IMG/VR virus record: IMGVR_UViG_3300023296_001057
Coordinates: 5,014 to 69,013 of that record
Strand: one strand, 5' to 3'
DNA length: 64,000 nucleotides
Source: a virus
Shown here: piece by piece, positions 1 through 64,000 of the stretch
Position numbering within the stretch: position 1 is the stretch's first letter
Layout: each line of letters starts with the position of its first letter
Translations under genes and position numbers: made by a program
The notes under the pieces: generated by a model
Told to the model about the DNA's origin: nothing
Seen by the model: only the letters and a program-made list of their open reading frames with translations
Databases searched by the model: none

Positions 1-179
1 TGTCGTTCTTCTTCCAATTCTTTAATTCTTCGTTGGGTAGATTCTAACGAAAATTGTAACATTTTAAATGATGAAAGTATTTCCTTTCTACCTTCTTCCG
101 TTTCAAAAAGGGATTCCTCAAAAGGTCTCATTTTTAATGCAGATGTAATATCTCTTATTAATTGTTTATGTTCATTCAT
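1..179 (-). CDS. hypothetical protein (runs off window start)
   Basis: ATG at 179, open frame MNEHKQLIRDITSALK... to the window edge. Confidence 0.55.
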   Translation of the reverse strand, partial: MNEHKQLIRDITSALKMRPFEESLFETEEGRKEILSSFKMLQFSLESTQRRIKELEEER

Positions 180-180
180 A

Positions 181-348
181 TTATTCTATTTTTGAAATTA
201 CTATTCCCTTACTCTCACCATCATCTTCACAAATATCTACAGTTTCTACTTTTAACTCAGTTTTAAATGTCCACTCCAGTTCTTCTAATATTTCATTAGG
301 GATTTCTACAAAAAACTCGTTCTTAGTCAATTTTACAGTTGTTTTCAT
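181..348 (-). CDS. small AbrB/MazE/SpoVT-like protein
   Basis: 55-aa ORF MKTTVKLTKNEFFVEIPNEILEELEW...; v.IP.ei.e.l.w pattern; not in ORF track. Confidence 0.45.
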   Translation of the reverse strand: MKTTVKLTKNEFFVEIPNEILEELEWTFKTELKVETVDICEDDGESKGIVISKIE

Positions 349-542
349 GGTAATTCTTCAATTAACATTACAATTACAAAAGTAATACCTATTAAAATTA
401 AACATGGAACCCATGATATAACAAATAAAAATAAATACCACCAATTACCTGTTATAAATATTGCCATAAATGGTGATAATAAAGATAATACACTCAATAC
501 CATCCCAATGATTGATACTATTCCACTAATTACTGTTCTCAT
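345..542 (-). CDS. small membrane protein
   Basis: two hydrophobic segments; stop overlaps next start. Confidence 0.6.
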   Translation of the reverse strand: MRTVISGIVSIIGMVLSVLSLLSPFMAIFITGNWWYLFLFVISWVPCLILIGITFVIVMLIEELP

Positions 543-568
543 AATTTATAATTCTATTTTTATATTAT

Positions 569-1150
569 TTATTGTTTGCACTCTTCCTGTGTTTTGGTGA
601 ACATTCCATTTCTTACATCGTATAATAATTGTAATGCTATTTCTGTATTATCAATACCAACTACTTTCTGAAATTTATTTAGATCATATTCAATTGCGTA
701 TTTTCTTGCATCCGTCGAACGCTCATCAGGTGAATTCGATTCTACAAAATCAATAGTATTAAAATTATAAAAACCATGTTTGTTTTCTTTGTTGTTATAC
801 TCTATTAGAGCTGGTTTCATATAAGTTAAGTCTTCATTACCTGCCACAAATGTAACATTGGTATATCCCATATTATATAAAAACGTAGCCGCTTCTAAAT
901 AAGTTCGAACATCCTCATCTTCTATAACATCGCCTATCAAATTTGGGTGTATCTTATACAGCCATTTTAATTTTAATTTATATGATAACGGATTCCTCTT
1001 TGCATCTTCACTTTTCGATGTGAAGATTTTATAATCTCCTTTTTCGGTTTTACTATTCTCAATCACAGTATCAAACAAAACACTATGTCCTTTGTTTGGT
1101 GGATTGAATCTACCGAAAGTAAACGTTACGTGAGTTTTTATATTATCCAA
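569..1150 (-). CDS. cytidylyltransferase-like (HIGH-family) nucleotidyltransferase
   Basis: FTFGRFNPPNKGH motif, NPLS..K, C-terminal STDAR; typical T4-like phage cytidyltransferase. Confidence 0.8.
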   Translation of the reverse strand: MDNIKTHVTFTFGRFNPPNKGHSVLFDTVIENSKTEKGDYKIFTSKSEDAKRNPLSYKLKLKWLYKIHPNLIGDVIEDEDVRTYLEAATFLYNMGYTNVTFVAGNEDLTYMKPALIEYNNKENKHGFYNFNTIDFVESNSPDERSTDARKYAIEYDLNKFQKVVGIDNTEIALQLLYDVRNGMFTKTQEECKQ

Positions 1151-2279
1151 ATCGTTCTTTATCAGTTAGGATTTTAAAGTCAGGCGAAATTATTTTAATA
1201 ATTCTACCATCTTTCATTTCTTTTACTACTCCTTCATATGCAATTTCGTTTCCAATATACTGCCTTATACCAAGTTCTTGAAGTGTATTATCATTATGTA
1301 AAATATAATCATATATGTTCAATTTTATATTTCTTAATAAGTTATACACGATCCAAAACATAGCCCATGGTTTGGTGTTATGCAACTCTAATATTTTAAT
1401 TCTTTTATTTACTGATAATTGAATTGAATTCATCCAATCTTTAAATTTAATATCCCCTTTTTGATTTCTTGTTGCAACAGAGAATCTATACAATAACTGT
1501 TTCAGTGTAGTAAATCCTTTCTCTGAAAAATTGCTTATTTTATCTATGTTATCCGATATCATTTTCACGTAATCAATATATGCATACTCAATTGCGGTAT
1601 CTACTGGCAGTCCGTGTATATTAAACGATATTGAATCCAATGTTGGATGTTGTGTGTTCAACACTATCAATTCATCAGTAGTGTTCCAATATTCAATTAT
1701 GAAATCTTCTACTGGGTAAATATTTCCAATGGTTTTAGTACCAAATTCATCAAATTTACCATGCACAACTACAAACACTTCTGCTGTTTGTATTCTTCCA
1801 TTAAATGCACTTTCATCAAATTTAAATGTAATTACATTTGGTGTTACTGATAGAGAAGAATCTAATTTTTCAGAGAAAATAATTTCACCATTCAGATAAC
1901 CTCTAAAATCATCTGGAGTATTTCGTTCTAAAATATCCCACAACTTAGCGTAAGTATCTGCAAATTGGATTCGGAATTGTAAGAATTCATCCTCATTTTG
2001 ATTATTTCGTCTTCTGCCTGTATGGAGTAATTCATCTATCAAACCGTTTTTGTTTAACCGAATTCCTTTCACCCATTGAGTTTTAGGTGAAAGTATAAAT
2101 TCTCCTTTATCATTTCTTCCCCAATAAATAGATCCAGAACCATCCCATTTAAAATCTAATGTGGAAGGATTGGTTATCAGTTCCTGTATTTCTTCTAATA
2201 CAGCGATAACACCGTGTGCCCCTTCTTCTATGATAAAATCTTCTAAATGTTGGTATTCTCTACCTATTCGTTTACTCAT
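1143..2279 (-). CDS. ligase-like nucleotidyltransferase-fold protein
   Basis: N-terminal HLED, KWDG (KxDG motif I), GEII, C-terminal EGVV...IKII. Confidence 0.55.
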   Translation of the reverse strand: MSKRIGREYQHLEDFIIEEGAHGVIAVLEEIQELITNPSTLDFKWDGSGSIYWGRNDKGEFILSPKTQWVKGIRLNKNGLIDELLHTGRRRNNQNEDEFLQFRIQFADTYAKLWDILERNTPDDFRGYLNGEIIFSEKLDSSLSVTPNVITFKFDESAFNGRIQTAEVFVVVHGKFDEFGTKTIGNIYPVEDFIIEYWNTTDELIVLNTQHPTLDSISFNIHGLPVDTAIEYAYIDYVKMISDNIDKISNFSEKGFTTLKQLLYRFSVATRNQKGDIKFKDWMNSIQLSVNKRIKILELHNTKPWAMFWIVYNLLRNIKLNIYDYILHNDNTLQELGIRQYIGNEIAYEGVVKEMKDGRIIKIISPDFKILTDKERFG

Positions 2280-2931
2280 TTTCTATATACGTTTGAACTA
2301 ATACATCCCTTTGTTTTGGGTGTCGTTCCATTGCGATTAAAAATTTACTTATTGAACTTAAATCATCTGCTGTTGCTTGTTCATCTATTAGAATCTTAGC
2401 AATGCCATCTTTAGTATCAGCAATTACTTCTCTATTCTCTCTATTCAGTATTCCGATATAAGGCGACATCATCATATTTCGTTCATCGGTTGATCTCATA
2501 TTCGTTAAATCTGCCCACATTTTATGTAAAGTACCACCTTTCATTTCTGGGTCATCACTGTAATCATGTTGATGGAGAGGTGCGGCTTTTTCTGCGTTTT
2601 TTACAACCATTATATCAATCTGTACAATATCACCATTTTCGTTTTGTGGGATTCCAACATGAACGGATACACCACTACGTTTAGATACATATTCCAACTT
2701 TTCAAAATATTTTGATAATGATATTTTTGATTCTTTAGCAGATATAGAATGAAAATAATTTAATAATTCTTCTTCATCAATTAAAATATCAATATCAGAT
2801 GATTCAGTCTTTTGTCCCGCTGAACCAATAACCCAAAACTGAAACGGTAGTATAGTTTCTAATTTTGTTAGTACATTAGATACATTAGCCAATTTGATTG
2901 ATTTTGCATCTGGAATAATATTTCCACCCAT
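2272..2931 (-). CDS. Pol-beta-like nucleotidyltransferase
   Basis: MGGN start, GSAG.K..SSDIDI motif, third Asp in QIDIM. Confidence 0.7.
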   Translation of the reverse strand: MGGNIIPDAKSIKLANVSNVLTKLETILPFQFWVIGSAGQKTESSDIDILIDEEELLNYFHSISAKESKISLSKYFEKLEYVSKRSGVSVHVGIPQNENGDIVQIDIMVVKNAEKAAPLHQHDYSDDPEMKGGTLHKMWADLTNMRSTDERNMMMSPYIGILNRENREVIADTKDGIAKILIDEQATADDLSSISKFLIAMERHPKQRDVLVQTYIENE

Positions 2932-2966
2932 AGATGTTTTGTTTTACATTATCATTTCTTTGCTAC

Positions 2967-2995
2967 AGTATAACAAATTTTTCATATAATGTCAA
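2967..2995 (-). promoter_or_regulatory. sigma70-type promoter
   Basis: TTGACA-N17-TATACT. Confidence 0.75.
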
Positions 2996-3000
2996 TTTTT

Positions 3001-3060
3001 ATCGGAAATAAAAGCTCTTCTATACATAACATCGGAAATAAAAGCTCCCCTATACATAAC
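3001..3060. repeat. 30-bp tandem duplication
   Basis: atcggaaataaaagctcYYctatacataac x2, 2 mismatches. Confidence 0.9.
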
Positions 3061-3172
3061 ACCTGTAAACGGTACGAGTGTAGTAGGGTCGTGTATTACT
3101 GAAGTTATATAAATTGAGTGTAATACCAAATGGTAAGGCTCCCATTGTTTTTAAAAAGTCTGTTCGTTTCAT
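3050..3172 (-). pseudogene. short ORF or gene remnant with Tat-like leader
   Basis: MKRTDFLKTMGALPFGITL..., similar to the N-terminus of 34816..35625. Confidence 0.4.
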
Positions 3173-3183
3173 AGTTTAATGAT

Positions 3184-3504
3184 TTAATTTAAAGTATTGT
3201 TTGATATAAACTCTATTGTATAATCTTCAAACAAGTTTTGATCTATAAAAAATTGTTGGTCGGTAGATAGATCACTTTGATGGTTGGGTTTTATCATACA
3301 ACTTTCGGCATCCGGTCTGGACTTGAACAGTCCTGGATAATAATTACTACCGACTCTTACCACATATTTAGATTCATTGATAATACCAATATCACTTAAA
3401 TGTTTATATAAAATTGGATTTAAATATGGATTGAGAATCTTATCAAGATTTCCAATATTATTATTGTAGTATTCATTCAATTGATTGTGTAATGTATATT
3501 TCAT
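3184..3504 (-). CDS. hypothetical protein
   Basis: ORF coupled to upstream gene. Confidence 0.6.
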   Translation of the reverse strand: MKYTLHNQLNEYYNNNIGNLDKILNPYLNPILYKHLSDIGIINESKYVVRVGSNYYPGLFKSRPDAESCMIKPNHQSDLSTDQQFFIDQNLFEDYTIEFISNNTLN

Positions 3505-4562
3505 AATGTTAAATGTGGTTTCGCCTCTACTTGCCCAGCGTTTGTTATTTTAGTAAATTTAGCTTTTAAAAAGAAATCATCAATCGAAAATGCACCTGAA
3601 TAAGAAAGAGCCGAACGTAACCCATCATTTAATCCCTTTATCACATACTTCACTCCACCTTTATATGGTACAGTCGTAGATTCACCTTCTATATTTCTTT
3701 GTTCTTGATTATTACTTATTTTAGTTTCCAATGATGCAGATCCTCTATATCGTTTGAAGAGAGTTCCATTTTTTGTTATGACTGGCGCAGGTGTTTCTTG
3801 TGTTCCAGCAAACATAGAACCTAACATTACGGATGATGCTCCAATTGCAAGTGCTTTAGCAATATCACCCGCGTAACGGATTCCACCATCTGCGATAACT
3901 GGTACAGTTGATCTTTCTACTACATCCATAATAGATGTAACGGATGGTACACCATGAGCCGTTTCAATGCGAGTAGAGCATAATGAACCGTTTCCAACAT
4001 TGGCGCGTATTCCATCTACGCCCCAATTGCATAAATCTTCACTCGCTTCTTTCGTTGCTATATTCCCTGCTATAATATCAAACTTCAGTGAAGATGCTTC
4101 ACGAAATCTAATCAATTTCTCTATCATTCTTTTCACATTTAAATGATGCCCATGTGCTACATCAATTAAAATTACATTAGCTCCAGTTCTTATTAACTGG
4201 GATGCATTACTCAGTTGATAATCACCTACACCAATTGAAGCAATAATTGGAATTTCTAGATCACCCCAAAGTTCTCTAATATGGATTTCATCGGTAGCTC
4301 TTTTCAGTTTCAAAATAATATCACACTGATCGTTGATATGCATAAAACGATGTAAACATCCAGCTCCACCTAACTTCATTAAAGAATAACACATATCATA
4401 TTCTGAAATTGTATCCATCGGCGCAGATAAAAACGGAATCTTCAGTTTAAAATTAGTAGTTAATTGTGTAGATAAATCTACATCCGTTCTACTCAATACT
4501 GTACTATATTGTGGTATAATTTGTATGTCATCATACGTTAAACTTTCAATAAATTCTCCCAT
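3501..4562 (-). CDS. IMP dehydrogenase / GMP reductase family protein (no CBS domains)
   Basis: SAPMDT, IDVAHGH, GNGSLCSTR catalytic Cys loop, IADGGIR, MLGSMFAGT, YRGSAS. Confidence 0.9.
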   Translation of the reverse strand: MGEFIESLTYDDIQIIPQYSTVLSRTDVDLSTQLTTNFKLKIPFLSAPMDTISEYDMCYSLMKLGGAGCLHRFMHINDQCDIILKLKRATDEIHIRELWGDLEIPIIASIGVGDYQLSNASQLIRTGANVILIDVAHGHHLNVKRMIEKLIRFREASSLKFDIIAGNIATKEASEDLCNWGVDGIRANVGNGSLCSTRIETAHGVPSVTSIMDVVERSTVPVIADGGIRYAGDIAKALAIGASSVMLGSMFAGTQETPAPVITKNGTLFKRYRGSASLETKISNNQEQRNIEGESTTVPYKGGVKYVIKGLNDGLRSALSYSGAFSIDDFFLKAKFTKITNAGQVEAKPHLTL

Positions 4563-4563
4563 A

Positions 4564-4836
4564 TTAATAATTTGGTACTAATTTCAATACAATTTCTTTC
4601 GTATCTTCTTTTGATTTTAACTCATCAATTCCCAAAATTTTATACTTCATTTTTTCAAAGTAAAAACTACCACCTACATTGAAAAAAGGCCCGCCATTAA
4701 AAGCAAATACAACTGTGTTACCAATTCTATTTTTCTTTCTACGAGTGGATTTAGAATCTCCTAATACTCTTACCTTTTCAAAGTTCACACGTACAAGTGC
4801 TCTCTCTTCATTTAATTTATTTGTAATAATTTCCAT
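4564..4836 (-). CDS. hypothetical protein
   Basis: ORF in operon context. Confidence 0.6.
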   Translation of the reverse strand: MEIITNKLNEERALVRVNFEKVRVLGDSKSTRRKKNRIGNTVVFAFNGGPFFNVGGSFYFEKMKYKILGIDELKSKEDTKEIVLKLVPNY

Positions 4837-4845
4837 AATGATTTA

Positions 4846-5046
4846 TTATAACTCGTTAAGTTTTAGTGCTTCATCCATTGCAAATTTCTCTCCAACGTGT
4901 TGGATGGTTTTGACATGTCTTGCGTTTGGGTTATCTTTATATCTATTTTTTTTATCTCCCGATTTTGTGGTATATTCTTCCACAAAAATTCTGGATGGTT
5001 CGCTCATTATATGTTGTACTCTTGAATCTGCTATCTTTCTACTCAT
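4846..5046 (-). CDS. hypothetical protein
   Basis: ORF in operon context. Confidence 0.6.
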   Translation of the reverse strand: MSRKIADSRVQHIMSEPSRIFVEEYTTKSGDKKNRYKDNPNARHVKTIQHVGEKFAMDEALKLNEL

Positions 5047-5189
5047 TTATCTTTTTGTTTTTCGTTAAAAGAATCGTCAGTGATTCGTTTTATTTGTTTA
5101 CTATTCAAAATTTGTTTACTCTTTTGTTTTTCTTCTGGTATCTTATAATTCTCTACCAGCCGTTCTAACCATTTATCTGTTTGTTTCAT
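5043..5189 (-). CDS. small hypothetical protein
   Basis: 48-aa ORF MKQTDKWLERL..., ATGA overlap with next gene, downstream of a promoter. Confidence 0.5.
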   Translation of the reverse strand: MKQTDKWLERLVENYKIPEEKQKSKQILNSKQIKRITDDSFNEKQKDK

Positions 5190-5219
5190 ATCTTCATTAT
5201 ATCTGTAGTTCCTTTATTT

Positions 5220-5248
5220 AATATACAAAAATTTGTATTAAATGTCAA
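5220..5248 (-). promoter_or_regulatory. sigma70-type promoter
   Basis: TTGACA-N17-TATATT. Confidence 0.75.
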
Positions 5249-5253
5249 TTAAT

Positions 5254-5290
5254 AAAAAATGGTAACAGGACTATCAATCCCATTACCATA
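5254..5290 (-). terminator. intrinsic terminator
   Basis: ATGGTAATGGGATT...AGTCCTGTTACCAT stem followed by a T-tract, just after the AAA gene. Confidence 0.7.
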
Positions 5291-5315
5291 GCTCTAACCC
5301 AAAAAATAATCTATT

Positions 5316-6530
5316 TTAAGTGAATGGATCTTCTAAATCATCGTTAAAGAGTTTATCAGCATTTTCATCTGAAATGTACTTCTGAATCAATTGTTTAATG
5401 TATACTCGTTCTGATTCATTACCACCATCAGTGGAAAAGAATGGGTAAATTGCAATTTCTGCAGATTCAACTAATGAAAACCCATCGTAAATCAAACTAG
5501 CGGCTTCGATAGTTGTTCTGGTGGATATCATTGCGGATAGTGTACCCGTATCGGATTTCCAAACATCACGTGTATGTTGTGCAATTTCTGCAATTGCCAT
5601 TAGATCATCATCTTTTACTTCAGGAAATAATCTATTAAGTAATTTGAATTCTTGTTCACTATTCAGAATATCCATTTCAATAGTAACGAATCTATCTAAA
5701 ATAGCTCTATCCAAAACTCGCGTAGATGTATATTCATTTCCAATATTAGCGGTAGCGATAAACGTAACACCATCAGCAACTTCCACCGTTGGAGAGCCAG
5801 GTGCCTCATCTAATCTTAAATACCGTTGCCCATCATCCAATACTGGCATTAGAATATTCCAAGCATCAGGGTGAGCTCTTGTCAACTCATCTAACAAAAT
5901 TATGTTATTTGGGATTTGAATAGCTTTTACAAATGAAGATTGTGCGAATAGAGTACCTTTCGTTTTATCAAAATGAGTATTTCCGATTAACGTAGCCCTT
6001 GCATCCTGTGTGGAACCTAAGTTAATAACATAACCAACTCTTTTCATCGCCTTCATCACAGCTTTTGCCGCCACTGTTTTTCCTGTACCAGATGGACCAG
6101 TCATCATTATATTTTTTGCCCTTAGTGCTGAACGGATTAGGTACTTCCATTTCAAATCAGTTATTACCAATAATTCCGGCTTCAATTCACTTGCCCTATT
6201 GTGAATAAAATCGGTTATCTCATCGCGAGTTGGTTGATTTGATTCAGATTGCTCTGGTTGCTCCACATCTCCATCCAGATTCACTGTATTCATAGGAATA
6301 ACTCTTGATGTGAACTCTTCCATTGGAACTTGTCTGAATTGAATTTTACCATCTTCAGTTATATATTTATTCAATGCATTTTGGTTGTTATATGCATTCT
6401 TTCTCGTAATAGTATTAATTCCGTTAGTTCCTAACATTACATTATCAGTATCCATTACTTTATAATGGGAACCTACTTTAACTACTTTAAACACTTCATT
6501 AGTGTATCCGCTATTATCTTTTTCACTCAT
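5316..6530 (-). CDS. MoxR/CbbQ/CobS-like AAA+ ATPase
   Basis: GPSGTGKT Walker A, LLDELTR Walker B, ATAN, LDRAILDRF. Confidence 0.9.
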   Translation of the reverse strand: MSEKDNSGYTNEVFKVVKVGSHYKVMDTDNVMLGTNGINTITRKNAYNNQNALNKYITEDGKIQFRQVPMEEFTSRVIPMNTVNLDGDVEQPEQSESNQPTRDEITDFIHNRASELKPELLVITDLKWKYLIRSALRAKNIMMTGPSGTGKTVAAKAVMKAMKRVGYVINLGSTQDARATLIGNTHFDKTKGTLFAQSSFVKAIQIPNNIILLDELTRAHPDAWNILMPVLDDGQRYLRLDEAPGSPTVEVADGVTFIATANIGNEYTSTRVLDRAILDRFVTIEMDILNSEQEFKLLNRLFPEVKDDDLMAIAEIAQHTRDVWKSDTGTLSAMISTRTTIEAASLIYDGFSLVESAEIAIYPFFSTDGGNESERVYIKQLIQKYISDENADKLFNDDLEDPFT

Positions 6531-6567
6531 TGTATTAGGTTGGGTTTTGAGTTTTAATTACTTTTAT

Positions 6568-6596
6568 AATGTATGAAGTTTAATTAACAAAGTCAA
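6568..6596 (-). promoter_or_regulatory. sigma70-type promoter
   Basis: TTGACT-N17-TACATT. Confidence 0.65.
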
Positions 6597-6597
6597 A

Positions 6598-8730
6598 TTA
6601 TTTTTCTAATAATACTTTATTAATCGTTCTTGCAACTTCATTCATATTTTGAACATTTATTATTTTACTATCTTTACCATATGAATTGTAAAACGAATCT
6701 CTTATTTCTGTGTAATTTTTGTGATCAGGAGATAACCTAGTAACAAAAAATGATATTACCTTTATACCTTTCTCTTTCATTTTTTTTACTTGTGCTAATG
6801 TGTGAGATTGTGCATTAATTCCTGAATAATCAATACCCAAACGCCGGTTTGAATATTCCGGCATTCCATCTGAAATGTTTAAGAAGATCGAATCTAAATT
6901 ATTAGATGATGTAAGTAATTCATCTGATATTGCCTCAAATGTCAGCCCCTCAGGAGTGTAAGCACAAGGGGCAATTTGAGGAAAAAGTGATCTTACTTTA
7001 TTAAAAGAATCTTTTCTAGAATCATATATTATTGCAATCAGTGGTAGTCCGTTATTCGTTCCTCTAATTGAAATTTGAACTTCTACATTAGATATCATAT
7101 CAACAGCTGTAGCAATTGCGGTTGCTAGTGTTAAAGATTCATTCCACTTTGCCCCGTACATTGAGGATGATGCGTCCAATGAAAAATGTAAATTAACTGT
7201 ATTGTACACGTCTACATCTTTATAGTAAAATACATTTTCGGAACCATATCCTAAAGAATGAATCAATCGTTTATCAATTTTTCCCTTTCGTTGCCTTGAA
7301 AATACAGTTTCACGTTGTTCACTTCTTACTTGAAGTTTTTTACCTAATATCCGACCAAGTCTGATTCCTTTTTCTACTTCATCGTCATATGTGGCACGGG
7401 TCTTAAAAGGAAATGTGGCTGAATCTAATACCCTTTGATTAAAGTTTTTTATCACTACAACATCTATTCCCTTACCTGCGTTGAAATATGGATTATCCTT
7501 AGCAACTGTTTCAATTTCCGCCTGGGAGTTTTCCATCTCTTTCATCTGTTCTACTTCTGAATTACTTAATGGGACTTTTTTAGTTTCACCGTTTATGAAT
7601 TCTTTTTGTTTCTCAATCAACTCATCAGTTTTCTCTTGTGTATCTTTATCAATTGATGGTTTTTTATCAGCTTCTTCATTTGATTTTTCAGTGGATTTAT
7701 CGGAATTATGTTCATCATTATTTTCCTCAGATGGCTCTTCACCTTGCCCCTTACCATTAGATGAATTACTTTCTTCTTCGTCAGAAGTTGAATTTGGCTC
7801 ACTACCACCATCAGAATCTTCAGTTTCATCAGAAGAAGTTGATGTATTGGAACTTTGATTAGAATTTGATTCCATTCCCTCTTCAGTTACTTCATCATCA
7901 TTACCTGATTCTGGTTCACCGTTATCATTTTCTGGGGGGTTTGGTTGTTGAGGCATTTCCACTTCTTCTAAATGGTTAAGAATAATTTCAAATACATCTA
8001 TTGCCACTTCTAATGCTTGAGCAGAATTGTTTAAACGATCTATATTTTTCAAATCTACAGTTTTGTATATCTCCGGTAATCCCTTTAAAGCATCTAATTG
8101 GGTAAATTTGGAATGTAAATTAATTAGTCGGAATTCATACGATTCGCACGTTTCAGTTGTATGGTACGAACTTTGTAATACATCATCAATAGTAGGAGAA
8201 TTAAAATACTTATCATATAATGCGTAATAGTATCCCCTATATCCTGGTGCCCTATCGAAAATATATCTATCAATTCGTCTATCTTCCACATAATTCAAAA
8301 TCAATGCCAATGAAGATAAACAGTTTACATTCACTTTTGATGCTCTTGCAGCTAAAGAGTGGTATTTATTTTGATCTTCTAGAATGGTTTTCAAATTTGG
8401 TTTGATATCAAAATCTGAAAGTAGAATATGTGATGCCTCATGTAGTGCCAATCCACACGCAACGTCAAATTCCTTTGGATCTTCTAGGTTGGCTGATATG
8501 ATGACTATTTTTGAATCCGTCATCGAATTTCCATTTGTATGGAATTTAACAGGAATATTTTTGCCTGTTAAAATAGATACAAAATTGGATATTGCCTTTT
8601 TAGATGAGCTTAATTTATATAAATTGTACGAGGACGTGGATTGTCTTCTATTTAAATCGGAAAGAATAGCTCTATCATTTGTGCGATCCATCCAAAACGA
8701 AGAGTGTCCGTATTTACCAAAAATGTTCAT
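6598..8730 (-). CDS. CobT-like protein: HExxH domain, acidic linker, VWA domain
   Basis: LHEASH, N.VEDRRI, MIDAS DASSSM, ISDG.P; adjacent to the AAA+ partner. Confidence 0.85.
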   Translation of the reverse strand: MNIFGKYGHSSFWMDRTNDRAILSDLNRRQSTSSYNLYKLSSSKKAISNFVSILTGKNIPVKFHTNGNSMTDSKIVIISANLEDPKEFDVACGLALHEASHILLSDFDIKPNLKTILEDQNKYHSLAARASKVNVNCLSSLALILNYVEDRRIDRYIFDRAPGYRGYYYALYDKYFNSPTIDDVLQSSYHTTETCESYEFRLINLHSKFTQLDALKGLPEIYKTVDLKNIDRLNNSAQALEVAIDVFEIILNHLEEVEMPQQPNPPENDNGEPESGNDDEVTEEGMESNSNQSSNTSTSSDETEDSDGGSEPNSTSDEEESNSSNGKGQGEEPSEENNDEHNSDKSTEKSNEEADKKPSIDKDTQEKTDELIEKQKEFINGETKKVPLSNSEVEQMKEMENSQAEIETVAKDNPYFNAGKGIDVVVIKNFNQRVLDSATFPFKTRATYDDEVEKGIRLGRILGKKLQVRSEQRETVFSRQRKGKIDKRLIHSLGYGSENVFYYKDVDVYNTVNLHFSLDASSSMYGAKWNESLTLATAIATAVDMISNVEVQISIRGTNNGLPLIAIIYDSRKDSFNKVRSLFPQIAPCAYTPEGLTFEAISDELLTSSNNLDSIFLNISDGMPEYSNRRLGIDYSGINAQSHTLAQVKKMKEKGIKVISFFVTRLSPDHKNYTEIRDSFYNSYGKDSKIINVQNMNEVARTINKVLLEK

Positions 8731-8767
8731 TGAGTTAGATTAATTAGAGTTTTCAATTAACTACTAT

Positions 8768-8796
8768 AATGTAATGTACATTACTACAAATGTCAA
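8768..8796 (-). promoter_or_regulatory. sigma70-type promoter
   Basis: TTGACA-N17-TACATT. Confidence 0.7.
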
Positions 8797-9008
8797 GGGT
8801 TATTTTTGTTCCACTCAGTTTCTCCTATTTCTAGATATCGTTCCCAATAATCAGGAAATGCTTCTTTAATTCGTAACGTGTTCCGATGATCGGCTCTCAT
8901 TAATGCATATCCAAGTGATGAAACAAATCCACCACCATATTTTTGCATTGCAGTATATACGTAATATTTTTCATATTCCATTCTCTGTATATTTACTAAT
9001 GTATTCAT
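8793..9008 (-). CDS. hypothetical protein
   Basis: M..YGGGFV..L..A...AD..N..RI..AFP pattern common in phage early genes. Confidence 0.7.
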   Translation of the reverse strand: MNTLVNIQRMEYEKYYVYTAMQKYGGGFVSSLGYALMRADHRNTLRIKEAFPDYWERYLEIGETEWNKNNP

Positions 9009-9271
9009 ATTTTTTGTGATTCTGGTATTCGTTCATAACACCAATTAAATCCATTAATAAATTTTAATAATTCATTAGCTTTTCTTTTCGAAAGAGGAAA
9101 TGGATTTCCCTTTTTATCATCAGTTGCATCTTTTACTAATTCGTAATATTCTGCGACATTTTCTAAGTATCTAATTGCGTCCACTAAATTTTCAGTAGTT
9201 CCATCTACAAAAAATCTATGGTCGGAATTGAAGCCGCTTCTATCTACGTATGGTATGTTTGGTTTACTCAT
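9005..9271 (-). CDS. hypothetical protein
   Basis: ORF coupled to neighbour. Confidence 0.6.
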   Translation of the reverse strand: MSKPNIPYVDRSGFNSDHRFFVDGTTENLVDAIRYLENVAEYYELVKDATDDKKGNPFPLSKRKANELLKFINGFNWCYERIPESQKI

Positions 9272-9291
9272 ATTTATTATTATTTAGATTG

Positions 9292-9522
9292 TTAAAAAGG
9301 TAAATCAAGTGCCACGTACTTATAATGCTCCTCTGGAACACCAAGTTCTATCATCTTTTCAAAAATATCAATTCGAGATGTTGTAAGATTATCCAAATCA
9401 ACGGATACTTTCTCCGAACCATCTTCCGTGGGGTCGAATTGTTGAACAAAATAACCACAGATGTGGTCAAATCCATATGCTATCTCAGTACCATCTTCTT
9501 TATTTATTGTGAATCTAGACAT
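9292..9522 (-). CDS. hypothetical protein
   Basis: YGFDH..GYF, C-terminal LDLPF. Confidence 0.65.
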   Translation of the reverse strand: MSRFTINKEDGTEIAYGFDHICGYFVQQFDPTEDGSEKVSVDLDNLTTSRIDIFEKMIELGVPEEHYKYVALDLPF

Positions 9523-9555
9523 TTAATTAGATTTTAGGATTTATAATTGATTTGT

Positions 9556-9584
9556 AATGTAATAAATATTTTAATCAATGTCAA
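9556..9584 (-). promoter_or_regulatory. sigma70-type promoter
   Basis: TTGACA-N17-TACATT. Confidence 0.7.
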
Positions 9585-9590
9585 ATCTAA

Positions 9591-10007
9591 TTAAACTTTC
9601 TCAACAATATATTTAAATGGATTGGATTTTGGAATTCTATAAACAGCTCCATTTGTTGTTCTTGCCACCAATTGAGTTCCGTTAAAAAATCCAAGAGTTG
9701 CGGAACACTCATTACATAGTTTTACTGAAACTCCTTCTCTCAGTTTCAGATCAAACAGAGATGGATTGTAATTATGTGTAATCGAAAATCTATCTTTGTA
9801 AATAGATTTTATGTCAAATGGAATTTCATTTTCTTTAAGAAAGTTAAGAAAATACCCAGCATCATCATCTTCTTCAAGATAAAGAGTGGTTTCATCATGC
9901 CCCGAAGATTTGCTTATCTCATTTGGGTCAGCACCTACTTTAAGAAATGTTGATTTTGGTACTCGTAGGTAACCGTGTCCTGGTGTGCTATAAAAGGAAA
10001 GTTTCAT
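9591..10007 (-). CDS. hypothetical protein
   Basis: PGHGYLRV ... YLEEDDDA motifs. Confidence 0.7.
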   Translation of the reverse strand: MKLSFYSTPGHGYLRVPKSTFLKVGADPNEISKSSGHDETTLYLEEDDDAGYFLNFLKENEIPFDIKSIYKDRFSITHNYNPSLFDLKLREGVSVKLCNECSATLGFFNGTQLVARTTNGAVYRIPKSNPFKYIVEKV

Positions 10008-10047
10008 TATTAGGTTTGTTTGGTTAGTGTTAACTCATTACACTAAT

Positions 10048-10076
10048 AATATAGTTCTTTATTTGAACAATGTCAA
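10048..10076 (-). promoter_or_regulatory. sigma70-type promoter
   Basis: TTGACA-N17-TATATT. Confidence 0.75.
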
Positions 10077-10092
10077 GTCCAATATGTAACTT

Positions 10093-10251
10093 TTAATCAA
10101 TTTCTTCTGGATCAATGAATCTTCCAGTATCACTAAGGGTATAGTATAAATCAGTTAAATATTCAATAGTATTTTCTATAGAATCCCAATCTTCATTCTC
10201 TACCGCGTACTCTAAATCATTAATGACCTTTGATAGTTCTTTTGTAATCAT
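10093..10251 (-). CDS. small acidic hypothetical protein
   Basis: 52-aa ORF MITKELSKVINDLEYAVENEDW... downstream of a TACTTATT motif. Confidence 0.5.
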   Translation of the reverse strand: MITKELSKVINDLEYAVENEDWDSIENTIEYLTDLYYTLSDTGRFIDPEEID

Positions 10252-10301
10252 AATTCGTTATTTTCTAATAAGTATATACTTTATTATTATTCCACTAAAA
10301 A

Positions 10302-10688
10302 TTAATATTTTTGTTCCTTTAAATATCTCTCGTATTGTTCAAACTTATAAGATGGATTGGATGTTTTGAAATCTTTCTTTCTCATTATTGTTTTTGCTAC
10401 TAACTTATTTCCAATCCGAACAAATGGAATGTTTAACTGATACCTATTATGTTTAACTACAAAATCTTTATATTTTGCTATAAAATCTAAGAACTTTTGT
10501 TTATGTGTTGCTAATCTTTTGAAAAATGAGATCAACTCTGAAAATGAAATTGGTTTGCCGTTTCTTGGATCTGTCACTCTATCCAAAAAGTGATGAGTAA
10601 ATGCAATATCAACAGGAGCCAACTGATTATCTGCGTATTTTTCTACTCTATCTAAATCCGATTTTGGTATCTCTGTTATAATTCTCAT
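10302..10688 (-). CDS. hypothetical protein
   Basis: FTHHFLDRV.DPRN motif; KTIMRK. Confidence 0.7.
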   Translation of the reverse strand: MRIITEIPKSDLDRVEKYADNQLAPVDIAFTHHFLDRVTDPRNGKPISFSELISFFKRLATHKQKFLDFIAKYKDFVVKHNRYQLNIPFVRIGNKLVAKTIMRKKDFKTSNPSYKFEQYERYLKEQKY

Positions 10689-11524
10689 TTAATTAAGTTT
10701 CTGTTTTTTAATTCTCTGGCAGTGTTCACCCATTTTTTACCTATAGGATTCTTCAACGGTTCACTCATAAACCTATTAATTTCTTTTTGAATTTTGGTTG
10801 GCGGTGGACCGTATTTTGTATTGTCCACAATGGTAAATGAGTTACTACCAAATAAACCTTGAAACTTACCCATGTTTTGTTGTACATCTTTCCACGTAGA
10901 TCTTACTAAACTCTCTGGCAGTACTCTATCCCTATCTTCGTTACGTTCTAATGCAACTTCTAATGATGTATTTACAAATAACATGTAGGTATCATATCCC
11001 ATCTCATCTGCTCTATCTTTTTGTTTCTTGATTTTATTATAATCCTTCCCAGTTCCATCTATAATTAATCCAAGTCTACCTGCCTCATAAAAGTTTTGTT
11101 GTTTACGTGTCAAATCTTTTGCTCTGGTTCGAATGGAATTTTTACCATTTGATATCGTATCCCATAAATCAGGATCATTTTTTTCAATATTGGCTAGCTC
11201 TTTGGGATCAATACCATATTTTTTCAATTCTCTTTCGTATGCCGTATCAGAGTTTACCGATTTTAATCCACTATGAGAAAATGACATTACATATTCTTTA
11301 TCTTTGTTTTTTTTATCTTTCTTTTTAGCAATACCGAATAGTACACTTGCCATATGAGATTTACCCGATCCTGGGCCTCCTGCTAGAAATACACATTTTA
11401 ATATTCCTGGATCATCTACACCTTCAATGATAAGTTTTAGAATGGATTCGGTTTTGAGTTGTTTTAATTCTTCACTCAATAAAGATAATTCTTCGTTTAT
11501 TGTATGTGGTAATATAATTTTCAT
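10685..11524 (-). CDS. P-loop kinase (zeta-toxin/AAA_33-like)
   Basis: FLAGGPGSGKS, IIDGTG, ALERN..R.R lid. Confidence 0.8.
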   Translation of the reverse strand: MKIILPHTINEELSLLSEELKQLKTESILKLIIEGVDDPGILKCVFLAGGPGSGKSHMASVLFGIAKKKDKKNKDKEYVMSFSHSGLKSVNSDTAYERELKKYGIDPKELANIEKNDPDLWDTISNGKNSIRTRAKDLTRKQQNFYEAGRLGLIIDGTGKDYNKIKKQKDRADEMGYDTYMLFVNTSLEVALERNEDRDRVLPESLVRSTWKDVQQNMGKFQGLFGSNSFTIVDNTKYGPPPTKIQKEINRFMSEPLKNPIGKKWVNTARELKNRNLIK

Positions 11525-11579
11525 ATTTATTAATAATTTATTTATATCTATAAATATAAGAAATTAAATTAAAACGAAT

Positions 11580-11840
11580 TTAATCTTCACCGTATAATGA
11601 GAATCGTTTGATAGGCTTTTCTACAACTACTTCTTCCGTTAGAACTACTTCCACAGTTCCCTTTCTGGCAGATAAATAAAAATCAGTGTTGCCAGTTTTT
11701 TGGTAATGATGTTCTAATGCATCGGTAAGTGATTCAAATATAGGAGATGTAGTACCCACCTGAACCCACCGATCTCCCGGTGGAGTTCTGGTCAATACTG
11801 TATTCTTTATCTCCTTTATCTCTGTTGTGTTATTAGGCAT
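11580..11840 (-). CDS. hypothetical protein
   Basis: ORF in operon context. Confidence 0.65.
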   Translation of the reverse strand: MPNNTTEIKEIKNTVLTRTPPGDRWVQVGTTSPIFESLTDALEHHYQKTGNTDFYLSARKGTVEVVLTEEVVVEKPIKRFSLYGED

Positions 11841-12048
11841 TGATAACTTTATATATCTTGCTTTCTTTAACAGAAGAAATTTTATAATCCAATTGATTAG
11901 ATGCAGAGTTCATTTCTGTCACAACTCTTGCTTCTGCTTCTGTTACTGACTGAGCATCCACTAAGTATCTTTCTTTTTGAATTTTATCTTTCATTGTACT
12001 CGTTTGTCCAACGATTACATCTACTACTGCTTCATAATATTTAACCAT
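11833..12048 (-). CDS. DUF4494-like protein
   Basis: E.YLVDA.S.TEAEARV motif. Confidence 0.65.
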   Translation of the reverse strand: MVKYYEAVVDVIVGQTSTMKDKIQKERYLVDAQSVTEAEARVVTEMNSASNQLDYKISSVKESKIYKVINA

Positions 12049-12082
12049 AACTTTTCCTTTTTTTTAGTTGTTTATTTTTAGT

Positions 12083-12658
12083 TTACCAATTGTATTCTTT
12101 TCTACTTCCTGTAAGATTCCCATTCACATTAAAACTACAGTTGTGACAAAGGAACCTTAAATTTTCAAATTTGTGGTTTCTACGATCCCCATCAATAAAA
12201 TCCAAAACCAATGCTACTTTATGATCCGTAATTCTTCGTTCGTTATATCCGCATAATGAACATTGCTCTTCCATATATCCGTTATCTATAATTACCTTCT
12301 TCAGTTTATGAACTGGATAATCTGGATATTTTCCTTGTAAAAGATCATCAATACTATATTTTCTATTTTGTGTGTACCGTTGTCCTTTAGAAATTCCTAC
12401 CCCATCAGGGTTTTTCAAATCATCAAAGATTCCATATTCTTTTGCGTATTTGGCATAGGTATTATACGAAACCCCAAGTATTCTAGATGCCTCTGCCGCA
12501 GAACGAGCTTTACTTTGAGCTTGTTTTATTTCCCATTCTGTAAGTGGTTTGAACCCTATTCCATGTTTTGCCCTACCTGGTTGAGTTGAAATACTCAAAT
12601 CTCTAGTAGCATCAAAATTAGGAAATACCTTATCTTCTTTTTTATCTTCTTTAGACAT
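12083..12658 (-). CDS. HTH plus degenerate HNH-like zinc-binding protein
   Basis: HTH SAAEASRILGVSYNTY; CSLCG...LDFIDGD..N...NLRFLCHNC (catalytic His replaced). Confidence 0.7.
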   Translation of the reverse strand: MSKEDKKEDKVFPNFDATRDLSISTQPGRAKHGIGFKPLTEWEIKQAQSKARSAAEASRILGVSYNTYAKYAKEYGIFDDLKNPDGVGISKGQRYTQNRKYSIDDLLQGKYPDYPVHKLKKVIIDNGYMEEQCSLCGYNERRITDHKVALVLDFIDGDRRNHKFENLRFLCHNCSFNVNGNLTGSRKEYNW

Positions 12659-12671
12659 CTTATACTTTTAT

Positions 12672-12881
12672 TTATTCAGTTAGAGGATCTTCTATTATTT
12701 CAGCCTCTTTGACTCTTTCGCAAAACATATATACATTTTTTCTTTTATCCTCAATGATGGTATCAGCACCTAAAAATTGTTTTAATAAATCAACAGTTTC
12801 TTTATCATCTCTATCCAATTTTTCTATCTTAATAGTTTCTTTGGGGATATATACATTTCCGTTTACTTTAAGAAATTTCAT
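12672..12881 (-). CDS. hypothetical protein
   Basis: ORF in operon context. Confidence 0.6.
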   Translation of the reverse strand: MKFLKVNGNVYIPKETIKIEKLDRDDKETVDLLKQFLGADTIIEDKRKNVYMFCERVKEAEIIEDPLTE

Positions 12882-13013
12882 TACTCATATCTTTTAAGAA
12901 TAACCTATCTTCTCTTGTTAATATATATCCATTGTTTATTTTTTCTAAAAAAATATCTATAATCTGTTTTCTACTTGTCATTTTAATAGTCATTATTTGA
13001 TTTTATGATTTGT

Positions 13014-13706
13014 TTAATATACGTCATACGTAATCTCTTTTGTATCTGTATCCAATATTAGTTTCACTGGTTTGTTCGATACTATATATCTTTCTGAAAG
13101 TTGGGAACAGTTGATGAACGTAATTTTATGAAACGATGTCTCACCATATCCACCGTGGATATGTCCGAACGCATGGACTGTTGGGCCTACTTCCAATACT
13201 CTATCCATTAAAAGTTTACAACCTAAGTGTTCAGGGGAAGATGCGTTAATTTTATCCAACATCATATAAGGTGGTCCGTGTGTAATCAATATATCAGTAT
13301 CTTCTGGTATTTTACCCCAAATAGATTTTAATTGATTTCCATCTCTTGGTAAGTTAAAAGCCCAATTATAAAATTCGGGCTGCCAAGGAGAACCATACAC
13401 CTTAATCCCATGTACAGTTGTTGATGAATCTTGTAAATAAATAACGTCTTTATAGGAGTTGATCATCATTTTCCCCAATTCTGGTTGTTGTTGAAATAAC
13501 CAATCATGGTTTCCCGCTATCATTATTTTGGTTTTATATTCTGATATGGAATTAAACCATTTTAAGAATTTATGAACTTGTGATTGTTTGCCTGTATCGG
13601 ATATATCACCTGCATGGATTAAAATATCGCCAGTTCCCAAGGATTCCGTTGATATTTCTTCATGGTATCCATGAGTATCAGATATGAAGCATATTTTTAA
13701 TTCCAT
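13014..13706 (-). CDS. metallophosphoesterase
   Basis: ISDTH, HAGD, AGNHD, THGPP, FGHIH. Confidence 0.92.
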   Translation of the reverse strand: MELKICFISDTHGYHEEISTESLGTGDILIHAGDISDTGKQSQVHKFLKWFNSISEYKTKIMIAGNHDWLFQQQPELGKMMINSYKDVIYLQDSSTTVHGIKVYGSPWQPEFYNWAFNLPRDGNQLKSIWGKIPEDTDILITHGPPYMMLDKINASSPEHLGCKLLMDRVLEVGPTVHAFGHIHGGYGETSFHKITFINCSQLSERYIVSNKPVKLILDTDTKEITYDVY

Positions 13707-13714
13707 ATGATTAT

Positions 13715-13743
13715 AATATACAAAAAATTCGAACGAATGTCAA
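13715..13743 (-). promoter_or_regulatory. sigma70-type promoter
   Basis: TTGACA-N17-TATATT. Confidence 0.75.
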
Positions 13744-14211
13744 TTAAATATGTTTTTCTTTTCGTAAGTCCATTATCAATTGAGCGTATGAATCAATTAC
13801 TTCACTATTTGTTGTATTGATATGTATAAACTTTTCAGTAGGTGGTTCGTACCACTCTATCCAATTTTTATTTCTGTTAGATGATTCAATATAAATTTCA
13901 ACCATTCGGTTTCCCATTTCCTTCTTGAATTTCTCTCTCTTTTCCTTCTGTGGAGTGATTAACGAAACTACAACATCCGTTTCATTTTTTTGAAGATATG
14001 ATGAAATCAATTGTGCGTTTTTTACTATTTCACTATTCTCTTCATCTAGTAAATTATTATAAGGAGAAACTTCATCAAGCAATTCTGCATCTATATAATA
14101 AACATCCTTCCTCCAATTTCTTCTTTCTGATTTTAAAAACTGAGCAAGTTGTTCACCTAAATCTGATCTATGCGTTCCAGGTTGACCAGTTAACCAATAT
14201 ATTTTTGCCAT
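13744..14211 (-). CDS. adenylylsulfate kinase-like protein (degenerate P-loop)
   Basis: IYWLTGQPG, VVVSLITP...R, YEPP; GKT replaced by HRS. Confidence 0.6.
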   Translation of the reverse strand: MAKIYWLTGQPGTHRSDLGEQLAQFLKSERRNWRKDVYYIDAELLDEVSPYNNLLDEENSEIVKNAQLISSYLQKNETDVVVSLITPQKEKREKFKKEMGNRMVEIYIESSNRNKNWIEWYEPPTEKFIHINTTNSEVIDSYAQLIMDLRKEKHI

Positions 14212-14214
14212 AAC

Positions 14215-14466
14215 TTATGTAATTTCTTTATATTTATTATCTACTTCTTCCCATTTATTCAATGGACAGGAATTGTCTTCTATTTTTGAGAATATTTTCT
14301 TATGGATTGGGCACCCACATTCACCACAAAATTCTATGTTCAAGTTTTCCTTTAACATTGGACAAGATTGACATATGTTATATCTCTCTTGTGCTAAATT
14401 TTGTTGTGGATTTGATGGATTGATTGAAGTAACCCAAGCAGATATTATATCTGTAAATTTATTCAT
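14215..14466 (-). CDS. small Cys-rich protein
   Basis: R..IC..C...C.ECGC......CP..KW; probable start MNKFTD. Confidence 0.65.
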   Translation of the reverse strand: MNKFTDIISAWVTSINPSNPQQNLAQERYNICQSCPMLKENLNIEFCGECGCPIHKKIFSKIEDNSCPLNKWEEVDNKYKEIT

Positions 14467-14917
14467 AAACTTTAAAACCGTTTTTAATAAACATTGTTTG
14501 GGTGTATAAATCTTCATCTTCACATTCTACGTACAATGTAGATAATTCTTCGTTTTGAAAAACATCATAAACTACATCACATATAAATTGTGTAGGAACC
14601 TCACTTGTATATTTATTTTTTTTAGAAATAAATGTATCAAAAAAGAACACAGATGAATTTAAAAAACAATACCCAATAGGAAACTCTTCCTTATAAAGTA
14701 TATATATTAAATTTTCATTTTTTACACAATCTACAATATGGTCGAAATGGAATTCCAAATCATCCTTATATTCTATATTAATCTCTGATATTAAATACTC
14801 AATATCCTCTTTTATAAGTTTTAATGTATTGGGTGTTTCAACCTTAAACGAATGAAAATTATCTTGCAATGGAGAATTATTTAAAAAATCTTCTCGTTTT
14901 AAATTAAATTTTATCAT
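14459..14917 (-). CDS. hypothetical protein, possible GNAT fold
   Basis: PIGYCF strand and C-terminal FIKNGF resemble GNAT motifs. Confidence 0.5.
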   Translation of the reverse strand: MIKFNLKREDFLNNSPLQDNFHSFKVETPNTLKLIKEDIEYLISEINIEYKDDLEFHFDHIVDCVKNENLIYILYKEEFPIGYCFLNSSVFFFDTFISKKNKYTSEVPTQFICDVVYDVFQNEELSTLYVECEDEDLYTQTMFIKNGFKVYE

Positions 14918-14950
14918 AATATTTTCTATTAAAGTTAATGATAACCTTAT

Positions 14951-15484
14951 TTAGGTGTAATATTCTCTAATATCAATACTACCTTCAACTTCATTTCCCC
15001 AAATATCCCAACCTTGCTTTCCATCCCTGCAAAACATTTCAAGTCGATTAGCACTCGGAAACCAATCTTTTATTAAATCTCGTATGAAATTAGGTTTTTT
15101 ACTGTGTTTTGAGCGTTTTTCTACCATAACACTACTTATTCTTTTATCGCTCGCAGGTGGGCTAAATTTACCTTTCTTTGCCACAATAAGTATTTCGTGC
15201 TGTCCTCTAAACCAATACCCCATTCCAATCATTTGTTTGTCCCAAACACCTTGCGTTACATAAGTAAAGCCCCAAGCATCTATAACTTTTAATGCCTCAA
15301 GTAATTTAGGAGCGGTAGCCCATAAATAAAGTACGGCATTTTTGTTTGTCATATTGTCCACAGGTAAATCGCATATTTCCTTTATGCTCATTGTTGGGTA
15401 TTGGTTTTCAATATCCCTGCTTTTACTTTTACTAAAGTCATATCGCCAAGCAGGGTCGGCATAAATTACATCGTATTTTTTCAT
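14951..15484 (-). CDS. MT-A70 family adenine methyltransferase
   Basis: IYADPAW, YPTM, LYLWAT, WGF.Y, HSKKP, LEMFCR, WGNE. Confidence 0.9.
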   Translation of the reverse strand: MKKYDVIYADPAWRYDFSKSKSRDIENQYPTMSIKEICDLPVDNMTNKNAVLYLWATAPKLLEALKVIDAWGFTYVTQGVWDKQMIGMGYWFRGQHEILIVAKKGKFSPPASDKRISSVMVEKRSKHSKKPNFIRDLIKDWFPSANRLEMFCRDGKQGWDIWGNEVEGSIDIREYYT

Positions 15485-15561
15485 CTTTCGTTATTTTAAT
15501 CCGTTCATACTACACCTAACAATGTGTAAAACGGCATTAAAACGACCGTTTACACTCAGCG
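14951..15561 (+). mobile_element. integron-type gene cassette 1 (MT-A70 MTase, antisense)
   Basis: left end TTAGGTGTA (14951) is the exact reverse complement of TACACCTAA in the attC R'' box (15511-15519); cassette ends at G|TTAGAC. Confidence 0.75.
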
Positions 15562-15567
15562 TTAGAC
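15514..15567 (+). repeat. attC-like recombination site, copy 1
   Basis: R'' ACCTAAC, inner palindrome GTGTAAAACGG/CCGTTTACAC with one extra base, R' GTTAGAC. Confidence 0.75.
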
Positions 15568-16094
15568 CAACTATGTTTCATACGCGAAACTCTATGTTTC
15601 ACTCCTAATTTGGATAACCTTCTTTTCGCTGCTTTCACATTCTCGATAGAATCATCAATAAAAAATACATCATCGTATCCATCTTTTTTTATTTTTTCCT
15701 CGATCCAATCTGCTTTATGTTGAGGATCTGCACTTCCCAACGCTACTACTTCTACATCTCTAATACCAATATCCTTTAAATATATACTTATTGGTTTTGC
15801 CTTACTTCTTGCTGTTAATATATACACACCTCTATTACCCCTTGCTCTTACCATATCTTTTAAAATTCTAGTAATCGCCTTTATTTCAGTGGGATTTTTT
15901 ATAGTATCGAATTCTCTAAAATCAAATTCATCACCTTTTCTTGGTTTATATACTGCATATTGACCAGGTGTTAGTTTACTAATATTTCCACTTTCATGGT
16001 TGACGTATATATATGAATCGGTTTTTATAAGTGTATCATCCATATCAAATACTCTTAGTTTTTTAGATTCTATAAATAAAGTTCTTGCTATCAT
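15537..16094 (-). CDS. HAD-superfamily phosphatase
   Basis: VFDMDDTL, ILTAR, K, FIDDS; C-terminal tail now encoded by the attC. Confidence 0.8.
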   Translation of the reverse strand: MIARTLFIESKKLRVFDMDDTLIKTDSYIYVNHESGNISKLTPGQYAVYKPRKGDEFDFREFDTIKNPTEIKAITRILKDMVRARGNRGVYILTARSKAKPISIYLKDIGIRDVEVVALGSADPQHKADWIEEKIKKDGYDDVFFIDDSIENVKAAKRRLSKLGVKHRVSRMKHSWSNAECKRSF

Positions 16095-16432
16095 TAATCG
16101 CTATCTGATAAATTTTCATTTTCTAAGTCTGCAAAATCTTGATAATAACATTTAAACTTATCATTACTTTTTAAATAATGAATTTCCATTTTGAGTTCAG
16201 CTAATTGAATCTCCAATGATAATATCTTTGCAGTTTGATCTCTTTTTTCTTCTGCGGAACGTTCTAGTAATGCTTCTAATTTTAATATCCGTTCTCTATA
16301 ATCGTGTTTTATATAATTATCATCATCATTTTGTCGTATGAATTTTTCCCGTACATATACCCATATCCATTTTGATGATATGATAGCTGTTAAAATTGCC
16401 ACCGTAATTTTTAATACGTCTACTAATTCCAT
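16094..16432 (-). CDS. membrane-anchored coiled-coil protein
   Basis: N-terminal TM helix then heptad-rich region. Confidence 0.6.
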   Translation of the reverse strand: MELVDVLKITVAILTAIISSKWIWVYVREKFIRQNDDDNYIKHDYRERILKLEALLERSAEEKRDQTAKILSLEIQLAELKMEIHYLKSNDKFKCYYQDFADLENENLSDSD

Positions 16433-16463
16433 TTTTATTTAATTGAGTTTTCAATGAAACTTA

Positions 16464-16762
16464 TTACGATATATACATATTAAGTTCATATGTCTTGCCC
16501 ATATTATATACTTGGAAATGAACTCCCTTCCTTGAAGGTTTCCCATTTTTTAATAATGAAACTGTAAAACTATGTGTCTTCCTTTTGATGGTCTTGATTT
16601 TGTGTAACGTCCACCTAATGAAACTTTGCTCCACCATTCGTCTTCATCTACTTCGTATCCTTTTTTCTTTACTGTCCTTAAAACATATTCCGCTATTGCT
16701 GAAAACGATTCAAAATACGTGTCACTATATTCTTCGTTTAGTAAGTTTTTTAATCGTATCAT
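16464..16762 (-). CDS. hypothetical, probable virion-internal protein (1-nt frameshift near 16580)
   Basis: MIRLKNLLNEE leader; adding one A gives ...SKGKTHSFTVSLLKNGKP...YELNMYIS*. Confidence 0.6.
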
Positions 16763-16765
16763 AAT

Positions 16766-18592
16766 TTATTTTTTAGCAATTTTCCATACAATAGAACCTA
16801 CACCCTTTGCATCCAATTTATTTAATTTTTTCTTAACATTATCGTTAGCTACATCCCAAATTTGCCCTAACAGAGAAGCCGTTTGTAAATCAACTAATAC
16901 CCCATCTATTTTTTTAGCTTGTTTAGAATTAGCGACTCGAAATATACCATTAATAGTATTGGATGGTTCTACTGCTTCATTAATAGATTCATTCTTAGCA
17001 TCCCAATTTTTATCTATATAATCAAAGAATTCTTTTTGTTTCTCGGTTGATAAGTCATCTGGTGATTCTACATCAAATTTTGATAAAACCATCTTAAAGA
17101 ACTTCTGATATTCAGTTTCTTCGTTTACAGTTGGGTCGCATTCATCACATTCTTCATCGTATGCTTCCATTACTGCTCTTTTGTCTTTCAACATTTTTTT
17201 AAGTAATTCTTTTACAATTTTACCACCAGCATCATCATACATTTTATGAGCTCTACCTTCAAATCCTTTAATGGATTCACCTGTTCTTGCAAATTGAACG
17301 TCTCCGTTGGGTGTTTGTAAATAAAATTCACCAAATCCCATATGCTTTACTTCACTGTTAGGTAATACTCCACTTGTTCTGTTAATAAAAGTAGTATCTA
17401 CATATATATCTTTTCCTTTTTTCTTAATATGCCCTTCAGATGCTTCATTGATCATTCCTTCTAATAGTCCACCTGCAATTCCACCTACTTCAAAATCTGG
17501 ATCATCTGCGTATTTCTTACTCAATAGTACAAATGATTTTCTTCCTTTCTTAATTGTCATATGTGGTATAGGAGAAAATGAAAAATCTATTTTCTTAAAT
17601 CCAGCAGCTTTCAATGGATCTCTTAATCCCATTAAATTTCCTGTTGTCTTTACTACACCTTTAATGGTTTCAATATCTTGTGCTGAAAAGTTTTCATTTA
17701 TAGATTCAGTTACTATAATAACGGGTTCATCATATCTATTAGCCCCAATAGTGTATTTTTTACTACTAGTTCCTTTTGTTACAATTAATGTCCCATCGGA
17801 TTTAGTATCAACAACCGTAAAATAATCATTTTTATTTGAACGTTTAAATCCGCTTTCGTTACCCAAATAGAAAACAGAACCCTTTTTAGCCACATCCTCA
17901 AAATCATCTAATGAATTATACTTTTTATTGGATTCATTAATAGATTCATCAATTGCCTTTGGAAATGGTGTTTTCTTAGCTATTTGATATAACTTTTCCA
18001 AATCAGCTGGATCATTTCTATCAAACTTATCAGCGTTTCTGGTTTTCTTAAAAATGGCAGACGTTTTCTTACCATCTTTTTGGAGCATGATAATTATACC
18101 CTTTCCTTTATTATACAATCGTTCGTCAAATACTGAAATGGATTCATTAATAGATTCATTCTTAGCATCCCAATTTTTATCTATGTAATCAAAGAATTCT
18201 TTTTGTTTCTCAGTTGATAGATCGTCTGGTGATTCTACATCGAATTTTGATAAAACTGTCTTAAAGAATTTTTGATATTCAGTTTCTTCGTTTACAGATT
18301 CATCCAAATCCTCTGGTTCATCTAACAATGCTTTATTGAATTTAGTTTCAGCTGTTTTAAATTTTGCGGTTTGGTTTTTAACTTCTTTATGCAGATTTAC
18401 TATTTCTTTTTTTAATTTCTCTTTTTCGTCTGCTGAAGATTTCTTAAATTTATTAACCAATTCTGTTTGTTTATCTAATAAATTTTGGAGTTTTAGTCCC
18501 TCTTGTTGATAAGATTCGGATGCTTGTTTAAATCCTTTTGATATTCCAGCCTCTACTAACTTTGTGCTGATCTTTTGTTTGAGTTTATCCAT
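16766..18592 (-). CDS. multi-domain probable internal head / prohead-core protein
   Basis: domains separated by repeated ES(I/V)NE linkers; duplicated ~50-aa module; likely start MDKLKQK downstream of TACTTATA (18628-18635). Confidence 0.7.
   Translation of the reverse strand: MDKLKQKISTKLVEAGISKGFKQASESYQQEGLKLQNLLDKQTELVNKFKKSSADEKEKLKKEIVNLHKEVKNQTAKFKTAETKFNKALLDEPEDLDESVNEETEYQKFFKTVLSKFDVESPDDLSTEKQKEFFDYIDKNWDAKNESINESISVFDERLYNKGKGIIIMLQKDGKKTSAIFKKTRNADKFDRNDPADLEKLYQIAKKTPFPKAIDESINESNKKYNSLDDFEDVAKKGSVFYLGNESGFKRSNKNDYFTVVDTKSDGTLIVTKGTSSKKYTIGANRYDEPVIIVTESINENFSAQDIETIKGVVKTTGNLMGLRDPLKAAGFKKIDFSFSPIPHMTIKKGRKSFVLLSKKYADDPDFEVGGIAGGLLEGMINEASEGHIKKKGKDIYVDTTFINRTSGVLPNSEVKHMGFGEFYLQTPNGDVQFARTGESIKGFEGRAHKMYDDAGGKIVKELLKKMLKDKRAVMEAYDEECDECDPTVNEETEYQKFFKMVLSKFDVESPDDLSTEKQKEFFDYIDKNWDAKNESINEAVEPSNTINGIFRVANSKQAKKIDGVLVDLQTASLLGQIWDVANDNVKKKLNKLDAKGVGSIVWKIAKK
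16976..17130. repeat. internal domain duplication, copy A
   Basis: encodes VNEETEYQKFFKMVLSKFDVESPDD...WDAKNESINE; near-identical to 18143-18297. Confidence 0.9.
18143..18297. repeat. internal domain duplication, copy B
   Basis: encodes VNEETEYQKFFKTVLSKFDVESPDD...WDAKNESINE. Confidence 0.9.
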
Positions 18593-18662
18593 TGTAGAAT
18601 TTTCCTTTATTAATATTTTTGTATATCTATAAGTATTAGAAAACAATAAAAAACACAATTAT

Positions 18663-19346
18663 TTAAGAAATATAATGATTGAATACCGATGTACGGAATT
18701 TATCTTCCCTATCTTTAGTGGTTTCCCATATACTATTTGATTGGTTTATTTTCGGGTTAGGTTTCAGCCAATTTTGTGGATGTGGTTGAATATACATTTT
18801 TATTTTTTTATTTATACAGTATGCGGATACCCATATATCTAACATATTTGGATAGTCTAAAAAAGCATCATAGGGAATATTTCTAACTACAGATGAATCT
18901 GTTAAACAAACTCCAGTACCTACTGCATGGATTTCTTTTTTCTCTTTTATCGCTCCACCAAAATAATAGCCTGACGTATCCCCGTGATTAAAACTTGATA
19001 TGGGAAGGGAAGGAAACACTTTACCATGTGAAGATTGAATAGTTCCTAATGTATATGTTTTTAGATTTTGCTCCACATAATCAGATGGATATAGAATATC
19101 ATCATCAACCATAAAAAAGTAGAACTCTGAATCTTTGATAAAATCCAACACTTTTATTTTTCCAGTTGCTCCACAGTTACCTTCCATATAATATGTAACA
19201 TTTTCAAATTCTGTAAATGGAACTTCAGTATAATCATTTAACCATACATGAATCTCATCTACTTGTGGAGATAGTGAATTCAACGTATCCCATAATCCTA
19301 CCTTTCTTTCTCTTTGTGATGCAACTCCTACTATTTTCTTCATCAT
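18663..19346 (-). CDS. GT-A fold glycosyltransferase
   Basis: FMVDDDILYP, GTG, DIW. Confidence 0.8.
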   Translation of the reverse strand: MMKKIVGVASQRERKVGLWDTLNSLSPQVDEIHVWLNDYTEVPFTEFENVTYYMEGNCGATGKIKVLDFIKDSEFYFFMVDDDILYPSDYVEQNLKTYTLGTIQSSHGKVFPSLPISSFNHGDTSGYYFGGAIKEKKEIHAVGTGVCLTDSSVVRNIPYDAFLDYPNMLDIWVSAYCINKKIKMYIQPHPQNWLKPNPKINQSNSIWETTKDREDKFRTSVFNHYIS

Positions 19347-20068
19347 CTATTTTTAACTGTTATGTATCCGTTTTTTATATAAGTGGATACGATTTCATCA
19401 CGTAATTTCATATGATTTGATTTTCTCCATGATGAATTATTATCATTTCCATAATTGGAACCTTTGGATGGAAGCGAACCCCACAATTCAATATTATCTT
19501 CTGGATGTGGTGGCACAAATGTATCTACATCGCCTTCCAATTTAGCTAAAAACGATAATTGTATATCTTCTCCATTATCCCATGAGATTGGATTTTCTAC
19601 CCACATATACCGTAAATAATCTTTCTTCATAAACCAAGAATGTCCGACTAAATCAACTTTTTGTGGGACAGAATGGTGTGATCCATTCCATCCTATTTTA
19701 GTATGGGTTTGATAGTTATCTGAATTTAAATATATTCCAGTTGAACCTAAAATACCATCATATCCACTTTCAATAGTATCCAAGCAATTCTGGAACCATT
19801 GATTTCCAGGTATAGTATCATCATCAAAAAACGCTACATATTCGGTTTTAGTAAGCAACCCAAATGAAAATCTACCATGAAATTTAAAGTTATGATTCAA
19901 TGTAGCAACCTTTACATCTAATTCAGATAAATCAAATTGCGTTTCATCTTCTGGTTTATTATACCATATCCAAATATCAGTTGGTTTTATTGTTTGATTT
20001 TGTATTGCTTCAATTTGTTCCTTTAAGTATTGAGGGCGTTTATAACAATTTAATACTACTGTAATCAT
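19343..20068 (-). CDS. GT2-family glycosyltransferase
   Basis: ITVVLNCYKR, FFDDD, GEDI. Confidence 0.85.
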   Translation of the reverse strand: MITVVLNCYKRPQYLKEQIEAIQNQTIKPTDIWIWYNKPEDETQFDLSELDVKVATLNHNFKFHGRFSFGLLTKTEYVAFFDDDTIPGNQWFQNCLDTIESGYDGILGSTGIYLNSDNYQTHTKIGWNGSHHSVPQKVDLVGHSWFMKKDYLRYMWVENPISWDNGEDIQLSFLAKLEGDVDTFVPPHPEDNIELWGSLPSKGSNYGNDNNSSWRKSNHMKLRDEIVSTYIKNGYITVKNR

Positions 20069-21025
20069 TTATCTTTCAAAATCTATATATTTTTTATTTC
20101 CATTTGATGTTAAAATAACATCTACATCATCAAATTTATCCAATTTAGTTTTACCAATATATTTAAAATCATCTAACCATTCATAGATCAATCCATATGT
20201 ATCTGAAAATCCATAATAGGTTATTAAATTAGAACTATCTATATTTTTATAAATATGTACTATATTTTCAATTTCATTAATTTCTCGTAGTGTATGTAGT
20301 TTCATTCTTTTTTTTGAAAATAATATTACATCATTCCATCTTAATTTTTTAAATAGAGTATGATGATACAAATTGTCCAGATTATTAATATCATCATTAA
20401 TATCAACAAGTCCATCACATTGATATTCTTTCCCACTCTTTCTTTTAAATTCACCTAAAACATCACACGTATTATCAAACCCCTTTTTAGAAAATAATAC
20501 AACAGTGCGATGTCCACCTGCAACATTCCACTTTCCTAATACCACATATGGGAGATGAAAATGATTCAATAAATCATCTTCCGAGTTAAACAGAGATTTT
20601 TGAATTTTGAACCAATGATGATTATTTCTTGTACTTTCTGAAATATTTCCAGTATCAAATATTAAATATTTGGATCTTAATAATAACTTTAAAAAAACAT
20701 CATCTGCAGTTGCAAGACCATATTTTCCGAGAATGTGATGGTAAATACTTAAAAATAATGTACAGTCATTATAAACAATATCATTAGTTGTTATAATATT
20801 ACGTTTTTTAAAATGAAAATCGGATGGATAGTTAAGTCCATCAGCCAAATCAGTACCCATTACCGTTTTACCCAATTTATGTTGTAAGGGGTATGATATA
20901 TTCCCATTATTACAACCAACATCATATATAACATTTATATCGTTTGAATCTTGAATAAATTCAAAAACCATATTTTTTTTAAAATCACCGGTTCTTCTAT
21001 AATATGAACTGTTATCTATCATCAT
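20069..21025 (-). CDS. class I SAM-dependent methyltransferase domain protein
   Basis: YDVGCNNG, FLSIYHHI. Confidence 0.7.
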   Translation of the reverse strand: MMIDNSSYYRRTGDFKKNMVFEFIQDSNDINVIYDVGCNNGNISYPLQHKLGKTVMGTDLADGLNYPSDFHFKKRNIITTNDIVYNDCTLFLSIYHHILGKYGLATADDVFLKLLLRSKYLIFDTGNISESTRNNHHWFKIQKSLFNSEDDLLNHFHLPYVVLGKWNVAGGHRTVVLFSKKGFDNTCDVLGEFKRKSGKEYQCDGLVDINDDINNLDNLYHHTLFKKLRWNDVILFSKKRMKLHTLREINEIENIVHIYKNIDSSNLITYYGFSDTYGLIYEWLDDFKYIGKTKLDKFDDVDVILTSNGNKKYIDFER

Positions 21026-22014
21026 GTCTCCTTTAATATTGTATCCACAACTCGTTTTGACGTGATACCATCACCATATGGACACTCAATTTCAATATAT
21101 GGATTTTTTATCAGAATGTCAAATAAATCTTTAAGTTCATTAGGTCTATCACATAAATGTAAGTGTCCTGTATCAATTCCTTCGGGTCTTTCTGTAGTCT
21201 TTCTACATACAATAACTTTCTTATTAAAGAATGAACCCTCTTCCTGTAATCCACCGCTATCTGTTATTATTAATGATGCTGATTTGAGTACCTTAATGAA
21301 GTCATCGTGTTCCATAGGTTCTACTACGTTAACATTAGTTAATAAATTTTTATATTTAATAACATTTGGATTCGGGTGAATCGGTAGGACAAATTCTATA
21401 TGTGGATATTCTTTGGCAATATTATTAATTTCTTCAAACCACTGTTCTATCCAATGATGATTCTCCCGTCTGTGAAGTGTAATTAATACTTTATCTTCAT
21501 ATGTAGGCTTTCCATATTTAGTGAGGTTATCTAGTACTGAATTACCTACTACTTTGATATCACCGTGGACTTTTTCACTCCTCAAATTTTCTGCTGACAA
21601 TTCAGTTGGTGTGAAATTCACATCTGCTATTCGGGATATCATTTGTCTATACCCTTCTTCAGGATATGGATGTTTCATATTTCCGCTACGGAGTCCTGCC
21701 TCTAAGTAGTATATCTTTAATTCCCTATTAAAAGCGGATAGAGCACAACCAAAAGATGAACCTGTGTCACCCTGTACTAATACTGAATCAATCGTATAGT
21801 CATTTGGAAATTGTAACATACAAGAACTTATAATACTATCCAATCTATTAGCTGACCAGTTAGGTATTTTAATTTTATAATCTACTTCTATATTTTTTAG
21901 TAAATCAGGATGCTGTCCTGTAAATAGTAATTTATATTGAGAACTATCTAAAATCTCAATTAATGGTTTTACTTTCAACCATTCGGGCCTTGTACCAAAA
22001 CATATTAAAATCAT
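21022..22014 (-). CDS. wecB: UDP-N-acetylglucosamine 2-epimerase
   Basis: FGTRPE, TGQH, VQGDT, EAGLRS, PEE, HRREN, TDSGGLQEE, TERPE, PYGDG. Confidence 0.95.
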   Translation of the reverse strand: MILICFGTRPEWLKVKPLIEILDSSQYKLLFTGQHPDLLKNIEVDYKIKIPNWSANRLDSIISSCMLQFPNDYTIDSVLVQGDTGSSFGCALSAFNRELKIYYLEAGLRSGNMKHPYPEEGYRQMISRIADVNFTPTELSAENLRSEKVHGDIKVVGNSVLDNLTKYGKPTYEDKVLITLHRRENHHWIEQWFEEINNIAKEYPHIEFVLPIHPNPNVIKYKNLLTNVNVVEPMEHDDFIKVLKSASLIITDSGGLQEEGSFFNKKVIVCRKTTERPEGIDTGHLHLCDRPNELKDLFDILIKNPYIEIECPYGDGITSKRVVDTILKET

Positions 22015-22062
22015 AGTTTATATTTTTTAAAAAGAAATGTCATTTCTTTAGGGAGGAGTAGT

Positions 22063-22491
22063 TCAACTTAAATAGTCAAGAGCTTTCTTATATATTTCTG
22101 TTCTTGCATAATCATCTTCGTTAGGATTAGAAATTCTTTTTAAGTTTATGTTATCTTTCAAATCAGCTATTTTCACAATCTTCGCCAATCGGTTAGACTT
22201 TACATTACTTAAATATGACTTATAAGATGCTGATGGTTTCTTAGTTATTGCTTTAACCGCGAGTGAAACCTCTTTACCAAATACTTTTTCAATTTCCCTG
22301 ATATTTATCTTTGTATCTTCAACAATATCATGTAATAATGCTACAATTCCCAATGATTCAGGCTTAGCATTAAATCCGCCTACACCTTTGAAAACTCGTT
22401 TAATATGATTAAAGTAAGGACTTCCTCCCCTATCTCTATATCCACTATGTAATTTTTCTGCTAATTTATACGCTTTCTTTATGTCAGTCAT
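22063..22491 (-). CDS. HD-domain (SpoT/Mesh1-like) hydrolase
   Basis: H.G..D..G.PY..H, LLHDIVEDT, VKIADLKDN. Confidence 0.85.
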   Translation of the reverse strand: MTDIKKAYKLAEKLHSGYRDRGGSPYFNHIKRVFKGVGGFNAKPESLGIVALLHDIVEDTKINIREIEKVFGKEVSLAVKAITKKPSASYKSYLSNVKSNRLAKIVKIADLKDNINLKRISNPNEDDYARTEIYKKALDYLS

Positions 22492-22891
22492 TCACTTTTG
22501 AAATGTAGAACCAATTACTATTAATAACTTGGTATTTCCATTCTCCTTTAATTTTATTTATAAACTTATCAATAACACTTTCATAGAAAGAACCTTTTCT
22601 TTCAGTTGATGCCGAAAAGTAAAAGAAATCATAACCACTTTGGTTGATAAGTGCTATTGAACCTAAAAGTATTTTATTTATAACACTGAAAATAGACAAC
22701 CCCACAGGAAGTATATTATCATCATAAACACGAACATCATAACGTGATTCGTCATCTGTGGAATTCCAGTCTGCCCATAAAGAACTATTGAGTTCTTCTA
22801 CTTCTTTCAAATAATAGAACTCTAATTCTCTGCTTTCGGAAAGTTGAATTTCCCAAACGTGATTTTCGATATGTATTTTCTTACTTAACAT
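22484..22891 (-). CDS. hypothetical protein
   Basis: ORF directly behind a sigma70-type promoter. Confidence 0.6.
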   Translation of the reverse strand: MLSKKIHIENHVWEIQLSESRELEFYYLKEVEELNSSLWADWNSTDDESRYDVRVYDDNILPVGLSIFSVINKILLGSIALINQSGYDFFYFSASTERKGSFYESVIDKFINKIKGEWKYQVINSNWFYISKVND

Positions 22892-22900
22892 TACATATAT

Positions 22901-22929
22901 AGTATACCGATTTTTTATATAAAAGTCAA
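22901..22929 (-). promoter_or_regulatory. sigma70-type promoter
   Basis: TTGACT-N17-TATACT. Confidence 0.7.
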
Positions 22930-22933
22930 GGGA

Positions 22934-23640
22934 TTAATCAAAAAATATTGTATTATATTCAAATAATTCTCCATCAATTTCAAAACTTTCTCTGGTATTA
23001 CCGAAACTAAATAGTTTTTTAGATAGATTAGCATCAAACTTATCAATTTTTTCGGGCTTTGATCTCCATTTAGTATAAATACCATGTGCAGCCTCCTTAT
23101 ACTTCCATAGACGATCAGACATCACCTGTAGTTCCACGTCCATACCATTAATATTCAACTCAATATGGTGAGCCCCATAATATCCATAATTCGTTCATTA
23201 CCCCTTTTTTTATACTCATAATCAATAATATATTTACTTTGCTTTCTTCTAAAATCTTTAATAAAATCATTCATCTCATCGTAATCTTTGAAAAGAACTA
23301 CACCACGTATTATATCCCCTATTTGGGATAAGGATTTACCTCGTTTTATTACTTTATTTATAATGGAACTGATGGATTTTATCTGATGCATGAATTTGTA
23401 TTCCTGTGATGATCCTTTCTTAGGTAGACCTTTATCAACTATCTTATAAAATATATCTCTCGTATTAGATATTATTTCGCCGTTTTTATTAATAAGATTT
23501 GTTAAAATTTCAATATTCTCTTTCTTACTTCGCTTTCCTCTTAATGCAATAAACTTACGAACTTCTTTATCCATAAGTAAAGCATCATTCCGTTCACTAA
23601 TAAAAGTGGAATCTGGTAACAATTCAATTAGTTTTTTCAT
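22934..23640 (-). CDS. RelA/SpoT-like small alarmone synthetase domain protein (frameshift near 23189)
   Basis: joining the two ORFs gives IKS..S...K...DIIRG...YGYYGAHH...ELQV...AHGIY. Confidence 0.7.
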
Positions 23641-23649
23641 TACGATCAG

Positions 23650-24163
23650 TTGTAAACAATGCTACGTTCTACCATCAAACACCACCACCATAGAATCGTG
23701 CATTCCAGCTTTGCCCGTAACATATTCACCCTTCGTATTTACACCGCAAAATTTTATTCTCTTTTCTATGAATCGGATCTCTTTTTGGTTCGGCAATATA
23801 TGTCTGTGAAATAATTGAGTGCTTGTGCTTACAGGTAAAAGCATTACACATAATTTACCTTTCTTGCTTTCCTCTATTGCCTTAATTACGAACGCATCTT
23901 TAAGTTTTCTGCTATAAGGTGGGTTAATAAAATTTCGCTCCTTCCATTCTACATTTAAACCATCGTGCTTTTCAATATCGTTTTGATACGGGCAAGGGTC
24001 GTAGTTAAAATTAAATTCACCGTTCAATTCATCATAAAAGTATGGTGGTGTAGCCCAATCGTCTTTATGTGGTATATTTCTATTTTTCATAATTTATCTC
24101 TTTAAATCCGCACAGTTTACAACAATGTGTAAACGGCATTAAAACGACCGCTTACACTCAGCG
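23650..24163 (+). mobile_element. integron-type gene cassette 2 (Dam-like MTase, antisense)
   Basis: left core G|TTGTAAAC (23649-23657) is the exact reverse complement of GTTTACAAC in R'' (24115-24123); cassette ends at G|TTATAT. Confidence 0.78.
23662..24090 (-). CDS. phage-type DNA N6-adenine methyltransferase
   Basis: WATPP, F..DPC, DGL...W, FINPPYS, MLLP, F...RIKF. Confidence 0.9.
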   Translation of the reverse strand: MKNRNIPHKDDWATPPYFYDELNGEFNFNYDPCPYQNDIEKHDGLNVEWKERNFINPPYSRKLKDAFVIKAIEESKKGKLCVMLLPVSTSTQLFHRHILPNQKEIRFIEKRIKFCGVNTKGEYVTGKAGMHDSMVVVFDGRT

Positions 24164-24169
24164 TTATAT
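24117..24169 (+). repeat. attC-like recombination site, copy 2
   Basis: R'' TTACAAC ... R' GTTATAT; interior differs from copy 1 by one substitution and one A. Confidence 0.75.
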
Positions 24170-24179
24170 ATAATATATA

Positions 24180-24187
24180 TATAAGTA
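24180..24187 (-). promoter_or_regulatory. putative late promoter motif TACTTATA
   Basis: same TA(C/T)TTAT(A/T) motif is intergenic at 10267, 11549, 18628, 48418, 54725, 56453. Confidence 0.5.
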
Positions 24188-24235
24188 CTGAATTTTAAAA
24201 AATCCGGTACCAAAATATATTAAAATCATATCTTA

Positions 24236-24940
24236 TTACCAAATGCAAGTTTTATTTTCGGTTACTTTCTTATTCAAATATCCTCTATTATTTCCAACTA
24301 TCCAAGGATTTATAGTAGAACCAATATCTATGTATGTGTTATTTGGATTTACCATATGAAGTTGATGTGCTAATATATTCCCCAGTGGACCTGCTGAAAA
24401 AAGGAAAAGTTGATTATTCTTTGTTGCTTTTTCTTTCATCATTTCCAAAATTATTTTTAGTTCGGGATTAAACCAAGAACCAATTTGTATTGATATATAT
24501 TCATCTACTTTAAATGGAAGTTTCTTATTAATCCCTTTTTCATTTGCAACTAATGTAACATCACCTTCCCAATTATTAAATTCAATAAAAAAGTTATCTT
24601 TAAAAAATTCATAATTTGAATTTACAAAAAGATTTGCCCAGGTAACATTATCACAGACAACAGTATCCCGCATCCATTGTACATGATCTGTTGGCTGACA
24701 ACATGGACAACTGATTCCTACATAATACTCCTTGTTTCTATATAAAAAAGATTCCATTAATATCTGATATTCAAATTGGTGAAGATTAGGATTAAATGAC
24801 CATCCATCACAATTAGTAATTGGTTGATTACGTAAAACTTTATATTCACCATCGGCATATTTACTAAAAGAAAATGGTTCTTTATTTTGTAACTTATTAA
24901 AAAGAAAATGAAGATCTGTATGAAAAGATTTTGTTAGCAT
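24236..24940 (-). CDS. GT-D-like glycosyltransferase
   Basis: FSKYADGE, FLFSAGP, YIDIGS. Confidence 0.7.
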   Translation of the reverse strand: MLTKSFHTDLHFLFNKLQNKEPFSFSKYADGEYKVLRNQPITNCDGWSFNPNLHQFEYQILMESFLYRNKEYYVGISCPCCQPTDHVQWMRDTVVCDNVTWANLFVNSNYEFFKDNFFIEFNNWEGDVTLVANEKGINKKLPFKVDEYISIQIGSWFNPELKIILEMMKEKATKNNQLFLFSAGPLGNILAHQLHMVNPNNTYIDIGSTINPWIVGNNRGYLNKKVTENKTCIW

Positions 24941-25677
24941 TATAACGAATCGTAAAATTCATTTTGAGCTAATTGACGTTCTATCTCCTTATGATGGTAT
25001 AAACAATAATGCTCATCGGTTGGGAGAGCTGTAAACGTTGAATACCCAGTTATCTTTTCATGCACCTTACCTAACCATTGAACTTCTTTTGTGTTCTTAT
25101 ACAGTCTAGTTTGGTAATCAGGATGGTTGATTATAGGTATATAGTACTCTACCTCGTCTTCGTTTTCATTAATGATCAAATTATTTTCCTGTAATAATCG
25201 GTATTCATCACTTGTAAAATTCATTTCTTTTTTTGCGACGTGAGTTTCTAACTTTGATATCTTCCAATTCCATTTTTTTACATGAGTATACCCAAGTCCA
25301 TCTACTGTATTAATTCTTGGAATAAAAAATAAATCAATTTCATTATTTTCCTCTAACAGATTAGGTAGAATTTCAAGTAAATATTCATGTGGTATTTCAT
25401 CCGCATCTAACTGAAGTATATAATCACCTTTTGAATGTTGTTTTAGATTCGATTTAAACGTACCAAAGTCATCATTTAATGGAAATCCTACTACCTTAAT
25501 AGTATCATGTACGTTCTTTATCACATTTAAGTATTCCATTACCTCATCAGTAACGCCTGTTTTGTCATACTGAATAATGATTTCATCTTCGATTCGGATT
25601 CTAGGTTGTAAGAAATTTATTAAACTTGTAATTTCTTTAATTTCGTTTACTACGGTTATTGCGTATGATATAATCAT
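24940..25677 (-). CDS. GT2-family glycosyltransferase
   Basis: ISYAITV.NE, LQLDADE, PDYQ.R, KVHE. Confidence 0.85.
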   Translation of the reverse strand: MIISYAITVVNEIKEITSLINFLQPRIRIEDEIIIQYDKTGVTDEVMEYLNVIKNVHDTIKVVGFPLNDDFGTFKSNLKQHSKGDYILQLDADEIPHEYLLEILPNLLEENNEIDLFFIPRINTVDGLGYTHVKKWNWKISKLETHVAKKEMNFTSDEYRLLQENNLIINENEDEVEYYIPIINHPDYQTRLYKNTKEVQWLGKVHEKITGYSTFTALPTDEHYCLYHHKEIERQLAQNEFYDSL

Positions 25678-25679
25678 AA

Positions 25680-26186
25680 TTAAATATGTTTTGGTTTATC
25701 AACAAATCCTTCAATTTTATAACTTTGAAAATATTTTAAATATACTTCATTTTTTAAATTAACTTCTTTAATATATCGTATACCGTTCAATTTATATGTT
25801 CTGTATGTTTCTATATTAGTTTTATAAAAAGTGGAAGGTTTAATGTATCGTTCAAATAATTGTTTTCCTTTTTTATCACTTCGTCTTACGATATCATCTA
25901 ACGTTTTTATCTCATCTATTTTTTTGTTATTAATAGTTATTTTATCCAACCATTTGAAAAATACGTTTGGTCTTATATCATTTAACTTTAAACCATGTAC
26001 CAAATCACCATCTACACCAGAAACAAAAAGAAGAGCTTGTTCTACTCCCTGTAATTTTTGTATTTCATTATGTACAGTTTTATATAAAGTAATTCTATAT
26101 AATCTTCTTGGTAATATAGCATTCCGTGATATTCTCTTTTCCGATGATACGAATTTTTGATACTCTCTTGTATGATTAATTGCCAT
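25680..26186 (-). CDS. hypothetical basic protein
   Basis: HGLKLN ... YRTY motifs. Confidence 0.65.
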   Translation of the reverse strand: MAINHTREYQKFVSSEKRISRNAILPRRLYRITLYKTVHNEIQKLQGVEQALLFVSGVDGDLVHGLKLNDIRPNVFFKWLDKITINNKKIDEIKTLDDIVRRSDKKGKQLFERYIKPSTFYKTNIETYRTYKLNGIRYIKEVNLKNEVYLKYFQSYKIEGFVDKPKHI

Positions 26187-26191
26187 ATCTT

Positions 26192-27436
26192 TTAAAACTT
26201 AGGTAATTTGATTTCTTTGAACTCTGGCAAATTCACAAACTTTTTTAGTATAGTATCCAATTCAGTTGTCATATTATCCAATGAAAAGTTAGTACGATTA
26301 TATGATTTTATTTGATTTGATTTTGTTAACCAACTTTCATAATTCTTCCATACATCAAGTAGAGTTCCAGCAGCTTTACTATAATTTACGTTAAACCATT
26401 TTGATTCTTTAATGATAAATTTATTTACTGCAGATGGATCAACGTTCTTTAACTCACCTTCTAATTTAGCAAAATGCCCATCCTTTAAAAAGTCAAGATG
26501 TCCAGACCAATTTGATACTATGATAGGTTTTCCTGTAAAAGAAAATTCACATAATGGTCTACCATACCCTTCACCTTTAGTAAAACTAACCATTGTTTTT
26601 ACCTTTGAATCATAATATAAAGAACTCAATTCTTTTTCTTCTAAGTCACCATGTAGTAAATATACAGGTGGGCATTTCTCACCAAACTTATTTGTGATTT
26701 TTGTTATTCTTTTCCAAATTTCTTGTCTATCTAAAATTGAAAATCCTGCTTGTGAAGTTTTTAACACAAGAGCAGGTTGTTCTTTTTTTGGTAATGAGCT
26801 GAACACCGTGCAAAACGTTTCAATCATGCCTCCTACATCTTTTCTATCTTGTGTGTGTTTAGCGTTCAACCAATGACCTACAAATAGAAATACAAAATCT
26901 TCTTTAACTTCATCTAAAATAGAATGATTATATGATTTTGTAAATGTACTAGAAACTCCTTCAAACAAAACTTCAACAGGAACTTTTATTTTATGCTCTC
27001 TTATAACCTGTCCTGTTTGTTTATTGGTTTCGGAATAAACAGTAGATTCTAATACCTTTTTTGTAAATGTAGATGGTACGATTATTAAATCCATTCTATT
27101 ACACCCATCAATAAACTCTTTAGGTGCCAATGAAGATTCAGTGCCAGCTGTGATTCCAATATTATATTTCCCGATTTTCTGGAATTCATTTGGAACTGTA
27201 ATCTGTATAAATATATCAGGTTGTTCCTTTATAACTCCTGCATGTAATCTTTCTGTAACCCATTCTTTGAATTCTTGTTCATCATCCAGTGCATTTGTAG
27301 GTGTGTTTCCCCATTTTTGTGGAATGATTTTAATATTATACTTACCGATATCCCGTAAAGATTTTACTATATCTCTTGCATGGGCACCATAACCCGATAC
27401 TGTGTGTACTGGTGCTGATATTAATAATGATTTCAT
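26192..27436 (-). CDS. GT4/GT-B glycosyltransferase
   Basis: SGYGAHAR, RKD, GEGYGRPLCE, WSGHLDF. Confidence 0.88.
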   Translation of the reverse strand: MKSLLISAPVHTVSGYGAHARDIVKSLRDIGKYNIKIIPQKWGNTPTNALDDEQEFKEWVTERLHAGVIKEQPDIFIQITVPNEFQKIGKYNIGITAGTESSLAPKEFIDGCNRMDLIIVPSTFTKKVLESTVYSETNKQTGQVIREHKIKVPVEVLFEGVSSTFTKSYNHSILDEVKEDFVFLFVGHWLNAKHTQDRKDVGGMIETFCTVFSSLPKKEQPALVLKTSQAGFSILDRQEIWKRITKITNKFGEKCPPVYLLHGDLEEKELSSLYYDSKVKTMVSFTKGEGYGRPLCEFSFTGKPIIVSNWSGHLDFLKDGHFAKLEGELKNVDPSAVNKFIIKESKWFNVNYSKAAGTLLDVWKNYESWLTKSNQIKSYNRTNFSLDNMTTELDTILKKFVNLPEFKEIKLPKF

Positions 27437-27440
27437 TTAT

Positions 27441-27755
27441 TTACTTACCTTTATTTTTTTGATATTCCGTTCCCTTCTTAAACATATCAAGAAGAATTTC
27501 GTTCAATGGTTTAGTTTTATCCAATTCTAAGTTATCAAAATGATCTATCAATTTATGTTCTAATATTTCTGGTTTATATTTTAAATATAATTCTTCATAC
27601 GTTTCATCATATTTTTTTGACCATACCACTAAGTTCTTAGATTTTTCTCCGCTCATCTTATTCGCATAAAATGCTGAAAATTTATGAATTTCACTTTCTT
27701 CGATATCTGTAAGTGGGAATTTTTCTTTTATTTCTTCTGTTATTGTTGGTTTCAT
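27441..27755 (-). CDS. hypothetical protein
   Basis: ORF between glycosyltransferase genes. Confidence 0.6.
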   Translation of the reverse strand: MKPTITEEIKEKFPLTDIEESEIHKFSAFYANKMSGEKSKNLVVWSKKYDETYEELYLKYKPEILEHKLIDHFDNLELDKTKPLNEILLDMFKKGTEYQKNKGK

Positions 27756-27760
27756 AATTA

Positions 27761-29203
27761 TTATATTTTATATAGTTTAAATCTTGCAGGTACTTCCCAA
27801 TTTTCTAATGTAGTATTCACTGCTTTTATCATTTCCTCGGACATATCATCAACTGAAAATTCACCATCTCCTAACATCCATTCTCTTCCCTTAACTCCGT
27901 TCTCTTTTAATATTTTCCTATCAATATCATATACTACTTTTATAGTTTTAGATACATCCTCAGAATTTACTTTATCATCAAAAATATATGGAGTTGTTAC
28001 AGAACCAATAATTGTTTTAGTAGCCGCCCAAATTGGATACGCCCAGTCGCCCCATTTTAATTTATCTTCCCATTGTGGTGAATGTAAACTTTGAATTTCT
28101 ACATAATCATCAGCTGTAAATGGTTTTCCATTATAAGTAAATCCACATTGATCTTGCAACCCACCTGTAACTGTTGTTATGATAGGCGTACCTGCCAATA
28201 TTGATTCATGAGTAGTTAACCCATGTCCTTCATTACCCGCTATATTAATAGTAACGGTAGAAAGATTATAAAGTTGATTTAATTCTTCCTGTTTCAATCT
28301 ATTTGTTGAGATTTTCACATCATAATCTGGACATACTGCATCTTTCACCGCATATAAATCAGTACCATTATTATCAGTCGGATTTGTATGCATTAATAAT
28401 ACACATTTGTCTGCTTTTTCTTTTGGTAATGAGTCGCAAAATAATCTATAACTATATATTACATCAGATGGTTGTTTTCTCTTGATATTTCGATTCATCC
28501 AAAATACAATAAAATCATAATCTTTATCACCTAACACACTTCTTTTAAGTTTCAAGTCAATATCAGTTGAACTTAGTGGTTTGTATATATTCTGATTTAC
28601 TCCATGCTGTACGTGTGATATTTGCCAATCTTCTAGTTTCGGGTATAATGGAGTTTCATAATTCTGTGTTAATCTCTTTACAATTCCATACGTTTGTTTG
28701 GATATACACGCTATATGATCACAAGAAGCGTAATATGGTCTATTCCATTCTGGGTCAGGAACATTATCCCAAATAGCATAAAATATAATTGGACATATTC
28801 TTCGTACTTCATGTTCCATTTGATATAACCAGATCCAATACCTGGGATCTGTGAAGTGAATAAGAGCATCAGGTTTCTCTGAATCTAATAGCTGGCGTAA
28901 TATTGTTGGATTTCCATAACCATCCCAAGGAATAACTCTAACTGAACTATCTTCTAATCCAGTTTGTGTATTTACATCAGTACTTAAATCAAAAACCTTT
29001 CCTTGTTCAGGATGTTTTACTGCTGCTCCTAATTGAATGATGTTAAAATGATGAACAATACCTAATACAAACTCTTTAGTCATTGTTGCTACACCAGAGT
29101 GTAATCTTAAATCATCGGCGAGTATTAATAACTTCTTTCTTTTTTCTTTTGGTAGAACTTCATAACCGTTTCGGATTTCTCCTACTTTCCATTTTTTGCT
29201 CAT
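27761..29203 (-). CDS. GT4/GT-B glycosyltransferase
   Basis: SGVA, NRNIKRK, NEGHGL...ES...GTP, TGGLQDQ. Confidence 0.88.
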   Translation of the reverse strand: MSKKWKVGEIRNGYEVLPKEKRKKLLILADDLRLHSGVATMTKEFVLGIVHHFNIIQLGAAVKHPEQGKVFDLSTDVNTQTGLEDSSVRVIPWDGYGNPTILRQLLDSEKPDALIHFTDPRYWIWLYQMEHEVRRICPIIFYAIWDNVPDPEWNRPYYASCDHIACISKQTYGIVKRLTQNYETPLYPKLEDWQISHVQHGVNQNIYKPLSSTDIDLKLKRSVLGDKDYDFIVFWMNRNIKRKQPSDVIYSYRLFCDSLPKEKADKCVLLMHTNPTDNNGTDLYAVKDAVCPDYDVKISTNRLKQEELNQLYNLSTVTINIAGNEGHGLTTHESILAGTPIITTVTGGLQDQCGFTYNGKPFTADDYVEIQSLHSPQWEDKLKWGDWAYPIWAATKTIIGSVTTPYIFDDKVNSEDVSKTIKVVYDIDRKILKENGVKGREWMLGDGEFSVDDMSEEMIKAVNTTLENWEVPARFKLYKI

Positions 29204-29209
29204 AACTAT

Positions 29210-29731
29210 TTATAAATCTATTTTAAATTTTACTTTATCTGTAGTAGAATATATAATATATGTAGGATCTACTGTGAACTCTCTTATTTTCTTTTCATTG
29301 AATAACTTAACATATTTACTTCCTGTTCCACTTTTTAAATAAGCCACTGTTAAATGTGGATTGTATTCATCATATGGATTAGTATGTGGTAGTTTTTTTA
29401 AATCGGAATTACATTCATATATACTTTTACCTGAAACGATAAATTTTAATACATCGTATTCATCAGTTTCAAATAATGATATATTATTTATTGTACATTT
29501 ACCAAATTCATACTTCGATACTATTTTTTTAATTGAATCTAATGAAACATTATCATGCAATCCATATAACAACGTACAATGCGGTTCTACTTCTTTTGTT
29601 AGTAAATCTTCTTCTTCTATATAACTATGTAATTCCGTTATTTTCGGAAATTTAAAATACAACATCGCACATCCGTACGTTCTCTTATTAACCGTTTCAA
29701 ATATAATATCTAAAATATTTCTCAGTTTCAT
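29210..29731 (-). CDS. 2H phosphoesterase (Acb1/gp57B-like)
   Basis: two HxT motifs: EPHCTLLYG and YNPHLTVAY. Confidence 0.8.
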   Translation of the reverse strand: MKLRNILDIIFETVNKRTYGCAMLYFKFPKITELHSYIEEEDLLTKEVEPHCTLLYGLHDNVSLDSIKKIVSKYEFGKCTINNISLFETDEYDVLKFIVSGKSIYECNSDLKKLPHTNPYDEYNPHLTVAYLKSGTGSKYVKLFNEKKIREFTVDPTYIIYSTTDKVKFKIDL

Positions 29732-30016
29732 TTTATATTATCCATATTAATATCAGCAAGAAAACTATAAAAATTTTCATCATAAGTAACATCTTCAATT
29801 TTTTCTTTGATTTCTTTAGGTGATTCTGTTATTTTAAAATCAATCCTTTCAATCCTAAGATTTGAGTTATTCATATTTGTATAAAACCATTGCCCAATCT
29901 GAATATCTTTTTTGATAATTCAGTCAAAGCATTTACTACATTATCAACTTCTCGTTGTATTTGTTCCTTTGTTACCTTCATCTTCATTTATTTTTATATA
30001 GTGTTATTGTTTATTT

Positions 30017-30928
30017 TCATGTCCATTTATTAAAATCAGGAGTTTGCTCTACCTTTCCATCACAATGAACCCCTAAGAACTCACAAAATTTACAATTGCG
30101 TTGCTTTTCTCCAGGCGTTTTTCTATATGGTTGATCTTTATATGAGCCATCATCGTTAAACACGTCATCTACAAAATTCATAAACTCTTTATATGCTTTA
30201 TTAGTGGAAGGTGTACCATGAGATGGAACGAATCTGGAAATTCTTGGATTAGACCAACCTGTATCTTTTAGTTTTCTTTTTAGTATTTGATACTCAACTG
30301 TAATTTTATCTAGCGATACATCGAATTTTCCAGCATAGAACTTCTTATACAACAGCATTTGAGAAGTTTTGATCTTATCATTTTTCTCCCAATGTGACCA
30401 ACCCCATGTAGATGTTTTTAAATCTATAATTGTATATATATCTTTTTCTTTATTTCTAATACAAACATCAATAAAACCTAAGAACTGTAAACCTTCTTTT
30501 AGTTGATTATCTAATTTTAATTCGATTCCTACTAACTCATACCCTCTTTTCTTATAAAACTTAGAAGTGTTTGATTTAAACCATTTTAAGATTTGCCTAC
30601 CTTGTCCATAAAACTCTTCCAATTCCAATTGAGTGCAAGGATTTAGGTTATCTATAGATTTTTCTTTTTCTTTTTTAAAGTTATCCACCAATGCTTTCAT
30701 TAACATTGCGTCTAAATTTAACATATCCGCACTCTTCTTAGAACTCTCATACATCTTGGTTAGATAAGTTTGTACAGTATCATGCATACTAGAACCAAAG
30801 ATCAAATGTATAGAAGATTCTTTCTTTGATAATTTATCAATATACTTCAGTTTATATTGTCTTGGGCAATTTGAGTACATTGAAAATTGTGAATACGAAA
30901 CTACCTTTGTTCTTTCTTTTTTACTCAT
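30017..30928 (-). CDS. PD-(D/E)XK (RecB/Cas4-like) exonuclease
   Basis: SYSQ...CP, FG...H, GFID, IDLKT, Q...Y, C-terminal CKFCEF...C. Confidence 0.85.
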   Translation of the reverse strand: MSKKERTKVVSYSQFSMYSNCPRQYKLKYIDKLSKKESSIHLIFGSSMHDTVQTYLTKMYESSKKSADMLNLDAMLMKALVDNFKKEKEKSIDNLNPCTQLELEEFYGQGRQILKWFKSNTSKFYKKRGYELVGIELKLDNQLKEGLQFLGFIDVCIRNKEKDIYTIIDLKTSTWGWSHWEKNDKIKTSQMLLYKKFYAGKFDVSLDKITVEYQILKRKLKDTGWSNPRISRFVPSHGTPSTNKAYKEFMNFVDDVFNDDGSYKDQPYRKTPGEKQRNCKFCEFLGVHCDGKVEQTPDFNKWT

Positions 30929-31058
30929 AAATATATTAGTGTAGATAAAATTATATCTAAATCATCTGATTCTTGTAATATCAACAACTTTAGACCAATC
31001 CTTGATATTCTCTCTATTTACTTTTATTTCTCTTATATTAATAATAGGATTACCCTTC

Positions 31059-31087
31059 AATATAACAAATTTATTAGAAAATGTCAA
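31059..31087 (-). promoter_or_regulatory. sigma70-type promoter
   Basis: TTGACA-N17-TATATT. Confidence 0.75.
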
Positions 31088-31093
31088 TAGTTT

Positions 31094-31342
31094 TTATAGG
31101 ATATTGACCTTTACATAATCATCAGATGATTCCAATTGTTCTAATAAATTATCTACTTTTTTCTTATCTATTGAAGAAAAGTATCCTCTACCTAATCCTA
31201 GCATATATTCTAAATGTTCTCTTAAATTTCGCTTAGAAGTTGGAGATTGTTCGATATCATATATCTTTATAAAGGTAAATAAATCTCTATATGCTTCTTG
31301 AATATCTAAATCTCTGTTAGTATCACTCATTCCATCACTCAT
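31094..31342 (-). CDS. hypothetical protein
   Basis: ORF coupled to upstream gene. Confidence 0.6.
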   Translation of the reverse strand: MSDGMSDTNRDLDIQEAYRDLFTFIKIYDIEQSPTSKRNLREHLEYMLGLGRGYFSSIDKKKVDNLLEQLESSDDYVKVNIL

Positions 31343-31809
31343 TTTTTCCTTTGTTTTAATACCTTTTTAATTTCTTTAGGATCGGTTCCATACTTTTCAC
31401 AAATATGTTGTATGGTATCCTTTCCATCCTTTGTTGAATATAATATATCTAAGTAGTCTTCTGCTTCTAATTGAGAAACTTGAAACTCTTTTGCTAACAA
31501 TTCAACTAACCATTTTTCGTATTTGTTATCATTATCACCTTTAATATATTTACTATAATAATTTCTCTTTGGTATTATTCCAATGAATATTTTATAAAAT
31601 AACTCTGGTTCTAATTCTTGAACCAACGGCTGAAAATCAATTACAATTGGATGTAACTCGTCATTCATTGATAAGAAACGAAGTAACATAAAATTACTCC
31701 ATGTTTTTTTCGATTCAACTGAAATCTTATTAAAATAGTCAGGATCTTGAATCGACGTGATTGCTTTTAAATGATCAAATAAGCTTTGCTTTTTTTTAGT
31801 TTTATCCAT
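31339..31809 (-). CDS. clamp loader small subunit (gp62-like)
   Basis: LFD.L..I, FML.RFLSM, IPK..Y.KYIK; near the RFC gene. Confidence 0.75.
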   Translation of the reverse strand: MDKTKKKQSLFDHLKAITSIQDPDYFNKISVESKKTWSNFMLLRFLSMNDELHPIVIDFQPLVQELEPELFYKIFIGIIPKRNYYSKYIKGDNDNKYEKWLVELLAKEFQVSQLEAEDYLDILYSTKDGKDTIQHICEKYGTDPKEIKKVLKQRKK

Positions 31810-31811
31810 TA

Positions 31812-32087
31812 TTATTCAAAGAATTCTCTTAATTCAGCAGGTAGTAAATCTGTATTCAACGTTCCACATTGAGCGCAAAGAAATACCTCTACAGGAATTA
31901 GTACATCTTGCGGTGTTGCGGTAATTACCTTTGGTATCTTTCGTAAATGAACCGCGTTTAAATAAATATCATGTTGACATTCCTTACATTCCACTGATTT
32001 TGATTGTTTAACACTCACCTTTGGTGGTTGTTTTTGTTGATCTTTTTGTGGTTTCTTTCCTTTTCCTAAGTCTAGTATTTTTCCCAT
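31812..32087 (-). CDS. zinc-ribbon hypothetical protein
   Basis: CKEC ... CAQCG. Confidence 0.7.
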   Translation of the reverse strand: MGKILDLGKGKKPQKDQQKQPPKVSVKQSKSVECKECQHDIYLNAVHLRKIPKVITATPQDVLIPVEVFLCAQCGTLNTDLLPAELREFFE

Positions 32088-32091
32088 AATG

Positions 32092-33048
32092 TTATTTTAT
32101 TATATCTAATATTCTTGTTATACATCCCATAAACTGGATTTCTTTATCTATGACTAATGCTTCTTGGTACTGTGATTCTGCTAATATGAGAATAACTAGA
32201 AATTCCATTTTTACTGGACAGAAATCCTCTATTTTATCATATAAAAATCTATACATGTCTGTAAAATCCATTAACCTTGCATTAGCTATAGTTTTCCTGA
32301 TATTTATGAATTTATTTCTTGGTATATCCTTTTGTTTAAGTATATCCAAAATCTTATTTTTATAATCACCCTCATGTACAGTAAATTTATCAATTTTTAG
32401 TACTCCCTTTGATGTGGATAATTGACAAGTATTGATAACCTTTCTAATATCAGGATATGCATTATCAATAATAGGTACTAAATCTGTAGGTTTAAACTGT
32501 ACCTTTTCTTTTTGTAATATCTTTGACATATGAATTGCAATTTCCTTTTTAGATGGTGGCACAACTTCAAATACCTGACATCTAGATTGTATAGGTTCTA
32601 TAATTCGTTCTATATAATTACACGTCAATATAAATCTTGTATGTAATGAAAATGTTTCCATTAAATTACGAAGAACTGCCAGTCCACTAGCTGATATATA
32701 ATCTGCCTCATCCAATACAATTATTTTCAATGGATTGAATCCCATTGTAGAGGCAAATCCTTTTACTTTATTTCTAATTGTATCCACGTTATTTTCATCT
32801 GATGCGTTGATGAACAAACTGTCACATTTAATAGTGTTTACCAACATTTTGGCTGCTGTAGATTTACCACTTCCAGCTCTACCATGTAGAAGTAAGTGTG
32901 GAATATCTCCATCTTCTAAATAACTAGCGAACTTTTCTTTCAAATGGACATTACCTATATACTCTTCTAATCTCTCTGGTCTATAACGTTCAGTCCATAA
33001 AGAATTTTTACTGTTTATTGATTCCTCTTCTAATTCAAAAAAACTCAT
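32092..33048 (-). CDS. clamp loader ATPase subunit (RFC/gp44-like)
   Basis: WTERYRP, GRAGSGKS, NASDE, LDEAD, SRC. Confidence 0.95.
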   Translation of the reverse strand: MSFFELEEESINSKNSLWTERYRPERLEEYIGNVHLKEKFASYLEDGDIPHLLLHGRAGSGKSTAAKMLVNTIKCDSLFINASDENNVDTIRNKVKGFASTMGFNPLKIIVLDEADYISASGLAVLRNLMETFSLHTRFILTCNYIERIIEPIQSRCQVFEVVPPSKKEIAIHMSKILQKEKVQFKPTDLVPIIDNAYPDIRKVINTCQLSTSKGVLKIDKFTVHEGDYKNKILDILKQKDIPRNKFINIRKTIANARLMDFTDMYRFLYDKIEDFCPVKMEFLVILILAESQYQEALVIDKEIQFMGCITRILDIIK

Positions 33049-33244
33049 ATTAGTATCCTATTGTGTTTTATAATTTCTTCTTTAATACTTCTATTATTAT
33101 TAAGATATGATATAACTTTATACCACTCGTCCCTATCTACAATTACATGCTCATTTTCAATATGTAATTTGTTTTCCAATGCTGGATGACTATGTAAAAA
33201 TCCATAATCAAACCCAGCAGGTTTATTTAATTGTATTTTTTTCT

Positions 33245-33490
33245 TTATTTTTCATCGTTTTGTAAAAATTTAACTAATTTCAACATAATATCTCTATCAA
33301 TAATCATTTGATCTTCATACGGTTCACCAAAACGAATTATATGCCAAATATGTCGGATTTTGTTTTTCCAACTTCGGTGACTAAATCGTTCGAAGATTGC
33401 AAGATAATATGAATTCATTTCCTCATCATATTGTACTTGTAATAATTCCGTTCCACACAAACATTCTAATATTATTTTATCATCTGTCAT
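33245..33490 (-). CDS. hypothetical protein
   Basis: ORF in operon context. Confidence 0.6.
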   Translation of the reverse strand: MTDDKIILECLCGTELLQVQYDEEMNSYYLAIFERFSHRSWKNKIRHIWHIIRFGEPYEDQMIIDRDIMLKLVKFLQNDEK

Positions 33491-33492
33491 AA

Positions 33493-33798
33493 TTATTTCA
33501 CTTTTAATTCAAGTACACATACTTCTGTTAATCCATTTGTCCACGTGTAGTCATCGTTCTTTTCCCATTTATAGGGAAGTTCAGGCATTTCATCATCATC
33601 TTCGTACACATTATCATCTTCTTGTTGGTATATATTAACTAACTCTACTGCAATAGATACTGCATCATCTATATCACGATATACAATTGAAGTTATGCTA
33701 CCGCCTTCAAACACAGATCCCTCATATATCCCATATACTGTTTCATATTTATTCGTCATCGTCTCCATAGTAATAAATGTTTGGATGTTTAAGTTCAC
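33493..33798 (-). CDS. acidic hypothetical protein (start uncertain)
   Basis: ORF in operon context. Confidence 0.55.
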   Translation of the reverse strand: MNLNIQTFITMETMTNKYETVYGIYEGSVFEGGSITSIVYRDIDDAVSIAVELVNIYQQEDDNVYEDDDEMPELPYKWEKNDDYTWTNGLTEVCVLELKVK

Positions 33799-33985
33799 CT
33801 GTCTTTTTATCGTTTTCCAACTGGTCTATAATATCTTGTTCGGTATACACTGTATTATCATACATGACCTGTGTCATATATTCATCGTCAAAATATAAAC
33901 TAATATGTGATGGTAACTTTCGGGTTTTCGCTTCTATTTTCCTTGTTGTAATATTTAAATTAATTTCCGGTATGTCCATATCCAC
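33749..33985 (-). CDS. hypothetical protein
   Basis: acidic ORF overlapping the dut end. Confidence 0.45.
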   Translation of the reverse strand: MDMDIPEINLNITTRKIEAKTRKLPSHISLYFDDEYMTQVMYDNTVYTEQDIIDQLENDKKTGELKHPNIYYYGDDDE

Positions 33986-34424
33986 CTGTTCCTCTATCCG
34001 TTTCAGTTAATTCATCCACTTCTACAAATTCCACAGTTGGTATAGGTTGTATCATCATTTGACCAATACGATCACCAATTTCATATATTTCAGGTTCTGC
34101 CGTTGTAACCATATGAATACCATCAGCTCCAACATATTCCGCTTTTTTTGTGAACCAATAACGAAAACCAACTTCACCACGATATCCTGAATCAATAACT
34201 CCTACAGAATTTTTTAACATTAAATCCTTTTTCGTTACAGATGATCTTGGAAATATCAATCCCACATACCCTTCGGGAATTTCAAATGCCAATCCCGTTC
34301 CATATTCAATAAATTTATCAGTTGTATGATAACTGGTAGCTACCAAATCAAAACAAGCATCTCCTTCTTTTGCGTATTTTGGAATTACTGCATCACTTTC
34401 AAGTCGTTTTATTTTTAATTTCAT
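33960..34424 (-). CDS. dut: trimeric dUTPase
   Basis: A.FDL, PRSS, GVIDSGYRGE, GDRIGQ, RGTGGYGHTG. Confidence 0.95.
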   Translation of the reverse strand: MKLKIKRLESDAVIPKYAKEGDACFDLVATSYHTTDKFIEYGTGLAFEIPEGYVGLIFPRSSVTKKDLMLKNSVGVIDSGYRGEVGFRYWFTKKAEYVGADGIHMVTTAEPEIYEIGDRIGQMMIQPIPTVEFVEVDELTETDRGTGGYGHTGN

Positions 34425-34608
34425 TTTTTATCTTAGTTAATAATTTTGTTGCCAATTCTTTCTCTGTTGGTGCTGTATCATATTCATATGATGAGCATAT
34501 TCCCTTACCTGTAGATATTCTATCAAGTACATCCAACATATCTTTGATCGTTTCCGAACCTGATTGTTGTATTTGTTTTGCCAAATCTGTATTGTATATA
34601 TTATCCAT
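34399..34608 (-). CDS. hypothetical protein
   Basis: ORF in operon context. Confidence 0.55.
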   Translation of the reverse strand: MDNIYNTDLAKQIQQSGSETIKDMLDVLDRISTGKGICSSYEYDTAPTEKELATKLLTKIKNEIKNKTT

Positions 34609-34813
34609 ATCTGAACATTATATCTTGTGCCAATTCAGGTATGTGATCTTTAATTTCTTCTGCGTATACAAGTATTGCTTTTCTACAAGCATCTATATGT
34701 CTGTCATCACCACTACCTTTTACTTTTAATACAAAATAGTGGTCTGTTGGATCTATTGATGTACCGTCTGTTCTTTTTATAGTATATTTTTTATATAATC
34801 CTGGATCTGTCAT
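34601..34813 (-). CDS. hypothetical protein
   Basis: GLY.KY.I.RTDG...YFVL...D...A...YA pattern. Confidence 0.7.
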   Translation of the reverse strand: MTDPGLYKKYTIKRTDGTSIDPTDHYFVLKVKGSGDDRHIDACRKAILVYAEEIKDHIPELAQDIMFRYG

Positions 34814-34815
34814 AA

Positions 34816-35625
34816 TTATTCTTCTTTAAAGTTTCCATTTATTTCACTGTTGAAAAGATTCTCATCAAATGCGTAGGTCTTTTTTTTATAAGATAACCAC
34901 TCTTCATCTCGTTCAGGATGATCTCTCCAATCATATTTTAGCTTTTTAAATTGATTTTCCTCTTTCCATAATTTATAAAATAAGTTTTGTTTTACATTAG
35001 GAGTCGATTGTATGATAATTTTTGCACTTGGAACTAATCTCATGTACTGATATATATCTTCTTGGCGATTATTAAATGCGAAATCATTAGATATGATCAG
35101 AGAAGGTTTTATTGATTTTATTTTTTTATCTGTTGTAACGTTAGTATACTTTATATAAGAACCGTTACTAAATTTAAGATCTCGCTGATTAGGTAATACG
35201 GGGATGGATGAATTTAACGCATATAGTTCATTTAAATTTTGAAAAAATCTATCTTTATTTTTTTGTTCTATATGTCTATTTACTGAAAAATTTATAGTAG
35301 TAAAGTTATCATTAAAAAACATACTATGAATTGAATATACTGTTAATAAATTATCCATTCCCATTTGCCTTGCTGAACATATCATATGTTTAGTATTTGA
35401 TACCAATGATTGTAGTATCTCTTTTTGAAACGGATATAATTTAAACGGTATAAGTCCATTTTCAACAGTTTGTATTTTCATATAATTCTCTACAAAATAC
35501 GTAATATCTGTTTTACATCGTTCAAATTCGGTCAGAGTTTCTACATTATCAATACTAATCCACTTAGGTAGCGTAACCCCAAATGGTAGTATTGCCATTG
35601 TTTTAATAAAATTTAGTCGTTTCAT
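34816..35625 (-). CDS. stand-alone terminase large-subunit ATPase-like domain with Tat-like leader
   Basis: C..D..YF..NY.KI, LYPFQ, ARQMG, STPN, W..HP.RD..W; Walker motifs degenerate, no nuclease domain. Confidence 0.7.
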   Translation of the reverse strand: MKRLNFIKTMAILPFGVTLPKWISIDNVETLTEFERCKTDITYFVENYMKIQTVENGLIPFKLYPFQKEILQSLVSNTKHMICSARQMGMDNLLTVYSIHSMFFNDNFTTINFSVNRHIEQKNKDRFFQNLNELYALNSSIPVLPNQRDLKFSNGSYIKYTNVTTDKKIKSIKPSLIISNDFAFNNRQEDIYQYMRLVPSAKIIIQSTPNVKQNLFYKLWKEENQFKKLKYDWRDHPERDEEWLSYKKKTYAFDENLFNSEINGNFKEE

Positions 35626-35641
35626 TATGTTTTATTTTTAA

Positions 35642-36883
35642 TTATCTACCCACTTCTTTGATATATTTTTTCTTGGCAGTTTCCCAATCCATACCTATGA
35701 TCGGAAGATACCATAATAACTCAGGTTTTATTCTATCGTCCTCAATTAATTTTAGGTATCGCCTTTTAGCTTTTTTCTTCCACCATTTCAAAGAGTATTC
35801 ATCACCTTCTTTAAATTTAGTTTTCATCACTAAATCTTCTTCAGGTATTTCATCTCGTAAAAATTCATTACCGTTATCATACATCATTGCTAAATATACA
35901 CCACGCTTAAATCCATGGTGGTACTCTGATTGTTTGATTCCTAATTCTTTAAATATCATACCTAATATTCGCTGTTTAATACCACTAACTGGGCCAGATG
36001 CACCCTCTCCCGTTCCCATACTTTTACCGTTGCGGATACGTTCATTTGTGATCTTTTTCTCATAATCATCTGCTCTATGCTTTTTTAACCATTGATGCCA
36101 AGGTTCGTATACAGAATCATCAGGTTTGATACTAATTTTGCCTTTACTTTCACCTAGAGTTTTAAAATGTGGTATACCATTATACTGTGAATGAACTCCA
36201 TATAAAGAAGTAGTACCAACTCCTATTAATCTATCACCATATTTACTTTCCCATGCATCCCTTACAACTGGAGATGTTGCCATACACGCAATTAACTTAC
36301 CTCCTAAAAAATTATATCCCAATGGTTGTGTAGAAACTATAGTTGTTGCAATAGCAGTATTGTTTAATTTACCTTTTTTAAATCTATCATCACGCGACCA
36401 TCCAATATAAGCATCTCTTACTCCAAGTGAAGTTACATCAGAACCAACTGAAATTTGTCCTAATATTTTATTAGTTTTTTTATCACGAACATTAAATTTT
36501 AGATTTCTACCAGGATTAGCTACATATGCCATTGTATGAATTAGTTTCCTTACTTCAACCCATTGAGTCGCATCATCAGAATTTTCTATATATTCTACAA
36601 ATGGTTCTAATTCATCTATTTCTTTTAATGTTACATCAACGTTATAAATATCTTTCGGCATCCATAATTGATCATAATTTAATGCCAATTGAGATTTTTT
36701 TGAATATGATGATTTTAAATCTTTGTTCCACTCTTCCCATTTTTTATAAAGAGTTTGTTCCTCTACACTCATATTATAAAGATAGTCCATATTTTCTATA
36801 AACTTCTTTTTTTCTACTTCAAAGTTAAATTCACCATCATCAAAATCATCACCATTATCCCAAAAATTATTATTTCCTATCAT
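35642..36883 (-). CDS. DUF4338 / DruA-like protein
   Basis: PGR.L...V.D, RD.YIGW, QPLGYNFLGGKL.A, TTSLYG..SQY, LG...G. Confidence 0.7.
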   Translation of the reverse strand: MIGNNNFWDNGDDFDDGEFNFEVEKKKFIENMDYLYNMSVEEQTLYKKWEEWNKDLKSSYSKKSQLALNYDQLWMPKDIYNVDVTLKEIDELEPFVEYIENSDDATQWVEVRKLIHTMAYVANPGRNLKFNVRDKKTNKILGQISVGSDVTSLGVRDAYIGWSRDDRFKKGKLNNTAIATTIVSTQPLGYNFLGGKLIACMATSPVVRDAWESKYGDRLIGVGTTSLYGVHSQYNGIPHFKTLGESKGKISIKPDDSVYEPWHQWLKKHRADDYEKKITNERIRNGKSMGTGEGASGPVSGIKQRILGMIFKELGIKQSEYHHGFKRGVYLAMMYDNGNEFLRDEIPEEDLVMKTKFKEGDEYSLKWWKKKAKRRYLKLIEDDRIKPELLWYLPIIGMDWETAKKKYIKEVGR

Positions 36884-36885
36884 AG

Positions 36886-38022
36886 TTATCGTTCACTGAA
36901 TTTTTCATGTAATTTTTTTAACATTATACTTTCATTTTTAGATAGTTCTTTGGCTCTTTTTAAACTCATTTGTTCACGCTCTTGTCTATAACTATCGTTA
37001 TCTAATATTTTGTCCAACGCATCAAAAAGGTCTGATTTGTATTAAAAAAATAAACCGTCTGGTTCAATTTCTCTGTAACATAACGATTCCTGATAAATCA
37101 TAGGTGTACCGTTCATAAGACAATCTGTAGCAGATACCGACCATCCGTAATTTGTTTGTCGCATTTGAACACCTACTTTACATTCCTGTAACCTTTTGTA
37201 GTATTCTTGTTTTGGTGATTTGGAATTATCTATCCAATTTTCAGGAGACTTACGATTTAATTGTGGAATCCAAACTACAAAATCATCACGCCGTTCTCTA
37301 TACTCTCTCATTAATTTTAAAAATTTAGGATATCCCTTATACCCTGCAGCTCGGTGATTAAATACAATAATATTTCGCTTATCAGTTGATGGAGTTTCAA
37401 TAATCTTATTTTCTTGAACTCCTAAATTCCAAACTTGTAAAATAGAATCTAATTTCTGTACAAACGATTTATTAAATATTTCTCCAGCTTCTTTTAAAAC
37501 ACGATTCTTTTGATCTAATGTATTTAAATAACACGTTTCCATTTGAGATACACCTAATAATTCAACAGGCAACCATAACCATTTTGGTTTCCCTGGTCGA
37601 TTATCAGGCCCATTTGCAACCGATGTTTCCCACCAATGACAATATCCGATTATTGATGTATCCATGTGCTTTTTATATCTCCCAACTTGTGTCCAATCTG
37701 GTAAATGAGAATAAATAATATCATAATCTACATCACGCAATAAAGCTACCAATTTATCATCAGGAAATGATCTTTGATTCATCATATCACCTGGAATATC
37801 CATTTGATGTTGTTTCACATTTCCTAAGTTTAGCTTTTTACTTACATTGCCAGTGGGCATTATAATATGCCAAAAATAATCACCATATAGCTCTAAACCT
37901 TTAATATGGTTATAGATAACATCTACAAATGAATCCTTTTCAATATTAGATGAATTAGTAATATTTGGTATTACTAATATTTTTTTACTATTATTATAAT
38001 CTATACTATCCCAATATTTCAT
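36886..38022 (-). CDS. GT-B glycosyltransferase (in-frame TAA at 37042-37044)
   Basis: FNHR...YKG, YGWSVS..D....GTP; frame stays open for 51 codons after the TAA. Confidence 0.7.
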
Positions 38023-38053
38023 TATTTATTTAATTTAAAAATCAATACATTAC

Positions 38054-64000: not shown

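Follow-up and report, generated by a model that had tools for sequence, protein, structure and literature searches.

The analysed stretch, referred to here as the window, comprises 64,000 nt of the virus record IMGVR_UViG_3300023296_001057 (positions 5,014-69,013 of a total of 69,013 nt), and the completeness of this 69-kb record was estimated by CheckV at only 36%. Two DNA methyltransferase genes, each accompanied by a short hairpin element, lie on its minus strand. One is an MT-A70-family gene of 177 aa at 14951-15484 (PF05063, 1e-24; phrog_359 DNA methyltransferase, 4.9e-61), and the other is a Dam-type N6-adenine DNA methyltransferase gene of 142 aa at 23662-24090 (PF05869, 5.4e-20). The initial annotation had described two elements of about 54 bp (15514-15567 and 24117-24169) with a common interior. 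Both are real: the 17-mer of their loop occurred exactly twice in the window with up to three mismatches allowed (0.08 expected; at least two occurrences in 0 of 100 shuffles), and a 17-mer loop search of the whole 69,013-nt record found only these two hairpin elements.

On the plus strand, site 1 spans 15512-15569, with its R'' box ending at 15520, an inner hairpin at 15524-15555 and the R' GTT at 15561-15563. Site 2 spans 24115-24171, with R'' at 24115-24123, the inner hairpin at 24127-24157 and the R' GTT at 24163-24165. Both have an R'' that ends in AAC and an R' that starts with GTT around an inner palindrome. The two interiors are alike except for an additional A and a T/C substitution; a bulged A is present in site 1 and absent in site 2. 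A covariance model built in this analysis (R1) scored site 2 at 65.0 bits and site 1 at 64.1 bits (E about 1e-11), and the next-best match in the window reached 15 bits.

Cassette 1 (14951-15561, plus strand) runs from the TT of its far core to the G of the site-1 GTT and contains the MT-A70 gene, which is antisense to the site. The reverse complement of the site 1 R'' lies over 9 nt at 14951-14959, with a T before it. Cassette 2 (23650-24163, plus strand) is delimited in the same way: it begins with the TT of its far core, whose G is position 23649, and ends with the G of its own GTT; it contains the Dam-type gene, also antisense. The reverse complement of the site 2 R'' is the far core GTT plus 6 nt at 23649-23657. 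Each R'' is thus matched over 9 nt at the far end of its own gene, and each cassette holds one methyltransferase gene pointing away from its site, as the initial annotation had stated. The start codons of the two genes are separated from R'' by about 27-30 nt, so that along the coding strand the hairpin precedes each gene. The two 5' leaders (15485-15511 and 24091-24114, minus strand) have the CGGATT motif in common, seen on the plus strand as AATCCG at 15498-15503 and 24105-24110. The two single cassettes of the window share one polarity and are 8.6 kb apart. At its left junction, cassette 1 shows a T instead of a G.

Contigs from four other samples broke at these same boundaries (14951, 15563/4, 23649 and 24166/8). 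For cassette 1, one contig from another sample covered exactly 14951-15515, other-sample contigs diverged from the window just before 14951 and just after 15563/15564, and a 95%-identical protein in the viral contig L024 was located between two such sites. For cassette 2, the similarity of an 89%-identical relative contig to the window began exactly at 23649, and other contigs parted from the window after 24166/24168. Moreover, the summed depth of metagenome contigs along the window was higher in the cassette bins than in the flanks. The only joint of a relative among these metagenome contigs removes 22015-24275, which is not a cassette boundary.

The target of cassette 1 is an HAD-family phosphatase gene of 185 aa with Pfam matches (15537-16094, minus strand), and site 1 encodes its final 9 codons, stop included. 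The homologues are 173-182 aa long in 116 of 119 others among the matches listed. Past the conserved Trp, the protein has 9 residues here and 1-3 residues in all eight homologues read. The ends of the homologues coincide with the gene end predicted for an empty site 1.

The hairpin family and its cassette signature

The 17-nt conserved loop was found by the 17-mer scan in at least 120 viral contigs and also in more than 120 bacterial contigs, the taxa being mostly Bacteroidota. AAC and GTT stood at the expected spacing in 107 of 125 loop occurrences among the matches listed, and in an alignment of 99 elements both were invariant or nearly so. The inner helix (helix 2) was 86.7% paired, and 9 of its 12 pairs showed changes on both sides. 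When the pairing partners were slid by 1-3 columns, only 27-36% were paired. The covariation score of the helix was 0.336 versus 0.161 in shuffles, a value reached by none of 500. In the inner palindrome it is therefore the structure rather than the sequence that is conserved. The alignment also contains 1-3 unpaired nucleotides on the 5' side and 5-7 on the 3' side. An unpaired spacer between the R and L boxes, plus extrahelical bases, are features of attC sites. The folding strand was not indicated by G-T wobble asymmetry in the stems. The stems of L114, L096 and L043 resemble hybrids of two types.

What had been deduced from two copies as a cassette signature proved valid for the family as a whole. 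A 7-mer reverse-complementary to R'' was present on the gene side within 1.5 kb in 70 of 92 viral elements, compared with a mean of 13.1 and a maximum of 21 in permutations. With an 8-mer, the count was 59 of 92 (permuted mean 4.4, maximum 10). A G directly preceded the far-end 7-mer copy in 59 of the 70 cases, and the complementarity between R'' and the adjacent R' was no better than that of shuffled pairs. The cassette boundary is inside G/TT.

Insertions were also seen directly between near-identical phages. L042 and L060 are 99% identical and differ by one 384-nt cassette and one two-cassette block, 745 nt in total; each insertion is at a GTT, with its own hairpin and matching R'', and the inserted cassettes include hairpins with unrelated loops. 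The Polaribacter phages Freya_1 and Freya_10 match at 100% on one flank and at 99.8% on the other, and an insertion of about 4.9 kb distinguishes them, at a GTT located 46 nt upstream of the integrase start. At the junctions read in these two pairs, no target duplication was found. Clean filled and empty sites at GTT thus exist in both pairs; for the window's own two sites, no empty-site relative was found.

Recombinase loci, arrays and cargo

As had been noted for the window, no tyrosine recombinase was detected; a PF00589 profile search of the whole 69-kb record also gave no match. Relatives encode an XerA/IntI-like recombinase of 263-281 aa, which often adjoins a cassette array. To quantify this arrangement, an IR link was defined as GTT plus 6 nt with a reverse complement ending in AAC 150-1800 nt further on. 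There were 310 IR links in 186.6 kb upstream of the recombinase gene versus 55 in 191.5 kb downstream, with at least one upstream link at 62 of 66 loci. R1 matches at recombinase loci were upstream of the gene and on the opposite strand in 59 of 59 cases, spread over 32 of 62 loci. The first linked GTT was within 80 nt of the recombinase start codon at 38 of 57 loci. In most loci an attI-like GTT lies 36-52 nt upstream of the start, the cassettes begin there, and an AT-rich motif before it is conserved. This GTT probably acts as attI.

The compact recombinases scored 73-208 bits with the integron integrase model TIGR02249, below its cut-off of 265. They are without about 47 residues at the extra stretch of IntI4, having 39 residues where IntI4 has 86. 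The closest solved relative is XerA (4a8e), which aligns end to end, and the enzymes are Xer-sized. PF00589 was absent from 21 of 35 larger element-bearing viral records, these 21 including five rated 100% complete, and searches of Polaribacter phage P12002L and Tenacibaculum phage JQ gave no match. A phage-encoded recombinase is not general, because many element-bearing phages, including P12002L and JQ, are without one.

The proteins next to the elements were rich in methyltransferases: 80 unique element-adjacent proteins included 21 with N6_N4_Mtase, 6 with MT-A70, 3 with C5, 2 with N6_Mtase, and one each of the Dam, EcoRI and D12 types, as well as 2 with Acb2/Tad1. The recombinase-proximal arrays additionally encode Tad6 and ART-PolyVal. 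About 120 of 142 array ORFs were without a Pfam match, and their products are candidate counter-defence factors. The genes of phage cassettes are antisense to the site as a general rule, so that the orientation described for the two cassettes is the usual one, and 229 of 239 array ORFs ran antisense to the site and in the same direction as the recombinase gene. In the copies from bacterial genomes, on the other hand, the genes are mostly sense and the element comes after the stop codon. This contrast argues for two separate cassette pools.

Proposed movement of the cassettes and alternative readings

We consider it very probable that both elements are sites of the attC type, that each of them forms the end of a mobile cassette with one gene, and that a tyrosine recombinase of the Xer/IntI clade moves these cassettes. 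The initial reading of the methyltransferase genes as dispersed single cassettes is thereby supported. Each cassette consists of the TT of a GTT core, one antisense gene with a short leader, and its own hairpin site, the latter in the order R'' ending in AAC, covarying inner stem, loop, unpaired spacer and a final G that belongs to the next GTT. As the crossover point is within G/TT, R'' is complementary to the beginning of its own cassette rather than to the sequence beside the hairpin. Excision, presumably as a circular intermediate, and insertion would both be carried out by the Xer/IntI-clade enzyme, probably on sites folded as single strands. The GTT of another site, the attI-like GTT before the recombinase gene, or a look-alike secondary site could serve as insertion targets. 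In many related phages, the compact 263-281-aa enzyme next to the array may be that recombinase; for the phage of the window, it could come from the unassembled 64% of the genome, the host or a co-infecting phage. Cassette 1 would have entered the last codons of the HAD phosphatase gene at a TTT look-alike site, and cassette 2 the GTT in front of the gene at 23155-23640. Since both cassette genes point the same way as the genes beside them, the methyltransferases can be expressed by read-through transcription and would then shield phage DNA from host restriction.

A broader interpretation also seems to us somewhat favoured by the data. Bacteroidota phages would run an integron-like system of their own, composed of a compact recombinase that resembles XerA and has no IntI-specific domain, an attI-like GTT 36-52 nt before its gene, and arrays of inverse-oriented cassettes. 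As cargo, these arrays would carry a counter-defence repertoire that turns over quickly: many DNA methyltransferases, genes for Tad6, Acb2/Tad1-like proteins and ADP-ribosyltransferases, and small proteins that are mostly unknown. The hairpins would be of the same type as those of host-genome cassettes, with the opposite gene orientation, and the two methyltransferase cassettes of the window would be strays, one of them at a secondary site inside a gene.

Alternatively, host enzymes alone, either a classical integron integrase or Xer, might move real cassettes with the phages as passive carriers, the compact recombinase being an ordinary lysogeny integrase whose attP lies by chance beside a hypervariable region. 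We regard this as possible but rather unlikely. Qi et al. (2023; PMC9892861) report recombination between attI1 and the bottom strand of P12002L_attC2 by IntI1, and Bartlau et al. (2021; PMC8776804) take the Freya and Ingeline integrases as lysogeny markers. Recombination by host enzymes would also fit the lack of a PF00589 match in P12002L, JQ, this record and 21 of the 35 larger records, and the presence of the same hairpin type in Bacteroidota genomes. However, a chance neighbourhood does not explain why all 59 model matches are upstream of the recombinase gene with opposite polarity, why the first cassette is 36-52 nt from the recombinase start codon in most loci, or why the Freya isolates differ exactly at the GTT before the integrase. 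The end-to-end alignment of these Xer-sized enzymes with XerA and the two separate pools suggested by gene orientation likewise speak against this reading.

It is quite improbable that the hairpin is mainly a cis-regulatory 5' UTR signal, either a promoter with a stem-loop or a protein-binding leader, and that the genes are shuffled by homologous recombination between conserved copies, much as in the promoter-early-stem-loop cassettes of T4-type phages. At most phage loci the element does precede the start codon by 27-60 nt on the coding strand, its loop is conserved to the letter, and the leader pentamer ATCCG (plus strand; CGGAT on the coding strand) was found on the gene side of 26 of 99 elements and on the opposite side of one. 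The hybrid-looking stems would also fit such an exchange, with crossovers within the conserved loop. Homologous recombination does not make an inverted R'' copy at the far end of a gene, and homology is absent in the HAD gene that cassette 1 entered. Moreover, inserted cassettes bear hairpins with unrelated loops, and in bacterial genomes the element follows the stop codon of sense genes. No match was obtained in an Rfam search with the element, and a promoter scan gave 55 sites versus 58.7 in shuffles, with no excess. The hairpin may still add a regulatory role on top of recombination. Finally, it is scarcely credible that the units are transposase-moved elements with terminal inverted repeats, either small transposons or MITE-like. 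An inverted repeat of 7-9 nt does flank each gene, but these repeats vary between cassettes except for GTT/AAC, the hairpin is outside the repeat, insertions enter the GTT of another site without target duplication at the junctions read, and no linked transposase was found among the 142 array ORFs, in which a single stray TnpB-like ORF looks like a landed insertion sequence.

Recombination of attC-type cassettes by a phage-encoded enzyme would have several consequences. Hundreds of viral contigs show the cassette signature, which is linked to a compact recombinase outside the classical definition of an integron integrase. If the compact enzyme moves the cassettes, the definition of the integron would widen; lytic and temperate flavobacterial phages would swap anti-restriction and anti-defence genes one at a time, and a large pool of small unknown cassette proteins would be marked out. 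Any model of how cassettes arose and are expressed must account for a new observation, the inverse gene orientation in phages versus the sense orientation in bacterial genomes. Since the cultured Polaribacter phages Freya_1 to Freya_10 and P12002L exist together with their hosts, the mechanism is directly testable.

Relation to known systems

Integrons are bacterial gene-capture devices. To our knowledge, only a few integrase-less attC clusters and captured bacterial integrons have been reported in phages so far. The phage cassettes resemble those of bacterial integrons in being single-gene units with R'' ending in AAC and R' GTT, in having a stem conserved in structure and not in sequence, and in the G/TT crossover, by which R'' matches the start of its own cassette. 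In relatives, one-polarity arrays adjoin the gene for a tyrosine recombinase, an attI-like site precedes this gene, and these arrays are divergent from the recombinase, as in an integron platform. Bacterial integrons carry their cassette genes in sense orientation and express them from a platform promoter, Pc. The phage genes, in contrast, run antisense to the site and in the direction of the recombinase gene, and many phage sites share a loop conserved letter for letter. The linked recombinase, of 263-281 aa, is closest to XerA and is without the IntI-specific stretch; an intI with this additional domain is found neither in the record itself nor in the relatives, whose enzymes score below the cut-off. 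The window itself contains no platform, its two cassettes being single and scattered.

Part of this idea has already been published. According to Qi et al. (2023; PMC9892861), who predicted sites in P12002L with the attC covariance model / HattCI, this phage contains an integrase-less attC cluster with two methyltransferase genes, 17 such clusters occur among 10,705 phage genomes, and complete integrons occur in temperate phages only. These CALINs of virulent phages are like the present case in combining integrase-less attC sites with methyltransferases. P12002L carries the element of the window at 30006-30043, among three successive methyltransferase genes of the same strand, and the two P12002L sites of Qi et al. 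are likely the elements described here. The compact phage recombinase platform, the antisense rule, the far-core statistics and the environmental breadth are additions to what the accessible part of that article covers.

Conserved terminal inverted repeats with target-site duplication, by which MITEs and inverted-repeat transposons are recognised, are not seen in these units at the junctions read. T4-type phages have promoter-early-stem-loop mobile regulatory cassettes, which are shuffled by homology. They are similar in placing short conserved stem-loops before accessory genes in hyperplastic regions, but lack the G/TT boundary, and no inverted copy is present on the far side of the gene. At the attP of CTX phage, Xer recombination takes place on folded single-stranded phage DNA, and in the Xer-dif (pdif) resistance modules of Acinetobacter plasmids, inverted 28-bp dif-like sites (11-6-11) flank the module. 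An identity with pdif modules was rejected, as the flanks consist of a GTT core and a hairpin site, with no dif-like site visible at the junctions. What the CTX attP and pdif modules have in common with the phage cassettes is that Xer-type recombinases act on a hairpin or move discrete modules between inverted sites. The difference is that, in place of an 11-6-11 site, the phage cassettes have the attC architecture, with the hairpin carried by each cassette.

Two attC-type elements beside methyltransferase genes

The initial annotation had described two alike elements sharing an interior, each beside one DNA methyltransferase gene, and both were confirmed. Site 1 (15512-15569) and site 2 (24115-24171) are attC-type hairpins of ~50 nt with an identical 17-nt loop region (the 17-mer). 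Site 1 lies upstream of an MT-A70 gene (14951-15484, minus strand) and site 2 upstream of a Dam-type gene (23662-24090, minus strand), the start codon being 27-30 nt from the site in each case; the minus strand carries every gene of 13.5-25.5 kb. The leader motif CGGATT reported as common to both cassettes was found as plus-strand copies at 15498-15503 and 24105-24110. With up to 3 mismatches permitted, the 17-mer occurs twice in the window (0.08 expected; two or more copies in 0 of 100 shuffles), and its count in the whole 69,013-nt record is also two. A covariance model built from 99 viral elements (R1) gave 65.0 and 64.1 bits for the window copies and 15 bits or less for everything else in the window. 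One weak R1 match, at 46789-46836 on the minus strand, was dismissed, as it falls within a coding frame and has neither AAC nor GTT. A home-made detector combining an AAC-hairpin-GTT unit with a matching core at the far end of the gene was abandoned, giving 186 matches in the window versus 137-232 in shuffles. An E-value search of Rfam with six loci, including both window sites, returned no match, nor did a megablast comparison of 11 kb of window sequence with the phage collection. No tyrosine recombinase had been seen in the window, and this extends to the whole record (69,013 nt searched, the record being 36% complete according to CheckV).

The genes around the elements encode a family-B DNA polymerase, a ribonucleotide reductase and a DnaB-type helicase, which marks the window as a large phage's replication module. 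A repeat family (5215-5268, 13710-13745, 40933-40986, 54724-54777 and 58655-58694) carries near-perfect TTGACA, a 17-nt spacer and TATATT/TATAAT on the minus strand; the five copies are probably host-type promoters of the phage. Scans for sigma-70 promoters and terminators gave site numbers no higher than in shuffles. A 630-aa ORF (16766-18658, minus strand) contains a 191-nt direct repeat (16976-17166 and 18143-18333, 86% identical), and contigs in three other samples lack 16973-17440 (468 nt), representing a length variant of the protein. Within the ribonucleotide reductase ORF (44470-48384, 1304 aa), residues 424-636 match an HNH endonuclease family, which suggests an intein or an inserted endonuclease.

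Element family, cassette signature and cargo

The 17-mer was found in at least 120 IMG/VR stretches. Among the matches listed, 107 of 125 occurrences have AAC 8-14 nt before the loop, closing the box R'', and GTT 9-18 nt after it, opening the box R'. Once the two window copies were added and duplicates removed, 100 unique elements were obtained, of which 99 were aligned and used for R1. The inner stem of this alignment covaries: 86.7% of it is paired, both sides change in 9 of the 12 pairs, and the covariation score of 0.336 (0.161 in shuffles) was reached by 0 of 500 shuffles. When the partner columns were slid, pairing was only 27-36%. Conservation of the outer helix is limited to (T/C)AAC with GTT(A/G), and outside these bases R'' matches the adjacent R' as shuffled pairs do. 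G-T versus A-C asymmetry in the stem gave no pointer to which strand folds. At 15-23 nt from AAC, the leader motif (coding-strand CGGAT, plus-strand ATCCG) flanks 26 of 99 elements on the side of the gene and 1 of 99 on the opposite side. One possible role is that of an expression signal carried along with the cassette. A shorter hairpin with the identical 17-nt loop and a GTTATG...CATAAC stem, lacking the flanking AAC...GTT, was observed in viral contigs at L012:1604, L038:1051, L040:1172, L040:4042, L057:8475, L071:7029 and L105:439, and may be a minimal or decayed site.

The signature claimed for a circularisable cassette, namely that the reverse complement of R'' recurs as a core at the distal end of the cassette's gene, holds for both window copies and across the family. 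In the window the far cores are 9 nt at 14951-14959 for cassette 1 and GTT plus 6 nt at 23649-23657 for cassette 2. For the family, the 92 unique viral elements flanked by 300 nt or more were used, and R'' was permuted among loci 200 times as the control. Of the 92 elements, 70 have the reverse-complement 7-mer of R'' on the gene side no farther than 1.5 kb away (permuted mean 13.1, maximum 21), and 59 of 92 have the 8-mer there (permuted mean 4.4, maximum 10). G precedes the far core in 59 of the 70. Such a signature is expected from a crossover inside G/TT, the bases past the hairpin-side G belonging to the next cassette. Many far cores adjoin a further hairpin whose loop is different, which places the cassettes in arrays.

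Genes pointing away from the attC, the reverse of usual integron cassettes, proved widespread in the viral loci: flanking ORFs are antisense to the site, with left and right ORFs both antisense at 71 of 107 elements, an antisense right ORF alone at 19 and an antisense left ORF alone at 9. Pfam annotation of 80 unique proteins beside the 17-mer element gave 21 N6_N4_Mtase, 6 MT-A70, 3 C5, 2 N6_Mtase, 1 Dam, 1 EcoRI-type, 1 D12 and 2 Acb2/Tad1 hairpin matches and singles such as DUF3850; PHROGs concurs on the methyltransferases.

The 17-mer is also present in at least 120 bacterial contigs, mostly of Flavobacteriia and other Bacteroidota, and 59 of 120 bacterial occurrences (among the matches listed) have the strict architecture. 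Bacterial genes at these 59 elements are mostly sense, with the stop codon beside R'' (both flanking ORFs sense at 20, a sense left ORF alone at 14, both antisense at 7). The far-core rule was recovered with 7-mers in 33 of 55 elements (10.7 expected) and with 8-mers in 25 of 55 (3.9 expected). R1 gave 50 matches in 43 bacterial loci, mostly one per 8 kb or less, so we do not claim dense chromosomal arrays. In the bacterial contigs L224, L190 and L142, XerA-like recombinases (347-675 aa) are encoded no more than a few kb from the hairpin, and L195 has a 228-aa ORF only; the recombinase arrangement in these four differs from the phage geometry.

Among cultured phages, the element is carried by Polaribacter phage P12002L and Tenacibaculum phage JQ, and a tyrosine recombinase is absent from both. 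According to the accessible part of Qi et al. 2023 (PMC9892861), 10,705 phage genomes were screened and 17 attC clusters without an integrase were found; P12002L holds one such cluster with two putative DNA methyltransferase genes, and one of its two sites was recombined with attI1 by IntI1 as the bottom strand. In our reading three methyltransferase genes lie in the P12002L array, so the attC sites in that part of the paper are very likely elements of the present family. The accessible part of a MITE survey (PMC11602168) does not mention the element.

Boundaries of the window's own cassettes

For comparison, contig assemblies of four further salt-lake and lake metagenomes were aligned to the region. 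Contigs part from the window just before 14951, where their differing contexts end in G, and just after 15563/15564, with four different continuations; others part just after 24166/24168. A contig 89% identical across the Dam gene becomes alignable from exactly 23649, and one contig covers exactly 14951-15515. Summed depth in the cassette bins is several-fold above the flanks. The MT-A70 protein of cassette 1 (14951-15561) is 95% identical to a protein set between two such sites in the viral contig L024, and it recurs in two further viral contigs (L043 and L063) with the start core unchanged and different neighbours.

The HAD gene upstream runs through site 1, with its last 9 codons, including the stop, within the hairpin. 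Its protein has 185 aa, compared with 173-182 aa in 116 of 119 other homologues listed. In 8 of 8 homologues read the C-terminal end is 1-3 residues past a conserved Trp, against 9 residues here; taking out 14951-15561 would make the protein end two residues past Trp, at 178 aa. Because T, not G, precedes TT, the target of cassette 1 is a secondary site. HAD relatives in IMG/VR share only 58% identity, and their gene encodes 273 aa with a C-terminal extension, so they provide no empty-site comparison. Next to cassette 2 (23650-24163), the protein encoded at 24236-24940 had no relative in IMG/VR. In one contig (run X3), 34 other letters stand in place of 22015-24275 (2.26 kb), which holds four small genes and the Dam cassette. 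This joint (22014/24276) was dismissed as a cassette excision, being a larger replacement; since it replaces the small genes together with the cassette, 22015-24275 is an accessory island in relatives.

The recombinase-linked system of related phages

PF00589 matches were found in 14 of 35 larger element-bearing viral records, and eight of the matches are 269-281-aa proteins. The recombinase of phage contig L042 (271 aa) aligned end to end with Pyrococcus XerA (4a8e, 4.4e-31); with Vibrio IntI4 (2a3v) it aligned in two stretches only, and 39 residues take the place of 86 in IntI4. For ten of ten recombinases tested, the best NCBIfam model was XerA / 'integron integrase', at 153-229 bits (cut-off 220). 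Their TIGR02249 scores, 73-208 bits, are all under the cut-off of 265, so by the classical criterion the enzymes fall outside the integron integrases, to which they are related.

A profile scan gave 262 viral stretches with relatives of this compact recombinase, and the best 80 of the 262 were kept. An IR link was defined as GTT plus 6 nt, followed within 150-1800 nt by its reverse complement ending in AAC, and was counted in 66 of the 80 loci, the other 14 having less than ~900 nt of upstream sequence. On the upstream side of the recombinase gene, 186.6 kb contained 310 IR links, against 55 in 191.5 kb downstream, and 62 of 66 loci had at least one upstream. Because a GTT...AAC inverted pair is identical on both strands, the reverse-orientation control is void and the upstream versus downstream comparison alone counts. 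In 62 loci, after leaving out 4 further contigs already used, R1 detected 59 sites in 32 loci, and 59 of 59 lie upstream of the recombinase gene on the opposite strand. With four near-duplicate loci (L254, L259, L288 and L289) left out, 38 of 57 loci have their first linked GTT at most 80 nt from the recombinase start codon (median 52 nt), preceded by a conserved AT-rich motif. For 229 of 239 IR links the longest ORF inside shares the strand of the recombinase gene, and orientation was also read directly. Only ~20 of 142 ORFs of these recombinase-proximal arrays have a Pfam match, including methyltransferases, Tad6 (4.6e-41), 2 ART-PolyVal and one TnpB-type insertion sequence. The TnpB/OrfB_IS605-type array ORF has a Cas12f-like TNB domain and is placed at L302:2827-3990, the locus being assigned from ORF length.

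Filled and empty sites were compared directly in close relatives. The phage contigs L042 and L060 are 99% identical. L042 has an insert of 384 nt at the GTT of a 17-mer-type site; it begins with TT and the complement of its own R'', contains one 80-aa antisense ORF and closes with its own hairpin (long AT-rich loop), then G. In L060 two cassettes, 745 nt in all, are inserted at a GTT whose L042 counterpart is a minimal site with no hairpin, 40 nt upstream of a recombinase gene. Two cultured Polaribacter phages, Freya_1 and Freya_10, share 100% identity over 6,158 nt and 99.8% over 1,921 nt, and a single block distinguishes them. This block of ~4.9 kb (record lengths 4,942 nt apart) holds small co-directional genes and is inserted at the attI-like GTT, 46 nt before the start codon of the integrase gene. 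Across Freya_1 to Freya_10 (MT732463-MT732472), from one host strain, record lengths range from 43,978 to 48,920 nt and the integrase offset goes from 71 to 4168. The Freya and Ingeline integrases were read as lysogeny markers in the accessible part of Bartlau et al. 2021 (PMC8776804). A literature search turned up no description of a phage integron with a compact recombinase, of the antisense rule or of how widespread the family is; the related papers were Qi et al. 2023 and Bartlau et al. 2021.

The cassette interpretation is supported as to DNA anatomy and comparative evidence, and we infer the acting enzyme, the folded strand and circular intermediates. We read the two window cassettes as probable strays from an integron-like system borne by phages. 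In the relatives this system has the geometry of an integron, with a recombinase gene, an attI-like site and then an array of one polarity; unlike in the integron, the cassette genes of the phage arrays face the recombinase gene.

Follow-up and report, generated by a model that had tools for sequence, protein, structure and literature searches.

The window, by which we mean the whole 64,000-nt stretch of viral DNA that was analysed, contains on its minus strand an open reading frame (23662-24090) for a predicted Dam-family N6-adenine DNA methyltransferase of 142 amino acids, with an NPPY motif in its translation. Its assignment relies on Pfam PF05869 (E 5.4e-20; 72.2 bits against a curated cut-off of 28.1) and on PHROG 111, 'DNA methyltransferase' (E 1.5e-36). 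Together with an attC-like hairpin of about 50 nt, the gene forms a unit of 514 nt at 23650-24163, here called cassette 2 and described along the plus strand, which corresponds to the 'top' strand of its attC site. The ORF starts 24 nt from the outer box R'' of the hairpin, on the strand opposite to the attC top strand, and runs in the direction of 78 of the 80 ORFs kept in the window. An earlier note on this DNA had described the methylase gene as antisense to the canonical cassette direction and co-directional with the phage genes, and the ORF map agrees. The arrangement typical of integron cassettes, a promoterless ORF upstream of the attC and co-directional with its top strand, is absent from cassette 2. 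The phage also carries T4-like replication genes.

On the low-coordinate side, an ATG at 23640, preceded by CTGATCGTA and lying 9 nt past the insertion point, opens the minus-strand ORF 23155-23640. It represents the N-terminal part of a split gene of PHROG 37685 (function not known; E 5.9e-14), whose C-terminal part is found in another frame of the same strand at 22934-23158 (PHROG positions 197-249, E 1.6e-9). The neighbour had been called RelA/SpoT-like, a name that its weak match to Pfam RelA_SpoT (PF04607; E 0.032, 15 bits for a cut-off of 27) does not sustain.

On the other side, upstream of the insertion in the minus sense, a 72-nt intergenic stretch (24164-24235) had been credited with a putative promoter and a phage motif. 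The motif TTGACA-N17-TATAnT does recur in this phage (15 matches versus 6.2 expected), and no copy of it lies in 24164-24235. The best local promoter matches reach 9 of 12 positions, and promoter-like sites number 10 against 6.6 ± 2.3 in shuffles. When up to two mismatches are allowed, TACTTATATATA has 53 matches (against 37.9 ± 6.4), scattered; TACTTATA..., also considered as the phage motif, gave no convincing recurrence. The stretch thus contains weak promoter-like matches only, and the proposed promoter and motif are not upheld. No terminator-like site was found in 23400-24500.

The ends of cassette 2 can be read directly. Position 23649 is a G, followed at 23650-23657 by TTGTAAAC; position 24163 is a G closing ...CAGCG, followed by TT at 24164-24165. 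Excision of 23650-24163 leaves G/TT at each side (the slash marks the crossover point), so the unit begins with TT and ends with G as an integron cassette does. An independent copy has the same limits: positions 2516-3036 of an unrelated viral contig, L003, are 99.2% identical to 23649-24169 of the window over 521 nt, likewise with a G/TT at either junction. The flanks are unrelated, with no further homology to the window around the cassette. In metagenome run X5, contigs span 23649-24166 only. Contigs of four metagenome runs that share the hairpin diverge from the window at 24165-24168, and the depth in these runs is 25-124 at the hairpin compared with about 2-5 in the flanks. The boundaries, the G/TT target and the mobility of the unit with exactly these ends, all proposed earlier, are thereby borne out.

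A search with the two flanking proteins returned no relatives of the cassette 2 locus among viral contigs, and a 22-nt word from the left flank had one match in metagenome contigs, in an unrelated context. Contigs of the four runs contained no joint across the cassette that would represent an empty-site allele or the circle junction of this phage, although rare variants would not show up in contigs.

The attC-like site itself (24115-24165, plus strand) is defined by its match to model R1, by covariation in a 136-member alignment and by fold energies. It consists of the outer box R'' (24115-24123), the 5' stem arm (24127-24136), the loop (24137-24147), the 3' stem arm (24148-24157), a spacer (24158-24162) and the crossover G (24163) before TT (24164-24165); the unpaired spacer measures 3 nt on one side and 5 nt on the other. 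Model R1 scores it at 24108-24179 with 68.6 bits (E 2.2e-16), and with filters off it reports only the two known sites in the whole window at E better than 0.1. At the far end of the cassette, TTGTAAAC (23650-23657, plus strand) is the distal half of the unit's own R' box. Together with the terminal G, these bases are complementary to 9 nt of R''; for the flank now found next to the site, the run is 3. The circle-junction form folds at -12.1 (top strand) and -13.3 kcal/mol (bottom strand), the integrated form at -6.7 (top) and -7.3 kcal/mol (bottom).

A sister unit, cassette 1, lies on the plus strand at 14951-15561. It combines a minus-strand MT-A70 methylase gene (14951-15484; Pfam MT-A70, E 1e-24) with an attC-like site at about 15511-15561, scored by R1 at 59 bits. 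It too has a copy elsewhere, with 92.2% identity between positions 2420-3033 of contig L001 and 14951-15564 of the window. To its left a T, not a G, precedes the TT, and the crossover there is ambiguous within TTAG. The repeat common to both cassettes (15529-15564 and 24131-24166) is identical at 35 of 36 positions. The earlier note had seen one substitution between the copies; this is C at 24151, in place of the T of copy 1 and L003, and the affected pair is indeed a G.T wobble in the bottom strand; in the top strand it is an A.C mismatch. It is not the sole difference, because a 1-nt indel in the 5' stem arm (AAAA versus AAA) and the outer box (ACCTAAC versus TTTACAAC) also distinguish them. 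A bulged base occurs in cassette 1 and four other members of the 136; cassette 2 has the mismatch or wobble instead. The outer boxes of cassette 1 (ACCTAAC/GTTAGGT) fit the consensus RYYYAAC/GTTRRRY fully, and those of cassette 2 keep just its AAC/GTT; GTTRRRY is the R' consensus given in the available text of Qi et al. 2023 (PMC9892861). Hairpins of the form AAC-stem-loop-stem-GTT, sought with a permissive script, numbered 158 on the plus strand of the window, and 305-348 in shuffled windows with both strands taken together. Rfam has no family at the hairpin element and gives three weak, unrelated matches elsewhere in 14800-24400.

These two sites belong to a large family. The 17-nt loop word was found in at least 123 viral stretches and in 120 genome stretches, 60 of the latter with the flanking AAC...GTT architecture, and the hairpins are present in many Bacteroidota genomes and in the Polaribacter phage P12002L. 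That phage has five R1 matches, each a short way ahead of a gene for a methylase or Mom, the best at 29996-30069 (68.2 bits) and the other four weaker. Since R1 finds the family there, the failure of blastn to match the 76-nt site to anything in the GenBank phage collection is a problem of sensitivity. In the alignment of 136 sites, pairing holds for 86% of the inner helix, and both partners have changed at 9 of its 12 pairs. Covariation reaches a score of 0.352, versus 0.164 in shuffles (none of 500 reach it) and 0.06-0.11 when the partners are slid; the three core pairs of AAC/GTT persist in 132, 132 and 133 of the 136. The family shows these features of an attC: an inner imperfect inverted repeat with unpaired spacer and extrahelical bases, and outer R''/R' boxes that become complementary once the unit is circular, through runs of 8-10 nt and the core pairs. 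The attC-like architecture implied by the earlier note is thus supported. Compared with classical attC sites, the terminal loop varies far less, an invariance that is partly by construction, because every seed was chosen by the loop word. Sites with other loops occur in the contigs L049 (4300-4426) and L068 and in P12002L; even so, the word CATTAAAACG recurs with different stems.

Homology between unrelated contigs comes in blocks of 'gene + site', which begin at GTT in eight cassette types and end 2-15 nt beyond the G. In 12 of 13 instances, representing seven types, 8-10 nt at the start of a cassette are complementary to the R'' of that cassette, hundreds of bases away, as expected for a circular intermediate; for the flank truly 3' of the site the run is 3-7 nt, except for one case of 9. 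The run of 3 first obtained for cassette 1 of the window is an artefact of taking the start TT one base early, and its value is 10 both in L001 and by direct reading of the window. The cargo is rich in DNA methylases, which account for 30 of the 88 distinct first ORFs and come from six Pfam families; two more of the 88 are Acb2/Tad1-like.

An insertion can be seen in a pair of near-identical phages (99-100% identity), one occupied and one empty. L049 has an extra cassette of 392 nt exactly at the G/TT of the resident site that is empty in L068. The inserted cassette has an attC-like site of its own, whose loop differs, and its start matches R'' over 10 nt. Each of the two phages has, besides a recombinase gene (2455-3267 in L049) and a conserved site located 40 nt ahead of that gene, an array that is not the same in both genomes. 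A XerA-like recombinase adjoins such arrays in related phages and in Flavobacteriales. In contigs of the latter its gene is divergent, a conserved site lies about 75 nt upstream of it, and the first cassette varies. The recombinase linked to these arrays, a protein of 277 aa (L251 1474-2304), matches a XerA-type model best. Against the integron-integrase model TIGR02249 it scores 204 bits for a cut-off of 265, at positions 5-176 and 243-314, and model positions 177-242 are left out. No TIGR02249 match exceeded the cut-off in the five bacterial genomes with arrays, and no tyrosine recombinase (PF00589) was found in the 69-kb record, which makes up only 36% of the genome by the CheckV estimate. 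A complete integron, with an intI that encodes the IntI-specific domain and with attI and Pc beside the array, was not encountered. The role that the earlier note had given to IntI is thus left unproven; the candidate enzymes are a XerA-like 'integron-integrase-like' recombinase of host or phage, or a true IntI, and none of them is encoded in this record.

We propose, with a probability of roughly 0.8, that cassette 2 is an integron-type gene cassette, made of one gene and one attC-like site, and that it integrated into the phage chromosome from a circular form. Circularisation would bring the first bases TTGTAAAC up to the final G, which makes the outer box R' whole. As a single strand, presumably the bottom one, the site would then fold into a hairpin with two paired boxes, namely the inner stem and R''/R' bearing the conserved AAC/GTT. 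Cleavage between G and TT by a tyrosine recombinase would join the circle to a G/TT of the phage, 9 nt upstream of the next ATG. Integration would split R', which would leave TTGTAAAC 514 nt away from its partner. The 24 nt between R'' and the ATG leave the methylase no room for a promoter of its own, and its expression would probably come from read-through of upstream phage transcription. The enzyme would in turn probably shield the phage DNA against a host restriction enzyme. Several findings count against the proposal: no tyrosine recombinase in the record, no empty-site allele or circle junction of this phage in the contigs searched, a gene inverted relative to canonical cassettes, outer boxes of cassette 2 reduced to AAC/GTT, an unusually constant loop, and the T to the left of cassette 1. 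In addition, on a Maribacter contig the sites lie 3' of large ordinary genes (an esterase of 383 aa and an M61 peptidase of 601 aa), and in bacteria the element could therefore partly be like a dispersed repeat.

Could the hairpin rather be a regulatory element of the methylase genes, such as a 5'-UTR structure, an operator or a processing site, moved along with them by illegitimate or homologous recombination? At 86 of 102 viral sites an ORF, in many cases a methylase gene, starts beside R'' and reads away from it, which puts the element 20-150 nt upstream of the ORF; the strongly conserved loop and a short motif that recurs between site and ATG point the same way. In bacteria, however, an ORF co-directional with the site ends just ahead of it, on the same strand, in 34 of 60 loci, while 9 have an inverted ORF only, so that the transcribed strand differs. 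This opposite orientation is explained by a site acting at the DNA level and not by an RNA motif. A regulatory element would also leave unexplained why homology between unrelated contigs stops a few bases from G/TT, why the far end of a cassette complements R'' and why L049 differs from L068 by an insertion exactly at G/TT, and Rfam recognises no family in it. We therefore regard this explanation as unlikely.

A still less probable explanation is a 'mobile regulatory cassette' of the PeSL type, known from T4-type phages (PMC2839356, PMC4122927), with genes shuffled by homologous recombination between repeats. A gene has a PeSL at either side, and the PeSL contains a promoter and recombines by homology. 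The T4-like replication genes of this phage and an intergenic stem-loop that occurs twice in the window fit such elements. In each cassette, however, the repeat is present once, at just one of the ends; exchange takes place at a fixed dinucleotide step and not throughout a repeat; the phage's own promoter motif lies outside the element; and no terminator-like site was found in the region around it. PeSL cassettes hold accessory small genes of T4-type phages, are bounded by repeated stem-loops and are proposed to pass through circular intermediates. The present cassettes share with them the small accessory genes in a T4-like phage, the repeated stem-loop as a boundary and the proposed circular intermediate, and differ in that each has a single site and crosses over at a set position.

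We give equally little credit to a non-autonomous single-strand transposon of the IS200/IS605 kind, whose HUH (Y1) transposase would recognise the hairpin and insert 3' of a short target. Such an element would account for a hairpin with a conserved loop, for the lack of a target-site duplication and for flanks whose gene-sense strand invariably ends with AA. Against it, the hairpin is at one end only, the short guide pairing used by elements of this type does not foresee 8-10 nt of complementarity between start and R'', and the sites form same-strand arrays beside tyrosine recombinases. Finally, the notion that the two copies are a chance resemblance or a leftover internal duplication, natural for a window with only two of them, has a negligible probability given that the 49-nt stretch of copy 2 was matched in none of 100 shuffles, that the two methylase families are unrelated, and that the element recurs in more than 100 other contigs, with the copy in L003.

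The integron-type cassette that we favour can be set beside known systems. It shares with classical integrons the G/TT crossover, the R''/R' and inner inverted repeats with unpaired spacer, the split R' and the one-strand arrays, and the Flavobacteriales contigs add the divergent recombinase gene, the conserved upstream site and the variable first cassette. In contrast to the classical assembly of IntI, attI, Pc and array, the linked recombinase is XerA-type and falls below the TIGR02249 cut-off, and the phage cassettes are inverted. Cassette 2 also resembles morons and the orphan methyltransferases of phages, as an accessory and probably anti-restriction gene between two phage genes. Morons are defined by their own promoter and terminator and have, to our knowledge, no dedicated recombination site; cassette 2, unlike them, possesses a defined site and fixed ends.

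Closer still are SALINs, single attC sites without integrase, at attG sites. According to the available part of Loot et al. (bioRxiv 10.1101/2022.09.11.507474), insertion of cassettes outside integrons, into sites that share only G/WT, has been shown experimentally. As described there, SALINs have in common with cassette 2 one gene with one folded attC-type site, an insertion site sharing only G/WT with classical sites, no nearby integrase and expression through a neighbouring promoter. Cassette 2, on the other hand, sits in the genome of a lytic-type phage and holds its gene in inverted orientation, the loop of its attC family is nearly fixed, and the enzyme may not be an IntI.

For phages, the available text of PMC9892861 reports integrons or their components in 21 genomes, found with generic attC tools. 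P12002L is among them with a CALIN that carries two methylases and sites of 'divergent directions'; its attC2, which may or may not be one of the R1 matches, recombined with attI1 under IntI1. That CALIN belongs to the same element family and shares the methylase cargo. As far as that text goes, it does not describe the Bacteroidota-wide family, the consistent inversion, the solitary GTT insertions, the occupied/empty pairs or the XerA-like recombinase, and among the papers found on attC and flavobacteria none, judged by title and opening of the abstract, concerns this attC-like family.

Altogether, cassette 2 is a real integron-type cassette and a variant of those already published. Phage attC sites, methylase cassettes of phages and insertion at GWT sites have all been described; with the general idea published, the present findings extend known work and do not open a new category. 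We suggest, tentatively, that Bacteroidota phages and their hosts run an integron-like system of their own. It would rely on a small XerA-like tyrosine recombinase without the IntI-specific domain and on attC sites with a near-fixed loop, and in phages its cassettes would have the inverted layout and serve mainly for counter-defence, with genes for Acb2/Tad1-like proteins and for DNA methylases of at least six families. Some phages, such as L049 and L068, would hold the whole platform, and the two methylase cassettes of the window would be GTT insertions off the platform.

Integrons are bacterial devices that stockpile resistance and anti-phage genes, and the same kind of cassette chemistry is seen here on the phage side of the conflict: small units with methylases and other counter-defence genes sit at G/TT in lytic-type phages and are common to unrelated phages. 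The family takes integron-like recombination into Bacteroidota, and the recombinase involved may be other than the classical IntI. The IntegronFinder 2.0 survey (PMC9024848) cites an earlier one that had recorded only isolated integrases in that phylum, and itself contributes one complete integron, of Salinibacter ruber. Phages appear to exchange such cassettes, probably to escape the restriction enzymes of their hosts. Rapid, site-specific swapping of anti-restriction genes by phages would follow, and the patchiness of orphan methylases among related phages would be explained.

Cassette 2 is a mobile unit with ends at 23650 and 24163. Its cargo, a 142-aa ORF on the minus strand (23662-24090), encodes a Dam-family N6-adenine methylase (Pfam E 5.4e-20; PHROG 111) and lies in an interval bounded by the ATG of ORF 23155-23640 and the stop of a 234-aa gene (24236-24940). 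Read directly from the window sequence, the coordinates in the earlier note and the G|TT at both ends are correct: the G at 23649 precedes TTGTAAAC (23650-23657), and 24163 is the G ending ...CAGCG, with TT at 24164-24165. We put at roughly 0.8 the probability that a genuine integron-type cassette, with well-defined ends, was inserted here at G|TT.

The 36-nt stretch 24131-24166 is repeated with one substitution at 15529-15564, upstream of an MT-A70 methylase (14951-15484) unrelated to the Dam methylase of cassette 2, and a 49-nt stretch of copy 2 was matched in 0 of 100 shuffles. Copies 1 and 2 differ by more than the single substitution that had been claimed. At the left end of cassette 1, TT is preceded by T instead of G (ccttaT|TTAGG; 14949-14953), leaving the crossover ambiguous within the shared TTAG. 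Upstream, a HAD/PNK-like gene (15537-16094, minus strand) takes its last 8 codons and stop from the attC-like site (15537-15565), so that the inserted cassette apparently took the place of the gene's original end.

A 30-nt pattern has exact matches in 5 further contigs of IMG/VR. One of them, L003, is 99.2% identical to the window over 521 nt (23649-24169), with no likeness in the rest of the two loci; its junctions read ...tcG|TTGTAAAC on the left and ...CAGCG|TTGTATG on the right. In another viral locus, L001, an MT-A70 unit 92.2% identical to 14951-15564 stands directly behind a second methylase unit ending in the same element, thus forming a tandem array. Contigs from the public metagenome run X5 cover only 23649-24166, and hairpin-sharing contigs of four metagenome runs diverge from the window at 24165-24168, with a depth of 25-124 over the hairpin versus roughly 2-5 over the flanks.

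An occupied and an empty site are found in two phage contigs that are 99-100% identical. In L068, TTAGGTGCAAT immediately follows the G of the resident site; in L049, 392 additional bases, beginning TTATAAGTA and ending ...CCG, separate the two. This insert carries an inverted 80-aa ORF and its own attC-like site with a long AT-rich loop and the outer box R'' TACTTATAAC. Further nearby cassettes also differ between the contigs. One of these differences begins directly behind ...GTCTAACCCCACG|TT, a conserved sequence with a tyrosine recombinase gene (271 aa) 40 nt downstream. Sites of about 30 nt without a long stem (CGCACTAA...AAAACG|TTA), which may be degenerate or alternative sites, mark further cassette boundaries there (L049 6330-6370; L068 oriented 3285-3320).

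The 17-nt loop word of the element occurs in at least 123 viral stretches and in 120 genome stretches. Flanking architecture is present at only 60 of the genome sites, consistent with the roughly estimated 70 chance matches in 596 Gb. By record title, 35 of the 40 aligned and titled genome sites belong to Bacteroidota. The parts of the element, in order, are an outer box ending AAC (R''), a stem arm of 8-10 nt set off from it by 1-3 unpaired bases, the loop, the second arm, complementary to the first, and, after 3-6 unpaired bases, G|TT, the crossover that splits the second outer box, R'. Across 136 aligned sites the inner helix is paired in 86%, with changes on both sides at 9 of 12 pairs, and the AAC/GTT core pairs are retained in 132, 132 and 133. 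The inner helix reaches a covariation score of 0.352, where column shuffles give 0.164 and slid partners 0.06-0.11; no shuffle of 500 scored as high, a count that is not a probability, as the aligned sequences are related. No Rfam family matches the element. Our covariance model of the site finds only two sites in the window, at 68.6 and 59 bits, the next match scoring 17 bits. In the alignment, 8-11 nt beyond GTT, the post-crossover flank tends to GTT-R-nnnn-(C/T)AAT (in the window, GTTATATATAAT), reflecting either a feature common to cassette starts or a target preference longer than GTT. In mini-hairpins of L012, L026 and L088 (right after the element) and of L068 (oriented 5960-6215), R' and R'' pair directly around the same CATTAAAACGA loop; in L068 stem arms enclosing a small ORF follow, and the cargo of this unit seems to sit inside the loop of the inner stem rather than between R' and R''.

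A motif merely carried along with its gene can be separated from a recombination site by the complementarity of the cassette start with R''. Were a cassette to pass through a circle cut at G|TT, its start would be complementary to the box beside its own hairpin, at a distance of hundreds of bases, rather than to the flank behind that hairpin. GTT is where homology between unrelated contigs starts in 8 cassette types, and in 12 of 13 instances, representing 7 types, the start complements its own R'' over 8-10 consecutive bases; the thirteenth, cassette 1 of the window, gives a run of 10 when read by eye. Adjacent flanks give runs of 3-7 and, next to a neighbour that shares the start, a single run of 9. 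Since the outer boxes vary among cassette types, this match amounts to covariation across 500-900 nt. In cassette 2, GTTTACAAC pairs with G+TTGTAAAC, and the predicted circle-junction form folds at -12.1 (top strand) and -13.3 kcal/mol (bottom), versus -6.7 and -7.3 for the integrated form, in agreement with the complementarity test. The G.T wobble noted earlier on the bottom strand is real, and family-wide, top-strand A.C (bottom-strand T.G) outnumbers top-strand G.T by 61 to 24, which modestly favours the bottom strand as the folding strand.

With the top strand defined as that carrying R'' first, an ORF begins just beside R'' and reads away from it at 86 of 102 viral sites, only 3 of the 102 having the canonical ORF alone. 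Bacterial sites (n=60) show the opposite orientation: 34 have only an ORF ending just before the site, like classical cassettes, and 9 only an inverted one. That the transcribed strand thus differs between viral and bacterial loci argues against an RNA motif and favours a site acting at the DNA level. DNA methylases account for 30 of the 88 distinct first ORFs in viral loci (MT-A70 5, N6_N4 18, Dam 1, C5 4, D12 1 and EcoRI-type 1, the last a marginal match) and Acb2/Tad1-like proteins for 2; 20 of the 88 are cut by locus ends. In a Maribacter contig (L169; 3780-3850, 5975-6046, 7567-7638), the genes that precede the sites are large and ordinary (esterase, M61 peptidase, regulator) instead of small cassette-like ORFs.

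The recombinase may be other than an IntI. The 69,013-nt record yielded no tyrosine recombinase, and five bacterial genomes with same-strand site clusters no match above the integron-integrase cut-off. On contig 35 of one of these five genomes, G001, a site and its ORF adjoin, divergently, a 277-aa recombinase. Its best model is the XerA-type 'tyrosine recombinase/integron integrase' (218 bits, cut-off 220); on TIGR02249, the integron integrase, it reaches 204 bits against a cut-off of 265, the alignment falling into two pieces and leaving out model positions 177-242, where the IntI-specific domain lies. Within a few kb of sites, homologues of 38-45% identity occur at 3 bacterial loci and, on the viral side, in L016, L037 and L049/L068, with weaker matches (26-28%) in L017 and L056; 56 of 81 sampled genomes of G001's order contain a homologue. 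At 29 recombinase loci the covariance model, which is tuned to one loop type and so gives lower bounds, places a divergent site 0.5-0.7 kb from the 5' end of the gene in 3, plus one weak match of the same layout and another downstream on the same strand. Upstream of the gene, at a distance of about 75 nt, the two closest homologues share TTAACAACAAG|TT but differ in their first cassettes. Gene and site are laid out as in integrons, whereas the recombinase does not come out as an IntI.

Around the insertion, other proposals of the earlier note did not hold. The 72 nt upstream, read as a putative promoter, lack a copy of TTGACA-N17-TATAnT, with only 9-of-12 matches in a region not above shuffles, and the phage motif 'TACTTATA...' shows no convincing recurrence. 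The sigma-70-like TTGACA-N17-TATAnT itself has 15 matches in the window against 6.2 expected, nearly all on the gene (minus) strand (for example 5220-5248, 13715-13743, 40938-40966, 54729-54757 and 58660-58688), probably phage promoters. The downstream gene, thought RelA/SpoT-like (RelA_SpoT match only E 0.032), matches phrog_37685, a family without functional annotation, and reads as frameshifted or split: two overlapping minus-strand ORFs in different frames, 23155-23640 and 22934-23158, cover profile positions 72-189 and 197-249.

The viral record is 36% complete (CheckV), and 78 of the 80 retained ORFs of the window lie on the minus strand. T4-like replication genes comprise a family-B DNA polymerase, clamp loader, gp32, a RecA/UvsX-like protein and a ribonucleotide reductase, whose large subunit (44470-48381) bears an intein with an HNH endonuclease domain. 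The polymerase (40980-41684 and 42025-43791) and the RecA/UvsX-like gene (52024-52845 and 52955-53698) each form two ORFs with consecutive profile parts, and a pair of Mom-family ORFs is separated by about 1 kb (38054-38662, 39711-40178); each case may be a split gene or an intervening element. An 81-aa ORF (49289-49534) aligns with the N6_N4 DNA methylase profile over no more than the final 40 positions and may be a methylase remnant; the covariance model finds no attC-like site beside it. A direct repeat of 191 nt, 86% identical (16976-17166, 18143-18333), makes the product of a 630-aa ORF (16766-18658) internally duplicated. ORF 29210-29728 has weak Acb1/2H-phosphoesterase matches and ORF 35642-36880 a DruA-family match; both may be defence or counter-defence genes.

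The family to which cassette 2 belongs, as a solitary member, is large, and its presence in phages has already been published. Qi et al. 2023 (PMC9892861) report integrons or their components in 21 phages, among them Polaribacter phage P12002L, which has a CALIN carrying two methylases; IntI1 recombined one of its attC sites with attI1. Our model finds five sites in P12002L, each beside a methylase or Mom gene (best 68.2 bits); the published attC may be one of them. Cassettes have also been shown to insert at genomic sites having only G|WT in common, solitary ones being termed SALINs (Loot et al., bioRxiv 10.1101/2022.09.11.507474). For Bacteroidetes, an earlier survey had only In0, to which one complete integron, in Salinibacter ruber, was added (IntegronFinder 2.0, PMC9024848). 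Titles and abstract openings on attC with Flavobacteri* hold no description of this attC-like family. These sources, as far as consulted, do not describe how widely the family extends, the inversion of its cassettes, the counter-defence genes that they carry or the recombinase, which is likely not an IntI.
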